A DNA stretch of 55,811 bases, from the NCBI GenBank assembly GCA_018303285.1, contig JAGVYL010000015.1, positions 1-55,811 of the forward strand, written 5' to 3'. The notes under the pieces were generated by a model. The model was not told the origin of the DNA and made no database searches. It saw nothing but the letters and a program-made list of their open reading frames with translations. Each line of letters begins with the position of its first letter. Positions within the stretch are counted from its first letter, which is position 1. Of this stretch, positions 1 to 55,811 are shown one piece after another. Made by a program: the position numbers and the translations under genes. Source of the stretch: Candidatus Woesearchaeota archaeon (GTDB taxonomy: Archaea; Nanobdellota; Nanobdellia; Woesearchaeales; GW2011-AR9).

Positions 1-7684: not shown

Positions 7685-7701
7685 TATAGGTGCAAAACCA
7701 A

Positions 7702-8466
7702 TCATTTTTTTGCAACATATAACACATGTCCGCCATAACCAACTAACGAAGTGTCATTAGCGGTTTTTCTTAAATAATCCAACCACAATTCAAATTCTTT
7801 TTCATTAAACTTATTTATTTCGTCCTTTAATAATCTGGAAATTCCATCGGGAGATAATAGCTCTACTTTTTGTAATTTGACTTGTTTAAATAAATCTTCA
7901 ATTTCCGCAATTGTAACAAAGGTAAAAACATTATCTACAAAATGAAAGTCGTTTTTATTTATTATTTTATCATTTAATATTGCCCGGATATTATTCTTAA
8001 AATATTCCCCCACACAACTATAATTCGAAACAAACGCAAATATAATTATTCCATTACGTTTACAGACCCGTATAGATTCTTTAAGTGATTTTAATCTATC
8101 ATTCTTTTTTAGATGATACATTGGACCGAGAGACAAAACAATATCAAATTGTTTATCACCTAACATTTTCAGATTAGTTGCAGTCCCAAGTATCGGCGTT
8201 ATCCTCATGTTGGGGTTTATCCTTGATTTCAAAATGTCTAGATTATGTTTTACAAGTTCTACTGCAGTTACATCATAACCATCTTTTGCAAGTTGAATAG
8301 AATATGCGCCAGTTCCCGCACCTAATTCAAGGATTTTCATCCCCGATTTTAAATATTTTCGAATAGTTTCAAAAGTAAGAATTAACTCCGGTTTATGTGC
8401 TTGGTCTTTTGTCAATCTAAATTCTTCGCAATAACCATAGGCATAATGCTTTATGATTTTTTCCAT
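7702..8466 (-). CDS. Class I SAM-dependent methyltransferase
   Basis: ILELGAGTGAYSIQLAKDGYDVTAVELV (motif I plus acidic loop). The first ATG is at 8466; the track start at 8487 is GTG. Confidence 0.8.
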   Translation of the reverse strand: MEKIIKHYAYGYCEEFRLTKDQAHKPELILTFETIRKYLKSGMKILELGAGTGAYSIQLAKDGYDVTAVELVKHNLDILKSRINPNMRITPILGTATNLKMLGDKQFDIVLSLGPMYHLKKNDRLKSLKESIRVCKRNGIIIFAFVSNYSCVGEYFKNNIRAILNDKIINKNDFHFVDNVFTFVTIAEIEDLFKQVKLQKVELLSPDGISRLLKDEINKFNEKEFELWLDYLRKTANDTSLVGYGGHVLYVAKK

Positions 8467-8562
8467 ACTAATTAGAATCAATAACACTCAGTTTAAATAT
8501 CTTACGAAATGTTTCCCTTTAGGTTTTTTTAGCGATTAAGAATGATTAGACTTAACTGCAAT

Positions 8563-8922
8563 TTAAAGAATATTAACCATATCATTCTTGATATTAACCA
8601 GTCTGAACGGCAGCCCCAAAGTCATTACTGCCAGCAGGACAGCCATATGCTCTTTGCCTGTGCCAGAAACAAAATTCAATCCTGCTTCCCAGCCAGTCAC
8701 TCGGCCGGTCAGCTTCTCCTTAATCGCCAAGCCGATAGTTTCCATCTCTTCTTCGGGATTAATAAGAATATACTCAACTCTTCTATCTTTGATCTTGGCG
8801 TTATCTCTGCCAAATTCATTGGTGACAATGAAAATCTTCTCCCAGGGGCCTTGAGAAACCAGTTTAAAAACTTCGGTCCAAGTGCCTTTTCCTGTGCCCA
8901 AACATACAATCAGATTCGCCAT
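8563..8922 (-). CDS. Small Rossmann-like protein, possibly a CARF/Csa3-N-like fold (weak)
   Basis: LIVCLGTGKG ... KIFIVTNEFG ... LNFVSGTGKEHMAVLLAV resembles the NxTGGTKxM strand-loop of CARF-type domains. Pattern-level only. Confidence 0.45.
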   Translation of the reverse strand: MANLIVCLGTGKGTWTEVFKLVSQGPWEKIFIVTNEFGRDNAKIKDRRVEYILINPEEEMETIGLAIKEKLTGRVTGWEAGLNFVSGTGKEHMAVLLAVMTLGLPFRLVNIKNDMVNIL

Positions 8923-8959
8923 AAGCAGTATTTTCTGGGTTTATTTAAGTAGTTTTCCT

Positions 8960-10081
8960 TCAAAATAAGTGGTGTACAAATTGAAGCAATCTCGGCTCTT
9001 TAAGCAGGGAAGAAAAGAGAATTCTTCCCGGTTTTTCTCGATTATGTTTTTCTAAAATAGGAATTATTTTCTCTTGCCCCATCAATTGCATTAGTTTATT
9101 CCACTCGTCATCGCTCAGTTTATCCATCACTTTCCGCATCTGAAGATGCAGCCACAAATCCCGGCCGATCTCTTTCTTCCAAGTTTGCGCATAACTTTCT
9201 CTTCGTTTTAACGATTCCGCCAAGCATTCAGCTGCTTTCAATCCAGAAATAATTCCCCCTAGTGTAGTAGCCTTTACTTGGGTAGCAGCATCTCCCATCA
9301 AAACTAGTTTATTCTTAATCTCTGTCGGCAGTTTAGGATTATAGACTGGAATGATTCCTCCCTGCCATGCTCTGATTCTTATTTTACTCTTTCTTTTGTC
9401 ATTCAACTCTTTAAGGAAAATATCAAAGTACTGTCGAGGATTATTTCGTACAGCTACCCCAATTCTTGCTGTTTTATTGTCTTCCGGCACCACCCAGGCA
9501 AACAAGCCCGGAGCAAAACGATTGCCGAAGTATGCTTGATAAGCAGAAGGATCAAATTCTCCTGTGGCTACTGCCTGCACTCCGAAAAAGAATTCTCTCT
9601 GGCCGAACAAGCCGAATTGCTGAGCCACTGCGCTGTTCGGCCCGTCTGCTCCCACAACAAAATCCGCAGGAGCATAAATCCTTCGTCCGGCATTGTTGTC
9701 TTTAAATTGCAGCCAGTTATCTTCGGCAGAGATAAACCGGCGGCCGAGATGCAGTTTTGCTCCGTTGTCTACTGCTTTATCCACAAAATACCCATCAAAT
9801 TTGCTGCGGTCTATCACATATTCTTTCTGCTTTATTTCAATTTTCCGGCCGGAAGGAGCAATCAGCTCAATCCGTTCCGTCGTATTCACTAAAAATGACT
9901 GCAAAGATTTTGGCGGCAATCTCAGCTCATCAAAACTGCCGGTAAGCAGGCCGGTGCATTGAATCGGTTTGCCTATCTCTTTATGTTCTTCGCACAAAGA
10001 GACTTCATGTCCTTGAGCGGCCAAAAGAGAAGCAGCATAACCTCCCACAGGGCCGGCTCCAATAACTGCAATTTTAGGCAT
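8960..10081 (-). CDS. Geranylgeranyl reductase family flavoprotein (archaeal lipid saturation type)
   Basis: MPKIAVIGAGPVGGYAASLLAAQGHEVSLCEE (FAD Rossmann) and GKPIQCTGLL. Start set at ATG 10081. Confidence 0.85.
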   Translation of the reverse strand: MPKIAVIGAGPVGGYAASLLAAQGHEVSLCEEHKEIGKPIQCTGLLTGSFDELRLPPKSLQSFLVNTTERIELIAPSGRKIEIKQKEYVIDRSKFDGYFVDKAVDNGAKLHLGRRFISAEDNWLQFKDNNAGRRIYAPADFVVGADGPNSAVAQQFGLFGQREFFFGVQAVATGEFDPSAYQAYFGNRFAPGLFAWVVPEDNKTARIGVAVRNNPRQYFDIFLKELNDKRKSKIRIRAWQGGIIPVYNPKLPTEIKNKLVLMGDAATQVKATTLGGIISGLKAAECLAESLKRRESYAQTWKKEIGRDLWLHLQMRKVMDKLSDDEWNKLMQLMGQEKIIPILEKHNREKPGRILFSSLLKEPRLLQFVHHLF

Positions 10082-10136
10082 AAAGACAAGATGGCAAGAG
10101 AGTTTAAAAGATTGATTAAACAAGAATTCTGTTTTC

Positions 10137-10580
10137 TCAAGCTGGGAACCAAACCCCTGAGGAATCTCTTATCGGAGCATAAGCCTGCAAAGAAGGATTG
10201 GCCAACTCCAGTTTCACTCGTTCATCAATCTCCAGGAAATCTCGTTTTAACAGTTCTTCCAACGTGTATCGTTTATCTTTCGCTTCCGTATCTAACTGTT
10301 GCTTAATCTGGTGTACTCTTTCTCTTTGTCCATACAGATTAATTGTAACTCGGTTCTTATATGGATACCTAACAGTCCAATCGTGCAGGTAAGCCAGCAT
10401 CACTTCTTCCTGCTTAAAGCGATAAACATCGGTGGTATCAGTGTCTTCCCTTCTCGGCCGTTTGCTTAAAGAAACAATCTCAATCTTACCGTTTTCCTTC
10501 ACGCGTCCCATATATTCTCTAAATTCTCGGGGAGAATAAAGGCCGATAGCCTTGCCTTTGTAAGCAGTTAGTTTCATCAT
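10137..10580 (-). CDS. Hypothetical protein
   Basis: 147-aa ORF, co-directional and tightly packed with neighbours. No motif recognised. Confidence 0.5.
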   Translation of the reverse strand: MMKLTAYKGKAIGLYSPREFREYMGRVKENGKIEIVSLSKRPRREDTDTTDVYRFKQEEVMLAYLHDWTVRYPYKNRVTINLYGQRERVHQIKQQLDTEAKDKRYTLEELLKRDFLEIDERVKLELANPSLQAYAPIRDSSGVWFPA

Positions 10581-10650
10581 GTCGAGAAAGTATAATTGAT
10601 TTATTTAGATTGTGAAATTTAAAAACGAGGAGGTTGCATCTTTTTCTGTA

Positions 10651-11082
10651 TCACTGAGAATAATTGCCTAAAGAATAAACGCCACTGCCCCATGATATAT
10701 CTTTAAGTTCTTTTCTTTCTGCATCAGACATCTGTTCGTAAATCCATCCTATCGGTGGGCAAGATGCGTTTTCATCATCGCCAATCAGTTCTGCGATTGT
10801 CACAAAGTTTACTACGTCGGGATTTCCTACGCTGTAAGTGGGAAACCGTTCACAATTCTCTGAAACGTAAGGTTGAATTAGTTCTAAACCTAACCGGACT
10901 CTTCTCCCCCGCCAGTCCGCACGTTCATTATCAAATTTTTCTTCTAATGGAGATTTAGTGTAAGAAACAGTCTTTTTATTATACTCTTCATTACACCCTT
11001 TTCGTGATAACGCCTGCAAAGCACTACCAGCGAAAAAACCGGCACCAATAATTATCAAAGTTTTTTTAGCCATCAATACCAT
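10651..11082 (-). CDS. Hypothetical protein with N-terminal hydrophobic/Rossmann-like segment
   Basis: MAKKTLIIIGAGFFAGSAL at the N-terminus. No further motif. Confidence 0.5.
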   Translation of the reverse strand: MVLMAKKTLIIIGAGFFAGSALQALSRKGCNEEYNKKTVSYTKSPLEEKFDNERADWRGRRVRLGLELIQPYVSENCERFPTYSVGNPDVVNFVTIAELIGDDENASCPPIGWIYEQMSDAERKELKDISWGSGVYSLGNYSQ

Positions 11083-11098
11083 TTTAGTTTATTCTAGT

Positions 11099-11335
11099 TT
11101 AAAGTTTATCACTTAATTCTTTTCGGTCTTCTCTAATCTCTTGTTTTAAAGCTTGGTTCGAAATGATTCTACCTAAAGCGTATACACCCATAAAGAAGAT
11201 GAATTGATAAGGATAAGGAACAAAAAGGGAATCCTCTTGACGAGTAGAAGCTTCTAAAATCATCCCACCGATACCTACCGCTTCTAAGATACTTCCCCAC
11301 CATATATCAAGATTTTTATGATATTGCATAACCAT
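11099..11335 (-). CDS. Small membrane protein
   Basis: 78 aa with two hydrophobic helices (WWGSILEAVGIGGMIL; FIFFMGVYALGRII). Confidence 0.45.
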   Translation of the reverse strand: MVMQYHKNLDIWWGSILEAVGIGGMILEASTRQEDSLFVPYPYQFIFFMGVYALGRIISNQALKQEIREDRKELSDKL

Positions 11336-11390
11336 TTTATATTCTTTCGGGTTTTTTTACAAGATTAAAAAATAAAAAAAAAAGAAATAC

Positions 11391-12671
11391 CTAATAGTAT
11401 TCCTTCACTTTCTCGTCTTCGTCTTTCTTGCCCATTCGGCTGAAGCCGATGATGATTCCTACAATCACCAGTAAGACAACTAAAGCAATCACTGCTACTT
11501 CAAGTCCTTTTCTTAACTTGCTGTAGTCAGCATCATTGCTGGCAGTCTTCACTACATTGGCCTTAAGACTGAACTGCTTCAGGACTTTCTCGCTGTTCTT
11601 CACAGTTACGCTGAAGATTTTTTCTCCTGCTTCAGCGGCTTCTTTGGCAGTGACATAAGCATAGGCTACTTTAGTTTCACCAGGAGCTAAGACGAAAAGA
11701 TTCTCGCTTAACTTAGCGTCAGCCCAATCTCCAGCCACTAACTCTAAAGCATAAGTCTGGGAAGCTTTTCCTTCATTGGTCAAGGTGATGGGATACATTG
11801 CCTGACTGCCGCCTGCAACCACATTCTGAGATTCCGGACCAGCAGTTAACACAAGCTTCTCGCCTGCAGTTTCCTGTTGAGCAGTTTCTCCCTCTAAAAC
11901 TTCCAAGGTGTAAGTCTTAGCAGTTACTTCTTTCATGTTGTCGTATTTGACAGTTACCTGAACCGGATACTTGCCGGCTTTGGCATCAGACGGAATCTTT
12001 AAGTAAAGTTCCTCTGTAATCTGAGTGTCATCAGCTTCTAAAGCATCGATGTAGTCAGAGGTGCTCACTCCCAATTCTGAGATAGAAGCAGTCACTTTGA
12101 CGTTTTCTTCATCTTTAACTCCGAAGTTCTCTACAACAACTTTTGCCTGTAAAGCTTTTCCTGCCTTTAATTTTAAGGAAGGGGAAAAGTCAGTGTCTTT
12201 AATTTCTACGCCGTGTCTTACTGCATCAACATAGATCTTAACGACTTTTTCCACAGCATCATGGTTCTTATCAGTGATTCTTACTCGCAAAAGATATTCA
12301 TCTTGGTCTAACTCTTTAGGTAGATTCAAGGAGAATTTCTTGTAGTAAGTTTTTCCTTCTTTCATATCAAATACATGGGTGGTGCCCACAAGAGGCTCGT
12401 AATCAGAGTATTCATAACCCTTAATGGAAGCTTCTACTTCTACGTCCTTAGCTTCACCAGTGGCCTTTAAACCAACTTCTACTTCAAGAGAGTCTCCTTC
12501 CTCGAAGTCAGTAACCTCAGTGACTAAGTCACCGTTGTCATTGAAGTCTACGTCATTGCCGTTGACTTCCATGCTCTTCACTTCTACCGGCATCGGAGAA
12601 GCAGAGGCGCTGGCTACTAAGAAAAAGCTCAGCACGACTAACGCAAATACACTCAAAATTTTATTCATCAT
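11391..12671 (-). CDS. Cell-surface protein with CARDB/Ig-like repeats and a C-terminal TM anchor
   Basis: Signal peptide MMNKILSVFALVVLSFFLVASASA and repeated beta-rich modules (...GKYPVQVTVKYD...). C-terminal anchor AVIALVVLLVIVGIIIGF followed by a charged tail. Confidence 0.75.
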   Translation of the reverse strand: MMNKILSVFALVVLSFFLVASASASPMPVEVKSMEVNGNDVDFNDNGDLVTEVTDFEEGDSLEVEVGLKATGEAKDVEVEASIKGYEYSDYEPLVGTTHVFDMKEGKTYYKKFSLNLPKELDQDEYLLRVRITDKNHDAVEKVVKIYVDAVRHGVEIKDTDFSPSLKLKAGKALQAKVVVENFGVKDEENVKVTASISELGVSTSDYIDALEADDTQITEELYLKIPSDAKAGKYPVQVTVKYDNMKEVTAKTYTLEVLEGETAQQETAGEKLVLTAGPESQNVVAGGSQAMYPITLTNEGKASQTYALELVAGDWADAKLSENLFVLAPGETKVAYAYVTAKEAAEAGEKIFSVTVKNSEKVLKQFSLKANVVKTASNDADYSKLRKGLEVAVIALVVLLVIVGIIIGFSRMGKKDEDEKVKEYY

Positions 12672-12701
12672 TTTATTTTCCCCCCATGTTTTGGTTGAGT
12701 T

Positions 12702-12722
12702 TTATCGACTTATTATCGACTT
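12702..12722. repeat. Tandem 10-nt direct repeat TTATCGACTT x2 (1-nt spacer) in the leader of the 11391-12671 gene
   Basis: Perfect copies at 12702-12711 and 12713-12722, 31-51 nt upstream of the minus-strand start at 12671. Confidence 0.8.
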
Positions 12723-12797
12723 TAAGACAGATTTTTTATTCAAATCCATCTTTCTTTATAAACCTTTCGCACGCTTTAGTATTTTAAAGTAGTTAAT

Positions 12798-15700
12798 CTA
12801 TTTTACCTCAACAGTACGATAGGCAACATTATACACTAAATCATTACTGACGGTAATCTTTACATCATATTCTCCAGCATCGATTCCTTCCGGAAGCTCC
12901 AAGGAAATCTGTTTGCTTATCTGCTTGTTCTTCTTGATATCAAACAGGCCGCTGATCTTCTTGATGCCTAATTCTGGGATAGATAGAGTGATGGTCACAT
13001 CTTTCATCTTCTGATATCCGCTGTTGACAATGTCTACTTTAGCAATCAAGGAATCGCCGGCAGAAACTTCATCTTCTTCGAAATAGATGTTGTCAAAACC
13101 CAGCTTATTGTTCTGGCCGCCCACCATTATATAATACACTTGCTGTTCAAGCATTTCTCCATCATAGGCTTCAATCACTACCTTGAACTGGCCGTTCTTT
13201 TCTACTTTCCAGGTTATCATACTGTTAGTATCCATTTCCATCCCTTCGGGTCCAGTTTTCAAACTCAAAGCCACAATCTCTCCTTCAGGATCTTTGGCTT
13301 TCACAGTGTACTGATAGGTTTTCCCCAAAGTAGCTTCTGTCGGAGCAACAGTGATAAAATACGGCTTCTTGTTGATTGTCGGTTTAGGCTCCTCTTTGGC
13401 CACCACTTTCAAGCTGACAGTTTGGCTGTCGCTTTCTTGGCCATCGCTTACAGTAAATGCTAGTTCATATTCTCCTGCATCTCCTTTAGCTGTCTGCCAA
13501 GAGAAAGCCCAAGTATGGTCTCCAACTTTTTCTACAGAGCCGACAGTATTATCTGCAGCTAGAGTCAGTTCATTTAAATCAATATCTTCTGCATCCAGAT
13601 AGAAAGACACCAAATCGCCTTCATAATAAAATTCAGGCAAGCCAGTTACTTCTTTCAGAACCGGAGCGTTATTCTCGGAAGGAATAACTGTTTCATCAGA
13701 AATTATAATGGTGAACTCCTGAGGAGCAGAGTCTTCTGTGCCGTCAAAAGCCACAAAGCTTACAGCCACTTCTCCTGCTTCTTTCGGTGTCCAGGTGATT
13801 TCTCCTGTTGCTCCATTCATGCTCATCTCTTCAGGTAAGCTAGTCTTGGCTATGAAAGTGATCAAATCTTCATCTTCGTCTACTGCAGTCAACTGATAAG
13901 TATAAGTTTCTCCTACAGTCGCTTCAGTACTAGGATTAGAGGTGATCATTGGTGCATGATTTTCAGGCAAGGGAGTTTCTTTAGTTACTTCTACATTTAA
14001 AGTTCCTTGAACTCCAGCTTTACCATCGGATAACTGGAAGATCACTGGGAAATTGCCGACAGTATTTGGCTTCCAGCTGAACAGCCACATATTTTTGCCG
14101 GCAGTAGTCAAACTCATGCCTTTAGTATTCATATTTAATATTTTTAAAGCAAGAAGCTCTTTGTCTTGGTCATAACCAGTAACAAGCTTGCTCACAGTTT
14201 CTCCTAATTTAATTTGCACCGTATCGAGCTCATTAAGTACCGGAGCATGATTTTCCGGCACAGGCTCTTCTTTCTTCTTGATGGCCAGAGTATAGATCTG
14301 TGAACCAGAATCTTTGCCATCGCTGACTTTGACTGCCACGTGATATTTTCCTTCTTTGATAGGAGTCCAGGCAATCATTCCGGTTTTACTGTTGATACCC
14401 ATTCCAGCCGGAGCAGCAGTCAAAGAGTAAGTTAATTTATCTCCTTTGTCAGCATCTAAAGCTCTAACATCATAAGTATACTTTGTGTTGACATAACCTT
14501 CTGAAACAGGTTTAGACGTGATTGTGGGTTTATGATTTCCCGGAATTGGTTTGTCAGTTACAGTAATCACAAACTTGTCAGAATCGCCTACTTTCTTGTC
14601 GGAAACATAAACATTGTATTCATAGACTCCTTCTTTGTCTGCAGTTCCTTTAAGCAGTCCAGTGGAAGCATCAATCTGCAGCCAGGTGGTGCCGGGAACT
14701 AAACTATAATCCAGCTTATCACCGTCTTCATCTGTGGCTTTGACTTGATAGCTGAAAACTTTTCCTTCTTCAAATGTTTGGTCGGGAATATTCTCTAATT
14801 CAGGAGCATGATTAACCTGAGGCTCAGCTTTATCTAAAACAGTAAGATCTACGTTCTGGCTGTTGCTGCCTTCAAAAGCATCTTTAGCAGTAAATGTTAA
14901 TTTATATTTTCCCGACTGTGATTTAGTGGGAGTCCAAGTAAAGGAAGCTTCTCCTTTATTATTAATTGTCAACTCTTTATCTACTAACGGTCCATTGGGA
15001 AAGAAGAAATTAAAGAAGCCAAAGAAACCGGTTAATTTTTTTTCTAGTTTAACATTTAGAGTTGCTTTATCTTTGTCTTGGTCATTGACTTGAAGTTTGA
15101 CTGATAAAGTTTCTTCTTCAGTCAAAATTTTTCCCGGCGTCATTTCCACCAGATTAACTGCAGGATTCTGATTGGTATCTTTAACTGTAAATTTTACTTC
15201 GTCTTGATCTTTAAGCAAACCATCACTGGCAGAGAAAATTAAATCAATCACTGCCTCTTTGCTTGGATGTTTTACTAGGTCATAACCAGGATTCCAAATG
15301 AAGACACCAGTTTCTTCATTGAAAGAAGCGCCAGACAAACCAGGTTTGTCTATAGTCTGATAGCCAGGAGTAGAGATAAAATATGAATAAAGGATCTTGT
15401 CCTTGTTTTCATCAGTAGCTTTCAATTGAAAAGTCAAACTTTCCCCTTCAACGAAAGTCATATCATTAACCGGAGATAAAATCGGAGCTTTATTATTTGA
15501 TTGAGGAAGGGCATCCTTCTCATCATTATCCTGATTGTTGCTGCATCCAGCATCTTGAAGGTCAACCTTGCCGTCTCCATCATTATCTTTTCCATCAGTG
15601 CATTGAGGCAAAGCAGCTTTCCCTTCAACTGTTAAATACAATACCGATGCATCACTGCCGTCAATGGCTTGGGCAGAGATCAGGATAGTATACTCTCCAG

Positions 15701-16022
15701 CTTTCAATTCGCTGGTCTCTACAGATACTTTATTGAAAAAGCCATCCATATTGGCGTTCATTTTCTCACCAAAGGCTAAAGTTTCTATAGCTTTTCCATC
15801 GCTGCCAAGAAGATCAGCTTGATAATCAAACTTCTTCGCACTGAGGATGACAAAAGCAAATTCCGCATTTTTTCCTTGTTCTACTGCCAGATTCTTGCTT
15901 CCAGATTCCATCCAATAGGAAGAGACGGCTAATGTACTAGCCGCAGCAAAAGTCGGCAGCAAAGAAAAGACGAACATCAATACTATGCATATTGACAATA
16001 ATTTTTGGAATCTGTTTTTCAT
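12798..16022 (-). CDS. Large secreted adhesin-like protein with about 8 cadherin-like/putative-Ig (He_PIG/CADG-type) repeats
   Basis: Signal peptide ...LLPTFAAAS and a Ca-binding-like CTDGKDNDGDGKVDLQDAGC. Recurring ~95-aa units begin N(H/K/N)(A/K)P and contain xYxYxVxAxDxDxDxLxYSL...G.I.W.P. A C-terminal CARDB-like module follows. Confidence 0.85.
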   Translation of the reverse strand: MKNRFQKLLSICIVLMFVFSLLPTFAAASTLAVSSYWMESGSKNLAVEQGKNAEFAFVILSAKKFDYQADLLGSDGKAIETLAFGEKMNANMDGFFNKVSVETSELKAGEYTILISAQAIDGSDASVLYLTVEGKAALPQCTDGKDNDGDGKVDLQDAGCSNNQDNDEKDALPQSNNKAPILSPVNDMTFVEGESLTFQLKATDENKDKILYSYFISTPGYQTIDKPGLSGASFNEETGVFIWNPGYDLVKHPSKEAVIDLIFSASDGLLKDQDEVKFTVKDTNQNPAVNLVEMTPGKILTEEETLSVKLQVNDQDKDKATLNVKLEKKLTGFFGFFNFFFPNGPLVDKELTINNKGEASFTWTPTKSQSGKYKLTFTAKDAFEGSNSQNVDLTVLDKAEPQVNHAPELENIPDQTFEEGKVFSYQVKATDEDGDKLDYSLVPGTTWLQIDASTGLLKGTADKEGVYEYNVYVSDKKVGDSDKFVITVTDKPIPGNHKPTITSKPVSEGYVNTKYTYDVRALDADKGDKLTYSLTAAPAGMGINSKTGMIAWTPIKEGKYHVAVKVSDGKDSGSQIYTLAIKKKEEPVPENHAPVLNELDTVQIKLGETVSKLVTGYDQDKELLALKILNMNTKGMSLTTAGKNMWLFSWKPNTVGNFPVIFQLSDGKAGVQGTLNVEVTKETPLPENHAPMITSNPSTEATVGETYTYQLTAVDEDEDLITFIAKTSLPEEMSMNGATGEITWTPKEAGEVAVSFVAFDGTEDSAPQEFTIIISDETVIPSENNAPVLKEVTGLPEFYYEGDLVSFYLDAEDIDLNELTLAADNTVGSVEKVGDHTWAFSWQTAKGDAGEYELAFTVSDGQESDSQTVSLKVVAKEEPKPTINKKPYFITVAPTEATLGKTYQYTVKAKDPEGEIVALSLKTGPEGMEMDTNSMITWKVEKNGQFKVVIEAYDGEMLEQQVYYIMVGGQNNKLGFDNIYFEEDEVSAGDSLIAKVDIVNSGYQKMKDVTITLSIPELGIKKISGLFDIKKNKQISKQISLELPEGIDAGEYDVKITVSNDLVYNVAYRTVEVK

Positions 16023-16095
16023 TTTGTTTTTACCTCACTGTTTTTTACTGTGAGGTTCCGAAACCTCAGTTTCGATACCTCACAACTAAAAAAAA
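16023..16095 (-). promoter_or_regulatory. Intercistronic leader with three SD-like GUGAGGU/CUGAGGU copies and one anti-SD-like ACCUCAC (alternative hairpins)
   Basis: Minus-strand RNA: UUGUGAGGUAUCGAAACUGAGGUUUCGGAACCUCACAGUAAAAAACAGUGAGGUAAAAACAAAAUG. ACCUCAC can pair either with the start-proximal GUGAGGU or with the upstream CUGAGGU(U) (UCGG loop). Confidence 0.35.
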
Positions 16096-16911
16096 TTAAA
16101 ATTTATATCTAATTTCAAATATGCCTTGAGCAGATTTACTGCGAGTGCTGTATCCTCCTTCAACACCGAGGCGTAAGTTTCTCAAGGTTCTTACATTAAG
16201 ACCGCCATGAAGATTAGCACCATACCAAGTTTCGGTATTTGTGGTAGAATCTCCAATAGTTTTCTTGCCGTCCAATTGCTGGCCGTCTTTGGTTAATCTC
16301 ATAGATCCAGTATAATCTTTATGAGTAGTTCTTTGACCAATCAAGGCATCCACTCCTGCGCCAAGATCAAATCTTCCTCTGCTGTAGGTTACCTCAGGAC
16401 CAACTGCAACAAAATCTTTTTTTTCAACAGTAGTCTTAGTTACATCCGCAGTTGTTTTCTGTACATCGCCTGGCAAAGTGGCTGTTTGTATCCCGCTTTT
16501 GTCAGTGTCAGTATCGACATCTGCACTCTGGAAGATTGCAGCAGCTCTTAAACCTGGAGTCCATCGGCCAATTTGATAGCCAGCAGAAACTCCTAATCGT
16601 CCTTGGTTTTCCGCATCGTTAGAAAAAGCATAGGCCGCAAAAGGAGCAAAGACGAATTCTCCGCCTTGCTTGACTATTGTGTTTTGGCCGCAGCCGACTT
16701 TCAATAAACGGGCTCTCTCTTGCTCAAACAACTCTTTGCTTTGGTCATAAAGTCTAATTTTTTCGTCTAACTGCTCAGTAAGATTTCCAATAGGTTTTTC
16801 TGTCGGAGCAGTAAGTCCTTGTGTCAACGCTTGGGCAGTAGTAGCTTCTTCTAATGCCGGAGCGGTAGTCGGTTCTTCTTCTTGTCTAAACCAGCATAAG
16901 CTTTCTTGCAC
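16096..16911 (-). CDS. C-terminal beta-barrel segment of a frameshifted surface protein (OMP_b-brl-like, ends ...GIFEIRYKF)
   Basis: Alternating amphipathic strands (GVSAGYQIGRW, FVAVGPEVTYSRG, WYGANLHGGLNVR, LRLGVEGGYS) and a terminal beta-signal with Phe. This ORF has no signal peptide of its own and overlaps 16851-17357 in another frame. Confidence 0.6.
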   Translation of the reverse strand: MQESLCWFRQEEEPTTAPALEEATTAQALTQGLTAPTEKPIGNLTEQLDEKIRLYDQSKELFEQERARLLKVGCGQNTIVKQGGEFVFAPFAAYAFSNDAENQGRLGVSAGYQIGRWTPGLRAAAIFQSADVDTDTDKSGIQTATLPGDVQKTTADVTKTTVEKKDFVAVGPEVTYSRGRFDLGAGVDALIGQRTTHKDYTGSMRLTKDGQQLDGKKTIGDSTTNTETWYGANLHGGLNVRTLRNLRLGVEGGYSTRSKSAQGIFEIRYKF

Positions 16912-17357
16912 GGCTCACTATCTTTCAATCCGAGCATAAAGTTTTCGTAATCGGCCAAAGTTTCAGTATGAGTTTGTTCTAACTCATCAATTCTTTTCTG
17001 TGCTGATTTTAATGCTGCTTGAGACTCTCCAACCGCGCGTTCCAAGTCACTGATATTTGCTATCGGACCAGCGCAAACTTGCTGGGAAGGACATGCTTCC
17101 GCATCTCTCTTAGTGTAATTTCTTCGGTCTTTATTTTCTACACGATTAGTCAAGCCAAGTTTATCCGCTACAGACGGAGCTACACAAGCGTACTTGTCTC
17201 CATAAAAACTTGCACAAGCTTTTCCGGTTCTGGACGGAGATTTTGCAGGAGAGGTAACTCTTTCTCTACCTTCTAAAACAACCTTTTCTTTCGCATAAGC
17301 GTTTCCACAGTAAACTGCACCTACCAGGGCGGCCAAGACCAAACTGTTTTTAACCAT
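16851..17357 (-). CDS. N-terminal segment (signal peptide plus Cys-rich and coiled-coil region) of the same frameshifted surface protein
   Basis: MVKNSLVLAALVGAVYCGNAYA|KEK signal peptide. The frame closes at 16851, shortly after the (AAG)3 run at 16871-16886 where the other frame continues. Confidence 0.6.
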   Translation of the reverse strand: MVKNSLVLAALVGAVYCGNAYAKEKVVLEGRERVTSPAKSPSRTGKACASFYGDKYACVAPSVADKLGLTNRVENKDRRNYTKRDAEACPSQQVCAGPIANISDLERAVGESQAALKSAQKRIDELEQTHTETLADYENFMLGLKDSEPCKKAYAGLDKKKNRLPLRH

Positions 17358-17379
17358 TTTAATAATCCTCCATGTATTT

Positions 17380-18006
17380 TTATTCTAGTTTAACTATAAT
17401 ATAATCATCTCCGGGGTTGACGCGGCAGGCATCTTTGTTCTTCTCGATAAATAATCTTCTTGTTTCTGCATCATCATACTCCGGCTGATACGAGACCATA
17501 AGAGAATATAAATTGTCTAAAGCTTCAGGACATGTTTTTCCCTTCACTTTTAATTCTCCTAATAAAAATCTCTTCAATGAGGACACATAGTTTAACAGTA
17601 CTTTTGGAGAATTATCCGGATCTTTCTTTAGATCACGATAAAAACTAGTGATTTGAGTAGTTTGAGTCGGCTTAGCTTTCTCAAAAGTTAAGTTAGTCAT
17701 ACACTCGCTATACTTTTCTTGCAAATCTTTTGCCGCATCTAACTGCGGTTGATATTCCTGTCTAACCCGTGCTTCTACTTCTTTTTCATCAACTAGGGAA
17801 GCTTGTACGGGCACTGCCACTTGTTTGTATGCCGGTTGTTCTTCTGTTGATCGGCGCCCACAATTATAATCTGCCCCACAGATAGCAATGATTCCTCCAC
17901 AATAAAGAATCTGTGCTAACCATGAAGATTTTATTTTTTTTTCTAAAGAACTAAAATTTGCATCGGCATTGCCAGAAGCTCCAGTTGATTTATCATTGTC
18001 TACCAT
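17380..18006 (-). CDS. Membrane-anchored protein, unknown function
   Basis: One TM helix (WLAQILYCGGIIAICGA) followed by a charged, partly helical ectodomain. Same operon direction as the surface cluster. Confidence 0.6.
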   Translation of the reverse strand: MVDNDKSTGASGNADANFSSLEKKIKSSWLAQILYCGGIIAICGADYNCGRRSTEEQPAYKQVAVPVQASLVDEKEVEARVRQEYQPQLDAAKDLQEKYSECMTNLTFEKAKPTQTTQITSFYRDLKKDPDNSPKVLLNYVSSLKRFLLGELKVKGKTCPEALDNLYSLMVSYQPEYDDAETRRLFIEKNKDACRVNPGDDYIIVKLE

Positions 18007-18105
18007 TTAGTTTCCACCCCGTATAAATAATTATTAATTTAGCTGATATAACTATTTTCTACTTTAAAGTAGGTGTTCCTATATAAAGTTTTCGGAATAA
18101 AATCT

Positions 18106-20004
18106 TTAATCGGATGGGCAGGTATCAACATGATGTTCAGAACTGTCGTTACACAAAAAATAGAAACACGGTTGTTTATATCCTTGTTCTAAATGAATAC
18201 TCATCGAACAGTTATCAATAGGTACATCAAAAAGTTTGGAAAACTGTTGTTGCATTTTTTGCTGTTTTTCTTGATAATCTGATTGGCTAACATATAAACT
18301 ACAAATATTGTCGATGAAATTAGATGATGTATCAGAACTTATGCCGTCCCAATCATTTAAGCGGGCGGTTAATTCTAATTCTTCTTTTAATGGAGCAATA
18401 GACTTTAATATTATTTCTTTTACTTTGTTTTTATCATTTCGCTCTAACGCGTTGCTCAGTTGTAAACATGAATCATTTTTTTCATAAAAAGCAACATTCC
18501 CCGCTAACTGTTTTCCTTCTTTGTACAAGGAGTTATTGGCTTCAATGCATACTTTATTACCTGTACCTAATACGTCCACTAATTGAGTCAACTCTTTGTT
18601 CTGTCTCGCCTCAGAGAAATATAATAAGCCTCCCGCAACAAGAGATACTCCTAACGCCCCCAATGCAGCAGCCAGTTTCCATCTACCGGTTCCCGAAGGA
18701 GCGGCGGATTCTTTTGTTTTTTCCAGCACAGTTTGCTTTTTGGTTGCAAGCCAATCGTTTACTTTTTTTTGTTCACGAGAAATTAATTCGGCATATTGTG
18801 CCTTTAAAGCGCGAGTTTCGCTCTCTAATGCAATACGATGAACTTTAGGAGGAATGTAACCTTCGTATTGTGTTCTTAAAGTGTTAATCTCTTCAGCAGA
18901 ATCGCTCGCCTGCCTTTTTACTGCGTCTAATACAGCGGTATGTACTTCTCCAGAGACGTGATTTTTATACGTTTGCATTAAAGTACGTTTTTCTTGAAAT
19001 AACTCCTCTTTGATTTGTTCCGAGTTATTCAATAAATTTTGTAACGAATCAATTTCTTTTTCTTTCTCAGCTAACTCTGCTCTTAATGCATCAGAAACAT
19101 CTCCTTCTTCTGAGGCAGGAGGTCTTTCTGGCGCCCGTTCATCTTCGTCTCTCCTCTCTCGCACATTTTTACGTTCTTTCTCAAGTTCTTTGAGAGTATA
19201 CCTCTCCACTCGTTCAAAAACCTCTTCTAAGTTTTTTTCAACGTAAAAAGTATTGTATTCGGTGGCTATTCTTCTGGCAATAGCATTTGCTTCAGTCGGT
19301 TTTTCTCTCGCAAGATGAGAAGAAACCAGCTCGGCCATTTCTAAATAGTGAGGTACTATCTGTTCTAAAAAATCTAATCTACGCATCAGTTCTCGAGATT
19401 CATCTTGATCTTCATTGAAACTATTCTGTAAAAATGCGTACTGAAAAAAAGCTGCGTTTAAATTTTCCCAAATATATTGATGGTCTAAGATTTCTTGATG
19501 CAGTCCCAACTGGTCTAACCTAGAATAAACTCGTGCTCGGACAGCTTCTTCATGCGTTTCTAAAACAATTTTATATGCAGAGAAATAGTCTCCTGCTTCG
19601 AGATTTTTTCTTAAAACAGTCATTATCTCTTTTTGGTTTAGAACTGGAAGAGAAAACATCGCCGGCAAGTGCAGAGCCATATTGGGAAATCTTTCTTTAG
19701 AAAAATCATTCTCTGCTACATAAGCCATAAACTCTACGCATTTTCTTGAACTTTCTTCATCAGGTATATAACTCTTAAACATAGCCTCGCATTGAGCTCT
19801 CATATCCAGAGGATGTCCCCAGCTTTCCATTAAATCTTCTAATGTGCAATATTTGCGAGTGCTCTGTACAGGTATAATCTGCGTCTTGGATTCCATGGCC
19901 GGAACAGAAACTGAGGGAAGTTGAGGAGCCGCTTGCATACTTCCAGTATTAGGAATTTCTGCTTCTCCAAAAACAATTTTATTTTTTTCCGTTGGATCAT
20001 CCAT
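18106..20004 (-). CDS. 632-aa coiled-coil membrane protein, unknown function
   Basis: Long heptad-like charged segments (ELEKERKNVRERRDEDERAPE..., LRAELAEKEKEIDSLQNLLN), a single TM helix (WKLAAALGALGVSLVAGGLLYF) and a Cys-containing C-terminal domain. Confidence 0.7.
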   Translation of the reverse strand: MDDPTEKNKIVFGEAEIPNTGSMQAAPQLPSVSVPAMESKTQIIPVQSTRKYCTLEDLMESWGHPLDMRAQCEAMFKSYIPDEESSRKCVEFMAYVAENDFSKERFPNMALHLPAMFSLPVLNQKEIMTVLRKNLEAGDYFSAYKIVLETHEEAVRARVYSRLDQLGLHQEILDHQYIWENLNAAFFQYAFLQNSFNEDQDESRELMRRLDFLEQIVPHYLEMAELVSSHLAREKPTEANAIARRIATEYNTFYVEKNLEEVFERVERYTLKELEKERKNVRERRDEDERAPERPPASEEGDVSDALRAELAEKEKEIDSLQNLLNNSEQIKEELFQEKRTLMQTYKNHVSGEVHTAVLDAVKRQASDSAEEINTLRTQYEGYIPPKVHRIALESETRALKAQYAELISREQKKVNDWLATKKQTVLEKTKESAAPSGTGRWKLAAALGALGVSLVAGGLLYFSEARQNKELTQLVDVLGTGNKVCIEANNSLYKEGKQLAGNVAFYEKNDSCLQLSNALERNDKNKVKEIILKSIAPLKEELELTARLNDWDGISSDTSSNFIDNICSLYVSQSDYQEKQQKMQQQFSKLFDVPIDNCSMSIHLEQGYKQPCFYFLCNDSSEHHVDTCPSD

Positions 20005-20063
20005 TTTGTATCGATACTTGTTTTTACTCTAAAGAAGTATACAATTTAAAAATCTAATCCTTC

Positions 20064-21206
20064 TTAATACAAAATCAAAGCTGCTGCTCCAATCAAAAAA
20101 AGCAGAATCAGCATCACACCAAAGAAGAATCTCCCTTTTAGCTGATACTCCGGCTTTCTTTCTCCCTTCTTCTTCGCCTGCCAGAAAGTTAGGACTATTA
20201 ATATATTAAATAGTCCGATAAATGCTCCGATAAAATTAATCACTGATATGAAATTGGTAAGATTAAGAAAAAAGACAAGCAGGGGAGGCAGTAAAGCGAT
20301 TATATACGCAGGTACTTTTTTAATGCCATAATCCAAGTGCAGCATCATCCATAAGGCATAACCTAAAGCCAGAAACGCGGTTCCCATGCTAAACGCAGCA
20401 AATAGATTTATCATCACGCTTAGGATTCCCGAAGAAAATAATTCTAAAGCCACAGTAGCAATCCGCTGATTCTCCTGAAGCAGAGAAAAGTTTTCCGGCC
20501 CAACCATTCCTAAGATAACCGCTGAAAAGACCAGATAAATAATGATTGGAGCTAATCCCCCGAAAATAATCGCTTTCTTCAGCAATTTATTTCTGCCCTG
20601 CAGCTCTTCTTTCATCTCTGGAATAGCAGTAGCGCTCATAAAAGCAAAAAGAATTGCCCCATAAGGAAACAGAAGAAATGGAAAATTAACCGTGCTTAAA
20701 TTTCCTATTTCTATTTTTTCAAAGGAAAAAATTCCCAAAAGTAAAACTGCTGCAACCATCAAGCTGGTCATTATAATTTCTGCTTTGCCTAAAGCTCGGA
20801 TGCCGAAAAAGACAATCCCCGCTGCAAAAGCAAAAAATAGTAGAGAATAAAAAAAACTGTTTCCTCCAAAAACAGTTTTCAGCACTTCTCCTTCTCCGAT
20901 AAGATACGCAATCAAAGCTCCATAAATACCAACCACCAAAGAAAAGGCCATCAGATGCTTGCCCCACGGCCCAAGATATTTTCCCACATAGCCGCTTAAT
21001 TGATAGTTCTTTTTCGTACGCAAGATAATCTCTCCTACGAACAGGTTGAGTAATATCGAAGCTAAACCCAACACAATAATCTCCACTAAACCAATAAGAA
21101 ATCCGCTGCGGCTGATGACATAAGGCAAAGCAAGAATCCCTGCCCCCACAGTCGTGCCAATAAGGGTGGCCGTAGCCATCCACAATTTTATTTTATTCGT
21201 CACCAT
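20064..21206 (-). CDS. Amino-acid permease (Trp/Tyr-permease / Aa_trans-like)
   Basis: MATATLIGTTVGAGILALPYVISRSGF... matches the N-terminal signature of TyrP/Mtr-type carriers. About 11 TM helices. Confidence 0.8.
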   Translation of the reverse strand: MVTNKIKLWMATATLIGTTVGAGILALPYVISRSGFLIGLVEIIVLGLASILLNLFVGEIILRTKKNYQLSGYVGKYLGPWGKHLMAFSLVVGIYGALIAYLIGEGEVLKTVFGGNSFFYSLLFFAFAAGIVFFGIRALGKAEIIMTSLMVAAVLLLGIFSFEKIEIGNLSTVNFPFLLFPYGAILFAFMSATAIPEMKEELQGRNKLLKKAIIFGGLAPIIIYLVFSAVILGMVGPENFSLLQENQRIATVALELFSSGILSVMINLFAAFSMGTAFLALGYALWMMLHLDYGIKKVPAYIIALLPPLLVFFLNLTNFISVINFIGAFIGLFNILIVLTFWQAKKKGERKPEYQLKGRFFFGVMLILLFLIGAAALILY

Positions 21207-21226
21207 CTTTTTGAATATTCTAAAAC

Positions 21227-21336
21227 TGGGGACGTGGGGAATCGAACCCCATTTCGTCGGTGCCGCCTAAGAATCTTGCCCGGAAGCTTAATCCTTTAAA
21301 CTGGAGCCGACTGTAATACCAGTATACTACGTCCCC
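21227..21336 (-). tRNA. tRNA-Trp(CCA) with a ~39-nt intron after position 37
   Basis: Reverse complement: GGGGACG-TA-GTAT..TTAC-A-GTCGG-CU-CCA-G | intron TTTAAAGGATTAAGCTTCCGGGCAAGATTCTTAGGCGGC | A-CCGAC-GAAA-TGGGG-TTCGATT-CCCCA-CGTCCCC-A. All stems pair canonically. Confidence 0.85.
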
Positions 21337-21362
21337 ACCAAAGAATTAAGTTCTTAAGGTTC

Positions 21363-21370
21363 TATATAAA
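21363..21370 (-). promoter_or_regulatory. TATA-box-like element upstream of tRNA-Trp
   Basis: Minus strand reads TTTATATA, 27-34 nt upstream of the tRNA 5' end at 21336. Confidence 0.4.
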
Positions 21371-21372
21371 TA

Positions 21373-22089
21373 TTATTGGTTGTTTGGACTTAAATTGTGT
21401 TTATTTAGCGGCTCTACAATCTCTGCCCTGCTCAAATATTCCCTTATTTCTTGGGCGATTGTTGGTTGTTCTATATCCATTAACGCAGCATATTCTTGAA
21501 ATGCATGTCTTTCAGTGGATAAGATTCTTTCTTGCCAATCCTGTTCCGGAAAAAACTTCTTTCGATATTTGTTTCCAAAAAAGAACCGGGCACTAAGAAT
21601 CAATTTTAAATCTACCTGAGAAGCGATTTCACTAGATGGAGTAACACTCATCATCTGAAAATGATTTTCGCTAGTATCTTTCCCTTTAGGAACAATTTGC
21701 CGAAACGGAACTCGTTGAAAACCTTCTTCGGCTAATTGTAAATAGTCTCCGGGATACATCTCGTCTTGATCTATCTTAAGATAGATATCTAATGTTTTTT
21801 TTAATCGCTCAACGGTGTTAGTTTCAGTTTGAATAACGGACCATAATTCGCTACAAACGGCTTGTCGTTCGTCTTTGCTATTCAAGATATAATGTTCACA
21901 GAACATTGGAACTGGAACGGGGTGTTCCTTAGTAATCCATTGCTGGAATCCTTCCTCGAAATATAAATGATGTAATCCATTGGCATAAATATCTTTTTTG
22001 GCTTTTTTGTTTAGTATTCCTTGAATTCCAAAACCTATCAGTGTATCAGATTCATATGCTGCAAGAACTAACCTAGTGAGATTATCCAT
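21373..22089 (-). CDS. Hypothetical protein
   Basis: 238-aa ORF. No motif recognised. Confidence 0.55.
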   Translation of the reverse strand: MDNLTRLVLAAYESDTLIGFGIQGILNKKAKKDIYANGLHHLYFEEGFQQWITKEHPVPVPMFCEHYILNSKDERQAVCSELWSVIQTETNTVERLKKTLDIYLKIDQDEMYPGDYLQLAEEGFQRVPFRQIVPKGKDTSENHFQMMSVTPSSEIASQVDLKLILSARFFFGNKYRKKFFPEQDWQERILSTERHAFQEYAALMDIEQPTIAQEIREYLSRAEIVEPLNKHNLSPNNQ

Positions 22090-22143
22090 CGCAGATAGTT
22101 TATAGCAATTAACTTTATAAGTTTTGTGTGGTTAGAGAAGAGG

Positions 22144-23232
22144 ATGATAGAATTAGACGGCTCTCATGGAGAAGGGGGAGGAGCCTTAGTCCGGGTGGCT
22201 TTGGCTTTGTCCTGCATCACTGGCAAGCCCTTTATCGTAGAAAAGATTAGAGCCAACCGTCAGGAGCCAGGACTTAAAGCCCAGCACCTTTGCGCTATCA
22301 ATGCTTTGAAAGAGATTTGTTCTGCTCAGACTACTGAGGTTGCTTTCGGTTCAGAGACTTTAGAATTCAATCCAGGAAAAATAAAATCCGGCAAATATCA
22401 ATTTGATATCAGCACTGCAGGCTCCATCGCATTATTTCTTCAAGCTGTCCTTCTGCCCTGTTTATTTGCTTCTAGAAAGATTATTCTTACAATCAAAGGC
22501 GGCACCTGCGGAGAATGGCAAGCGCCAGTAGAATACCTTCAGAACATTCTTCTTCCTCAGCTGCAGCGATTTGCAGAAAAACTGGAAATCAAACTGTTAA
22601 AGAGAGGGTATTATCCTAAAGGAGAGGGAGTAGTGATTGTGGAAGTGACTCCTAAATTCAATCTGGAAAAAGTCTCTTTGGAAGAAATCGCAAAAAGAGT
22701 TAAACCTTATCAACTCACTCAACGAGGTAATCTCATTTCTATTCGAGGTATCTCTCACGCTTCGTTTAGTCTCGAACCGGCTAAAGTAGCAGAGCGCCAG
22801 GCAGAAGCAGTCAAAAGCTTTCTGAAGAAATATGCCGTTCCGATTATTATCCAGCCCGTTTATCAAGAGACTGCTAGTGATGGTTCAGGCATCACTCTCT
22901 GGGCCGAGTTTGCTGAAGGCAAAGAAAGCGATGATGTCCATCCGTTCTTTGTAGGAGCGGATGCTTTGGGTAAAAGAGGAAAACGGGCCGAAGAAGTAGG
23001 CAAAGAAGCGGCCGAAGAGTTAATTCATCTAATCGATGCCGGCCGAGGCGTGGACAGGCACTTGGCCGACCAGTTGATTCCTTTTATGGCTCTTCTGCCC
23101 GGCAGTGAGATAGAATCCGCTGAAGAAATCACTTCCCACACCTTTACTAACATCAAAATAGCAGAAAAGTTTCTTCCAGTTAAATTTCGAGTGGAAGGAA
23201 AGAAGATAACCTCTGTCTCCCAACCCCCTTAA
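22144..23232 (+). CDS. rtcA: RNA 3'-terminal phosphate cyclase
   Basis: MIELDGSHGEGGGALVRVALALSCITGKPFIVEKIRANRQEPGLKAQHL is the RtcA N-terminal signature. Start set at ATG 22144; the track start is GTG. Confidence 0.9.
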   Translation: MIELDGSHGEGGGALVRVALALSCITGKPFIVEKIRANRQEPGLKAQHLCAINALKEICSAQTTEVAFGSETLEFNPGKIKSGKYQFDISTAGSIALFLQAVLLPCLFASRKIILTIKGGTCGEWQAPVEYLQNILLPQLQRFAEKLEIKLLKRGYYPKGEGVVIVEVTPKFNLEKVSLEEIAKRVKPYQLTQRGNLISIRGISHASFSLEPAKVAERQAEAVKSFLKKYAVPIIIQPVYQETASDGSGITLWAEFAEGKESDDVHPFFVGADALGKRGKRAEEVGKEAAEELIHLIDAGRGVDRHLADQLIPFMALLPGSEIESAEEITSHTFTNIKIAEKFLPVKFRVEGKKITSVSQPP

Positions 23233-23260
23233 ACAAATGCTTGACTAATCTTTTTAAATA

Positions 23261-23452
23261 ATGCCGAAAACTAGAATAAACATGGAAAAAAAACAATGTG
23301 CTTCTTGTAAACGGGAAATCGCCAGCATTCCCGGCAGTGTTTCTTTCAAATGTCCGGCTTGCGGCAAGTATGAAATCGTCCGATGCTCTATCTGCAGGCT
23401 CTCTGCTTCAAAATATCACTGTCCTGCATGCAGCTTTGTGGGGCCGAATTAA
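23261..23452 (+). CDS. Zn-ribbon protein (COG2888/DUF1610-type, usually precedes aEF-1beta)
   Basis: Four CxxC pairs (CASC, CPAC, CSIC, CPAC). Conserved position immediately upstream of EF-1beta. Confidence 0.7.
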   Translation: MPKTRINMEKKQCASCKREIASIPGSVSFKCPACGKYEIVRCSICRLSASKYHCPACSFVGPN

Positions 23453-23466
23453 ACTCTCAAACCAAA

Positions 23467-23745
23467 ATGGCGCGCGTAGTTGTTTCTTTAAGAATCATGC
23501 CTGAATCTCCAGAGACTGATTTAACTGCAGTAGAAGCAGAAGCTAAAACTAAGATTATAGATTTTGCCGGAGAGACTGAATTTAAGGTAGAAATAGCTCC
23601 CATCGCTTTCGGCTTAAAATCTTTGACCATTATGTTTATCATGGACGAAAAGAAAGGGGCCACTGATCCTTTGGAAGCGGCCATTGCTCAGCTAGACGGC
23701 GTTAATTCAGTCGAAGTGACTGACGTAAGAAGAACAATCGGATAA
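23467..23745 (+). CDS. ef1b: Translation elongation factor aEF-1beta
   Basis: MARVVVSLRIMPESPETDL...IAPIAFGLKSL...VNSVEVTDVRR. Size (92 aa) and pattern are typical. Start set at ATG 23467. Confidence 0.85.
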   Translation: MARVVVSLRIMPESPETDLTAVEAEAKTKIIDFAGETEFKVEIAPIAFGLKSLTIMFIMDEKKGATDPLEAAIAQLDGVNSVEVTDVRRTIG

Positions 23746-23753
23746 AATTTTTC

Positions 23754-24554
23754 TTAAAGAGTTCTTAATGGTGCAGGCACCCATTTATAGCAATCTCTAA
23801 TCTTTCCCATATTGCTGACAGTTACTTCGCTAGTATTCTTTCCTAACACTTCAGAGACTCTTTTTAAGAAATCAATATACTCCGAGCTGACACTGAACTC
23901 ATCTACCACGGGAAGATAAAGTATCGCTCCTTCAGCATTCTGCACTTCTTTGTAACGTGCCGGGAAATAGCCTCGGCGGTCCATAGTGACAATGCATTCA
24001 GTATTCACTGGAATGACAATTCCTTTTGAAACTAATTCGTCATATTCCCCGATCATCTCTTTTTTTTGTCTGCGCAGTTTAGAGTCTACTACTCCGATAC
24101 TATTATAAGTTATTCCATCAGTGACAGAATCTCTAAATGCACGCACATGCTCTTTAGTGAAATCTGCTTCTCTCATATAGGTCTGTACCGTCTTTTTATT
24201 AGCATAGTTGGTTCTAGCAGCATCAAACTGCTTGAATACTCGTACTAAAGAATTACCGCTGACTACTTCATCCAAAGAAAGAAACGAACCCCCATTTGGG
24301 GTATGAGCATCAATCAAATTTTCAAAAGTTCCCCGAAGGACTTCTCGTAATCGGTATACCTTATTAGACGCAGGAATGTATTCTACTTTATCATTGGGAA
24401 ACGTAGGATCAATAATATTCAGAACGTCAATAAAGGGCACGGCTCCAAACATGGGCGCTGCAATACAGTCCGGGTTTCTTTCTTGGATAACTCGGTTCAC
24501 TTCTTCTAAGCTTTTAATGAACGATTCTACAATACGGTAAGCGTTAGGATCCAT
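23754..24554 (-). CDS. Hypothetical protein, possibly phosphoribosyltransferase-like fold (weak)
   Basis: GGSFLSLDEVVSGNSL resembles a PRPP-binding loop. Nothing else recognised. Confidence 0.5.
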   Translation of the reverse strand: MDPNAYRIVESFIKSLEEVNRVIQERNPDCIAAPMFGAVPFIDVLNIIDPTFPNDKVEYIPASNKVYRLREVLRGTFENLIDAHTPNGGSFLSLDEVVSGNSLVRVFKQFDAARTNYANKKTVQTYMREADFTKEHVRAFRDSVTDGITYNSIGVVDSKLRRQKKEMIGEYDELVSKGIVIPVNTECIVTMDRRGYFPARYKEVQNAEGAILYLPVVDEFSVSSEYIDFLKRVSEVLGKNTSEVTVSNMGKIRDCYKWVPAPLRTL

Positions 24555-24610
24555 ACCCTTCTTTTCTCAGCTTTATTTATAAATCTTTCGCTGCTTTTAC
24601 CACTTTAGAA

Positions 24611-25723
24611 TTAATAATCAATTAACAGCTTTTTGATGGTTTCTATCTCGGCCGCAGCTCTGATTCCCGTCGGACTAAAGATCGTTTCTGAGAAGTTTAT
24701 CTTCTGTTTTCTTAGTTTGGCCATGATTATCTCTTTCTTAGGAATATCTTTTTTCAGTTTGCCGGCCAATACATGCATGCAGTAAAAGCCCACCGTTTTT
24801 ACCTCGGCTTCTTTTTCTGCAATCTCCAAGAACCTCTGCAACTCCAGATAGGTATTCTTTCGACACATCTTCGCAGTTAACACTTTGTCAAACAGCTGCC
24901 CAGTCCACAGCGGCCCCACAAAGATAAATTCCTTTCCGCAAGAGCATTTCTCTTTGTTAAAAAATGAAACTTTGCGGTTAAGGCAGGCCGGGCAATAAAG
25001 AAGATACTGATGCTGCACCATTACTTTATCGGCTTTCTGTTTTCCTTTCTCGCAAAAGAAAAAAACCCGATAATAATGATCCTTGTAAAAAGAAAATAGG
25101 GGCATAAGCGCCTTATCAAACTGAGCTCCAATCAATTGCACTTTACGGATTAGGATTCTTAAGCCGATTTCATGCTGCAGCTCTCCTCTCAGCGGCTTGG
25201 CCCAATAATTCCGCTGGCAGGTAGCAGGATACTTCCCGGCTAAAGGTGCAGTGTCTGTAGCAGTTACTCCTAAAATACCTTCTCGAGCTAGATGTTTGAG
25301 TGCATTATTCAAAAATTCATTGGGCGAACCAAACGGATCAATTTCGATATAATCATAACCCTCTGCTGAAGTTAAGAAACGGTTAGCCTCTTCTTCTTGA
25401 AGGAAAATCTTTTTGCTTAGCTTAATCTTGTTCAATCTCAGATTCTTTTTCATTACCCTGCAGAATCCCTTCTTTCCGTCATTGATAATAATCTCTTTCA
25501 GCTTTTTCTTTTCCAGTTCCAGAAGAAATCGTAAACTCCTAATCCCAGAACCCGCCAATAAATCCAGTATCCGCATCTCTGTTTTATCCAGAGAATTCAG
25601 CAGTAAAACCGTCAGACTGCGGTTGAAGGCCATGGCCGGATTATAAAATACCGGCAGCTCCCGGGAAATCTTTTCCAGCTTTCCGGCAATCTCAATCTTG
25701 GCCGAACCTTCAGTAATGAGCAT
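24611..25723 (-). CDS. trm1: tRNA (guanine26-N2)-dimethyltransferase
   Basis: ELPVFYNPAMAFNRSLTVLLL, DLLAGSGIRSLRF, and a Cys cluster CPACLNR...CSCG. Confidence 0.9.
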   Translation of the reverse strand: MLITEGSAKIEIAGKLEKISRELPVFYNPAMAFNRSLTVLLLNSLDKTEMRILDLLAGSGIRSLRFLLELEKKKLKEIIINDGKKGFCRVMKKNLRLNKIKLSKKIFLQEEEANRFLTSAEGYDYIEIDPFGSPNEFLNNALKHLAREGILGVTATDTAPLAGKYPATCQRNYWAKPLRGELQHEIGLRILIRKVQLIGAQFDKALMPLFSFYKDHYYRVFFFCEKGKQKADKVMVQHQYLLYCPACLNRKVSFFNKEKCSCGKEFIFVGPLWTGQLFDKVLTAKMCRKNTYLELQRFLEIAEKEAEVKTVGFYCMHVLAGKLKKDIPKKEIIMAKLRKQKINFSETIFSPTGIRAAAEIETIKKLLIDY

Positions 25724-25786
25724 AAACCTTAGAATATTCGTTTTATTATAAACCTAATCAGAAATAGATAGAACGCATCAACAATC

Positions 25787-26707
25787 TTACCCAATCGTAC
25801 TTTTTCGAGCATCTACCTCGGCCCTTTTTCTACAAGTTCCATCCGCACGATAAATCTTATCCTCGCTAAACGAAGCACATCGTTCCTCATATCTTTTAGT
25901 TCCCACATCTTTCAACTCCATCCCGATTAAGTGAGGATTGACTCGCGGATCGTTATAAACTAAATAAGTAAACCTGTCAAGTAATTTTTCCGGCGATTCC
26001 TTGTGCTTCCACTGCTCAATAAATTGTTCTCCTTCTTCTGAACTGAAAAAGATATAGAATGAATCCATCACTTCATATTTCGACCAAGAATCTAATCCCA
26101 TGAGGTCTTTTTCCGCAGGACGATTTTCCCAGTCCAATGCGTTTAACAACTTCTCGACTAGATCCGAGGGAATTCTATTTCCTTCTAAATCATGTCGAAA
26201 TGCTCGATAATAGCGTTCGAACCTCTGGCTGTCTAGAGAAAAATAATCATACTCCGGACAGTATTCTGGCTCAAGCAATACTCCTTCCCCCGGCTCTTCT
26301 TCTGCGCCCCATTCTCCGTTTAGTCCATCATCACTTAGCTCTGATTCCATTATTGCTAAATCTTCTACTGTTGAAGCATCTTCCATAACAAAAAGGACTA
26401 GCTGATATGGAGAACAAAGAGAATACGCTAAAGAGACATTGCCATACGCGGGAAACTTTTTACTGCCTATTTTCAGAGTTTTATTTGCATAATAAAACGC
26501 AGTCGGGTCATCAAGCATAGTTCTATATGTAACCATCATCTTTGAATAAGAGCCGTGCAGCATCTTAAGTAATTTACATACTCGCGTATCAAGATTCTTT
26601 CGAAGACTAATCTTGGCCAAAACTTCCGCATGCCTTTCCGGTAATCCGATGTTAATCCCTGCCGTTTTTACTAAGCCTAATCTTTCAACTAATGTTTCGT
26701 TTGACAT
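25787..26707 (-). CDS. Hypothetical protein
   Basis: 306-aa acidic ORF. No motif recognised. Confidence 0.55.
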   Translation of the reverse strand: MSNETLVERLGLVKTAGINIGLPERHAEVLAKISLRKNLDTRVCKLLKMLHGSYSKMMVTYRTMLDDPTAFYYANKTLKIGSKKFPAYGNVSLAYSLCSPYQLVLFVMEDASTVEDLAIMESELSDDGLNGEWGAEEEPGEGVLLEPEYCPEYDYFSLDSQRFERYYRAFRHDLEGNRIPSDLVEKLLNALDWENRPAEKDLMGLDSWSKYEVMDSFYIFFSSEEGEQFIEQWKHKESPEKLLDRFTYLVYNDPRVNPHLIGMELKDVGTKRYEERCASFSEDKIYRADGTCRKRAEVDARKSTIG

Positions 26708-26805
26708 CAGTTCGTCAATATATCGATTATTTTAATTCTTTTCTATTTCGTATTAACCATTAAGTTAAGGAAAATAATAAAAACAATCCTCTAATTAAAG
26801 AGAAA

Positions 26806-28581
26806 ATGACCCTTCGCAGAGTATTAGTCACTGTAGTCGGCCATGTTGACCATGGCAAGACTTCTTTGCTAGATGCCATCAGGCAGACTAACATCACAGC
26901 CACTGAAGCCGGAGCCATCACCCAAGCTATTGGAGCATCCATTGTTCCTATCAGCACCATAAAAAAGCTCTGCGGCCCCCTTCTGGAAAAATTAAAGATG
27001 GAGCTTAATCTTCCGGGCATGCTCTTTATCGATACTCCCGGCCATGCAGCATTCACTAACCTAAGAAAACGAGGTGGAGCTTTAGCGGATATTGCCATTC
27101 TTGTCGTCGATTTAAACGAAGGATTCATGCCTCAGACAGAAGAAGCTTTGCAGATTCTCAAAGGCCATAAGACTCCGTTTGTAGTGGCTGCTACCAAATT
27201 AGATTTAACCAGCGGTTGGAGAAGCCATCAGTCTTCTTCCTTAATCCAGAACATCAACACCCAAGCTCCCCAGACCATTAATGACATAGAAAAAAAGCTG
27301 TACACTTTGGTAGCTAAACTTTCAGAATTCGGTTTTGAATCTGAACGCTTTGATAGAATAAATGATTTCACCAAGCAAATTGCCATAGTCCCGTTAATCT
27401 CTCCCACCAAAGAAGGCATTCCCGAGTTGCTGATGGTTATTACTGGTTTAGCCCAAAAATTCTTGGAATCCAGTCTGCAGTATAATCCTGATGCTCCGGC
27501 TAAAGGCACAATTTTAGAGGTGAAAGAAGAAAAAGGTTTAGGTACTACTGTTGATGCTATTATCTATGATGGAACGATGAAAGTTAATGATTTGTTAGTC
27601 ATTGCCGGATTAGACAAACCCGTAGTCACCAAAATCCGCGCTCTTTTAGAGCCAGAAGAATTAGCTGAGATGCGGGCCAAGAAAAGCAAGTTCAAACCAG
27701 TCAAACAAGTTTATGCAGCTACTGGAGTAAAGATTTCTGCTCCAGATTTAGACAAAGTCCTTTCAGGCATGCCCTTAGCCATTGCTACTGAAAAAACACT
27801 AGCTAAAATAAGCGCTGAGCTGCAGAAAGAAGTGACTGAGATTGCTGCAGAAACAGGCACAGCGGGAGTAGTTATCAAAGCAGATAACCTAGGAAGTTTA
27901 GAAGCATTAAATTTTATTCTTAAAGAAAACCAGATCCCTTTTTCTTCTGCTTCTATTGGAGAGATCAACAAAAAAGATTTACTTAAAGCAGAAGCTATGT
28001 TAGAAAAAAATCCTTTCCAGGCATTAGTCATCGGTTTTAATGTTTCTGTCAGCCAAGAAGCCAAAGAATATGCTCAGGTTAAAGGATTAAAAATAATCAC
28101 TTCTCCGATTATCTACCGTCTGTTGGAAGAATATCAAAAGATGACTGAAGAGATGAAGAAAGAGATTGAGCAGAAACAGCTTTCTCTTCTGGTGCGGCCG
28201 TGCAAGCTGATGCTGCTTAAAGGATATGTTTTCCGTCAGAACAATCCGGCTGTAATCGGAATAGAAATCCTTGCTGGAAAATTAAAAAGCTTGGATCCTT
28301 TGATGAATGCCGAAGGAAAAGGTTTGACCGCAGTCAAAAGCTTGGAAAAAGATCAAGAAAGCTTAAGCTGGCTCAATCCTGGAGAGCAGGCTGCTCTGGC
28401 CATGGATGGAGTGACTGTCGGCCGGCAGATTAAAGAAGGAGAGATTCTTTACACCGATATTCCCGAAGAGGATTTTCGTAAATTACGCGAACTGAAAAAA
28501 CATCTTAAGAAAGAAGAAATAGATCTGATGAAAGAGATTGCGGAAATAAAGCGTAGGCAGAATCCGGTCTGGGGAGTGTAA
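26806..28581 (+). CDS. infB: Translation initiation factor aIF5B (IF-2 family GTPase)
   Basis: VVGHVDHGKTSLLD (G1), DTPGH (G3), ATKLD (G4). 591 aa, the archaeal length class. Confidence 0.95.
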   Translation: MTLRRVLVTVVGHVDHGKTSLLDAIRQTNITATEAGAITQAIGASIVPISTIKKLCGPLLEKLKMELNLPGMLFIDTPGHAAFTNLRKRGGALADIAILVVDLNEGFMPQTEEALQILKGHKTPFVVAATKLDLTSGWRSHQSSSLIQNINTQAPQTINDIEKKLYTLVAKLSEFGFESERFDRINDFTKQIAIVPLISPTKEGIPELLMVITGLAQKFLESSLQYNPDAPAKGTILEVKEEKGLGTTVDAIIYDGTMKVNDLLVIAGLDKPVVTKIRALLEPEELAEMRAKKSKFKPVKQVYAATGVKISAPDLDKVLSGMPLAIATEKTLAKISAELQKEVTEIAAETGTAGVVIKADNLGSLEALNFILKENQIPFSSASIGEINKKDLLKAEAMLEKNPFQALVIGFNVSVSQEAKEYAQVKGLKIITSPIIYRLLEEYQKMTEEMKKEIEQKQLSLLVRPCKLMLLKGYVFRQNNPAVIGIEILAGKLKSLDPLMNAEGKGLTAVKSLEKDQESLSWLNPGEQAALAMDGVTVGRQIKEGEILYTDIPEEDFRKLRELKKHLKKEEIDLMKEIAEIKRRQNPVWGV

Positions 28582-28582
28582 A

Positions 28583-29053
28583 ATGGGAATAATCAATTGG
28601 AAGATACTTAATTCTCGGGAAATAAAAGATGTCAAGAAAAAATTAATAGTTTGGCTGGGAGAATTGCCCGATTTAAATTATGGTTTTCTTTTAAACGAAA
28701 AAAACAAGATTTATCTTGTTTCTCGGGATATTGCAGAAGTAGATTTATCCTCCTTGCGTTTAGACCGAATCGGCCTTTACTTTGCCGAGCTGATGGAAAG
28801 CGGAGAGATCAGGCTGAGCGTAGAAGGCAGCCAATTGGTCGGCCCTTTTGCTAAGCAGGGCATTTACGATTTAAATGAAGAACAGTTGCGGACTTATTTC
28901 ATCGGTCGAGATTTGATTGTGACAGAAGCATTGGAAAATCAATTTTACCTTTTACGTTATGGAAAAGATTTTCTCGGCTCGGCCAAATACAAGAACGGCA
29001 AGTTACTTAACTTTTTTCCAAAAATACATAGAACTGAAGAATTGCTGTGTTAA
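28583..29053 (+). CDS. Small RNA-binding-type protein, NIP7/PUA-like (tentative)
   Basis: 156 aa, starting 2 nt after the aIF5B stop. The C-terminal pattern YLLRYGKDFLGSAKYKNGKLLNFFPK resembles PUA-like modules. Confidence 0.45.
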   Translation: MGIINWKILNSREIKDVKKKLIVWLGELPDLNYGFLLNEKNKIYLVSRDIAEVDLSSLRLDRIGLYFAELMESGEIRLSVEGSQLVGPFAKQGIYDLNEEQLRTYFIGRDLIVTEALENQFYLLRYGKDFLGSAKYKNGKLLNFFPKIHRTEELLC

Positions 29054-29064
29054 TTAATATTAAT

Positions 29065-29925
29065 CTATTCTATGTTCATCAAAAAGTATTTGCCGAACTT
29101 TCCGTTATTAATGAATTGCATTGTCGGCTCAGCCTTCTCGATTCTTCCTTTCTCTACAACTAAAATCAAATGATTTCCCTGTTCATGGGGTGCGCTAAGC
29201 TTACAATCCATGTAGCAGTTCCGGCTTCTTGCGGCATCATTGGGATGGCCGTGCTGTTGATGGAAATCTGTTACCGGTACATAATGCACCTTGACTACAG
29301 TTCCTCGGCTGTTGAGTCGGCGGCCCTGCCAGCGGAAAGTATCATGAATCGCTCGATAGCCGCTTTCTCTTGGTTTAGTCAAAAAATCTTCAGTCTGGAT
29401 TCGCTGTAGGGGGGGAACTCCTGCAAAAATTTCTCTTGCTTTCTGGCAGTCTTTCTCTGTAGTACAGACCAAGCGGAAACCGATGATATCTTCTACAGAA
29501 ATATGTCCAGAAATGACTTGACTTTCCATCCTTCTCTCTTGAGAATAAATTCGAGTGAGTTTTTCCACAATACTGTCTCTTCCCTTTAAGCGGTATTCCA
29601 TTTGGCAGAGGGGAGAATTACAGCTTAGCGGTTGGGAATAGCGTATTTCCTGAGTAGTATGGTGGCGGTAAATCGGAGAGATTTTTTCTTGGGGTGGGAC
29701 AGAGATTTGGAATGCTCGTTGCACTGCTTCCGAAATCTCTTTTAAAACTGCAGGGTCACGTTCAATCAAGACTATTCCTTCTTCATGTTCTGGTAGAATT
29801 CCTTCTTGGATAAGGGGCACTTTCATCCAGTCATGTTTTTCCCACGTGTCTAATCTTCGTTCTAAAATTTCATGATTAACGTTAGAATAGACTGGAATTT
29901 CTTGAAAAGCTTGTTGGACGGCCAT
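29065..29925 (-). CDS. RelA/SpoT-homologue (small alarmone synthetase-like) nucleotide pyrophosphokinase-fold protein
   Basis: RLKGRDSIVEKLTR, DIIGFRLVCTTEKDC and EDFLTKPRESGYRAIH match RelA_SpoT synthetase motifs. The usual EIQIRT motif reads VKVHYVP. Start set at ATG 29925 because the longer track ORF overlaps the aIF1A start. Confidence 0.7.
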   Translation of the reverse strand: MAVQQAFQEIPVYSNVNHEILERRLDTWEKHDWMKVPLIQEGILPEHEEGIVLIERDPAVLKEISEAVQRAFQISVPPQEKISPIYRHHTTQEIRYSQPLSCNSPLCQMEYRLKGRDSIVEKLTRIYSQERRMESQVISGHISVEDIIGFRLVCTTEKDCQKAREIFAGVPPLQRIQTEDFLTKPRESGYRAIHDTFRWQGRRLNSRGTVVKVHYVPVTDFHQQHGHPNDAARSRNCYMDCKLSAPHEQGNHLILVVEKGRIEKAEPTMQFINNGKFGKYFLMNIE

Positions 29926-30075
29926 TGTTTTAGTTAATCTCAATCTTACCCAGTATGTTACTTTTTTGTAGCTATATACTTTATATATAAAGTTTATGAT
30001 GCGCTTGGCCAGAAAAGGAATTTGTTGATTTAGCAGTGGCACTCCTGCAAATTTATAAATAACCACTATTTCTAT

Positions 30076-30402
30076 ATGTTTATGGCTTGGCAGCAACGGG
30101 AAGATGAAACTTTAGAAGTGACCCGCGTTAAGCTGCCGCGAGGAAGAGAAGTTCTGGGTATTGTTCAGCAGCGTTTAGGCGGCGGCCGTATGACTGTCAT
30201 TTCTACTGACGGAAAGAAGCGCAACTGCCGCATTCCCGGAAGATTGAAACGCCAGCTTTGGGTGCGGGAAGGAGATGCGGTGATTGTCGAGCCTTGGGAA
30301 TTAGGCGGAGACGAAAAAGGAGACATTGTCTTTAAATATAAAAAGAACGAACTGCTTTTCTTAAAGAAACAAGGCTATCTTCGGCAGATTGAAGAGATTT
30401 GA
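30076..30402 (+). CDS. eif1a: Translation initiation factor aIF1A
   Basis: S1/OB-fold pattern VLGIVQQRLGGGRMTVISTDGKKRNCRIPGRLKRQLWVREGDAVIVEPWE. Confidence 0.9.
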   Translation: MFMAWQQREDETLEVTRVKLPRGREVLGIVQQRLGGGRMTVISTDGKKRNCRIPGRLKRQLWVREGDAVIVEPWELGGDEKGDIVFKYKKNELLFLKKQGYLRQIEEI

Positions 30403-30404
30403 GA

Positions 30405-31112
30405 TTATTCTTTCAAAAGGCAAAACGGGAGGTTTCTTTTTCTCTCTTCTGCGATCTTTCTTTCTGCAATCGGTTCAGTTACTAATAATCCTTCTTCTTC
30501 GGTTGCTCCTTCTTTGACTTTAAAGTAAGAGGGGTGATAATATTCTAACACTAGATGAATACGCTTATCTCCATCAAGTGGTAGGTATGTGTTTAATTTT
30601 CCGTAGGGAACGTAGACTTGGCCAGGAACCGGGGCTAATGAACTCAAATCCCGAATTCCATTTGTTATCAGATACCGGTCAATAGTTTCTGCCAATTGGC
30701 AGGAGATATATTTTATTCCAGCCATACGACTAGGTTTTCTGCCATATCCTCCGTAAACATCCTGAGTTGTCAAGTCTTGAAGGTTCTTTGCTACAACCAG
30801 TAAATCGATATCCGAATGAGTAATGCTCCTAATCATGAATTTTCTAGGAAAAGTTGAGGAACCTATAGCTAATAAGGAAACTTCTATACCCTCTTGTGAC
30901 AGAAAATCAGATAATTTATCCTGAAGTGAAGCGACTCCCAGTCGTTCTCTTATAGTGAGATAATCTCTAAAATATTCTTCTCGAGGCACTTCTAAATCCA
31001 CTAAGCATTTAGGCAATGGTACCGCATGTTCTTTGAATACAAACTTCTTGAAGAGATGAAGATTATCCAATGCTTTCCGATCCTGAAACGTCCTAAAGCC
31101 GCTGCCAATCAT
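30405..31112 (-). CDS. Pol-beta-superfamily nucleotidyltransferase-like protein
   Basis: LLAIGSSTFPRKFMIRSITHSDIDLLVV fits the hG[GS]x(9-13)Dh[DE]h NTase signature. Confidence 0.55.
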   Translation of the reverse strand: MIGSGFRTFQDRKALDNLHLFKKFVFKEHAVPLPKCLVDLEVPREEYFRDYLTIRERLGVASLQDKLSDFLSQEGIEVSLLAIGSSTFPRKFMIRSITHSDIDLLVVAKNLQDLTTQDVYGGYGRKPSRMAGIKYISCQLAETIDRYLITNGIRDLSSLAPVPGQVYVPYGKLNTYLPLDGDKRIHLVLEYYHPSYFKVKEGATEEEGLLVTEPIAERKIAEERKRNLPFCLLKE

Positions 31113-31197
31113 CTTTTTTATTTTTAGTAGCTTTTATTTAAACTTTTCCGTTCTTTATCTACTCCAGGATAGAAATCTTTAAAACCGCATCGAAGAA

Positions 31198-31803
31198 ATG
31201 CAGTCTATGGCCAAACCATTGATCAAACGCTTTTTATTCCATTCAGTTTTATCGATTATTATCTTTTATTTTTTGGCCAGGATATTGTTTTCTGCTGGAG
31301 GCAAGCTTTTCTTGGCAGAGTTGGCCTTTTTAGCTGGAGCGGCCTTTATTTTCACAGTATTTGTAGTTTTATATTTCCTCACTCGCTGGGGAGAGAGAGT
31401 GATTTTCTTTTTTTATCTTGTAAACCTAGCTAACTTAGTCTTCTTGGGATACATCCAGCAGAGAATGCATTTACTTATCCTATTAACCGCTTTAATCGGT
31501 TTTGTTTTTTCCTTAATACGAAAAGAGCGGAAAGAAGAGCTGCAGCCAAAGCAGGAAAATGTAATCTCAGATGTCTTGCCGGAGGCAGAAAGCATACCTA
31601 AAGAAACAGAGAAACCAATCAAGACCGCGCCAGTTATCAAAGAAGAATTCAAGCCCGGCAAGTTCGTGGCCAGCCAGAACAGCACTTATTATCATCAGCC
31701 TAAATGCGATTGGGCCAAGAAGATAAACCGCAAGCGGAGAGTCTGGTTCTATTCAAAAGAAGAAGCCGAAGAGAAAGGGTATAAACAGCACAACTGTAAA
31801 TAA
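31198..31803 (+). CDS. Membrane protein with a C-terminal Ada-like metal-binding motif
   Basis: Four TM helices, then YYHQPKCDWAKKINRKRRVWFYSKEEAEEKGYKQHNC (the yH.p.C....n.v.F.s.eeAe..Gy..C pattern). Confidence 0.6.
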   Translation: MQSMAKPLIKRFLFHSVLSIIIFYFLARILFSAGGKLFLAELAFLAGAAFIFTVFVVLYFLTRWGERVIFFFYLVNLANLVFLGYIQQRMHLLILLTALIGFVFSLIRKERKEELQPKQENVISDVLPEAESIPKETEKPIKTAPVIKEEFKPGKFVASQNSTYYHQPKCDWAKKINRKRRVWFYSKEEAEEKGYKQHNCK

Positions 31804-31812
31804 GGAATATCT

Positions 31813-32505
31813 CTATTTCACATTCTCCATCTCTAGTTTAATCATCTTCTTTAGCCTTGTCGGATGATGCCGGCAGATATACTCCAATTCGCTTGCCGAG
31901 CGATGGGCAGAGGAGTATCCCCATCCTTTAGCCATGCGATTCAGCTCGTGTAGTTCGTGTAATACGATAAATTTTCTTTCTTTAGAACTGAGATCATCAT
32001 CGATCCAGATTTCTCCAGGGGGAATAAAATGATAAACCCTATAATGTCCTCCTTCGGTAAAATCAATAAAAAAGAGATCTCTTACTAATTCTCCGTCTAC
32101 AATCCAGACCTTTACTTCGGAGCTATACGAGGTCAGGAGTTTTTTATGAATGCGATTGATAATCTCCGGGGAATGGATCTTCCGTTTTAATTTTTTTATA
32201 ATCAGCCGGGATTTGCTTCTCTCGCGTTTTTCAATCCTATCTGCCAAGTCTAAAGCCCAGCAGAACTTTTTTCCTCCAGCCATCAGGCGATTCTCGACCA
32301 AGAGATGATCGATATAAAATCTCGTTTCATCACCGGAATATTCTTTATCAATCCAGAATTCATATTTGGGAATAAACGGAAAGCGGTAATGTTGGCCGAA
32401 GTTGGTGAACTCTTCGTTGATGTTGTCTCGGACGTATTCCCCATCCACAATCCAGACTGTAAATTTTGACACACTGCTATGTTTTTTGAGATATGGCTTT
32501 TTCAT
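31813..32505 (-). CDS. Protein with a tandemly duplicated domain; the second copy carries HExxH
   Basis: FTVWIVDGEYVRDNI..HYRFPFIPKYEFWIDKE...FYIDHLLVENRLM parallels VKVWIVDGELVRDLF..HYRVYHFIPPGEIWIDDD...FIVLHELHELNRM. The start overlaps the lspA stop (ATGA). Confidence 0.6.
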   Translation of the reverse strand: MKKPYLKKHSSVSKFTVWIVDGEYVRDNINEEFTNFGQHYRFPFIPKYEFWIDKEYSGDETRFYIDHLLVENRLMAGGKKFCWALDLADRIEKRERSKSRLIIKKLKRKIHSPEIINRIHKKLLTSYSSEVKVWIVDGELVRDLFFIDFTEGGHYRVYHFIPPGEIWIDDDLSSKERKFIVLHELHELNRMAKGWGYSSAHRSASELEYICRHHPTRLKKMIKLEMENVK

Positions 32506-32969
32506 TTTCCCCTTGAGTATTCATCCCATACAAGATAAACAATCATGCTTAAAACTCCCGTTGTAATAAAGCTATCTGCCAGATTAAAGGTCGGCCAAAA
32601 AGAGAATGCGATAAAATCTGTTACATAACCAAAGATTAGCCGGTCAATCAGATTGCCTGCGGCCCCGGCCAGAATCAGCGCCAGAAAAATCTGCGGCCAA
32701 AGTGTCAATTCTTCTTTGTTAAAAAAGTAGATTATCCCCGCAATAGCCAGAATCGAGATTAAAACAAATAACCAGTTATATCCTTGCATCATTCCCCAAA
32801 GCGCCCCATTATTGGTGAGAAAAGATAGGGAAAAGAAGGAAGTAATCTCTATCGAAGAAGCTAGCATCTTAGCAAAAAACTTTGTTAGTTGGTCTAGAAA
32901 AATTCCAATTCCTGCAATACCCAGAAAGATTAACCACTCGTTTTTCGTTTTCATTGCGAGATGCACCAC
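32502..32969 (-). CDS. lspA: Lipoprotein signal peptidase (signal peptidase II)
   Basis: DQLTK, NNGALWG, GAAGNLIDRLIFGYVTDFIAFSFWPTFNLADSFI: the full LspA motif set. The first ATG is at 32954; the track start is GTG. Confidence 0.85.
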   Translation of the reverse strand: MVHLAMKTKNEWLIFLGIAGIGIFLDQLTKFFAKMLASSIEITSFFSLSFLTNNGALWGMMQGYNWLFVLISILAIAGIIYFFNKEELTLWPQIFLALILAGAAGNLIDRLIFGYVTDFIAFSFWPTFNLADSFITTGVLSMIVYLVWDEYSRGK

Positions 32970-33290
32970 CTAATAATAAATCTTTTTCTTTCTTAAATCT
33001 TCTTCTTCCTGGCCGGCGATTTTCTCCAGATTAGCAAGTCTCTGCTCCATGCTGGCCAGCAGAGCGCGGATAGTGTCCAGTTTGCTGATGATCAAATCCA
33101 TCTCTCGGCTGCTGCCCTGGGGAGGCATACTAAATGAAGAAGGTCCTGAAGGAGAAGGATGAAACGATTCCGGCTGAAAGGAAGGCCCGCTAAAAGACGG
33201 CTCTTCCGAAAATCCCCCCCTCGGCCGAGGCTCTAATGGCGGCACCATCGGCTCCTCTTTTTTCCAGAATTTTAACTTTTCTATCACCAT
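32970..33290 (-). CDS. Pro/Ser-rich protein with C-terminal coiled coil
   Basis: PPLEPRPRGGFSEEPSFSGPSFQPESFHPSPSGPSSFSMPP followed by the heptad-like LISKLDTIRALLASMEQRLANLEKI. Confidence 0.5.
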   Translation of the reverse strand: MVIEKLKFWKKEEPMVPPLEPRPRGGFSEEPSFSGPSFQPESFHPSPSGPSSFSMPPQGSSREMDLIISKLDTIRALLASMEQRLANLEKIAGQEEEDLRKKKIYY

Positions 33291-33374
33291 TCTTGGCAGT
33301 ATCCTCTCTGGTTTTAAAAAGATTTTTGCTGAAAGACACTAAAAAACAAATTTTAGCATAACGAAAAGAAACAA

Positions 33375-34646
33375 TCATTGAACAGATTTGTTTAGGTATC
33401 CGCATCTTTCTGCTAGAATTAAATACGCATTTTTTCTCGTCTCATCTTGGCTGAACTCGGCAGCTTCCTTAAATCTGCCTTCTCGGGCAAAATGAAGTTC
33501 TGCTTCTAAGCTTATGCGATTGGCTTCGTCTGGTGCAGATAATTTCTCCAACGCTCTATACCCGTGAATTTTATCTCCGTATCCGGTAATAATGGTTTGG
33601 GCAATCTCTTTTGCTTCTATAATAATGCCGTGTTCTAAAGCAAGTTGTAATCCTTCGTTTAGCATATCATTTTTTCGATAGATACTCACCGCTCTTTCCG
33701 GAAGATTGTGAGATAAAGCGCATCCTACGGCTAAATCAAGTCTATTTGCTTTGAGGTAATTGCCGATAGCACTCTCTATATCTCCTCTGCGTTTTTCAGC
33801 AATATCTCCAGCGTGAATATAATCATGACTCAATTCGTAAGCCTTTTGGATGATAGCCGGGTCATTAATTTCTTCTCCTAAACGTAAAATGTCATTGGCA
33901 TTCAAAGAGTTAAATCTTGTATCTCCGATTAAGGCATCAGCAGCCTGACGAAGATATTTCTCTGCGTCAGCAGCATCGTTGGAATCTTTTGCCACTCTGG
34001 CAGCGTTTCTGTAATAAAACAGCGCATTGTGAGTATCTTTCTCCGCTCCGGCAACATAGGCAGCAATGGCTCTTTCCGGCATTTTCCACCGTTCGGCGAG
34101 TTTACCTCCTTCTTCCCATCGGGAATATTCTTGATGAGCAGATAAAGCCAGTTCCTTTAAACTTTTTGTTCGCTCTTCATCACGGAAATAAATGGAAGAC
34201 CATTCAGCTGCTCGTTCATACAATTTTCCTTTTGAAAAGAAACCTTTGCTTTCGGATAAAAGAGGAAATAGTTCCATAGCTTGCTCTAATTCTCCCACAT
34301 CAAAAAGAGCAGAAATCGCATCTCCGTACAATTTGTTGGCTGTATAAATCTCTACTGCTATCTGGCGCATGCCATGCTGTGCAGCAAACGTTGCGCAATT
34401 ATACACACTCACCTGGTCGTCTTTCTGCATCTCTTCCAAAACAGAAGCAAGATACTCTGGCTTGTCAGTAATCCCTCGCTTGACTGCTCCACGAATAATT
34501 GCTTTCCGGTGGGTTTCTGATAATGGAGCAAGGTTAAGAATCTCTTCTAAAGACAAGGGCGTTGGTTCTGGAGGAGAAGGTATCTTAGGGCTTAATAATT
34601 TTCGAAGTTTACCAAATAATCCGGAATCCTGAGCTGATGCAACCAT
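33375..34646 (-). CDS. Alpha-helical repeat (TPR/HEAT-like) protein
   Basis: Recurrent ~35-aa helical pairs rich in A/Y/L (AIAAYVAGAEKDTHNALFYYRNAARVAKD...). ATG at 34646; the track start is TTG. Confidence 0.6.
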   Translation of the reverse strand: MVASAQDSGLFGKLRKLLSPKIPSPPEPTPLSLEEILNLAPLSETHRKAIIRGAVKRGITDKPEYLASVLEEMQKDDQVSVYNCATFAAQHGMRQIAVEIYTANKLYGDAISALFDVGELEQAMELFPLLSESKGFFSKGKLYERAAEWSSIYFRDEERTKSLKELALSAHQEYSRWEEGGKLAERWKMPERAIAAYVAGAEKDTHNALFYYRNAARVAKDSNDAADAEKYLRQAADALIGDTRFNSLNANDILRLGEEINDPAIIQKAYELSHDYIHAGDIAEKRRGDIESAIGNYLKANRLDLAVGCALSHNLPERAVSIYRKNDMLNEGLQLALEHGIIIEAKEIAQTIITGYGDKIHGYRALEKLSAPDEANRISLEAELHFAREGRFKEAAEFSQDETRKNAYLILAERCGYLNKSVQ

Positions 34647-34706
34647 CAATTATTTTTTTTTGAGTATAGTTTATTAACTTTATGAAACTTTTGGCATAGG
34701 CGGGAT

Positions 34707-34732
34707 TAGACAAATATAATAGACAAATATAA
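34707..34732. repeat. Perfect tandem duplication of the 13-mer TAGACAAATATAA
   Basis: Copies at 34707-34719 and 34720-34732 in the divergent intergenic region upstream of aspS. Each copy contains a TATA-like ATATAA. Confidence 0.85.
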
Positions 34733-34786
34733 AAAACAAGTTATTCCCCCAAAACCTTTAAAATAACCTTCTTTTTTCACAGTCTT

Positions 34787-36547
34787 ATGCTCAGAACCCG
34801 TACCTGTGGAGAACTCCGCTTGAAGGATGCCAAGAAAGAGGCCACGCTCTGCGGCTGGGTCCATTCTCGCAGGGATCATGGGGGAGTAATCTTTATTGAT
34901 CTAAGAGACCGCTATGGCCTTACCCAGATTGTTTTTAATCCTACCTTCCATCAAGAAGCTCATGCAGAAGCAGAAAAACTAAAGCGGGAAGATGTTCTAA
35001 GAGTGAGAGGGGAAGTGCATCCTCGAGCCAAAGGCATGGCCAATCCTAATCTAGACACGGGAGAGATAGAAGTTTTTATTTCCCATCTGGAAATTCTTAA
35101 TCACGCTGAAACTCCGCCCTTAGAAATCGACGATAATAAAGAAGCTTCAGAAGAGATGCGTTTGAAATATCGCTATCTGGATCTTCGCCGGCCGAAGATG
35201 CAGAATCGTCTCTTGATGCGCCATAAAGCTGCTCAGGCAACTAGAGAATATCTTAACTCTCAAAGTTTTATGGAAATTGAAACTCCTATGTTAGTCAAGA
35301 CCACTCCCGGAGGAGCAAGAGTCTTTAAAGTTCCTTCCAGAGTGCATACTGGCAAGTTCTATGCTCTGCCAGAATCACCTCAGCTTTACAAACAGCTGCT
35401 GATGGTTTCTGGCTGTGATAGGTACTATCAATTTGCTCGCTGCTTAAGAGACGAAGATCTACGAGCCGATCGCCAGCCGGAATTCACTCAGATAGATTTG
35501 GAAATGTCTTTTGTAGAAACCCATGATGTCCAAGAAATCATTGAAGGTCTGCTCAAAGATATGTTTAAGAAAGCCGCCGGTAAAGAGATTAAAACTCCTT
35601 TTACCCGCATCACTTACGCAGAAGCGATGGAAAAATACGGCTCGGATAAGCCAGACTTGCGTTTTGGCTTAGAGCTAAAAGAGGTTACTAAAGAAGTGAA
35701 GAAATCAGAGTTCAGCGTTTTTAAGAATGCCCCCTCAGTCAAATGCTTATGCGTGGAAGGAGGAGCGAAATTCTCTCGTAAGGATTTAGAAGAATTAGAA
35801 ACATTTGTTAAGATCTATCAAGCTAAAGGATTAGCCTATCTCAAGATTCAGAATGGAAAACTTGACTCTTCTATCGCTAAATATTTCAAAGAAGAACTGC
35901 AGCAAGAACTTATCAAGAAAACCTCTGCCAAAGAGGGAGACATTCTTCTTTTTGTGGCAGATAAATTAGAAATTGTTTATGCGGCATTAGGAGCTTTGCG
36001 TCTGGAACTGGGCAAGAGGTTTAAGCTTTACAATCCAGACGAATTAAAATTCTGCTGGGTAGTGGACTTTCCGTTATATGAATTAGTGGAAGAGAAATGG
36101 GAAGCCAGGCATCACATTTTTACCATGCCCCGAGAAGAGGATATGCCATGGCTGGAGAAAGACCCTTCCAAAGTGAGAGGCAAGCTTTATGATGTAGTCT
36201 TAAACGGAGTAGAGATTGGTGGCGGTTCTATAAGGATTCATAACAAAGAGGTTCAAACCAGAGTGTTAAAAGTGATTGGTCTAAGCTATGAAGAAGCTCA
36301 GGAAAGATTTGACTTCCTTTTAGAAGCTTTTCAATATGGCGCTCCCCCCCATGGAGGCATTGCCCTTGGGTTTGATAGAGTAGTGGCCTTGATGGCCGGC
36401 CTGAATGACATCCGAGAAGTGATTGCTTTCCCTAAGACCAAAGCAGCTGAGAATCCTATGGACGGCTCTCCTCAGGAATGGACAGAAGCTCAGCTGAAAG
36501 AATTGCATTTGAGATTAGATGGCGTGAAGAAACCAATTCAAGGATAG
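34787..36547 (+). CDS. aspS: Aspartyl-tRNA synthetase, bacterial type (with GAD insertion domain)
   Basis: 586 aa. Colinear with E. coli-type AspRS: LCGWVHSRRDHGGVIFIDLRDRYG, FYALPESPQLYKQLLM, FRDEDLRADRQPEFTQID, GGGSIRIH, PPHGGIALGFDR. It includes the ~130-aa insertion absent from archaeal-type AspRS. Confidence 0.95.
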   Translation: MLRTRTCGELRLKDAKKEATLCGWVHSRRDHGGVIFIDLRDRYGLTQIVFNPTFHQEAHAEAEKLKREDVLRVRGEVHPRAKGMANPNLDTGEIEVFISHLEILNHAETPPLEIDDNKEASEEMRLKYRYLDLRRPKMQNRLLMRHKAAQATREYLNSQSFMEIETPMLVKTTPGGARVFKVPSRVHTGKFYALPESPQLYKQLLMVSGCDRYYQFARCLRDEDLRADRQPEFTQIDLEMSFVETHDVQEIIEGLLKDMFKKAAGKEIKTPFTRITYAEAMEKYGSDKPDLRFGLELKEVTKEVKKSEFSVFKNAPSVKCLCVEGGAKFSRKDLEELETFVKIYQAKGLAYLKIQNGKLDSSIAKYFKEELQQELIKKTSAKEGDILLFVADKLEIVYAALGALRLELGKRFKLYNPDELKFCWVVDFPLYELVEEKWEARHHIFTMPREEDMPWLEKDPSKVRGKLYDVVLNGVEIGGGSIRIHNKEVQTRVLKVIGLSYEEAQERFDFLLEAFQYGAPPHGGIALGFDRVVALMAGLNDIREVIAFPKTKAAENPMDGSPQEWTEAQLKELHLRLDGVKKPIQG

Positions 36548-36578
36548 ATTTATATTGTTGTTTAATTTTCTATTTTCT

Positions 36579-36923
36579 ATGACCTACAAACAAATAATTT
36601 TAGTCCGTCAGGATCTGAAGCTGCCAAAAGGAAAGCTGTCCGCCCAAGCTGCCCACGCTTCGGTGGAAGCAGTCTTAAATTCTGATAAGCAAAAAGTCCG
36701 GGAATGGCGGGCCGAAGGCATGGCCAAGATAGTTCTCAAAGTGAAAGACGAAAAAGAACTTCTTTTCTATCTGCGGCAGGCCAAAGAAGCAGGATTAACA
36801 GCTGCTTTAATCACTGATGCCGGAAGAACAGTCATTGCTCCAGGCACCAACACCTGTGTCAGTATCGGGCCGGATGAAGAAGAAAAGATTGATGAGATTA
36901 CCGGTAAACTTCCTCTTCTCTAA
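36579..36923 (+). CDS. pth2: Peptidyl-tRNA hydrolase, archaeal/eukaryotic Pth2 type
   Basis: KQIILVRQDLKLPKGKLSAQAAHASV...GLTAALITDAGRT. Start set at ATG 36579. Confidence 0.9.
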   Translation: MTYKQIILVRQDLKLPKGKLSAQAAHASVEAVLNSDKQKVREWRAEGMAKIVLKVKDEKELLFYLRQAKEAGLTAALITDAGRTVIAPGTNTCVSIGPDEEEKIDEITGKLPLL

Positions 36924-36961
36924 AGCAACCTTTTTAAAATAACCCCCGTTTTAGAAGAAAG

Positions 36962-37282
36962 ATGAAAATACCCAAGATAATCAAGCGTTATTGCCCTTAT
37001 TGCAAGAAACATACCGCTCATAAGATAGTCAATCAGAAGAACAAAGGATTGAACAAAACTCATACCCAAAGCTTTTATTCCACTACTCGTTTAAGAAAGC
37101 GCGGCTCCAGAAGAGGTCATGGTAATCTTGGCCGTTATTCCAAAAAGGCCATCGGTCAATGGAAGCGTACCGGAGCTAAATCAAGCAAGAAAACTGATTT
37201 CAGGTATACTTGTGAAAGTTGTAAAAAGACTCACATGCAGCGAGCAGGCACTCGTTCCAAAAAAATAGAATACACTGGATAA
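36962..37282 (+). CDS. rpl44e: Ribosomal protein L44e (eL42)
   Basis: RYCPYCKKHTAHK...CESCKK zinc ribbon and basic composition. Archaeal/eukaryotic-specific r-protein. Confidence 0.9.
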   Translation: MKIPKIIKRYCPYCKKHTAHKIVNQKNKGLNKTHTQSFYSTTRLRKRGSRRGHGNLGRYSKKAIGQWKRTGAKSSKKTDFRYTCESCKKTHMQRAGTRSKKIEYTG

Positions 37283-37284
37283 AA

Positions 37285-37455
37285 ATGGCAAAAAGCAAAT
37301 TCATTAAAGTAAGATGTTCTAAATGTAAGAACGAGCAGATTCTTTTTGGCAACGCTTCTCAGGTTGTCAAATGCTTAGTCTGTGATGCTAATTTGGCTTA
37401 TCCCACCGGCGGAAAAGCAAGGATGGCTGCCAGAGTTTTAGAAGTTCTGGAATAG
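37285..37455 (+). CDS. rps27e: Ribosomal protein S27e (eS27)
   Basis: Below the ORF-track cutoff. Manual translation MAKSKFIKVRCSKCKNEQILFGNASQVVKCLVCDANLAYPTGGKARMAARVLEVLE has the C4 zinc ribbon and the conserved position after L44e. Confidence 0.85.
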   Translation: MAKSKFIKVRCSKCKNEQILFGNASQVVKCLVCDANLAYPTGGKARMAARVLEVLE

Positions 37456-37466
37456 ATTTTATAATT

Positions 37467-38108
37467 TTACTTCTCGACATAATTCTGCCTTAAGAATTCA
37501 TCCGTCTTTTGCGCGGTAGTTCTTAAATTATTTAAATCATCATTCATATTTACGCCATGTATTAATTTAATCATCCCGTAGAATAAGGGTAACATTGCAA
37601 TTAATAATCCGGTAAGAGCATAAGAGTACACATCAGGCTCTCCCAAGCTTACGGGTATTTCATAAGCTATCTTGTTCATTAGTAAACTCATTCCACCCCC
37701 CACCACTAAAACGGATAAGTCGGGACGCAAAATATCTCTCTTCCTTCCGCCCGTAGTGAATCGTTTAGAATTGATATACGGTTTACCAAAACCATCCCCA
37801 TATTCACCAACGTTATTAATAGAACCGAGAACCTGAATAACTTCCTGATCAAAAGCCCCGTCTTTCTTTGGCATCAATATTTTCTTCCCAAAAGTATCAT
37901 ATTTCTCTTCAATAAACTCAATTCTGGCTTTATAGGTGTCTTTCCCTTCCGCAACAGCATAAGCTAATTGATTTTGAGCATAGAATTCTCTTAAGATTCT
38001 TACTTTAGCATCATTAAATTCTGTTTCAGCAACTTTAACATCTAATGCTCCAACTAATTCTTCCAGCGAATGTAATCTTTCCAGTCTTGCTTTTAGTGTA
38101 GCAGGCAT
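37467..38108 (-). CDS. Hypothetical membrane-associated protein
   Basis: C-terminal hydrophobic helices (VLVVGGGMSLLMNKIAY; ALTGLLIAMLPLFYGMI). ATG at 38108; the track start is TTG. Confidence 0.5.
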   Translation of the reverse strand: MPATLKARLERLHSLEELVGALDVKVAETEFNDAKVRILREFYAQNQLAYAVAEGKDTYKARIEFIEEKYDTFGKKILMPKKDGAFDQEVIQVLGSINNVGEYGDGFGKPYINSKRFTTGGRKRDILRPDLSVLVVGGGMSLLMNKIAYEIPVSLGEPDVYSYALTGLLIAMLPLFYGMIKLIHGVNMNDDLNNLRTTAQKTDEFLRQNYVEK

Positions 38109-38203
38109 ATCCCCCAAAAATTAGTATTAACTAATATATCTATTGTCAAACTTTTATTAACCTTTTAGTTAACTTTATATATTGCTTCATTTTTGAGAAA
38201 CTA

Positions 38204-39043
38204 ATGCTTTCTACTGAAAAGAAAAATCCTACCACAAAAGAGATTATAATAGAAATTCTCTCTACCGATATAGAATTAACCGCCAGAGCAACCCATAACA
38301 AAATTCGCCGTCTTAAGCCGTTGACTTATCATGCCGTATTTAAGCTGCTTAACCAGCTGGTGGATGAAAAAGTTCTCCTTAAAAATGAACTGCATTACTC
38401 GCTTAATCAGGAGTGGATTCATCGTATGAAAGAGCATTATCAGATGCTGGAGCAATCTTATTTAAATAAAAAAGAGACGATGCTCATTAATAAAGAAAGC
38501 GCTCATTTTGTTCTTCCCTCCATCCATGAAGGCTTTTTTATGCTGATGCGGGCGTTAGAACGGGGGGTTTTCGGCGAAAGCAAAGTAGTAGTGGGGCATT
38601 TTTCACACTTGCTATATTTGCATTTATCTGAAGAAGAGACTGCTTTACTTAAAAAATTAGGTGAAGAAAGGAAATTCTATTACTTAGTGAACCACAAATC
38701 CAACTTAGATAAGATGATTGCCTATTACAATAAAGCTACTTTTAATTATGAGACTAAGCTGGGCATTCCTTGCGCCGACCCTTTTTATTTGTATGTTATT
38801 GGAGACAAGATTGTGCAAATAAATATCCCCCGCGAATTAAAAGAGGCCATGGACAAGATTTACAATCATGCTTTTTCCACCACCTTATTCCCTAAGCCTA
38901 AAATCGCCCAGATTACCACTTTTGTGAATGAGATTGCACATAAAAGAACAAAGATAGATGTTCATATAATAATTGATAAAAGTGCGGCTCAAGACATAGT
39001 TGATAGGACGTTGGAGAAGATGAGAGAAATGAGTGGTGATTAG
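38204..39043 (+). CDS. Winged-helix DNA-binding protein (putative regulator)
   Basis: IIIEILSTDIELTARATHNKIRRLKPLTYHAVFKLLNQLVDEKVLL resembles a wHTH. Confidence 0.55.
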   Translation: MLSTEKKNPTTKEIIIEILSTDIELTARATHNKIRRLKPLTYHAVFKLLNQLVDEKVLLKNELHYSLNQEWIHRMKEHYQMLEQSYLNKKETMLINKESAHFVLPSIHEGFFMLMRALERGVFGESKVVVGHFSHLLYLHLSEEETALLKKLGEERKFYYLVNHKSNLDKMIAYYNKATFNYETKLGIPCADPFYLYVIGDKIVQINIPRELKEAMDKIYNHAFSTTLFPKPKIAQITTFVNEIAHKRTKIDVHIIIDKSAAQDIVDRTLEKMREMSGD

Positions 39044-39059
39044 GAAGTTTATGAAATGA

Positions 39060-39578
39060 TTAATTTTTGAGCAGCAAATCACTGTACGAACAAGAGATTA
39101 AATCTTCTGATCTGATGCCAAATATAGTTTTATACTCTTGGCATTGTTGCTGCAGCCGTTCTTTACCAAGGGTGCCGTCTTTATCTATGGCTTCGATCTC
39201 GACAAAGGTTCCTAATCCAGCAACCTGGTCCAAATGAAATTTGATATTGTCAATAAAATAAATCTCTCTTTTCTTATCCACTACTACCAGAACACCGAAT
39301 AGTTTAGTGAGAATCTCTTCTAATGGAGCAGAATCAACCGGGGTTTGAAAAAGTATCACTCTTGATTGTTTTGCTTCCGCGTGGTTTTCTCGTTCATAAT
39401 GAATCAAGCAATTCTCAATTTTTCCTTTTCTTAATTTTAGGCGGCCGGCAAAAACGCGGAAGTAAACATCAATCTGGTGATCTAAACCGCGAAAATCGGC
39501 ATTAGCATAATTCAATGTTTTCCTGGCAGTTTCTAATTTATTGCACATAGCTTTTATTTCTACGTTTAAATGCCCCAT
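39060..39578 (-). CDS. CYTH-domain protein (CyaB-type class IV adenylyl cyclase / triphosphatase family)
   Basis: N-terminal NVEIKA (ExExK), RLKLRKG and LGTFVEIEA. Start set at ATG 39578. Confidence 0.75.
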   Translation of the reverse strand: MGHLNVEIKAMCNKLETARKTLNYANADFRGLDHQIDVYFRVFAGRLKLRKGKIENCLIHYERENHAEAKQSRVILFQTPVDSAPLEEILTKLFGVLVVVDKKREIYFIDNIKFHLDQVAGLGTFVEIEAIDKDGTLGKERLQQQCQEYKTIFGIRSEDLISCSYSDLLLKN

Positions 39579-39697
39579 CTTTTCCTTGGTGGTCAAGAAG
39601 TTTTTATAGTTTTATATTCTTCATTATCTTAGTGTAAAACTATCAATTAATAATTTAAAATCATAAACGTTTTAAAGCATTATTCTTTTCTGGATAT

Positions 39698-40222
39698 GTG
39701 GCCAATATCACTAAAACCCTTTCTGAAGAGCATAAACATATCATTGCTGTAGCTCAGGCTTTGCAGAAAGAATGCTCGGCCTTGGAAAAAGGGAAATCTG
39801 TTGATGCTGCTTTTTTTGAGAAAACGATAGATTTTATCCGGAATTATGCGGATAAATTTCATCATGCCAAGGAAGAAGAGATTCTTTTCAAAGAGCTGTG
39901 CAAAGAGACGACGGAGATGCATTGCAACCCCACTTCCCAGATGCTTTATGAGCATGATTTAGGCCGCACCCTTGTAACGGAGCTGGAAGCCGGGCTAAAG
40001 GAAAACAACAAGAACAAGGTTATAGAAAACGGCCATCGTTATGCCCAGCTGATCCAAGAGCATATTTTCAAAGAGGACAATATTCTGTATCCCATGGCAG
40101 ATGATGCTTTAAGCCCTAAAGTGCATAAGGAGTTAGAAGAAAAAGCCAAAGCTGCTGAAGCTAAGCTCAAAGCGGTAAAAGAACGTGGCTTGGCGTTTGC
40201 TAAAGAAGCAGGCAATCGTTAG
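39698..40222 (+). CDS. Hemerythrin-like metal-binding domain protein
   Basis: EEHKHI...FIRNYADKFHHAKEEEILF...EHIFKEDNILYP (HHE cation-binding pattern). Confidence 0.7.
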   Translation: MANITKTLSEEHKHIIAVAQALQKECSALEKGKSVDAAFFEKTIDFIRNYADKFHHAKEEEILFKELCKETTEMHCNPTSQMLYEHDLGRTLVTELEAGLKENNKNKVIENGHRYAQLIQEHIFKEDNILYPMADDALSPKVHKELEEKAKAAEAKLKAVKERGLAFAKEAGNR

Positions 40223-40238
40223 GGAACAGATTAAAAAG

Positions 40239-40541
40239 ATGGCTGACCCGCAAAACATCAAAAACCTGATTGAATATTCTCCTAACAGCATCACCAGCAA
40301 AGTGCTGGCCAAAGGGAAAAATAACGTCACCTTGTTCTGCATGGCCGCAGGAACAGAGCTCGGAGAGCATACTTCTACCAAAGAAGGTTTTGTTTATGTT
40401 TTAGAAGGAGACGGGATATTTCTCTTAGAAGGCCGAAAGATTGAGATGCGACCGGGAATTTTCTTTCCTATGAGCAAGAACGCGATTCATTCTTTGACAG
40501 CAGAAAAGGATACTAGTTTCCTGCTCTCTCTTTGCGATTAG
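40239..40541 (+). CDS. Cupin-domain protein
   Basis: GTELGEHTSTKEGFVYVLEGDG...IHSL is a cupin motif 1/2 pattern. Start set at ATG 40239. Confidence 0.7.
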   Translation: MADPQNIKNLIEYSPNSITSKVLAKGKNNVTLFCMAAGTELGEHTSTKEGFVYVLEGDGIFLLEGRKIEMRPGIFFPMSKNAIHSLTAEKDTSFLLSLCD

Positions 40542-40576
40542 CAATCTTTTTATAACCCCTCTTTTCTGAAAGAAAA

Positions 40577-41602
40577 ATGGTCAATCTCTATCCTTTAATA
40601 AACAATGAGTACCTTCGGGCGGCTGTCATTTTCCTTAGCGCACTGCTTTTTTCTAAAATCTTTCTTTATGTCATCAAAAACTATCTTAAGAAAATCACTC
40701 GGCATACTAAAACAGAAGTAGACGATTTGATTATCAATATCGTAGCTGCTCCATCATACTTCTTGATAATCTTTTTAGGCCTTTATACAGCTATTAAAAC
40801 CTTGAGCTTATCTGAACGTTATGCAGTGTGGATTGACAGCATTTCTTATGTTGTTATCGCTTTGCTTATCACTTTCCTTATTTCTCGTATTTTAACTGTT
40901 TTGATCAGTCATTGGTTAAAGGTGCAGAAACGCTTTGAAAAAACTCCTCAGTTGATTAGCAAGATTGCTACAGTCATATTATACATCATTGCTATCCTGA
41001 TTATTCTCAGCCATTTCCAAGTAGAAATCACTCCTATGATTACCGCTTTAGGAGTAGGTGGTTTGGCAGTAGGCTTAGCTTTGCAGAATACTCTCTCTAA
41101 TTTATTCGCCGGGTTGCATATTATTTCAGACAGACCGGTCAATGTAGGCGATTTTATCGAAGTCAACGGCACCAGCGGTTTTGTAGAAGATATCGGCTGG
41201 CGTTCCACCCGTTTGAAGACTAGGCAGAACAATATGATTATTATTCCTAATTCTAAACTGGCTGAAAGCACCATTCTCAACTATTATCTACAGGAACAAG
41301 AACTTTCAGTATCTGTAGAATGCGGAGTAGCTTACGGCTCTAATCTAGAGAAGGTAGAGAAAGCTACCTTTGACGTAGCCAAAAAGATTCAGAAAAGCGT
41401 GGCCGGAGCAGTGAAAGAGTTTGAGCCGACCATACGATTCCACACTTTTGCCGATTCTAACATCAACTTTACTGTTTCCCTACGGGCCAAGACTTTTGAT
41501 GATAAATACTTGTTGGTGCATGAATTTATCAAGGCCTTGAAAGAACGCTACGACAAAGAAAAGATTGAGATTTCCTGGCCAGTGAGGAAGATTGTGAAGT
41601 GA
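40577..41602 (+). CDS. MscS-family mechanosensitive channel
   Basis: TM3 signature LGVGGLAVGLALQNTLSNLFAGLHIISDRPVNVGDFIEV...G.VEDIGWRSTRLKT. Confidence 0.9.
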   Translation: MVNLYPLINNEYLRAAVIFLSALLFSKIFLYVIKNYLKKITRHTKTEVDDLIINIVAAPSYFLIIFLGLYTAIKTLSLSERYAVWIDSISYVVIALLITFLISRILTVLISHWLKVQKRFEKTPQLISKIATVILYIIAILIILSHFQVEITPMITALGVGGLAVGLALQNTLSNLFAGLHIISDRPVNVGDFIEVNGTSGFVEDIGWRSTRLKTRQNNMIIIPNSKLAESTILNYYLQEQELSVSVECGVAYGSNLEKVEKATFDVAKKIQKSVAGAVKEFEPTIRFHTFADSNINFTVSLRAKTFDDKYLLVHEFIKALKERYDKEKIEISWPVRKIVK

Positions 41603-41700
41603 TAATGTCAAGTTTAAAGTTTCTTCGCTTACCAAATTTATTAACTTTTTAGTAGTTATAATGAAAAGATTTATAAATAACAGTACCTTTCTTTCCTAAA

Positions 41701-41964
41701 ATGAAAACTATGAGTATTACAGAAAAAGAATTAACTGAAAAGGTTAAGGGGTATTTTACCGATAATATTTACGAAGGATTTAGCAAACCCTTTGAATTGG
41801 CTCGATTAGAGCTATCCGGTATAAATCCCACATTTGTCCATGCGTTTCCGAAAGGAATTGATGAAGAGTTGTGTGGCGATGATGAATGGGAAAATGGTTT
41901 AGCAAATCTTGCTAAAGAATTTGGGGTGTATATAAAAATCCCCTACTGGTGTTACCGCAAGTAA
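41701..41964 (+). CDS. Hypothetical protein
   Basis: 87-aa ORF. No motif recognised. Confidence 0.45.
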   Translation: MKTMSITEKELTEKVKGYFTDNIYEGFSKPFELARLELSGINPTFVHAFPKGIDEELCGDDEWENGLANLAKEFGVYIKIPYWCYRK

Positions 41965-41977
41965 TTTTTCTTTTTTT

Positions 41978-42568
41978 TTAAAAAATCTCCTTTTTAGTAC
42001 CGAAGCATTTTTGATTCTTTAAATAGTTTAAATAAAGAGTTTTAGTTGTTTTTGTGCATAAGGGGAGATTCTTATGTTTATCATCATGTTTGATATAGGA
42101 GATTATCTCTTTTTTACTCTTGCCGAGAGCCTTTCTAACCGCAGAAAAGCCTTTTGGGCTGGCCATCCAGATGAAATCAAGATCATTAAAAACTCTTAAA
42201 ACTTTATCTTTCTTATAAGAAGAATACTCCCCATAGATCCAGTTGTCATGTACGGAAATAAAATAACATATTTTCTTTGTTTTATCTTTGGAATATTTAA
42301 CTTTGTTAAGAATTTTAGCGGCAATCTTCGCGCCTTCAATCATGTGCGTCTTCTTTAATTTTTTATTAAGATAAACATGTTTACCCACACCATATCCTAC
42401 ATCATGCAGTATTACTAGGGGTAATAATAAACTTTTATCTATCTTTTCCTGTCCGCAAACAATCTCTGCTTCTTTTATCATCCAGCGGATATGATCGATG
42501 TCCATAGGTCTACCTTTCTTGTAATACGGTTTAGCCAATTTCCATATCTTAAAGTAAATATCTTTCAT
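41978..42568 (-). CDS. HD-domain phosphohydrolase
   Basis: LLLPLVILHDVGYG (H..HD) plus downstream His/Asp (ISVHDNW). Confidence 0.7.
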   Translation of the reverse strand: MKDIYFKIWKLAKPYYKKGRPMDIDHIRWMIKEAEIVCGQEKIDKSLLLPLVILHDVGYGVGKHVYLNKKLKKTHMIEGAKIAAKILNKVKYSKDKTKKICYFISVHDNWIYGEYSSYKKDKVLRVFNDLDFIWMASPKGFSAVRKALGKSKKEIISYIKHDDKHKNLPLCTKTTKTLYLNYLKNQKCFGTKKEIF

Positions 42569-42577
42569 ATTATTGAA

Positions 42578-43030
42578 TCAAATTCGTTTAGTCATTGCTA
42601 AAGCATCTTCTTTAAAGCCCCATTTCTGGTAAATTTCTATTGCTTTTTTGTTCTGGTACAAAACATCCAGTTGGCAGTACTTTATCTTTTTCGCCTTCAA
42701 AAATCTAAGAAAAGCAAGATACAGCTTTTTAGAATATCCTTTTCCTTGGCACGAAGGAGAAACAATTACATTTTCTATATACCCCACATTTCCTCGGGGT
42801 GCATGTTTAATGCGGCCGTGCAGTAAAGCCACTAATCGTTTCTCTTCATAAATGCCATATAAAAAATGATCCTTCTTAAAATAATCCCGGCAGTATTTGT
42901 CAGCGTTCTTTTTATTCATGTTTAAAACATAGATAAGAAAAGAAGTCACTTTCTTGTAAAACTCATTAGCTTCCAACACTAACCGATAGACTTGCTCTTT
43001 ATCACTTTTTCTAATTTTTAAAATTTTCAT
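42578..43030 (-). CDS. GNAT-family N-acetyltransferase
   Basis: IENVIVSPSCQGKGYSKKLY (Q/RxxGxG/A acetyl-CoA loop). Confidence 0.8.
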   Translation of the reverse strand: MKILKIRKSDKEQVYRLVLEANEFYKKVTSFLIYVLNMNKKNADKYCRDYFKKDHFLYGIYEEKRLVALLHGRIKHAPRGNVGYIENVIVSPSCQGKGYSKKLYLAFLRFLKAKKIKYCQLDVLYQNKKAIEIYQKWGFKEDALAMTKRI

Positions 43031-43060
43031 GAGAATAGGAAAATCTTTAGATTTAAATAA

Positions 43061-43729
43061 CTACCGCACCGGGGGATATTCATCTCCCCCAATATTCCCC
43101 ATCCAATCTTTAATGAACTTTTTAGCCCAGAAGTAAAGCGTACCAAAGATGCTTTTTTCATATCTGCGCATAGAAGTAGTTACTGTACTTGATGAAACAA
43201 AACAGTACTTTCCTTTTTTCAGCAGCTCCTTGATAAAATACCTTTGTTCTCGTAATTGCAAGTCTTCCCGATGAGGCGGAGCATCTTTTTTCCGGCAAAA
43301 AACGATCCCATTGCTTCCTTCATAAAAGCCAAAACGAAAATAACAATTCTTCAATCCCATCAATAGGCGGTATCTCCATTGAAAGTTGTCCGGTTTAACT
43401 TTAACTGTACCTACGCTGTACTCTGAAGTAAATTTTTTATTAATCTCACTCAAGCAATTTTTAGCTAAATTAGTATCTGCATCAAGAAAGACTAAAATTT
43501 CCCCTTTGGCTTTGGCCGCCCCAATATTCTTGGCTAAGCTTACTCCTTTACGTTTAGTAGCATAAACTTTAGCATACTTGGCCGCAATCTCAATAGTTTT
43601 ATCTGTGCAGGCATTGGCGATTACAAGGATTTCATAATCCGAAAAATCCTGTTGATGAACGCTTTGCAGAGTTTTTACAATGTATCTTTCTTCGTTATGG
43701 GCAGGAATAATCACGGAAATTTGGAGCAT
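43061..43729 (-). CDS. Family 2 glycosyltransferase
   Basis: ISVIIPAHNEERYI and ILVFLDADT (DxD). Confidence 0.85.
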   Translation of the reverse strand: MLQISVIIPAHNEERYIVKTLQSVHQQDFSDYEILVIANACTDKTIEIAAKYAKVYATKRKGVSLAKNIGAAKAKGEILVFLDADTNLAKNCLSEINKKFTSEYSVGTVKVKPDNFQWRYRLLMGLKNCYFRFGFYEGSNGIVFCRKKDAPPHREDLQLREQRYFIKELLKKGKYCFVSSSTVTTSMRRYEKSIFGTLYFWAKKFIKDWMGNIGGDEYPPVR

Positions 43730-43767
43730 AATAGTTCACTATTGTCTCATTTTTTAAAGTTTGAGGT

Positions 43768-44019
43768 TCATTCGTAGATATTGCGGCGGTGGCCGATTTC
43801 CAGCACCAGAATTCTTAGTTCTCCTTGGCGGATATCCATAACCACCCGATAGTCTCCCACCCGCAGCCGGTAATAAGGATTACCCACCAATTTTTTAACA
43901 TGGTCCTGCGGCCGTATCCTGCATCTTTCGATGACAGTGACAATTCTTTCCTGCAAAGGCTTCTCTAATTTTTTTAACTGTTTCAAGGAAAGATCAGAAA
44001 AAATAATTTCATAACTCAC
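43768..44019 (-). CDS. RelE/ParE-family toxin
   Basis: KQLKKLEKPLQERIV...GNPYYRLRVGDYRVVMDI..GELRILVLEIGHRRNIYE. 4-nt overlap with the upstream antitoxin gene. Confidence 0.85.
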   Translation of the reverse strand: MSYEIIFSDLSLKQLKKLEKPLQERIVTVIERCRIRPQDHVKKLVGNPYYRLRVGDYRVVMDIRQGELRILVLEIGHRRNIYE

Positions 44020-44234
44020 AATCCCAGCTCCTTTTTAACTTTGGCCAGGGTATGCACTTTGCCTTGCCGGAATTCTTCTTCTGCTAAGAGGATATTTCGT
44101 TTTGTTTCTTCACTTAACTCTTCTGTATCTTCAATAAGGTCCCAGATTAATTCTTCATAGCTTTCTCGGTTATACATTTTTCTATTCCGTAATTCCATCA
44201 ATAAATCTTCGCTTACTTGTATCGTAGTTGCCAT
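44016..44234 (-). CDS. Antitoxin partner of the RelE/ParE toxin
   Basis: 72-aa acidic protein (MATTIQVSEDLLMEL...) directly upstream of and overlapping the toxin. Start chosen at ATG 44234; 44255 and 44306 are alternatives. Confidence 0.65.
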   Translation of the reverse strand: MATTIQVSEDLLMELRNRKMYNRESYEELIWDLIEDTEELSEETKRNILLAEEEFRQGKVHTLAKVKKELGL

Positions 44235-44322
44235 AGTAAGTATATAACTAACCATATTATTTAAAGCTTTCGTTTTTCTACGCACCCCAACCTTTATAAT
44301 CCCCAAAGATTTTACTTAACAA

Positions 44323-44850
44323 ATGGACTTGAAAGAGGTGAAGAAAGAGATAGAAAGCTTGCTGGAGCCTAAGATCCTGGCCGGACAGATAGAAAAAGCC
44401 GTAGAACTAGCCGCCCCAGCTAAAAAAAGAGCTTTTTCTAAGGAATTCTCTTCTTTAAGGAAGTCTCTTCAGGAAATAAAATCTTTAGAGACCAGCTCTT
44501 TTTACGATCTGCATTACCATCTTACTGCCTTAGGAACTGCTCAGCTTTTAGAAGATTCCCGCAAAGTGAAATTCCTTTCTCATAAGATTGTCAAAGATAC
44601 CACTTTTGGCATATCCGCTCTAATCAAAGAGACTAAACTCTTGCAGGAACATACAAATCAATTGCAGCAGAGTTTTTCTAAACTAGCCCCCCATCTTGCT
44701 CAGGGCATGGATTTGGAGAGTAGTCTTTTATTTACGGAAAGCAAACCAGAGAACAAGATATTTCAGCTAAAAGAATCTTCAAAGAAACGAGCCCAGATTC
44801 TTCAGCGTATGGGAAAACATTTTGTAGCGTTAATCAAGAAGAAAAAATGA
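44323..44850 (+). CDS. Hypothetical helical protein
   Basis: 175-aa ORF. Its stop overlaps the ATG of the trxB remnant (ATGA). Confidence 0.5.
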   Translation: MDLKEVKKEIESLLEPKILAGQIEKAVELAAPAKKRAFSKEFSSLRKSLQEIKSLETSSFYDLHYHLTALGTAQLLEDSRKVKFLSHKIVKDTTFGISALIKETKLLQEHTNQLQQSFSKLAPHLAQGMDLESSLLFTESKPENKIFQLKESSKKRAQILQRMGKHFVALIKKKK

Positions 44851-45727
44851 AACCCTACGAAACCGTGATTATCGGAGCAGGTATTGCCGGCTGTACCGCA
44901 GCCATCTATGCCCCAAAGACTTCGGCGGTCAGTTCTTAGAATCTGGAGAAGTGTTGAATTATCCCGGAATCAAGCAGACTACGGGGGCAGAGTTTGCCGG
45001 ATTGATGGAAAAGCAGCTTAAATTTAATGGAGTAAACGCAGAGTTGGGAGTAGAGATAAAAAAGATAGAAAAGAAAAAAGAGCTTTTTCTTATCAAGACC
45101 AACAAAAAAGATTATTTGACTAAAACAATGATTATTACTACTGGAGCTCGGGCCAGAGAATTGAATGTAACGGGCGAGAAACGCCTGAAACAGAAAGGAG
45201 TGACATATTGTGCTATTTGTGATGGGCCATTATACAAAGGAAAAGAAGTAGCAGTGATTGGTGGAGGAGATTCTGCTTTGGAAGCCGCAGATTTTCTGCT
45301 TAACCTGGCCAAGAAAATTTATATTGTTAACCTGGCTGATTCTTTCAAAGCTCATGAATACCTGCAGGAACGAATCAAGAAGCATCCAAAAGTTACAGTT
45401 ATTCCTAATGCCGAGACTAAAGAGATTTTAGGCGAGAAATTTGTTAACGGGTTGAAGTATAAACAAAAAGGCAAGATAAAAATTTTAAAAGTACAAGGAA
45501 TCTTTGTAGAGATTGGTCGAATGCCTAATGCCGAATTTGCTCGAGGCTTTTTGGAGTTAGATGTTCATAATCATATTCTTATTAATTGTCAGACCGAGAC
45601 TTCTGTTCCAGGCGTTTTTGCTGCTGGTGACTGCTCTTCGGTCCATGAATATCAGTATGTCATTGCCGCCGGCCAAGCCTGTACGGCTTTGCTGAAATGT
45701 GCAAGATATTTGGCTAGGAAACGTTAG
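44847..45727 (+). pseudogene. trxB: Thioredoxin reductase, disrupted (frameshift plus short internal deletion near the N-terminus)
   Basis: Frame 1: MKPYETVIIGAGIAGCTAAIYAPKTSAVSS*, with the stop at 44937-44939. Another frame continues DFGGQFLESGEVLNYPGIK...VTYCAICDGPLYKGKEVAVIGGGDSALE...GVFAAGDC. The ~10 residues normally between IYA.R and GGQ are missing. Confidence 0.7.
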
Positions 45728-46134
45728 TGGTTCATTCTTGCTAAGATAATTCCCCCCACAATACTGTTAATTAATCCGCTGACAGTCCAAGAAATTATAG
45801 TCAGCAGGGAAAGAGTAAAACTGCTATAACTGATTAACATTCCTGGAACTGTGGCAATGAGCCATATTGCTATTCCAAACTGGTTTCCTTTTTGGAAAAT
45901 CGAACCCTGAAACAATCCTTTTGTTCTGTCCCATACCCCGGCGAGAATTATTCCTAAGACAAAAGGATGCAGGAAGAATAACATCATTAACGGATCCTGC
46001 CAAGACCGCATGATATTTGTATTTTGATAATCCGCTGCTATTGTCGGAAAAAGCATAAAACCATAGTTTATGAGCATGCTTACAGCTAGAATAACCACTC
46101 CCACAATAATTCCCGATAAAATAATTTTTTTCAT
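45724..46134 (-). CDS. Integral membrane protein
   Basis: 136 aa with four hydrophobic helices. Confidence 0.55.
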   Translation of the reverse strand: MKKIILSGIIVGVVILAVSMLINYGFMLFPTIAADYQNTNIMRSWQDPLMMLFFLHPFVLGIILAGVWDRTKGLFQGSIFQKGNQFGIAIWLIATVPGMLISYSSFTLSLLTIISWTVSGLINSIVGGIILARMNH

Positions 46135-46171
46135 TTTTTTACCTCAAGTTAAGGAAAGAGATTTCTGGTAT

Positions 46172-46537
46172 TTATAGTTTACGTTTTTTGAACCAACCGA
46201 TAAGAAATAAGGTTCCGATAAGCCAGGATACTCCCATAATCTGAATCGCCCACAAAAGTAGGTACCATTCAAAGGGATTTCTGAAAATTAAGACCAAGTA
46301 TAATGCTCCGGCCAAGATAAACGCAATTCCACCAACAATTTCATATTTCCAAGAGATTAGCAGAACAATCAGTAAAACAAGTGCGGGGATGTTATGCATA
46401 AACAATGCGCCAATTGTCTGCCAAAAGCTCAATTCCGAAGAGAAAACATCTAAGGACATCAAGGCTAAGAAAGTGATAAAGATTATTGATAAAATTCTTG
46501 GTGTCCAAAATACAAATCTACTTGTTTTTTTCTTCAT
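46172..46537 (-). CDS. Integral membrane protein
   Basis: 121 aa with four hydrophobic helices. Confidence 0.55.
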   Translation of the reverse strand: MKKKTSRFVFWTPRILSIIFITFLALMSLDVFSSELSFWQTIGALFMHNIPALVLLIVLLISWKYEIVGGIAFILAGALYLVLIFRNPFEWYLLLWAIQIMGVSWLIGTLFLIGWFKKRKL

Positions 46538-46636
46538 ATGTGCATTAAAACAAAGGAATATTTAAATTATCCTGTTTGTTAATCGTAGCAAAAAAGTTTG
46601 TTCATAATCAGCTTATATTTAAGACCAGTATTGAGA

Positions 46637-47833
46637 TTATTCTAAATATTTTCTCACCATTTTAGCTATAGCTAAAGCGGAGGTTAGCCCCGGAGAACAA
46701 ATTCCTACTAAGTTAATCATCTTACTATGGATCTCGTCCGGAGCGATATGAAAATCTTGGCTATTAGCAAGAACCGCTTGTATCCCTGTTTGATGTAATT
46801 GTAAATCATTAAGTACAATCTCTGGAAAATATGATTTTATTCTGTTTAGAAATGCAGACGGAAGCGCGAGATCAGAACCAAAATCATCTTTTCTAATGTC
46901 CTCCCCTCTTTTCCGGTTTAAAGGACCAACAGTAACTTCTTTGCCTAATGGAACTGAATGATTGTCCATTGCAAACTCTTCTCCCCCCATGATAGAAAAT
47001 GTTGGAGTTAAATGCACACCCACCGTGAGATGTTTTGATCCATCCGGTTTTTGATACGAAGTTGGTGCAGGATAAATATTCCTAAAAATTTTAAGATTAC
47101 TTCGGGATTGATAAAATTTTGCAGTCTCACCCCGAACCGGAAAGATTTTAAGAGGGAAATCAGGATTGACCATTCTAGCAATTTCATCACTATAAAGACC
47201 GGCTGCGTTGATAATGTATTTAGTAGAAAAATCGTACTCTCCAGATCCGATTGCTTTTGCTTTTACAATAAATTCTTCAGTTTGTGGCGTTATTTTAATA
47301 ACTTCCGTTCCAAGCAAAAAATATTCTTTTAAGTCAGCAAGATCTCGTAATTTGCGAACTACTGAACTTGGATCTACTATCCCCGATGTTGGAACCCATA
47401 ACGCTGAATGAGCCTTAACATTTGGTTCTAAGTTTCTTGCTTGTTCGCCATTAATCTTTTTTACATCCGGAACTAAATTTTCTCTTGAGCGGAATAAAAG
47501 ATTATCTAAAGATTTATCTTCTTCGGCGTTTGTAGCAACAATAAGCTTACCGGTTTGCTTTGAGGGAAGATTATGATCTTTACAAAATTGGTATAACAAT
47601 CTATTTCCAGTAATACATAAATGAGCTTTTAAGGAACTATGATTTTGGTTATAATACACCCCCGCATGGATTACTCCTGAGTTTCTTGCAGTTTGATTTT
47701 CTCCAGGAAAGCTTTTATTTTTTTCTAAAAGACATATGGTCTTGGAGTCTATTATCTGCGATAGTTCATATGCCACCGCATTTCCGATTATACCTCCCCC
47801 CACAATAGTTGCATAACGGTCTGTCATGAACAT
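46637..47833 (-). CDS. FAD-dependent oxidoreductase, L-2-hydroxyglutarate oxidase/dehydrogenase-like
   Basis: ATIVGGGIIGNAVAYEL, NSGVIHAGVYY, NAAGLYSDEIA, PVRGE: an LhgO/DAO-family pattern. Confidence 0.75.
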   Translation of the reverse strand: MFMTDRYATIVGGGIIGNAVAYELSQIIDSKTICLLEKNKSFPGENQTARNSGVIHAGVYYNQNHSSLKAHLCITGNRLLYQFCKDHNLPSKQTGKLIVATNAEEDKSLDNLLFRSRENLVPDVKKINGEQARNLEPNVKAHSALWVPTSGIVDPSSVVRKLRDLADLKEYFLLGTEVIKITPQTEEFIVKAKAIGSGEYDFSTKYIINAAGLYSDEIARMVNPDFPLKIFPVRGETAKFYQSRSNLKIFRNIYPAPTSYQKPDGSKHLTVGVHLTPTFSIMGGEEFAMDNHSVPLGKEVTVGPLNRKRGEDIRKDDFGSDLALPSAFLNRIKSYFPEIVLNDLQLHQTGIQAVLANSQDFHIAPDEIHSKMINLVGICSPGLTSALAIAKMVRKYLE

Positions 47834-47938
47834 GCATCTTCATAGTTTAATTATAAAGATTTTGTAAGCGCCAACTATACTTTAATCAGCATCGTAGAAG
47901 AAAGTTTTAGATGATGAACAAATTGAGCATAAAACGAT

Positions 47939-48037
47939 GTTATGCTTCCCTGCCTCGAATTTTCCTTCGACCGTAGTCAGAGCTGGAAAATTCAGAGTCG
48001 CAGGGTCGAGGCGTAGCTGAGAAGTATTTTGGTGGGC
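47939..48037. repeat. Structured intergenic repeat, copy A (GTTATGC head, bulged 58-nt hairpin at 47948-48005, GAGAAGTATTTTGG tail)
   Basis: Pairs: CCCTGC/GCAGGG, 2-nt bulge TC, CTC/GAG, 1-nt bulge A, GAATTTTCC/GGAAAATTC, 19-nt loop. Same geometry as copy B with different helix sequences. Confidence 0.7.
48023..48037. repeat. Left arm of the 15-bp inverted repeat bracketing the Fic gene
   Basis: AGTATTTTGGTGGGC. The reverse complement of 49113-49127 is AATATTTTGGTGGGC (14/15 identical). Confidence 0.7.
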
Positions 48038-48082
48038 TAAGTTGTTCCGTTATACGACAAAGAGGCAGGTGTACGTGCACAG

Positions 48083-49030
48083 TTATGTTTCGGTTTGTTT
48101 TTCTTTGTGCCCGTAACTTCTAATTTGATCAATAATCAAGTCTAGCATTTCAGCAATATAGTTTTTGTTATCGTTCTTATCAGCTTTCTCTATAGCTTGA
48201 TAGTATTGTTCTCTTTTTTCAAATGGGATAAAAAACATGGGATAACTCTTCTTCATTAAAACAAAATTCATTACTGCTCTGGCAGTTCTACCATTTCCAT
48301 CTTCAAAAGGATGAATCCAAGCAATACGAGCATGGATTATGGTAGCTAACTCAAAAGGATGAAGCTTATTTTTATTGGTATTGTACCATTTGAACAGGTT
48401 GAGTAAGTGCCTTTTAACTTCCTCGTGTTTCGGCGGAATATGATTAGAACCATGAATTTGCACATCAAAGAACCGAACTCGTCCGCCATAAACTACGCCC
48501 GTGTTTTTGGTTAAGATACCATTTAATTTTTCTAAAAAATGCTTGTTTAAATCTCCTTTGTAAGATTTAAGATATTCCAAGCATTCTCTTCCGTTAATAG
48601 CTTCGTTGTAATCTTCTGCTCTCACGCCAGAAGGAATAACTTTATCTTTAAGAATTAAAGCAGTTTGTCTGAGGGTGAGTCTATTTCCCTCGATAGCATT
48701 GGTATGATAGGTAAAGCGGATAACAAAGTCTTCGTTTAATTTTTCTCTAACACTTTTAGGGATTTGCTTGAGCCACTCTTTGTAGCTTTCTTTCAAATCC
48801 TGCAAAGTCTCTGCATCGTGCTCGGAAAGATAAGCATATTCTGATCTTTTGATGAATTGTTGCGATTCTGCTTCTATTTTCTTAGTGGATTGAGCTAGTT
48901 CTTCTTTAGACGGTTGTTTGTCTCCGAAGTAAATCCGCACTTTTTTCCATTTATTCAAGCCTAAGCGGATATTTTTAGTGAGATAGAAGTATTCTTTCTT
49001 ATTACGTTTGATAATTTCTACGTAGGCCAT
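48083..49030 (-). CDS. Fic-domain protein (AMPylase type) with an N-terminal inhibitory motif
   Basis: Canonical HPFEDGNGRTARAVMNF (HxFx[DE]GNGRxxR) and an upstream TNAIEGN matching the (S/T)xxxE(G/N) auto-inhibition helix. Confidence 0.9.
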   Translation of the reverse strand: MAYVEIIKRNKKEYFYLTKNIRLGLNKWKKVRIYFGDKQPSKEELAQSTKKIEAESQQFIKRSEYAYLSEHDAETLQDLKESYKEWLKQIPKSVREKLNEDFVIRFTYHTNAIEGNRLTLRQTALILKDKVIPSGVRAEDYNEAINGRECLEYLKSYKGDLNKHFLEKLNGILTKNTGVVYGGRVRFFDVQIHGSNHIPPKHEEVKRHLLNLFKWYNTNKNKLHPFELATIIHARIAWIHPFEDGNGRTARAVMNFVLMKKSYPMFFIPFEKREQYYQAIEKADKNDNKNYIAEMLDLIIDQIRSYGHKEKQTET

Positions 49031-49112
49031 ATACTAATGTATGGGCACGTGATATTTAAATGTTTCGGTTAAATGTGGACATACAGATGATCATCCGTTT
49101 TTAGTTCATCGT

Positions 49113-49127
49113 GCCCACCAAAATATT
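49113..49127. repeat. Right arm of the 15-bp inverted repeat bracketing the Fic gene
   Basis: GCCCACCAAAATATT. See 48023-48037. Confidence 0.7.
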
Positions 49128-49139
49128 AAGCTTAATGGT

Positions 49140-49260
49140 GTTATGTTCTCGGCTCCTCGTGAGCCCCCTCGAAAACACGAAAGTGTTTTCAGAGCTGGGG
49201 CGATAGAGATGAGACGACCGAGCATTTTTTCCCGCAGGAAAAAAGCGGAGGAGTTTTGGG
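49140..49260. repeat. Structured intergenic repeat, copy B (GTTATGT head, 39-nt hairpin at 49163-49201, 48-nt module shared with copy C)
   Basis: Pairs: GCCCC/GGGGC, bulge CT, CTC/GAG, bulge A, GAAAACAC/GTGTTTTC, GAAA loop. Then GATGAGACGACCGAGCATTTTTTCCCGCAGGAAAAAAGCGGAGGAGTT (49208-49255). Confidence 0.7.
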
Positions 49261-49304
49261 TTTTTCACATAAAGTTTATAAGGATTCTAAATTTTCTGTT
49301 TGGA

Positions 49305-49688
49305 ATGATAGCGGGGATTAACAATAACGCAGATATAAACTCCTACTTGGAAGCAGAGGAGATAGAGAGGCTTCCACGAGAAACTATCGAAGGAGTTCTT
49401 ATAGATATACGAAAACCGAAGAGGCAAGGAACTTTGACTATATCTGTTGGAGGAGAAGGTGGCATTAAGGTAGATGATAAAGATTATTGGGTGACAGAAG
49501 AAGGTTTTCGTGTAGTAGCTATTATGACACCAAGACATTATCAAGAACTCCGAGAAAGAGCAATGATTGGAGTAAGAATACCTGATAAAGGTAAGTTTCA
49601 TGTATATGACCTATCAAGGCTCGATACTTGGAGAGCAACTGAAGTAAAAAATTTAGAATCCTATCGTGATAATAAACAGATTGCCTGA
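49305..49688 (+). CDS. Hypothetical protein (127 aa)
   Basis: Start moved to ATG 49305 because the track ORF N-terminus (49143-49304) is translated repeat B. TTTATAA at ~49275-49281 lies ~25 nt upstream. No family recognised. Confidence 0.5.
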   Translation: MIAGINNNADINSYLEAEEIERLPRETIEGVLIDIRKPKRQGTLTISVGGEGGIKVDDKDYWVTEEGFRVVAIMTPRHYQELRERAMIGVRIPDKGKFHVYDLSRLDTWRATEVKNLESYRDNKQIA

Positions 49689-49726
49689 AAGGTTCTGGTG
49701 AAAAACCCAAAATTGAACATAATTAT

Positions 49727-49845
49727 GTTATATTCTTTTCTCCCCGAGGCGAAGGCGAGGCAAATTTGGGACAAATTTACACTCCTGCCGAGACTCGGGA
49801 TGAGAAAACCGAGCATTTTTTCCGCAGAAAAAAGCGGATGAGTTG
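49727..49845. repeat. Structured intergenic repeat, copy C (GTTATAT head, divergent hairpin, 46-nt module shared with copy B)
   Basis: CCCGAG/CTCGGG outer helix (49743-49748/49794-49799). GATGAGAAAACCGAGCATTTTTTCCGCAGAAAAAAGCGGATGAGTT (49799-49844) differs from copy B by 3 substitutions and two 1-nt indels. Confidence 0.65.
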
Positions 49846-49916
49846 AGTTCTCGCTTTATCAATACTGCGAAGCAGACTAGAATTCGTTAGGGAAGGGGGG
49901 GGCGTCCGTTTTTTTG

Positions 49917-49937
49917 CTTCTTTTTCCTAAAAAGAAG
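49917..49937 (-). terminator. Hairpin downstream of the helicase gene stop
   Basis: CTTCTTTTT/AAAAAGAAG 9-bp stem with a 3-nt loop, flanked by A/T runs. It lies 31 nt beyond the minus-strand stop at 49968. Confidence 0.4.
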
Positions 49938-49967
49938 AATAGGAAGGGGCGTCGTTAAAAAGTAGTT

Positions 49968-52900
49968 TCATCTCTTTAATTTTATTTTGTCTTTTTCTTC
50001 ATCTATTAATTTATTCTTTATTAAATGATTAATTGCTTCCTCAACTTTATCTCTTATCTTATTTCCTGTTCGGTTATTATTATAAATTCCTCTTGCTATA
50101 TCTGAGGTTATAGCTTTTTTTGTTGCGCTGAAAGAATTCTTTAAAATATCAATTATTGCCCCAGCTAATTCTTCTTTAGGGATTAAAATAAATGACCTGT
50201 CACTTTCTTCTGAAAGTTTTACTTCGGAAAATATATTTATAGGTTCAAGAGAAACAGTGTTTTGGTAAATATTGATTCCCTTATCTTTCTTTAATTCCTT
50301 TAATATTTCTTCAAATAAATGTTCTATTCTTCGTCCTAACTTTTGAATACCCATTGAAGACAATACTCTTTTGTATAATAATTCTTTTTCAATCGGACTC
50401 TCTATTTCTAGAACTTGCATTATTTTTCTTTTAATGACAGAAACTGCCGAATAATTGTTAAGGCTTCCGTAACTGTCAAATTCTAAATCCATATCTGATT
50501 TTGAAAGCTCTGCTATTTTGTATTTTTTATATTTATCCTTGAGTTCAATTTCTTTAAAGTCTTCTTTTTCATCAATTTTTGATAAACAATTATTCTGTTT
50601 GGGTTCTGAAATACCTTTTGATTTCAAGATATTTTTAACTTTCTCCCTTACCTTTTCGATTTCGTATTCCTTGTTATTTAACCAATCATCAGACCAAATT
50701 CTGATTATATTCCAACCGAGATTCTCTAATACAACTTGCCTGATTTTGTCCCTATCTCTTGCAAATCTTGAAGAATGGTATTGTGAGCCATCACATTCAA
50801 CACCCAAAATATATTCTCCGGGTTTTTTTGGATGTTTTATGGCTAAATCTACCCTGTACCCAGAACAACCAATCTGACAGCTTACATCAAATCCTTCTTT
50901 TATTAATTCCTCATAAACAGCTTCTTCAAAAGAAGAATCAAATTGTAGCCCCTCGGTTTTCTGTAAGTACTTAGTAAAATCTTTATTTTTTGCAAAATCT
51001 AAATAATATTTTAAGTACCTCACGCCTTCTGCATTAATTTTATCTTCGTCTAACTCGTCAGGAAGCATCGACGAAATAACAACTGTTTTAAATCTTGAAC
51101 GAGTTATTGATACATTAAGTCTTTTGTAGCCTCCTTCTTTATTCAATGGACCAAAATTATAACTAAATTTACCTGAGGAGTCTTTGCCATAACCTACACT
51201 TAGAATAATAATGTCTCTTTCGTCACCTTGCACGGTTTCAAGATTTTTAACAAATACTTCCTCGTTATTAACATCGATTGACTCTTCTATAGGTATTCCT
51301 GCTATTTGAAATTCCTCTCTAATTGCATTTTCTTGAGCCATACTAAAAGCAATAATTCCAAATGATTTTTTTGGAAACTTCTTTTTTAAATCCCTATAAA
51401 TTTTAACAATCTCCCTCGCTTCAATCCTATTTTTCCTGGATTTTCCTCTGTCATAGACCCCTTGTTTAATATATACAAAATCCAGTCCGCTGTTATCATT
51501 TTCCTTAGGATTTGGGAAGGTTATTAAACGGTTTTCATAAAAGAACCTATTGGAAAAAGATATAAGTGTTTCATTATTACTTCTATAATGCCAATCCAGT
51601 GATTTGGTTCTGAATTTAGTTATTGATTCACTTAAGAAACTCTCTAAATCTTCAATTTCTTCTTCACTTTCATCATCTTGGCTTAAGAAGAATGATGTAG
51701 GTGGGAGTTGTTGTGTATCTCCCATTATTATAGCCTGTTTTGCTCTTATAAGACAAGGAACAGCGTCTTCGGGCATAATTTGAGAGGCTTCATCAAATAT
51801 GACTATATCAAAATTTATATTTTTTGGATTAATATATTGACTAACCGTCAGAGGACTCATCATAAAACAAGGTTTCAAAGCAAAGGCTAAATCTGGTATT
51901 TGTTCTAATAAATCCCTAATAGGTTTTAATCTTCTTTTCTTTTCATTTTCTCGTTTGAGAATGGAAACCTCATTAGAACCCATACTTGAGTAATTGTCTT
52001 TTGGTTGTCTATCTTCAACAGACTCCATAACTTTATACCTAAAAATATCTCTAACTTTTATATCATCATCTCTGAATTTTTCAACAAGACTTTTTGGAGA
52101 AAACTTATTTGATTTTTTGAGTATTTCATCTAAAATCTGGAGATAGTAGGACTTAAGAAAAACCTTGCTGAATTCACTTCTGACAGCATTATCGAAATAT
52201 TTTTTTATAAACTCCTTTACTTCTTCATCTAGCTTTATGAATTCTTCTTTAAATGCAAGAACCTCTTTAAGATTCTTAAATTGGTTATTCAGTTTCTCCA
52301 AAACAGTTAGAACATCTTGAATGTTCTCTAAACTGGTTAATTGTTTAACCTCAAAGAACCCTTCTGTTTCATTTAAAGAATAATAAAAATCTCTAAATAG
52401 TCCTTTCTGATTACAATTAGATAGTGACTGAATTATAGCATAATTTTTACTTTTTGAAATTTTATTTGATATTTCAAAGAGAGGTATCAAGTCTTTACAA
52501 TATTTATCTAATCTGGAGATATTACTTAGATTGCTATAATCACCGATAATCTCTGATTTTTTCTTGTTCTTTGAGACAATTTCATTAAGTTTTCTATTTA
52601 TTTTTTCATATTTGGCTTTCTCATCAAAAAGAGATATCCATTCATTATATCCTATTTTTATTTTTGCATATTTATCCAAATTAGCCTTATTGGTTTTATA
52701 TTCCTGATTAAAAAGTCTAACGAAAAACGAGGTTTCTCTGAATATCTTTTCAACTTGATGTGTGTTTAAATCGTCAATAAAAGAATCTTTTACTCTCTTT
52801 GTCATATCTTCCCGCATCTCTTTTAGCTCCAAAAGAACAGATAGTAACTCTTTTATCAGAGAATTATATTCTTCAAAATCTTTTGAAAGCAAATATGAGA

Positions 52901-54485
52901 ATTCGTGGTTAAATTTGAAAGCAATAATTTTATCGTTTAATTCGTTTAGTAAGTTTAACTCGGCAATAAAGTTTATCTCTATCCTAGTTTCTATTTTTAG
53001 TTTATCTATAAAACAAATTATTTTTTTAGTATTCTGATCAAAATTCTTTAGATTAGAACTGAATCTGTTAATAGCCAAAGAAGTATTCTTGTCTTTCTGA
53101 TAATTGAAATATATGTTTTCGTTTGGATTTCCTAACACAATAAAAGAGGAATTAAACCTCTCTAGCTTGTCAAATAATATTGAAAACTCTTTTTTGTTTA
53201 GAGATATTGACCTTTTTAATGGGAAATCTACAATCTCGTTTTTTGATAGTTTCGCCAATTCTCCTCTAACATCATAAACAGATAACTCCCAAGGAGAGTG
53301 TTTTTCGCATAAAAATTGATAGAATTCATTGATATCCTTTTGAGATTTTAAATAAGATGAAACATCCTCTCGTTTTATCATTGAAGGTATAACTGGAGAA
53401 GTTTGAAGTTCTTTCATAAATTGTTTTATAACTTCTCTTTTGTTTCCTTTGTAATTATGTAAATTTAGGCAGTATCTTCCTAATCCTACTTCATCTAGTC
53501 TTTTTTGGACTACATTCAAAGCAGCCATTTTTTGGCTCACAAAAAGAATCTTTTTATTCTTTTCAATAAGAGCTGAGATAATATTTACAATTGTTTGACT
53601 TTTACCAGTTCCCGGAGGTCCTTGTAATACAAAAGTAACTCCTGCTTTTGCTAACTCTATTGCTCTTTTTTGGGAAGAATCTGCTGGAAGAACATCTACG
53701 CTTGTAGTATCATCAAATTCCTCTCTCTGCAATTCAGCAATTTCATCCTGTAAAGCCTCTCTATCTCCAACATACGCTTTCACTAAAGGGCTATCTTTAA
53801 CCAGTTTTTCATTAAAACTCAAATCTTCATACATGATAAATTTTTGATACGAAAAAATATCCATGTAGACATCTTCGGTAATTTTCCAATCCTTCATTCC
53901 TTCTATTTGCTTCTTAAGGTAAGACAGATATTCCGAAGGGGTTTGATTCTCAAATTCATTTATTTCTATGCCGAAATCGTGAGAAAGCTTCTCTATTAAT
54001 GCTGGATTTAATTGCATTTCTCCAGAATTAGAATCAATCTCAAATTTATGAGTTTCTTTACTAACAGTAGGTAGCCTGCTAATTTCCAAAGGCCAAAGAA
54101 AAATAGGGGCTTCTAAAAATAACTCGGAGTTGTCTGCATCTTTATATTTCAAAATTCCTAAAGATAAAAAACAAGTGCTAATTCCTAACTCTTGAAAGTT
54201 TTCTTTTGCCTTTAAATAAAGGGCATATAATTTTTTCTCAACAGTTTCCTCGTCTTCAGAACATAACCACTGCCTGTCTTTAGCATTATCCTTTTTCTCT
54301 TTTAGGATAAATATGTTTTGCTCATTTTCCAAATCTTCAATTACTTTAATGAAAGAGGGAGATATTATTTTTAGTGATTTTGATTTTGTAAATCTATAAC
54401 GCACAAGATTATTTCTTTTAGATAAATCTATAAGTTTCTTTTTCCAATAGTCAATTTTTTTGTTAATTATCTGTTTAGTATCCAT
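49968..54485 (-). CDS. 1505-aa SF1 (Upf1/Dna2-like) helicase with a DUF4011-type N-terminus, a Vsr/DUF559-like endonuclease domain and a DUF3320-like tail
   Basis: KLIDLSKRNNLVRYRF (DUF4011-like). Helicase motifs GPPGTGKSQ, IFDEASQ, MGDTQQLPPT, TVQGDERD, LNVSITRSR. Nuclease module YRVDLAI...LGVECDGSQYHSS..ARDRDKIRQVVLENLGWNIIRIWSDDW. Confidence 0.9.
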   Translation of the reverse strand: MDTKQIINKKIDYWKKKLIDLSKRNNLVRYRFTKSKSLKIISPSFIKVIEDLENEQNIFILKEKKDNAKDRQWLCSEDEETVEKKLYALYLKAKENFQELGISTCFLSLGILKYKDADNSELFLEAPIFLWPLEISRLPTVSKETHKFEIDSNSGEMQLNPALIEKLSHDFGIEINEFENQTPSEYLSYLKKQIEGMKDWKITEDVYMDIFSYQKFIMYEDLSFNEKLVKDSPLVKAYVGDREALQDEIAELQREEFDDTTSVDVLPADSSQKRAIELAKAGVTFVLQGPPGTGKSQTIVNIISALIEKNKKILFVSQKMAALNVVQKRLDEVGLGRYCLNLHNYKGNKREVIKQFMKELQTSPVIPSMIKREDVSSYLKSQKDINEFYQFLCEKHSPWELSVYDVRGELAKLSKNEIVDFPLKRSISLNKKEFSILFDKLERFNSSFIVLGNPNENIYFNYQKDKNTSLAINRFSSNLKNFDQNTKKIICFIDKLKIETRIEINFIAELNLLNELNDKIIAFKFNHEFSYLLSKDFEEYNSLIKELLSVLLELKEMREDMTKRVKDSFIDDLNTHQVEKIFRETSFFVRLFNQEYKTNKANLDKYAKIKIGYNEWISLFDEKAKYEKINRKLNEIVSKNKKKSEIIGDYSNLSNISRLDKYCKDLIPLFEISNKISKSKNYAIIQSLSNCNQKGLFRDFYYSLNETEGFFEVKQLTSLENIQDVLTVLEKLNNQFKNLKEVLAFKEEFIKLDEEVKEFIKKYFDNAVRSEFSKVFLKSYYLQILDEILKKSNKFSPKSLVEKFRDDDIKVRDIFRYKVMESVEDRQPKDNYSSMGSNEVSILKRENEKKRRLKPIRDLLEQIPDLAFALKPCFMMSPLTVSQYINPKNINFDIVIFDEASQIMPEDAVPCLIRAKQAIIMGDTQQLPPTSFFLSQDDESEEEIEDLESFLSESITKFRTKSLDWHYRSNNETLISFSNRFFYENRLITFPNPKENDNSGLDFVYIKQGVYDRGKSRKNRIEAREIVKIYRDLKKKFPKKSFGIIAFSMAQENAIREEFQIAGIPIEESIDVNNEEVFVKNLETVQGDERDIIILSVGYGKDSSGKFSYNFGPLNKEGGYKRLNVSITRSRFKTVVISSMLPDELDEDKINAEGVRYLKYYLDFAKNKDFTKYLQKTEGLQFDSSFEEAVYEELIKEGFDVSCQIGCSGYRVDLAIKHPKKPGEYILGVECDGSQYHSSRFARDRDKIRQVVLENLGWNIIRIWSDDWLNNKEYEIEKVREKVKNILKSKGISEPKQNNCLSKIDEKEDFKEIELKDKYKKYKIAELSKSDMDLEFDSYGSLNNYSAVSVIKRKIMQVLEIESPIEKELLYKRVLSSMGIQKLGRRIEHLFEEILKELKKDKGINIYQNTVSLEPINIFSEVKLSEESDRSFILIPKEELAGAIIDILKNSFSATKKAITSDIARGIYNNNRTGNKIRDKVEEAINHLIKNKLIDEEKDKIKLKR

Positions 54486-54486
54486 C

Positions 54487-55488
54487 TTAAATCAAATCAT
54501 CCAATCCTTTTTTATCTATTAGTTGTACTCCATTTTTACTTGCTAATTCAAATGCAGATTTTGTAAATGTTCCAGTAGTTATGACCATTGCCTTGTCGCA
54601 GTCATAAAATTTCATAGAAGCGACGACTTCTTGAACCGCTTTATTTCCGACGCTACCCACATATTTTTTTATTTGAACAGCAATAAGAACACCTTTTTTA
54701 TCTTCTAAGATTATGTCTGCTCCTTGATCGCCTGTTGCTTTTGTAATTTTAAGATTATATCCTTTTTTCTTAAAGCAAGAAGCAATAAATTTCTCGAATT
54801 CCAGTCCAGACATGGCTTGAATTTCTTTTTTTGAGGAGCTTTTTTCAGTTCGTAAAAGCTTTTCTTCAAAATTATCTAATTCTCTTTTTTGTTCTATTTC
54901 ATTTATTTTTTTTATTATCTCATCAACAGTAAGTTTTATCCCAGTTTTTTTAATAAGTTCATCAATAATATGCTCTATATACTCTTTTGCAGTTTTTTCG
55001 TAATCAAATATCAATCTATCCAAAATCAAAGATGCTAGTTCATCTAAATTATATTCTTTTTCTTTGACATAATTAACTAATTCATCAACTTTTGTGACAA
55101 ACTCCAAATTTTGAACAAGTAAATAAAACTCTTCTTCAGAGAATAATAGTCCCATCTTATTTTCAAGTAACCTTTTAAAAATAGGCAAATTATCAACAGA
55201 GGATTCATCATTATATCTTTTAGCATATTTTAAGAATAAATCGATAATTTCATCATTAATAGAATTATTTATGGATTTGAATTTTTCATATCTTTCTCTT
55301 ATTGAGATAGGATTATCAGCATTTTGCCATATCCATTTCTCAAAGTTATTATAAATACCTTTTTCTTGTTTATAGCCTTCGATTTCTGTTCTTAATTTTT
55401 TAAGGGCCTTTAATTCTTCCGTAGAAATCTCCTTTCTTCCTAATTCTCGCATTCTTCGAGCCCATTTATTTTCTTTTTTGGTATCCAT
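54487..55488 (-). CDS. Fusion of an unknown ~220-aa helical domain with an Mrr-type (PD-(D/E)xK) restriction-endonuclease core
   Basis: C-terminus GLEFEKFIASCFKKKGYNLKITKATGDQGADIILEDKKGVLIAVQIKKY...AVQEVVASMKFYDCDKAMVITTGTFT (Mrr_cat pattern D...QxK). The stop is 1 nt from the helicase start. Confidence 0.8.
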   Translation of the reverse strand: MDTKKENKWARRMRELGRKEISTEELKALKKLRTEIEGYKQEKGIYNNFEKWIWQNADNPISIRERYEKFKSINNSINDEIIDLFLKYAKRYNDESSVDNLPIFKRLLENKMGLLFSEEEFYLLVQNLEFVTKVDELVNYVKEKEYNLDELASLILDRLIFDYEKTAKEYIEHIIDELIKKTGIKLTVDEIIKKINEIEQKRELDNFEEKLLRTEKSSSKKEIQAMSGLEFEKFIASCFKKKGYNLKITKATGDQGADIILEDKKGVLIAVQIKKYVGSVGNKAVQEVVASMKFYDCDKAMVITTGTFTKSAFELASKNGVQLIDKKGLDDLI

Positions 55489-55492
55489 TCAT

Positions 55493-55811
55493 TTATCTCC
55501 TCTTGTTTACTTCCATCTTGAATTTATCCCTTATCTCATTAACTTTCTTCTCATTTAATTTAATAATAATTGACTTACATTTTACTAAAAACTCAGGAGC
55601 ATTCTTTACCATTTTATTATATTGCTCATCTGGAACAGTCCTGTCAATGTAATATTGAGAATCTATTCTTGCCTTCAGAGAATCTTCTGTGAAATCAAGA
55701 TCTTCTTCGCTGAAAAATTCTCTAAGAAATCTCTTTGCGAACGCTATTGTGCAAGAATGAATCTCACATTTTATGCCTATTTTTGTCAAAACTGAGTAAA
55801 GCGAAAAATAG
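55493..55811 (-). CDS. HEPN-domain protein, partial (frame stays open to the right edge)
   Basis: ...KIGIKCEIHSCTIAFAKRFLREFF...LKARIDSQYYIDRTVPDEQYNKMVKNAPEFLVKCKSII fits the COG2250-type HEPN pattern (H...F...; R....Y....t.ee......a.ef). The track start is TTG with no in-frame stop upstream inside the window. Confidence 0.55.
   Translation of the reverse strand, partial: YFSLYSVLTKIGIKCEIHSCTIAFAKRFLREFFSEEDLDFTEDSLKARIDSQYYIDRTVPDEQYNKMVKNAPEFLVKCKSIIIKLNEKKVNEIRDKFKMEVNKRR

Follow-up and report, generated by a model that had tools for sequence, protein, structure and literature searches.

A putative core cell-envelope and adhesion cassette in a Woesearchaeota archaeon, with a predicted β-barrel-like protein

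Sulfolobales SlaA/SlaB, Haloferax csg and Nitrosopumilus SLP are the two-component or Ig-domain S-layers with which the present locus is compared. Transmembrane β-barrels are, to our knowledge, a feature of outer membranes in bacteria and organelles only, and we know of no BAM insertase and no outer membrane in archaea. Few uncultured archaea are as widespread as the Woesearchaeota; we know of no account of their envelope or of the way in which they touch other cells. In one lake study, S-layer genes were among the top-expressed Woesearchaeota genes (PMC11606122); those genes are not equated with the p426 family described below. DPANN archaea are episymbionts in general (PMC11329633).

The locus analysed here lies on contig JAGVYL010000015.1 (GCA_018303285.1), and the window is the whole stretch of 55 811 nt. 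We read the region as a core cell-envelope/adhesion cassette of a Woesearchaeota (DPANN) archaeon, not as a proven single machine, and give this reading a probability of roughly 0.55. The barrel protein is the new element of the cassette.

Gene content and conservation of gene order

The host belongs to the Woesearchaeota/Nanoarchaeia (DPANN archaea): the homologues bear the names Candidatus Nanoarchaeia or Woesearchaeota, and the archaeal markers aIF5B, Trm1, RtcA and GGR are encoded in the window. A first-pass annotation of this DNA had proposed a reduced archaeon, and the names of the homologues bear out a DPANN placement. Every co-directional minus-strand ORF that it listed was recovered (Table 1), and its assignment of the products to the cell surface holds; the four core products are all exported or membrane proteins. 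Its statement that the non-repeat proteins belong to no recognized family also stands, searches of Pfam, NCBIfam, PADLOC and PDB sequences having given no significant match. The limits that it set (10137–20004) do not, as the co-directional run goes on into housekeeping genes on both sides, with a permease, an intron-containing tRNA-Trp and p238 upstream and GGR, p119 and a methyltransferase downstream.

Table 1. Features of the locus, in window coordinates.
Feature	Position	Strand	Basis
p632, single-pass membrane protein	18106..20004	-	ORF and one hydrophobic segment (aa 443–464)
p208, small membrane protein	17380..18006	-	ORF, TM-segment scan and ectodomain comparison
Barrel-protein gene, disrupted	16096..17357	-	Intact homologues and deletion relative to L092
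T8 tract directly past barrel-gene stop codon, then inverted repeat	16088..16095	-	Intergenic-gap sequence
p1074, secreted Ig-repeat protein, no membrane anchor	12798..16022	-	Pfam/NCBIfam matches and unit count
p426, anchored surface (S-layer-type) protein	11391..12671	-	AF2 model, NCBIfam and family comparison
T10 and T6 tracts just past p426 stop codon	11367..11383	-	Intergenic-gap sequence
p78, two hydrophobic segments	11099..11335	-	ORF and search of relatives
p143, N-terminal hydrophobic segment	10651..11082	-	ORF and search of relatives
147-aa ORF	10137..10580	-	ORF

Gene order was compared across related DPANN genomes, a check that the first-pass annotation had itself suggested, and the four-gene core proved to stay together far beyond the genus, in dozens of species. 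The order is fixed in ~50 species: a single-pass TM protein whose ectodomain is p208-like, the barrel protein, a variable Ig-repeat protein and the 426-family gene. In L009 the TM, barrel-like, Ig and 426-family genes are adjacent although the permease, RtcA and GGR flanks have been replaced; in L011 the barrel and TM genes have changed places, and both still lie next to the genes for the Ig and 426-family proteins. The flanks are themselves conserved: GGR comes after the 426-family gene in 65 of 70 loci, 37 of 48 loci have a Trp/Tyr-type permease 3–5 genes upstream, and RtcA is found beyond this permease. Because synteny is no weaker for the permease and GGR on either side, gene order alone defines no machine. 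The T8 tract and inverted repeat after the barrel gene may form an archaeal terminator and the T10/T6 tracts after p426 possibly a strong one; judged from the intergenic sequence, these oligo-T tracts argue against a single operon. With T tracts between genes and flanks as syntenic as the core, co-function of the cluster genes is not proven. That the cluster stays together is borne out for the four-gene core but not for p632 and the small ORFs, which lie outside it.

The three small proteins that had been counted as part of the cluster are all specific to the genus or to the window. Both p78 and p143 were found in the genus only (p143 is absent in L006), and their membership of the system is doubtful; the 147-aa ORF gave no tblastn match in any relative, the closest ones included.

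Surface and membrane proteins of the cassette

The 426-aa protein had been described as CARDB-like with a C-terminal TM anchor, which agrees with a CARDB match (4e-5) and with the helix at residues 380–413 of the model; further Pfam matches are to NPCBM_assoc and FixG_C. In p426 a signal peptide precedes three Ig-like β-sandwiches, and the C-terminus, beyond this TM helix, is a conserved YY. The AF2 model has a mean pLDDT of 87.6, and in Foldseek it matched generic Ig, macroglobulin and hydin arrays, with no specific S-layer fold among the best 50 of 562 matches. NCBIfam NF033506 (PACE-CTERM-PROT, ‘putative S-layer protein’) matched residues 39–408 with an E value of 5.9e-25 and 88.0 bits, which is under the 110-bit cut-off. 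The family comprises 64 clusters of constant length (~420 aa each) in which the TM helix and the YY tail are kept, and relatives occur in at least 176 GTDB species. Within the genus p426 is 97–98% identical, a conservation equal to that of aIF5B there. We infer that p426 behaves as the ubiquitous coat (S-layer-type) protein of the lineage, with lattice formation as a prediction. The counter-reading named in the first-pass annotation, an S-layer component with unrelated neighbours, therefore comes near the mark in its S-layer-like part and fails for the neighbours.

The 1074-aa protein consists of a signal peptide, an N-terminal β domain, an acidic Cys/Asp motif (residues 140–163), eight units (residues 177–964) and a C-terminal domain (residues ~965–1074). 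The DNDGDGKVD motif reported previously was found at residue 146, and the count of about eight ~95-aa units was confirmed as eight, each starting N[HKNQ][AKN]P and spaced by 92–120 residues. The units are He_PIG/Big_9/cadherin-like, with Pfam E values of 1.5e-56 for He_PIG, 1.1e-36 for Big_9 and 1.8e-11 for Cadherin_5 (bit scores of 189, 126 and 44, respectively); He_PIG (cut-off 24) matched in five stretches, and the units thus form tandem Ig-like repeats. The C-terminal domain is CARDB/NPCBM_assoc-like, shares homology with domains of the 426-aa family and also matches NF033506 (6.5e-8). In another 73 loci (75 with the window and close relatives) the gene next upstream of the 426-family gene encodes a p1074-type protein of 400–1600 aa; these Ig-repeat proteins and all 426-family proteins were gathered by one iterated profile of the C-terminal domain.

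The single TM helix previously assigned to the 632-aa protein corresponds to its one hydrophobic segment. In p632 a conserved N-terminal domain of ~280 aa, presumably cytoplasmic by the topology, is followed by a charged helical middle, the TM segment and a C-terminal ectodomain of ~168 aa with Cys residues; no signal peptide was found, and there was no match in Pfam, NCBIfam, PADLOC or PDB. The family has 8 clusters only, every one from Nanoarchaeia, and is distributed over the genus and one other species (L033). It evolves fast, with 31–64% identity to relatives versus 97–99% for aIF5B. Its earlier casting as a coiled-coil base is not upheld, given this narrow distribution and fast evolution. 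The N-terminal TM segment of p208, flagged in its orthologues from L001 and L003, is weak and precedes an ectodomain of ~165 aa with cysteines. As a separate gene p208 is absent in L005–L008; its ectodomain is encoded next to the barrel gene, on the upstream side, in 11 more species, where it is either stand-alone or the C-terminus of single-pass TM proteins of 250–860 aa.

The barrel protein and its disrupted gene

The barrel protein is secreted; its Cys-rich head is joined by a coiled-coil stalk to a β-rich C-terminal domain. A Sec-type signal peptide is predicted at the N-terminus, MVKNSLVLAALVGAVYCGNAYA/K, from its charged n-region, hydrophobic core and AxA-like site, features that are kept in 9 homologues. 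Modelling with AF2 used nine sequences, and one of five models reached a mean pLDDT of 65; this best model alone (m69e06f6f7318) has helices at residues 102–241 and a β meander at residues 254–441 with pLDDT 70–90. The best Foldseek matches to it were OmpA, Ail, OmpX, NspA, OprF-N and FapF. All 50 of the 50 matches listed are membrane β-barrels, nearly all from bacterial outer membranes, and the eight-stranded ones have a probability of 1.00; TM-scores to OmpA/Ail are at most 0.53, with r.m.s.d.s of 9–11 Å. The domain contains eight amphipathic segments of 10–13 residues each, with a mean Kyte–Doolittle value of +1.8 on the hydrophobic face and a polar, Gly-rich (12 of 48 Gly) and charged other face. 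The strands carry long polar Thr/Asp-rich extensions with an invariant DxDxDTD motif. Phe441 is invariant in the homologues (…[RK][YW][KN]F), and at the barrel position F or W is the last residue in 25 of 54 proteins, compared with a background of 90 of 1134 (8%; odds ratio 10, p = 6e-13); one subfamily at this position ends in GYCPxxE instead of an aromatic residue. With moderate confidence, the modelled β-rich domain resembles bacterial eight-stranded outer-membrane barrels, without sequence homology to them.

Sequence searches placed the protein in a family of its own. It has no match in Pfam or NCBIfam, with the L010 orthologue reaching just E = 0.064 to PF13505, and none in a profile search of the PDB; homology to bacterial OMP families was found neither in these nor by exhaustive HMMER. 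That search, over 1.84 billion proteins, returned five matches: three from the family itself, P0083, which is a distant relative sharing the architecture, and a repeat protein whose match is spurious. No window ORF scanned with Pfam matched an Omp85-type family. Iterated over 1446 ORFs, the barrel profile converged on 43; of the 39 whose position could be established, 36 lie exactly two genes upstream of a 426-family gene, and the other three are at a distance of three or four genes from it, also upstream and on the same strand. The N-terminal part ties in a second subfamily with divergent barrels, and for several barrel-position proteins the profiles gave no link to the family, which is confined to Woesearchaeota-type genomes.

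The first-pass annotation had listed a barrel gene here; the gene and family exist, but in the window the gene is two ORFs and not one intact gene. The 5′ ORF (16851–17357, 168 aa) encodes the signal peptide, Cys-rich region and coiled coil, and the 3′ ORF (16096–16911, 271 aa), which overlaps it out of frame, encodes a linker and the ~190-aa β-domain ending RYKF. The gene is intact, at 440–467 aa, in all relatives (homologues P0009–P0017). Compared with groundwater contig L092, which carries an intact 441-aa gene, the window has a 64-nt deletion at about 16875; nucleotide identity beside it is 99.7% on one side and 97.0% on the other. Because this deletion shifts the frame, the barrel arm of the cassette is probably inactive in this genome; alternatively, the deletion is an assembly variant.

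Interpretation and comparison with known systems

Our reading of the region as an envelope and adhesion cassette was weighed against two others for the cluster as a whole. A dedicated host-attachment machine, with p632 and p208 as a coiled-coil membrane base, the barrel as conduit or anchor and p1074 as the adhesin, would suit the retention of the four-gene order outside the genus, the membrane or secreted nature of all products and the general episymbiosis of DPANN archaea (PMC11329633). We consider it unlikely: p632 is fast-evolving and narrowly distributed, the most conserved and widespread member, p426, resembles a general coat protein and not a contact-site specialist, possible terminators lie within the cluster and a ~190-aa barrel domain lacks the size to conduct a protein of 1074 aa. 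Such a machine is also not essential in this genome, because the barrel gene is broken here. An ordinary S-layer gene is the opposite reading, the coat being p426, perhaps with p1074, and the other genes being present through deep regional synteny in the order. The reach of order conservation to GGR, the permease and RtcA, genes without an evident link, and the oligo-T tracts after the barrel gene and p426 speak for it. It is nevertheless improbable in our view, as the four genes remain adjacent in L009 despite its replaced flanks, the swap in L011 does not part the barrel and TM genes from the other two, each of the four products is exported or sits in a membrane, and the domain common to p1074 and p426 suggests physical interaction.

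The nature of the barrel domain is a separate matter. It may be a soluble or lattice-embedded β-rich domain, part of the coat or ligand-binding, whose OMP likeness is convergent or a modelling artefact; we think this possible, though doubtful. The lack of sequence similarity to OMP families, the low TM-scores and shallow alignment and the lack of a known archaeal outer membrane or insertase favour it, and the polar strand extensions with DxDxDTD would fit an exposed metal-binding sheet. Against it stand the membrane β-barrels that make up all of the listed Foldseek matches (with a probability of 1.00 for the eight-stranded ones), the short strands with one hydrophobic and one Gly-rich charged face, as in narrow TM barrels, and the strong enrichment of a terminal aromatic at the barrel gene position across species.

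In the envelope and adhesion cassette that we propose, p426 would form a membrane-anchored coat (S-layer-type) layer on which p1074 would dock via its p426-like C-terminal domain, presenting its eight He_PIG/cadherin-like modules outward as a variable adhesive surface. The barrel protein would be exported by Sec, and its eight-stranded amphipathic barrel would enter a lipid bilayer from outside. As no outer membrane is known in the archaeon, the most plausible target would be the membrane of a partner cell; the stalk and Cys-rich head would remain in the gap between the two cells, where the p208 and p632 ectodomains would hold them. The full proposal, that Woesearchaeota have true OmpA/OmpX-type TM β-barrels, the first in Archaea, secreted BAM-free into a partner membrane as a coiled-coil-tethered anchor and a fixed partner of S-layer/adhesin genes, is one that we rate as rather unlikely. 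A true membrane barrel would break the confinement of TM β-barrels to bacteria and organelles, raise the question of insertion without BAM and suggest a way to anchor an episymbiont to its host. The analysis also names a concrete order-wide candidate coat protein, a variable adhesin that probably docks on it and two conserved partners.

The arrangement of p426 and p1074 recalls SlaA/SlaB, by analogy of architecture only: a small subunit with a C-terminal TM anchor and a larger unanchored outer subunit are encoded by adjacent genes and have tandem Ig-like domains. Unlike SlaA/SlaB, the outer subunit here varies from 400 to 1600 aa among species; SlaA/SlaB, Haloferax csg and Nitrosopumilus SLP gave no sequence match and were absent from the best 50 of 562 Foldseek matches of p426. 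The NF033506 model has 627 positions, whereas p426 has 426 residues. Intimin/invasin inverse autotransporters and two-partner secretion also pair a β-barrel product with a long Ig-repeat surface protein, but here the two are separate genes and the barrel is too small for a translocation pore; no match to POTRA, LysM, ShlB-type or TpsA-type domains was found, and a β domain of ~190 aa falls short of a 12–16-stranded translocator. FapF, the Pseudomonas amyloid secretion channel, has the same order of signal peptide, coiled coil, linker and C-terminal barrel (Foldseek E value 2.6e-5); however, it is a 12-stranded gated barrel compared with ~8 strands here, TM-scores are 0.17–0.25 and there is no amyloid operon context. 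With the OmpA TM domain, OmpX, Ail, NspA and the OprF N-domain the barrel protein shares a Sec-type signal peptide and a ~190-aa C-terminal up-and-down β meander, both predicted, as well as short strands with one hydrophobic face, two long protruding hairpins and an aromatic last residue (…RYKF). It differs from them in having no detectable sequence homology to them, in its archaeal host without a known outer membrane or BAM, and in the C-terminal position of its barrel behind a Cys-rich head and a ~140-aa coiled coil.

Conservation of the gene order

The region is best read as an envelope and adhesion cassette that is conserved in Woesearchaeota. Relatives of p426, the 426-aa anchored Ig-domain surface protein, form 64 clusters of about 420 aa and were located in 176 GTDB species by pattern scan. 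For comparison of distant relatives, 80 loci were taken from these species and 1446 ORFs were called across all loci. The recurrent order comprises a Trp/Tyr-type permease, one or two single-pass TM proteins (150–860 aa), a protein of 350–760 aa without TM helices, an Ig-repeat protein with a signal peptide (400–1600 aa), the 426-family gene and a geranylgeranyl reductase (GGR). With an iterated profile built from the last 230 residues of one Ig protein, the Ig proteins encoded immediately before the 426-family gene were picked up at 75 loci (including the window and close relatives), together with every 426-family protein; the final domain of the variable Ig protein is therefore homologous to p426. 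The distribution of p426 and its architecture are order-wide, and its constant companion is the variable Ig-repeat protein with which it has a domain in common.

After iteration to convergence, the barrel profile had gathered 43 of the 1446 ORFs, of which 39 could be assigned a position. Thirty-six of these occupy precisely the second place upstream of the 426-family gene, and the remaining three the third or fourth place on the same strand; none of the 39 lies elsewhere. In 11 more species the ectodomain of the 208-aa TM protein (p208) was found directly upstream of the barrel gene, where it frequently forms the C-terminal part of a long single-pass protein. Also constant are the TM partner that carries a p208-type ectodomain and the secreted protein with its Cys-rich, coiled-coil and beta-rich parts. 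The N-terminal domain of the 632-aa protein (p632) was found only in the genus and at locus L033, so that the coiled-coil 'base' proposed in the first-pass annotation is a lineage-specific addition.

In contigs of the same genus (aIF5B 97–99% identical) the whole region is collinear; this collinearity covers the housekeeping flanks too and is therefore uninformative by itself. Rates of change differ sharply between the genes, with identities to the genus relatives of 97–98% for p426, 77–92% for the 1074-aa Ig-repeat protein (p1074), 56–87% for the barrel domain, 62–65% for p208 (which has no separate gene in L005–L008) and 31–64% for p632. Among more distant relatives the four-gene order recurs widely, but the permease and GGR flanks are likewise conserved: GGR follows the 426-family gene at 65 of 70 loci, and at 37 of 48 the permease is found a few genes before it. 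At L009 the cassette is intact although its flanks differ, and at L011 the barrel and TM genes are swapped and still adjoin the other two cassette genes. Intergenic sequences were read directly, since the available promoter/terminator scanner is built on sigma-70 promoters, and oligo-T tracts were seen after the barrel gene (T8) and the p426 gene (T10+T6). These tracts and the conserved flanks were counted against the proposal of a single machine for host attachment or cell–cell contact. The proposal of a surface or contact system is thus supported in part, but the findings fall short of a single co-regulated apparatus.

Gene content of the window

ORF calling recovered all of the ORFs described in the first pass, on the minus strand. 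The limits set for the cluster (10137–20004) are arbitrary, however, as the co-directional run continues upstream (permease, intron-containing tRNA-Trp, p238) and downstream (GGR, p119, methyltransferase). The small genes probably do not belong to the cluster: p78 and p143 are confined to the genus, and the 147-aa ORF has no counterpart in any relative.

The description of p1074 was accurate. DNDGDGKVD lies at residue 146, eight units start with N[HKNQ][AKN]P at a spacing of 92–120 aa, and Pfam matches include He_PIG (1.5e-56), Big_9 (1.1e-36) and Cadherin_5 (1.8e-11). An acidic Cys/Asp motif in this protein gave a sub-threshold match to NCBIfam NF033662 (24 bits; cut-off 41 bits). p426 matches CARDB, NPCBM_assoc and FixG_C; in its model (mean pLDDT 87.6) a signal helix is followed by three Ig-like beta-sandwiches and then by a C-terminal helix (380–413). 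The other cluster proteins had no significant match in Pfam, NCBIfam, PADLOC or the sequences of the PDB; the profile of p632 and three syntenic barrel candidates likewise had no match among PDB sequences. By eye, p208 and the C-terminus of p632 have a C..L.NLY-like motif in common; the idea that p208 is a copy of that C-terminus lacks statistical support (BLASTP E = 0.82).

Bacterial contamination or a chimeric assembly was rejected, since independent assemblies show this gene order, too, between archaeal housekeeping genes. The window is archaeal: it encodes aIF5B, Trm1, RNA 3'-phosphate cyclase (RtcA) and GGR, and homologues of the cluster proteins carry the names of Candidatus Nanoarchaeia, Woesearchaeota or Nanoarchaeota MAGs. 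A defence system was also rejected, the PADLOC scan having given nothing credible. Elsewhere in the window, a helicase gene lies in a stretch where the GC content falls to about 0.30, probably a defence or mobile island. Further observations are listed in the table.

Coordinates of features in the window and at related loci
Feature	Sequence	Position (strand)	Remarks
Fic/DOC-domain ORFs (two)	Window (56 kb)	6008–6655 (+); 48083–49030 (-)	
Order-wide synteny block	Window; loci L012–L091	8960–10123 (window)	Permease ... 426-family gene, lipid-saturating geranylgeranyl reductase
147-aa ORF	Window	10137–10580 (-)	Unique to window
Barrel gene, 271-aa ORF	Window	16096–16911 (-)	Out of frame with 168-aa ORF
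Invariant DxDxDTD	Window; P0009	About 16500–16520; residues 301–307	One face of predicted strand extension in barrel domain; may bind metal
Barrel gene, 168-aa ORF	Window	16851–17357 (-)	Overlaps 271-aa ORF
Intron-containing tRNA-Trp(CCA)	Window	21226–21337 (-)	Detected only by ARAGORN with intron search; missed by default tRNA scan and by Rfam at gathering thresholds
238-aa ORF (p238)	Window	21373–22089 (-)	Between RtcA and tRNA-Trp; no tblastn match in genus relatives, none in Pfam or PADLOC; may be an insertion beside the tRNA gene
1505-aa helicase	Window	49968–55488 (-)	DUF4011/AAA_11/AAA_12 with MTES_1575 nuclease domain and DUF3320; adjoined by 333-aa Mrr_cat restriction-type protein
Barrel gene in two ORFs	L064	2426–3494	Like the window's
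Two barrel-gene copies	L012	1943–3319; 4228–5562	Within one species' cassette
Acidic Cys/Asp motif	p1074	Residues 140–163	Single copy
705-aa orthologue of p1074	L010	7718–9835	Several copies of the acidic motif

The predicted barrel protein

What had been annotated as one barrel gene is two overlapping, out-of-frame ORFs in the window, and every relative has a single gene of 436–467 aa in their place. Compared with the near-identical groundwater contig L092, 64 nt are missing at about 16875 (identity 99.7% and 97.0% on the two sides), and the gene is therefore frameshifted. The deletion may be genuine, marking a pseudogene or a strain variant, or it may have arisen from faulty assembly; disruption of the gene may recur across species.

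In the intact homologue P0009 a signal peptide is followed by a stretch containing six invariant cysteines, by predicted helices (102–241) and by a domain of about 190 aa that is highly conserved and has an invariant terminal F. AlphaFold2 predicted an antiparallel beta meander at 254–441 (pLDDT 70–90) from a nine-sequence alignment, a mean pLDDT of 65 being reached by only one of five models; confidence in the model is moderate. All 50 matches listed by Foldseek against the PDB were membrane beta-barrels, nearly all of them bacterial outer-membrane proteins (OMPs). The leading matches were the eight-stranded OmpA domain, Ail, OmpX, NspA and OprF-N (probability 1.00, E about 1e-5), with TM-scores of at most 0.53. 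In the sequence itself, eight segments of 10–13 residues carry A, V, L, F, Y and I on one, hydrophobic face (mean Kyte–Doolittle +1.8), the opposite face being charged and Gly-rich (12 Gly among 48 residues); two long Thr/Asp-rich hairpins lie between these segments. The alternation in the central strands is kept across 35 non-redundant homologues. Across species, F or W is the last residue in 25 of the 54 proteins encoded at the barrel position and in 90 of the 1134 remaining ORFs (odds ratio 10, p = 6e-13).

A pattern scan of GTDB species genomes with barrel profile A2 found nothing. In an exhaustive HMMER search of 1.84 billion proteins, the distant relative P0083 was the one match beyond the genus family apart from P0082, a repeat protein that was discarded as spurious. 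Alignment of the barrel profile by hhalign with the syntenic proteins of L009, L010, L011 and other subfamilies was not significant. L010-type proteins were joined to the family by iterated HMMs and L043-type proteins via their N-terminal region; no profile linked the proteins at the barrel position in L009, L011, L034, L055 and L061. In a second subfamily the barrels could not be linked by hhalign, but the N-terminal regions are homologous to the Cys-rich and coiled-coil part of the window protein, which makes it the same protein. No sequence search linked the family to bacterial OMPs. The predicted resemblance is therefore structural and compositional, and does not establish membership of a bacterial OMP family.

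Possible roles and known counterparts

Because of its ubiquity, its conservation and a match to the NCBIfam 'putative S-layer protein' (88 bits, below the 110-bit cut-off), p426 may be an anchored coat protein of S-layer type. Foldseek of its model gave generic Ig arrays only, with no assignable S-layer fold. p1074 could dock onto p426 through their common domain and present its adhesive modules. The barrel, for its part, might enter a bilayer from outside. Both termini of an eight-stranded barrel lie on the side of entry, so the coiled-coil stalk, with its Cys-rich head, would stay between the cells, where the ectodomains of p208 and p632 could hold them. That the protein is a true archaeal transmembrane beta-barrel tethering a partner cell seems unlikely to us; the envelope and adhesion cassette is the reading that we prefer. 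The evidence is computational throughout.

The full-text literature, whose coverage was incomplete, yielded no account of OMP-like or other beta-barrel proteins from Woesearchaeota or DPANN. FapF, in which a coiled coil is combined with a barrel, was also among the Foldseek matches of the barrel model. Ig-repeat adhesins and anchored Ig-domain coat proteins are known kinds of protein, to which this cassette adds new members; what is unusual is to find in monoderm archaea a family of predicted OMP-like beta-barrel proteins that is conserved and position-specific.

Follow-up and report, generated by a model that had tools for sequence, protein, structure and literature searches.

Integrons serve as the textbook case of gene capture through structure-specific recombination, and to our knowledge their origin from Xer-like recombinases has been assumed but never observed. 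On the Xer side, the xerS gene adjoins difSL, CTX-phi makes use of a folded single strand, and the cer and psi sites consist of an Xer core plus ~180 bp of accessory sequence that provides duplex binding sites for PepA, ArgR, or ArcA. The pdif modules of Acinetobacter plasmids carry one or a few genes, often toxin-antitoxin or resistance genes, and are bounded by Xer-type sites. Arrays of up to at least 11 tiny one-gene modules are, as far as we know, not a described pattern for IMEX such as CTX-phi, TLC-phi, and the gonococcal island. Integrons and CALINs have been described in archaea (Ghaly et al. 2022, PMC9668308), as have archaeal XerA/dif and the dif sequence of P. abyssi (Cortez et al. 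2010, PMC2958812). A 2021 review of archaeal tyrosine recombinases (PMC8371274) mentions no archaeal IMEX.

The window analyzed here is a 55,811-nt stretch of contig JAGVYL010000015.1 from a Candidatus Woesearchaeota archaeon, in which three copies (A, B, and C) of a structured intergenic element had been predicted to delimit single-gene modules. These copies are part of a single gene-cassette array that has at least six junction units on one strand. They are very probably not attC sites of a canonical IntI integron, and they match no Rfam family. Comparison of their sequences leads us to favor, with a little more confidence than doubt, the reading that they are junction units of a chromosomal cassette array that is integron-like in its working and founded on archaeal Xer/dif. 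A search of mainly open-access literature on archaeal integrons, DPANN cassettes, XerA, dif-like sites, and IMEX found no earlier account of one.

Layout of the array

The sequence statements of the original prediction hold. A opens with GTTATGC at 47939, B with GTTATGT at 49140, and C with GTTATAT at 49727, and they separate a DAO/lhgO-like gene, a Fic gene, a 127-aa open reading frame (ORF127), and the gene for a 1505-aa helicase-nuclease (assigned with Pfam and PADLOC). The extent given to the elements needed revision. The GTTAT starts are real, but with the conserved ATTGA.CATAA arm included, the true starts lie ~17 nt ahead, at 47922 (A), 49125 (B), and 49712 (C), and the cassette arm that follows C reaches ~49954. 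Each unit consists of a dif-like core, a long hairpin (P1), and a second hairpin (P2), and the ends of each cassette are complementary (P3).

The array extends from the DAO/lhgO gene beyond the window end to an 11-6-11 dif-like site near a XerA-type tyrosine recombinase gene. In window orientation, with cargo in parentheses, its order is the DAO gene, A (Fic), B (ORF127), C (helicase-nuclease, Mrr, HEPN, MNT), C2 (74 aa), D (324 aa, 138 aa), E (MNT, HEPN, AsnC, 132 aa), and the terminal site, beyond which lie the xerA-type recombinase gene and then hef. Units C2, D, and E and the terminal site are all on the window's own contig, and all cores in the array share one orientation, facing the recombinase gene. 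The remaining 47 kb of the window holds no unit copies. No tRNA or tmRNA gene was found within the window, and an origin of the units from either gene type was rejected for that reason.

The cargo of cassette 1 (48083 to 49030, minus strand) encodes a Fic/DOC protein (SoFic/PDC-S04-like), and the gene starts leaderless, preceded by a TATA-like box of its own. Cassette 2 (49305 to 49688, plus strand) encodes the 127-aa ORFan, with a TATA-like box ~25 nt upstream. The one homologue of ORF127 lies outside any array, so ORF127 says nothing on cassette mobility. Cassette 3 (49968 to 55811, minus strand) runs past the window end. It holds genes for an Hhe/PDC-S37 helicase-nuclease (49968 to 54485) and an Mrr nuclease (54487 to 55488) and a HEPN gene truncated where the window ends, and an MNT gene comes next after HEPN on the contig.

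By position, the cassettes qualify as IMEX: they lie between direct dif-like cores adjoining the terminal site and encode no recombinase. Their mobility is predicted. As with IMEX, recombinase-less elements are stacked in tandem at the site. Unlike IMEX, the cassette cores here have 5-nt spacers, the modules carry conserved bulged hairpins and self-complementary ends, and phage or plasmid functions are absent. The resemblance to pdif modules lies in discrete gene modules between Xer-type sites in varied contexts. In contrast, pdif sites alternate in inverted orientation while all sites here are direct, pdif modules are not known to have structured hairpins or cassette-end pairing, and they reside on bacterial plasmids rather than archaeal chromosomes.

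The dif-like core

Every unit begins with a core of consensus ATTGAATATAA-N5-TTATATTC. The left-arm consensus agrees with the left arm of P. abyssi dif in 10 of 11 positions (single-unit mean, 8.6 of 11), and in this near identity and in its dif-like format the core resembles Xer/dif sites. The window's contig alone carries six cores and one terminal site, more than the single copy per chromosome that is expected of dif, a site of the replication terminus region. The core of A (47922 to 47950, plus strand), the first site of the array on the DAO side, consists of left arm ATTGAGCATAA, the 7-nt spacer AACGATG, and right arm TTATGCTTCCC. Among 65 units, a 7-nt spacer is exclusive to A, and the spacer is 5 nt in 60. 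The core of B (49125 to 49151, plus strand) reads ATTAAGCTTAA TGGTG TTATGTTCTCG, and that of C (49712 to 49738, plus strand) reads ATTGAACATAA TTATG TTATATTCTTT. The right arm of the cassette cores is conserved over 8 nt only. A 5-nt spacer and a right arm conserved over 8 nt are unlike the 11-6-11 form of characterized dif, and this counts against an Xer/dif basis for the array.

Hairpins P1 and P2

A and B had been predicted to fold into hairpins of identical geometry, with an outer helix, a 2-nt bulge on the 3′ side, CTC/GAG, a bulged A, and an inner helix. Both hairpins have this geometry, with fold z-scores of -2.7 to -4, and DNA folding of the units gave z-scores of -4.2 to -6.3. P1 of A (47948 to 48005, plus strand) reads CCCTGC / CTC / GAATTTTCC ... 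GGAAAATTC-A-GAG-TC-GCAGGG, with both bulges in the 3′ arm. P1 of B (49143 to 49225, plus strand) has outer helices ATGTTCTCGG/CTC with GAG/CCGAGCAT. Its inner part (49163 to 49201) is the hairpin originally described, and the outer helices are additional. The set of three copies stands, but its description was incomplete: C also has a P1 (49736 to 49808, plus strand) of the common geometry, in which the 3-bp GAG/CUC helix is flipped and the 2-nt CT bulge is kept. Despite this common geometry, the three P1 sequences are unrelated to one another.

P2 of B (49218 to 49254, plus strand) is the T6CC/GGA6 hairpin, with closing CC..GG and GC..GC and the conserved end GCGGAGGAGT, and P2 of C together with GCGGATGAGT spans 49809 to 49843 (plus strand). 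The predicted ~47-nt module common to B and C is present at 92 to 94% identity, with indels. The stems of P2 have sequences that are unrelated between units and, as in P1, they covary. A turned out to be a copy without P2: in the alignment, its tail (48006 to 48025, plus strand; TCGAG-GCGTA-GCTGAGAAGT) keeps the conserved P2 flanks, and the hairpin itself is absent.

The predicted helix covariation was borne out in the outer P1 helix, where 6 of 7 pairs show two-sided changes and the observed score was reached by none of 500 shuffles. When the helix was located by sequence anchors only (HMM columns, in place of a loose CGAG motif), all 7 P1 positions paired in 30 of 65 units, compared with 7.4% of non-cognate pairs. 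The background for P1a is high, with 6 of 7 pairs reached by 32% of non-cognate pairs, a consequence of the pyrimidine richness of one of its sides. Across 62 P1 hairpins, 199 bulges are purely in the 3′ arm and 8 are on the 5′ arm. A, CT, AT, and T occur as bulges. When P1 and the GATGAGA block were compared by eye with K-turn, C/D box, H/ACA, bulge-helix-bulge, and hammerhead motifs, none fitted.

A one-sided sequence of 100 to 200 nt following an Xer core recalls cer and psi. By that analogy, the accessory sequence could impose directionality, favoring deletion between direct repeats. No hairpin covariation is known at cer and psi, in contrast with the units here, whose accessory part is defined by base pairing and one-sided bulges. 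The function of the hairpins, and their folding as single-stranded DNA as opposed to RNA, we infer from these patterns.

Complementary cassette ends

The original prediction had missed the inverted repeats. Perfect inverted repeats bracket the genes between the units, at 48025 to 48037 and 49113 to 49125 around Fic and, around ORF127, at 49254 to 49268 and 49698 to 49712 and again at 49281 to 49295 and 49648 to 49662. In the Fic cassette, the left arm of P3 is TATTTTGGTGGGC and the right arm, GCCCACCAAAATA, abuts the core of unit B. In the ORF127 cassette, the left arm (49254 to 49295) comprises outer block TTTTGGGTTTTTCAC and inner block AGGATTCTAAATTTT, and the right arm (49648 to 49712) carries their partners and abuts the core of unit C; its inner block falls in the final codons of ORF127. 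The left arm of cassette 3 (49844 to 49954) is built of several blocks, TGAGTTCTCGC, ATCAATACTGCGAAGCAGAC, GGGAAGGGGGGGGCGTCCG, a T/A-rich hairpin, and GGAAGGGGCGTCG, and its partner (..GCGAGAACTCA) lies beyond the window, where it directly precedes the following core (L001, ~8776).

Across the family, the opening and closing 10 to 17 nt of each cargo segment are complementary, and their sequence is cassette specific. A perfect complement of at least 10 nt was found at 35 of 46 cognate cassette ends but in only 18 of 2,070 non-cognate pairs, and one locus (L095) contains an empty P3 hairpin. The idea of an invertible segment, in which a gene flips between its flanking inverted repeats, was rejected since eight assemblies show a single orientation, and it was dropped because the repeats are a general feature of cassette ends. 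Pairing of P3 over up to 7 kb would need the entire cassette to be single stranded, a point that weighs against the Xer/dif cassette reading.

Stems of this kind could also belong to RNA elements, such that the units would act as small RNAs or as signals for processing, termination, or insulation between independently expressed genes and the inverted repeats would be RNA processing stems. Archaeal rRNA genes are likewise bracketed by long processing stems, the covariation is G:U compatible on the plus strand only (P1 mismatches are 11 G:T versus 2 A:C), RNA folding z-scores are good, and T-runs follow several units. Nevertheless, we consider this reading unlikely. Rfam searches of both strands of the window and of the units in 10 related loci, at the gathering score and at permissive E-values, yielded no relevant match, the weak matches having E-values of ~1 only. 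Upstream of the units, there is no consistent archaeal promoter; the TATA-like GTTATATA was rejected as one, since many units carry GTTAGNNN and transcription would begin inside P1. Since the cargo genes occur on both strands and have their promoters within P3, a single transcript would rarely include both P3 arms. An RNA role would also leave unexplained the dif-like core, its breakpoints, and the link to xerA, and the terminator or processing signal that the original prediction offered as an alternative is not supported.

Distribution and cargo

The similarity of the elements goes well beyond chance: distinct relatives elsewhere number more than 65, from DPANN-type archaeal MAGs and groundwater metagenomes, with Rifle, Hainich, and ERZ27254749 among the source metagenomes. 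The predicted family of structured elements is real, and its members lie at cassette boundaries in unidirectional arrays. The largest arrays detected with nhmmer contain 11 units. Within an array, the units share one strand at a median spacing of 623 nt, and each interval holds one small ORF. The cargo (Fic and helicase-nuclease plus Mrr, HEPN/MNT, PIN, GNAT, restriction-modification genes, and ORFans) is typical of integrons. Cargo ORF orientation is mixed (24 versus 19). Since the cassettes have their own promoters and genes in either orientation, a common promoter is unnecessary. A strict motif scan of viral contigs gave zero matches, and a loose scan found only unrelated T6/A6 hairpins. 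Matches of the genome scan in Treponema, Chitinophagaceae, and Saccharibacteria were set aside as unrelated repeat families or terminators.

Multicopy short noncoding elements with internal palindromes might be MITE-like selfish repeats or the result of a recent local duplication of a promoter or untranslated region, in either case with no role in mobility. The 47-nt block common to B and C fits such an origin, as does one type-2 unit (L045) that, judged from reading the sequence, adjoins a DDE-transposase-like ORF. This explanation is largely refuted, and we give it very little credence. The copies are clustered in same-strand arrays with one gene between them and are not dispersed; the window's other 47 kb has none. 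Family-wide terminal inverted repeats and target duplications are absent, and the inverted repeats that do exist are specific to the cargo. Recent duplication does not account for P1 sequences that are unrelated among A, B, and C though identical in geometry.

The terminal site and the recombinase

A search of the contig for a tyrosine or serine recombinase had been proposed, and a tyrosine recombinase gene does stand at the array end. The terminal site, ATTAAACATAA CTCCAT ATATATTGAAT, has the 11-6-11 form and lies ~220 nt upstream of the gene, whose product has 279 aa. As in Xer/dif systems, an 11-6-11 site has a XerA-type gene adjacent to it. Scores against the NCBIfam XerA model NF040815 (cut-off, 220) were 216.9 for the window's contig, 232.6 for L044, 216.6 for L064, and 214.2 for L116. 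Homologues of the recombinase in L044, L095, L064, and L075 (44 to 50% identical) and in L089 (34%) are encoded downstream of units and in the same reading direction. A dif-like site ~200 nt upstream of the recombinase gene is clear in L001, L116, L075, L095, and L089, and the candidates in L044 and L064 are doubtful. The xerA gene could be a mere housekeeping gene beside the chromosomal dif, with another enzyme moving the cassettes, and this too counts against the reading that we prefer.

These features invite comparison with a canonical integron or CALIN, in which the units would be attC sites recombined by an IntI, as in Nanoarchaeota and Methanosarcinales. As in integrons, a tyrosine recombinase gene sits at one array end beside a terminal site that is distinct, short cassettes of mostly one gene follow one another in a single direction, and the cargo includes toxin-antitoxin, defense, GNAT, and ORFan genes. 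The junctions are conserved in structure over sequence, with extrahelical bases in one arm, the likely crossover lies beside a GTTA motif, and TAAC...GTTA motifs recall R″/R′. The solved structure closest to the recombinase is VchIntIA, and archaeal integrons are known from the same phyla (PMC9668308).

The likeness to attC holds for the one-sided bulges and not for the layout. R″(RYYYAAC) and R′(GTTRRRY) are not arranged as in attC, and the 3′ foot of P1, (G)NCGAGC, is not complementary to the GTTA side. Both TAAC and GTTA lie 5′ of P1, on one side of the hairpin with 3 nt between them, and are not the ends of a 50- to 150-nt palindrome, and neither the sequences that were read nor the folds showed an L″/L′ pair. 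Whereas the R″/R′ pair of attC closes its hairpin, here a compact dif-like palindrome lies 5′ of the hairpins, of which there are three (P1, P2, and P3) rather than one, and the cargo is within the P3 loop. The recombinase of the window's contig scored 208 bits against a cut-off of 265 with the integron-integrase model TIGR02249, yet it is within the range of the XerA model. Its alignment to VchIntIA is split in two, with ~21 residues where IntI4 has ~62, so the IntI-specific insertion is missing. Genes in both orientations with their own promoters are a further difference, and our MAG accessions and motifs are absent from the supplement of PMC9668308. A canonical integron is thus a highly improbable explanation of the array.

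Strain breakpoints

Two pairs of near-identical strains bear on the site of exchange. L085 and L121 are 99.7% identical over 2,968 nt as far as ATTGAATATAACCGTGTTA and then diverge; L075 and L123 are 99.98% identical over 4,095 nt as far as ATTGTATATAAC and then diverge. Because both pairs diverge exactly inside the core, we place the crossover there, and the dif-like, duplex-type core directly upstream of GTTAT is the likely crossover site. Breakpoints inside the elements agree with the earlier suggestion that these are recombination sites. One 902-nt circular assembly path (L083), the sole hint of an excised circle, was also seen; a tandem duplication is equally able to explain it.

Identical P3 arms surround different genes in L074 and L083, and one unit-to-cargo junction is common to different contigs, so some exchange takes place at positions other than the core, which homologous recombination between conserved parts would explain. 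The whole array might then consist of portable homology blocks shuffled by ordinary homologous recombination between conserved unit sequences, with the position beside xerA and dif incidental, for instance a terminus-region hotspot. Each unit does offer 30 to 50 nt of near-identical sequence (core, TCGAGC..GAGAAGT), and the core breakpoints coincide with the highest identity between units. This account has little probability in our judgment, since it leaves unexplained the covariation of stems despite sequence divergence, the strictly one-sided bulges and cassette-specific terminal complementarity, the fixed ~200 nt from the terminal 11-6-11 site to xerA in the five clear loci, and the single orientation of all units in each array.

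Discussion

If A, B, and C are junction units of an Xer/dif-based cassette array, the XerA-type recombinase would exchange strands in the core spacer. This would release cassettes as circles, which could then enter the array at the terminal dif-like site or at a different core. The action of P1, P2, and P3 would come while the plus strand is single stranded, the hairpins marking strand and orientation as the extrahelical bases of attC do. P3 would loop out the cargo, such that successive cores meet whatever the length of the cargo between them. More tentatively, and with rather more doubt than confidence, we suggest that the array represents an archaeal counterpart to the integron that has not been described before, in which a XerA/dif platform captures and stockpiles single-gene cassettes, mostly of defense or toxin genes, by recombination guided by folded single-stranded DNA, with a dif-like site joined to attC-like bulged hairpins and the cargo in the loop of a cassette-specific helix.

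The array logic found here in ultra-small groundwater archaea is the same as that of integrons, with a dif-like site and a XerA-type enzyme as its direct basis, and the folded junction, with P1, P2, and P3, is richer than that of the integron. If the reading is true, the array could be a living analogue of the step from Xer/dif to integron integrases and attC. If functional, it would provide a testable intermediate for integron evolution and a new structure-guided recombination site for engineering. The combination of a core with a one-sided bulged hairpin would also serve as a signature for accessory-gene hotspots in DPANN genomes, and a functional system would explain how the defense islands of these archaea are assembled and exchanged.

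Elements A, B and C and their cassettes

Elements A, B and C, the three repeat elements in the window, start with GTTATRY as originally read (GTTATGC at 47939, GTTATGT at 49140 and GTTATAT at 49727, respectively). The hairpin geometry described for A and B, with an outer helix, a 2-nt 3′ bulge, CTC/GAG, a bulged A and an inner helix, is present in both. C shares it, except that the 3-bp helix is flipped (GAG/CUC); its CT bulge is retained. Each of the three outperforms its dinucleotide shuffles in folding (z-scores, −2.7 to −4.0). The module common to B and C is likewise real, with 92 to 94% identity over the 3′ module and two 1-nt indels. A lacks the second hairpin (P2, below) and reads TCGAG-GCGTA-GCTGAGAAGT. 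The true start of each element is 17 nt before GTTAT, at a conserved arm that the original prediction missed (ATTGAGCATAA at 47922 in A, ATTAAGCTTAA at 49125 in B and ATTGAACATAA at 49712 in C). The stretch 3′ of C, to approximately 49954, is also conserved among relatives. The other 47 kb of the window, an ordinary archaeal chromosome with aIF5B, Trm1 and AspRS, holds no further copies; no tRNA was found in the window, and neither strand of the window matched Rfam.

Family searches agreed with the predicted gene order between the elements: a DAO/lhgO-type oxidoreductase (46637-47833, minus strand), a Fic protein resembling SoFic/PDC-S04 (48083-49030, minus), a 127-aa ORF without a family match (ORF127; 49305-49688, plus) and a 1505-aa helicase-nuclease of the Hhe/PDC-S37 type (49968-54485, minus), with an Mrr nuclease next. 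Perfect inverted repeats, also missed in the first reading, abut the elements and bracket both Fic (TATTTTGGTGGGC at 48025-48037 with GCCCACCAAAATA at 49113-49125) and ORF127 (outer repeat, TTTTGGGTTTTTCAC at 49254-49268 with GTGAAAAACCCAAAA at 49698-49712; inner repeat, 49281-49295 with 49648-49662). The left side of the inner helix overlaps the promoter-to-ATG interval of ORF127 and the right side its last codons, so that the coding sequence is also constrained by pairing. Public-assembly gene callers predict a 181-aa product from 49143, inside element B (49143-49688); a TATA-like box, AAGTTTATAAGG (49270-49281), approximately 25 nt upstream of the ATG at 49305, is instead consistent with a leaderless gene of 127 aa. 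Among 5.8 billion sequences, this ORFan protein has one distant homologue.

A family of structured junction units in unidirectional arrays

Copies in related genomes, which the original prediction proposed to look for, were found in both genome and metagenome scans. With the B/C module as the query and one genome per species, true relatives came from metagenome-assembled genomes (MAGs) of Woesearchaeota, Nanoarchaeota and Pacearchaeota, as well as from a single Methanosarcinales MAG and two CPR bins, one of which is identical to an archaeal contig and was probably mis-binned. Two bins labeled CPR (Staskawiczbacteria and Nomurabacteria; loci L054/L070 and L072) hold units of a second type (type 2). 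Because L054 and a Pacearchaeota contig are 100% identical, one or both of these labels likely reflect a binning error. Groundwater and lake samples contributed 56 loci in the metagenome scan, and the viral contigs scanned gave no relatives. Two unrelated multicopy palindromic repeat families, in Chitinophagaceae (six sites in four loci, L043, L046, L056 and L066) and Treponema UBA4267 (five sites in four loci, L040, L051, L061 and L062), with several copies per genome, carry a CGAGCATTTTTT..AAAAAAGCG hairpin tip by chance or convergence.

Searches with a hidden Markov model (A1) built from 25 copies revealed that the elements form arrays, with 11 units in 12 kb in L091, 9 units in 6.3 kb in L121 and 4 to 5 units each in L085, L103, L087, L123, L076, L075 and L108. 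All units of any one array lie on a single strand, at a median unit-to-unit distance of 623 nt (48 intervals). The longest ORF of an interval was on the unit strand in 24 cases and on the opposite strand in 19, and 5 intervals were empty. Cargo includes PIN toxins, GNAT, SET, TrmB and HTH proteins, an ABC transporter operon and many ORFans; a HindVP restriction enzyme, Schlafen/AlbA_2, Fic, AbiEii, HsdM and Dcm adjoin type 2 units.

Each unit consists of a dif-like core and two hairpins, P1 and P2. The core consensus is a left arm, ATTGAATATAA, a spacer and a right arm, TTATATTC. Of 65 distinct units, 60 have a 5-nt spacer and 4 a 6-nt spacer; A alone has one of 7 nt. A single position separates the consensus left arm from that of the experimentally characterized Pyrococcus abyssi dif, ATTGGATATAA TCGGCC TTATATCTAAA (PMC2958812); single units match at a mean of 8.6 of 11 positions.

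P1 is an unbranched hairpin of 60 to 80 nt whose outer helix covaries, with both-side changes in 6 of 7 pairs (41 cells) and a score reached by 0 of 500 shuffles. With sequence-only anchors, all 7 P1 positions pair in 30 of 65 units, versus 7.4% of noncognate combinations. Nearly all bulges are on one side (199 on the 3′ arm versus 8 on the 5′ arm), the bulged bases being A, CT, AT or T in a nested motif, helix-(A)-CTC/GAG-(YT)-helix. P2 reads (G)NCGAGC, a hairpin and then G(A/G)AGAGT, and its stems are unrelated in sequence between units (e.g., GCAAAGC/GCTTTGC, GCAATTTC/GAAATTGC, GCACGAC/GTTGTGC and T6CC/GGA6). In folds of a unit as single-stranded DNA, the core palindrome, P1 and P2 form three hairpins side by side (z-scores, −4.2 to −6.3). 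Mismatches in the outer P1 helix are G:T in 11 cases and A:C in 2, an excess that suggests that the + strand is the one that folds. GCGAAGC is an unusually stable DNA mini-hairpin. It recurs at hairpin tips, as CTGCGAAGCAG after C (49858-49877) and as TTTTTTGCGAAGCAAAAAA in P2 loops of several units (L092, L094, L096 and L124), and may hint at DNA folding.

The ends of a cassette pair specifically with each other

The inverted repeats around Fic and ORF127 are instances of a third pairing, P3, in which 10 to 17 nt right after the ..AGT of one unit complement 10 to 17 nt right before the ATTGAA of the next. Perfect complementarity over 10 nt or more was found in 35 of 46 cognate pairs (two ends of the same cassette) versus 18 of 2,070 noncognate pairs. 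P3 varies in sequence from cassette to cassette, and the ends pair cassette-specifically; identical arms can surround different genes, as in L074 and L083. Several helices make up P3 in the ORF127, D-E and C-C2 cassettes of the window's contig, and without cargo it can be an ordinary short hairpin (L095: TCTCCC, 31 nt, GGGAGA).

Strains diverge in the core

In two independent pairs of near-identical contigs, the change of cassette falls exactly within the core. L085 and L121 agree over 2,968 nt (99.7% identity), up to ATTGAATATAACCGTGTTA, and then carry different P1 hairpins and cargo. L075 and L123 are 99.98% identical over 4,095 nt, up to ATTGTATATAAC; beyond this breakpoint, the terminal site and xerA follow in one contig and another cassette follows in the other. 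Strains with an identical Mrr protein (L003 and L005 versus L001, the contig of the window) differ on the recombinase side of the helicase-Mrr-HEPN-MNT cassette. On that side, L003 has housekeeping-like genes; in L005, a minimal unit (P1, CTTTTTC/GAAAAAG) is followed by a tyrosine recombinase gene fragment within approximately 600 nt. The ends of L083 (Ga0233425_10187162; 1,029 nt), positions 1-127 and 903-1029, are identical, and this 127-nt terminal overlap gives a 902-nt circular assembly path with two units and two cassettes, of which one is empty and the other carries an ORF of approximately 150 aa. Either an excised cassette circle or a tandem duplication could produce such a path.

The array ends at a complete dif-like site and a XerA-type recombinase gene

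Past the window, the array goes on with units C2, D and E (window orientation; L001 itself is in reverse). C2 reads GCGAGAACTCA ATTGAATATAA TCGCTG TTAGTTTC, and its left flank pairs with TGAGTTCTCGC at 49844-49854. The site after E has both arms and a 6-nt spacer, ATTAAACATAA CTCCAT ATATATTGAAT, with no P1 behind it. At this array end is a tyrosine recombinase gene (279 aa), beginning 220 nt downstream of the terminal site and followed by hef; the original prediction had proposed looking for a recombinase on the contig. The protein scores 216.9 bits with NCBIfam XerA (cutoff, 220) and 208 with the integron-integrase model (cutoff, 265). Because it lacks the IntI-specific insertion, its alignment to VchIntIA falls into two pieces; with XerA structures it aligns end to end.

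Homologues in other unit-bearing loci are 44 to 50% (L044, L095, L064, L116 and L075) or 34% (L089) identical to it. The gene is downstream of the units in the same direction in L044, L095, L064, L075 and L089, and a dif-like site approximately 200 nt upstream of it is clear in L001, L116, L075, L095 and L089 and doubtful in L044 and L064.

Type 2 units (L045, L050, L084, L089, L090, L098, L120, L123 and L127) contain a noncoding block of approximately 200 to 480 nt that is 88 to 97% identical between contigs with differing flanking genes. Within it lie another kind of site, ..TAA CGTATG CGATTTAACGAAG, several TTTTCAGAG-type hairpins, a conserved P3 arm and a unit starting GTTAGCCGACCC. The conserved 3′ block is the left arm of a P3 whose right arm, in L089, lies directly against the terminal site. 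The type 2 block appears to be the platform's resident last unit, adjoining the terminal site.

Comparison with known systems and proposed mechanism

These elements constitute a widespread family of structure-conserved junction elements in unidirectional cassette arrays, which diverge between strains at a dif-like core and end in a XerA-type gene with a complete dif-like site. A canonical integron, an RNA element, a MITE or homologous recombination between portable repeats might each be proposed instead; no single one of them covers the core, the breakpoints, the xerA geometry, the one-sided bulges and the P3 complementarity together. The suggested likeness to folded attC sites stands in part: the array works like an integron, but it fails the attC layout and IntI tests that define one. 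It also works like Xer-exploiting elements (IMEX). The sites differ from dif in being multicopy with a 5-nt spacer, from pdif modules in being direct rather than inverted and from cer/psi in their hairpin covariation. No description of such arrays was found in the searchable literature, among it an archaeal-integron paper and a 2021 review of archaeal tyrosine recombinases; coverage of that literature is incomplete, and an earlier description may exist.

In attC × attI recombination and in CTX-phi, only one strand pair is exchanged and replication completes the reaction. The 5-nt cassette spacer versus the 6-nt terminal spacer recalls such an exchange, by analogy and speculatively. The arrays would be a variant within a known class, recombinase-linked gene-cassette arrays. 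We infer that a Xer-type enzyme would swap strands in the core, so that cassettes would travel as circles, as in integrons and IMEX, and that hairpins in single-stranded DNA would set strand and orientation and draw neighboring cores together.

Follow-up and report, generated by a model that had tools for sequence, protein, structure and literature searches.

A mobile cassette in a Candidatus Woesearchaeota archaeon carries a PDC-S37-type helicase-nuclease, an MNT-HEPN pair and a lineage-specific Mrr-family nuclease

The window, a stretch of 55,811 nucleotides from a Candidatus Woesearchaeota archaeon (a DPANN archaeon; contig JAGVYL010000015.1), ended in three minus-strand open reading frames encoding a 1505-aa helicase-nuclease, a 333-aa Mrr-family nuclease and, up to the right edge, a HEPN protein (Table 1). 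They were separated by 1 and 4 nt, respectively. Spacing and coordinates were as given in the initial annotation, which had proposed that the unit continued past the right edge. This was borne out by an identical contig (L001), in which the rest of the HEPN gene was preceded by a gene for a 196-aa wHTH-nucleotidyltransferase (MNT), overlapping it by 8 nt. The MNT, HEPN, Mrr and helicase genes are probably co-transcribed. The block was AT-rich (GC 0.27–0.32 and GC3 0.20–0.24, versus a GC of 0.39 in the rest of the window) and, as observed previously, rich in Lys, Asn and Ile, which together made up 0.28–0.30 of residues versus 0.14–0.24 in the genes at 22–37 kb. The GC switch adjoined three copies of a repeated element (47918–49861), in agreement with the earlier placement of the switch at a repeat zone. 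A search for known RNAs and tRNA integration sites gave no tRNA in the window and no Rfam match at the gathering threshold.

Table 1. Features of the cassette and its left neighbourhood, in window coordinates.
Feature	Position	Strand	Basis
Repeated element copy E4, between Fic and FAD-oxidoreductase genes	47918–48046	-	nhmmer model, alignment
Neighbouring cassette, 315-aa Fic-domain protein	48083–49030	-	Pfam Fic 73.3 bits; PADLOC PDC-S04 103.8, SoFic 99.8 bits
Repeated element copy E3, between 181-aa ORF and Fic gene	49121–49264	-	nhmmer model, alignment
Repeated hairpin-rich intergenic element (TAACA core), copy E2, flanks cassette	49709–49861	-	nhmmer model, alignment
Cassette 3' end: oligo-T runs, hairpin (49903–49951), two C-rich boxes	49886–49967	-	alignments
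1505-aa helicase-nuclease, PDC-S37 type	49968–54485	-	Pfam, PADLOC, NCBIfam
DUF3320 segment, aa 1346–1388	50322–50450	-	Pfam PF11784, 38.6 bits
Vsr-type (MTES_1575/DUF559) endonuclease domain, aa 1186–1282	50640–50930	-	Pfam PF18741, 119 bits
SF1 helicase core, aa 269–1139	51069–53681	-	AAA_11/AAA_12 Pfam matches
Walker A GPPGTGKS	53598–53621	-	in SF1 helicase core
DUF4011 N-terminal domain, aa 17–167	53985–54437	-	Pfam PF13195, 88.5 bits
Recombinant segment bringing Mrr: last ~27 HEPN codons, Mrr gene, first ~9 helicase codons	54459–55572	-	alignments vs L090, L140
333-aa Mrr-family nuclease	54487–55488	-	Pfam Mrr_cat
Mrr_cat domain, aa 223–333	54490–54822	-	Pfam PF04471, 107.5 bits (gathering score 21)
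Mrr N-region, helical, aa 1–222	54823–55488	-	AlphaFold model
HEPN gene, 3' two-thirds (codons 55–160 of 160; last 106 codons)	55493–55811	-	L001 identical over stretch
R-IDSQ-Y motif of HEPN gene	55652–55669	-	sequence

The helicase motifs quoted for the 1505-aa protein in the initial annotation were all present in the translation, and the DUF4011, AAA_11/AAA_12, Vsr/DUF559-type and DUF3320 domains suggested there were recovered with Pfam. Besides Walker A, the helicase core contained DEASQ, GDTQQLPP, QGDERD and TRSR. All helicase motifs were invariant in a 23-sequence alignment, and a helical insertion of ~480 aa separated motifs I and II. In the Vsr-type domain, D1213, C1231-D1232-G1233, R1243, R1245 and D1246 were invariant, and E1230 and H1237 were kept in at least 90% of the same sequences. 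The DUF3320 segment has been described as a winged-helix region (Anantharaman et al. 2013, PMC3710099). Sequence relatives in the PDB were Upf1, Sen1 and IGHMBP2 only. PADLOC returned PDC-S37 (1152.8 bits, E = 0; protein aa 5–1502 against profile positions 4–1545 of 1550). The best NCBIfam match was ProA (NF058533, 1099.7 bits, below the cut-off of 1500), and Hhe (NF042953) scored 713.8 bits, below its cut-off of 2000, over profile positions 1032–1726 of 1797 only. The Hhe match spanned aa 659–1335 with NCBIfam and aa 797–1286 with PADLOC (515 bits). Control proteins with the ProA N-terminal domain (L058 and L024) reached ~2200 bits against the ProA model, and a core-only protein (L046) reached 1637.6 bits. 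By these profile matches, the 1505-aa protein is related to Hhe and ProA and consists of the shared core only.

The 333-aa protein had been described as an unrecognised helical region of ~220 aa fused to an Mrr core, and the domain searches agreed. Aa 1–222 gave no Pfam match, hence no Mrr_N winged helix was found. The AlphaFold model was confident (pLDDT 84.5), with an all-helical N-region. Foldseek against the PDB matched the nuclease domain alone, to the nuclease domains of MspJI, AspBHI and AF1548 only; the N-region had no fold match. D254, D258, Q272 and K274 were invariant across 120 homologues, and E232 was invariant in the alignments as well. Many homologues had N-terminal hydrophobic segments, which were absent from the 333-aa protein. 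PADLOC matches were to PDC-S02 (59.9 bits, partial) and to the C-terminus of ZorD (67.1 bits). The protein was also considered as a detached ProA N-terminus, which was rejected: it had no NCBIfam ProA match, and the N-terminal domain of ProA (in L058 and L024) was weakly transglutaminase-like.

The HEPN pattern noted earlier was upheld at the level of the family, as the 160-aa protein exceeded the gathering score of Pfam HEPN (PF05168 type; 25.7 versus 22 bits), but its motif was R103-IDSQ-Y108 (R-x4-Y) instead of the canonical R-x4-6-H. Of the expected catalytic residues, those of the helicase, the Vsr-type nuclease and Mrr were intact, whereas the HEPN histidine was missing, which makes a role as RNase toxin uncertain. 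Two paralogous pairs shared R-x3-Q-Y with the cassette HEPN. The MNT protein matched NTP_transf_2 (32.8 bits; gathering score 21) and, almost end to end, PADLOC PDC-M05A (55.4 bits); the HEPN protein gave no PDC-M05B match at E ≤ 0.01. By these matches and their gene arrangement, MNT and HEPN are a predicted toxin-antitoxin-type pair of the PDC-M05 kind. In strain L003, the HEPN gene had a stop at codon 6 and the Mrr gene was unchanged; the contig ended within the helicase ORF, which was open over the 386 aa present. A TTTAAATA box ~30 nt upstream of the MNT start codon was invariant in all cassette copies. It is a putative archaeal promoter, single and beyond the window edge, that would serve the whole cassette.

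Horizontal acquisition, already suspected from the composition, is supported by the GC contrast, by copies of the cassette at 92–94% nucleotide identity in unrelated flanks (at least three different left flanks) and by bounding repeats. The ends of this ~6.7 kb mobile cassette were set by blastn and alignment, as repeat finding in the AT-rich cassette was too noisy. Inverted GGGAAGGGGGCG/CGCCCCCTTCCC boxes (G-rich) bounded it: the G-rich boxes lay outside the window, upstream of the MNT gene, and the two C-rich boxes at the 3' end were their inverted copies. Homology to the contig L090 stopped at position 15603 of L001, which is window position 49886.

The repeated element flanked each neighbouring cassette in constant orientation, both in the window and in L090 and L091. 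Copies in L090 and L091 flanked a HicA-like/HicB-like pair (named by sequence inspection), and in L091 several copies lay close together (10–1476), with scarcely any coding sequence, or none, in between. The core TAACA[T/G]CGATTA was invariant, and GCCTAA-CATCGA-TTAGGC was present in some copies. A canonical attC (R'' RYYYAAC, 50–130 nt, R' GTTRRRY) was rejected, as this layout was absent in either orientation; inspection of the alignment by eye gave no partner GTTRRRY at attC distance from the TAACA core. The DNA-fold z-scores of the element were mixed (-3.9 to +0.4). The one recombinase nearby resembled the housekeeping XerA.

In the closest relatives of the cassette (L011, L090 and L091; helicase ~94% identical at the amino acid level), the order was MNT, HEPN, 24 nt, helicase, without Mrr. 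Helicase homologues at 88–89% (L092, L094), 78% (L012) and 51–60% identity (L010, L093, L103, L105, L106, L107 and L140) had other neighbours, including an RHH gene, RM systems, a Cas4-like nuclease and housekeeping genes; the Cas4-like PD-(D/E)xK nuclease gene, in L103, overlapped the helicase 3' end. MNT, HEPN and Mrr were all missing at the homologues of 51–78% identity and likewise at about 120 loci that were more distant; searched across 140 loci, the Mrr_cat profile gave no Mrr beside any other helicase homologue (about 120 homologue loci). Homologues of Mrr (35–58% identity) occurred in six unrelated contexts, all without the helicase. The HEPN-Mrr-helicase trio was confined to contigs with the identical Mrr protein. 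Judging from these comparisons, the Mrr gene entered the cassette as an insertion specific to this lineage. Upstream neighbours of ~30 bacterial helicase homologues, inspected by sequence, were heterogeneous (e.g. permease-like, kinase-like), with no conserved partner. Relatives of the helicase adjoined RM systems, integrases and transposases, and some were on IMG/VR contigs; some archaeal homologues lay among housekeeping genes (L15e, primase/PCNA, metabolic).

The initial annotation had presented the three genes as one unrecognised system. This reading of a new trio fails because the genes do not co-occur in independent genomes (Mrr absent from the closest cassettes, six Mrr contexts without helicase, ~120 helicase loci without Mrr) and because they map onto listed systems: the helicase corresponds over its full length to the catalogued candidate PDC-S37 and is itself related to the named anti-phage proteins Hhe and ProA, and the HEPN pairs with an MNT outside the window. 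Its more general claim, a nucleic-acid-targeting, defence-type gene content, agreed with the Pfam, PADLOC and NCBIfam matches. The locus brings together recognisable defence-type genes and is no new kind of system.

The recombinant segment that brought Mrr was delimited by alignment. Identity to the Mrr-less cassette of L090 fell from ~93% to ~60% at position 9917 of L001, and the first 26 nt of the helicase gene equalled those of L140 (59% clade), differing from L090. ATGGATACYAAA formed the start of the Mrr gene as well as that of the helicase gene. The junctions hint that the donor may already have had the order HEPN-like gene, Mrr, helicase of another clade. In the 94% clade, the wHTH-MNT/HEPN pair was upstream of the helicase, and in the 88% clade a 28–30% identical pair was downstream; a third MNT/HEPN-helicase arrangement within Woesearchaeota was probably that of the donor. 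This repeated adjacency seems to exceed expectation, given about one other such pair in ~100 kb of flanking sequence. A metagenome scan with a single protein query gave only 6 loci, and no donor was identified for the Mrr segment; the P0131 contig ended 571 nt upstream of its helicase. Because the spacing is 4 nt and 1 nt and the TATA-like leader of the helicase was lost on Mrr insertion, the helicase would depend on upstream transcription, which is equally compatible with a coordinated unit and with stacking.

We lean, if only slightly, towards reading the mobile cassette as a stack of three defence-type modules that are separable but co-transcribed from a single archaeal promoter upstream of them. 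In this scheme of predicted biochemical activities, putative antiviral function and presumably independent modules, MNT would hold HEPN inactive, and released HEPN would arrest the cell. The Mrr-family PD-(D/E)xK nuclease would be stand-alone, with its helical N-region as a sensor or regulator, and would have been added later by recombination. In the helicase-nuclease, the C-terminal winged-helix region would bind DNA, ATP would drive translocation by the Upf1-like SF1 motor, and foreign DNA would be cut by the Vsr-type endonuclease with no need for a cognate methylase.

An integrated "split Hhe", in which the helicase-nuclease senses foreign DNA and controls as separate effectors HEPN (checked by MNT) and, in this lineage, Mrr, is doubtful. 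It would parallel family members with HEPN or other effector domains fused N-terminally (HEPN fusions are known; PMC3710099), but the cassette HEPN is of the MNT-associated PF05168 type, whereas that in the helicase fusions is of the Swt1/Abi2 type (PMC3710099). The tight gene spacing, the single conserved promoter, the movement of MNT-HEPN-helicase between genomic contexts as one unit and the second, divergent MNT-HEPN pair directly downstream of the 88% helicase all speak for integration, and accessory nucleases recur, such as the Cas4-like one in L103; yet MNT, HEPN and Mrr are absent at the 51–78% homologues and the about 120 more distant loci, Mrr homologues stand alone elsewhere, and HEPN is knocked out in strain L003. 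Functional coupling is possible because the junctions inside HEPN and at the helicase 5' end hint at a HEPN-like, Mrr and other-clade helicase order in an unsampled donor, although that lineage was not found. The extended version, an archaeal "split Hhe-like" system with a PDC-S37 sensor and HEPN/Mrr effectors, shuttled among DPANN archaea as a promoter-bearing cassette of an integron-like array with TAACA recombination sites other than canonical attC, is unlikely.

A role of the helicase-nuclease in genome maintenance or repair instead of immunity, with the toxin-antitoxin-type pair and Mrr as unrelated selfish or accessory neighbours by chance, is very improbable. Vsr-type nucleases and Upf1-like helicases do act in repair and in RNA/DNA surveillance, some archaeal homologues lie among housekeeping genes, and a DUF4011 gene is core in Pseudomonas aeruginosa (PMC10250203), so that family members are not all necessarily involved in defence. 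Against this stand the patchy distribution, the recent transfer between contexts at 92–94% nucleotide identity, the foreign GC, the relatives adjoining RM systems, integrases and transposases or located on IMG/VR contigs, and the anti-phage role annotated or shown for the closest named relatives, Hhe and ProA. We give equally little credence to a mainly addictive or stabilising device, in which MNT-HEPN, like the HicAB/RelE-type pairs in related contigs, would stabilise an integron-like TAACA array with the nucleases as cargo. The element flanks each neighbouring cassette in constant orientation, and archaeal integrons, those of Nanoarchaeota included, carry mostly toxin-antitoxin and restriction cassettes (PMC9668308). 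However, the canonical attC layout is absent, the folding z-scores are mixed, the nearby recombinase looks like a housekeeping XerA, and the cassette, with its own promoter and several genes, is unlike typical integron cassettes. Such a device is also compatible with the stacked modules and does not exclude them.

Defence systems of DPANN archaea and DPANN viruses are almost unstudied. Versions of the cassette that contain Mrr, lack it or have a disrupted HEPN gene provide a natural comparison, through which one could ask whether the widespread PDC-S37/Hhe/ProA helicase-nucleases work by themselves or together with accessory effectors. The locus shows the growth of a defence operon by recombination between related cassettes, and the repeated intergenic element may mark a mechanism of cassette exchange in Woesearchaeota.

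Among known systems, PDC-S37 matched end to end, with equal length and the same DUF4011-SF1-Vsr-DUF3320 architecture. It is a single-gene catalogue candidate, for which no naming paper was found in the literature, whereas the gene in the window sits in an operon with three others. Hhe is an E. coli anti-phage protein with helicase and Vsr-type nuclease, encoded by a single gene (Gao et al. 2020, as described in the literature citing it); its Vsr-domain residue E1731 is required for defence (bioRxiv 10.1101/2022.06.16.496414). Like Hhe, the window protein combines DUF4011, SF1 helicase and a Vsr-type nuclease with intact motif in one polypeptide. In contrast to Hhe, it is archaeal and ~300 aa shorter, the first ~1030 Hhe profile positions are unmatched, and the HEPN at the locus has its own gene and belongs to another HEPN family. 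ProA, known here by its NCBIfam model name only (a primary paper was not found in the literature), shares the core (profile positions 354–1897 of 1903), but the window protein lacks the N-terminal domain of ~350 aa (positions 1–353) present in full ProA proteins. The HEPN/transglutaminase/SF1/Vsr/wHTH giants predicted to be modification-independent restriction proteins with HEPN as back-up (PMC3710099) have the same Vsr REase family (PF18741) and DUF3320/wHTH tail; unlike them, the window protein has no fused HEPN or transglutaminase, and HEPN is separate, with an MNT partner.

The resemblance to Nhi and Mokosh seen in the initial annotation extends to an Upf1-like SF1 helicase with predicted nuclease activity. 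The PADLOC matches to MkoA and MkoC (95.7 and 77.8 bits) covered helicase motifs of the core only. Mokosh membership was rejected, as the operon has no PLD domain or partner and the PDC-S37 score is >10 times higher, and Nhi membership was rejected, as no Nhi model was among the PADLOC matches. The 333-aa protein has the D...D...QxK core of Mrr_cat and a fold nearest MspJI and AspBHI, as in Mrr and type IV restriction nucleases, with a ~220-aa helical region in place of the Mrr_N winged helix of the classical E. coli-type Mrr. With their overlap and with both products exceeding the Pfam cut-offs, the nucleotidyltransferase and HEPN genes resemble type VII MNT-HEPN (MntA/HepT) and PDC-M05 pairs, but the cassette MNT has an N-terminal wHTH and its HEPN has R-x4-Y, not R-x4-6-H. 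The cassette adds a new host group and a new gene arrangement to these known families, and leaves current ideas standing.

The three minus-strand ORFs at the right end of the window were separated by 1 nt and 4 nt, as the initial annotation had described. All motifs that it quoted for the large protein were present in the translation, and Pfam agreed with its domain calls for the 1505-aa and 333-aa proteins. The predicted continuation of the operon past the right edge was found on contig L001 (145 kb; ENA ERZ27254749 k141_110638; NCBI Woesearchaeota MAG with protein MBS3118494.1), whose proteins NCBI lists under Candidatus Woesearchaeota archaeon and which is identical to the window across 49968–55811 and then extends into the rest of the HEPN gene and an upstream minimal nucleotidyltransferase (MNT) gene. 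With these genes recovered, the unit has the four-gene order MNT-HEPN-Mrr-helicase. Approximately 30 nt 5' of the MNT start codon lay a TTTAAATA box, invariant across all copies, and the helicase stop codon was followed by oligo-T runs and a hairpin. An identical 333-aa protein was encoded on 24 public contigs. The AT-rich, Lys/Asn/Ile-rich character of the block was confirmed by its GC content (0.27–0.32 versus 0.39 in the remainder of the window), GC3 (0.20–0.24) and Lys+Asn+Ile fraction (0.28–0.30 versus 0.14–0.24 for the genes at 22–37 kb).

Coordinates of the operon, its protein domains and the adjoining features in the window (aa, protein positions).
Feature	Position	Strand	Remark
1505-aa ORF	49968–54485	minus	helicase-nuclease
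DUF4011	aa 17–167		Pfam, 1505-aa protein
AAA_11/AAA_12			Pfam, 1505-aa protein
Vsr-type MTES_1575 nuclease	aa 1186–1282		Pfam, 1505-aa protein
DUF3320	aa 1346–1388		Pfam, 1505-aa protein
333-aa ORF	54487–55488	minus	Mrr
Mrr_cat	aa 223–333		Pfam, 333-aa protein
Edge ORF	from 55493	minus	open to right edge of window
Repeated element	47918–48046	minus
Fic-domain protein	48083–49030	minus	PADLOC PDC-S04 103.8 bits, SoFic 99.8 bits
Repeated element (copy E3)	49121–49264	minus
181-aa ORF	49143–49688	plus	a small cassette by itself, with a repeat copy on each side
Repeated element	49709–49861	minus

The 1505-aa protein matched the single-gene PADLOC phage defence candidate PDC-S37 over its full length (1152.8 bits, profile 4–1545/1550) and Hhe partially. 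The NCBIfam scores were below cut-off for both 'anti-phage protein ProA' (1099.7 bits, profile 354–1897 of 1903, cut-off 1500) and Hhe (713.8 bits, cut-off 2000). As controls, bacterial homologues with a ~370-aa N-terminal extension scored ~2200 bits across the whole ProA profile, and a core-only Chitinophaga protein scored 1637.6 bits. These scores and controls place the window protein in a core-only archaeal branch of the PDC-S37/Hhe/ProA superfamily. L058, L024 and ~25 other bacterial loci among L019–L089 were ProA by NCBIfam; their extensions (~360–400 aa) contained an NCLD...GHAFxGxW motif and a weak Pfam Transglut_core match. In an alignment of 23 helicase homologues (30–88% identity), Walker A, DEASQ, GDxQQLPP, QGDERD and TR were invariant, as were the nuclease residues D1213, C1231-D1232-G1233, R1243, R1245 and D1246, while E1230 and H1237 were kept in at least 90%. 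The sole solved structures related by sequence were the helicase cores of Upf1, Sen1 and IGHMBP2. About a dozen IMG/VR contigs encoded full-length relatives (33–43% identity). Related helicase/Vsr giants were predicted in 2013 to be modification-independent restriction proteins (PMC3710099). On its own, Hhe is reported to protect against lambda, T3, T7 and PhiV-1, and its activity is lost in the Vsr-domain mutant E1731A (bioRxiv 10.1101/2022.06.16.496414); its apparent triggers in the literature are T7 DNA-metabolism genes. A DUF4011 gene belongs to the core genome of Pseudomonas aeruginosa, where it flanks a defence hotspot (PMC10250203).

The edge ORF was the final 106 codons of a 160-aa protein, which matched Pfam HEPN (25.7 bits, above the gathering score of 22) and carried R103-IDSQ-Y108 in place of R-x4-6-H, a pattern also seen in two paralogous pairs. 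Its gene overlapped by 8 nt that of the 196-aa MNT protein, a winged-helix plus minimal nucleotidyltransferase (NTP_transf_2, 32.8 bits) with a near end-to-end match to PADLOC PDC-M05A. A second wHTH-MNT/HEPN pair (PDC-M05A/B matches) and a tandem AsnC-type regulator were present past the right edge (L001 2415–6235). In the copy of the cassette from another strain, L003, the HEPN gene (L003 8078–8546) had lost 6 nt and was interrupted by a stop at codon 6 (MDKIK*); MNT was intact though ~10% diverged, the Mrr segment was identical to that of the window, and the helicase ORF was open for 386 aa up to the contig end. This state indicates mosaicism and a dispensable HEPN. In the Mrr protein, E232, D254, D258, Q272 and K274 were invariant among 120 homologues, and aa 1–222 had no Pfam match. 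Its AlphaFold model (pLDDT 84.5) showed eleven helices followed by a nuclease fold; a Foldseek search against the PDB matched the nuclease domain to MspJI, AspBHI, AF1548, EndoMS and LlaBIII and returned no match outside it. Near the N-terminus of most Mrr homologues there were one or two hydrophobic segments that probably span the membrane, and a single homologue matched the TM2 domain family as well (alignment A2). Such segments were absent from the window protein and its nearest relatives.

The closest helicase relatives (~94% protein identity; L090, L091 and L011, a Woesearchaeota MAG with ~31% GC) shared the order MNT-HEPN-24 nt-helicase, and Mrr was absent in all three. At 88–89% helicase identity (L092, L094), the upstream pair was absent, and a distinct wHTH-MNT/HEPN pair, 28–30% identical to that of the window, directly followed the helicase. 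Housekeeping genes surrounded the 78% relative (L012), whereas relatives at 51–60% adjoined a 48-aa ribbon-helix-helix-like gene, a Schlafen/AlbA_2 gene and type I, II and IIG RM systems, and were also near integrase, transposase, Cas4-like nuclease, primase/PCNA and metabolic genes. The 48-aa gene (…NITLKVDE.LY..Y…G..ISR.FE…) lay 0–3 nt upstream of helicases of the 54–59% clades, with homologous copies at L093 ~2575–2721, L106 4851–4997 and L140 422–568; its product probably regulates transcription of the helicase gene. In L012, a small zinc-ribbon gene occupied this position. Beside a 60% relative, a gene for a Cas4-like PD-(D/E)xK nuclease (L103 9503–10180) overlapped the helicase 3' end by 4 nt, a second, independent accessory REase-fold nuclease next to a helicase of the window type. 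In none of six independent contexts of Mrr homologues (35–58% identity) did the Mrr gene adjoin a DUF4011 helicase. When the ORFs from the full set of 140 loci were searched with Mrr_cat, MNT and HEPN profiles, these genes lay beside the helicase nowhere except in the window, 94% and 88–89% lineages. On present data, the HEPN-Mrr-helicase trio is not a conserved system, and Mrr is a late addition.

The window and Mrr-less cassettes were ~93% identical up to L001 9917, beyond which identity fell to ~60% across the final 80 nt of HEPN. The window helicase gene shared its first 26 nt (MDTKQIINK) with L140 from the 59% clade, unlike the MDVSKVIDK start of the 94% relatives. ATGGATACYAAA opened both the Mrr and the helicase gene, and the junctions around Mrr read HEPN 3' end-ATGGATACCAAAAAAG and GATTTAAGATGGATACTAAACAG. 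The simplest reading of these sequences is that Mrr was gained by homologous recombination with an unsampled relative ordered HEPN-like gene, Mrr, helicase; a search for the donor of the segment found none. That MNT-HEPN, Mrr and helicase work as one integrated system is unlikely, and retains some weight chiefly because the putative donor would already have carried a HEPN-like gene, Mrr and a helicase in that order.

The window contig was homologous to L090, L091 and L011 over L001 8867–9998 (~92% nucleotide identity) and 11022–15603 (~94%) and nowhere else; the copies on L003 and L005 had additional, different left flanks. Inverted boxes were present at the cassette ends on L001 (GGGAAGGGGGCGTC and GACGCCCCCTTCCC) and L090 (GGGGAGGGGGCG and CGCCCCCTCCCC). 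The cassette GC fitted low-GC Woesearchaeota contigs (0.28–0.32), unlike the host contig. Low GC (0.30–0.33) was also seen in other window genes (4048–4731, 5146–5838, 7702–8487, 41978–43030), which encode two SAM methyltransferases, an APH-type kinase, an HD-domain protein and a GNAT acetyltransferase. These, too, may be accessory genes gained by acquisition. A hairpin-rich intergenic element of 130–160 nt (invariant core TAACA[T/G]CGATTA...CAAT) occurred three times in the window and again just 5' of the MNT gene (L001 8644–8785), giving the order element, MNT-HEPN-Mrr-helicase, element, 181-aa ORF, element, Fic, element. The Fic gene is another defence-candidate cassette adjoining the operon. 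The 181-aa ORF had no match in Pfam, PADLOC or NCBIfam; since its first third overlaps copy E3, its true start is probably internal. L090 and L091 contained at least 6 and 9 element copies, respectively, all in one orientation, which lay on either side of the cassette and of a pair identified as HicA-like/HicB-like by sequence inspection; several copies at L091 10–1476 were closely spaced and separated by scarcely any coding sequence or none. The arrangement resembles an array of cassettes. Integrons have been described in archaea, Nanoarchaeota among them, and are rich in toxin-antitoxin and restriction cassettes there (PMC9668308). The canonical attC layout was not found in the element, its folding statistics were mixed, and the nearby XerA-like recombinase (216.9 bits, cut-off 220), which adjoins a Hef helicase-nuclease (L001 2415–6235), looks like a housekeeping enzyme. 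That the genes form an integrated 'split-Hhe' carried in a cassette array of a non-canonical type is improbable.

Transcription of the four-gene cassette would begin at the promoter of MNT. The helicase's own TATA-like leader, kept in L090 and L092, was lost from the window cassette with the Mrr insertion; therefore, in this lineage the helicase probably relies on upstream transcription for its expression. The helicase-nuclease is predicted to bind DNA by its C-terminal winged-helix region, with the Upf1-like motor translocating and the Vsr-type domain cutting, and would not need a modification partner. Mrr may contribute a second DNA-cleaving activity with a putative sensor domain attached, and MNT-HEPN may act as a toxin-antitoxin-type growth-arrest or addiction module. 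Of the initial interpretation, the defence-type gene content and the low-GC transferred cassette stood, while the new three-gene system did not. The locus adds a new archaeal member, with an operon arrangement specific to its lineage, to defence-type families that are already known or catalogued, and does not amount to a system of a new kind.
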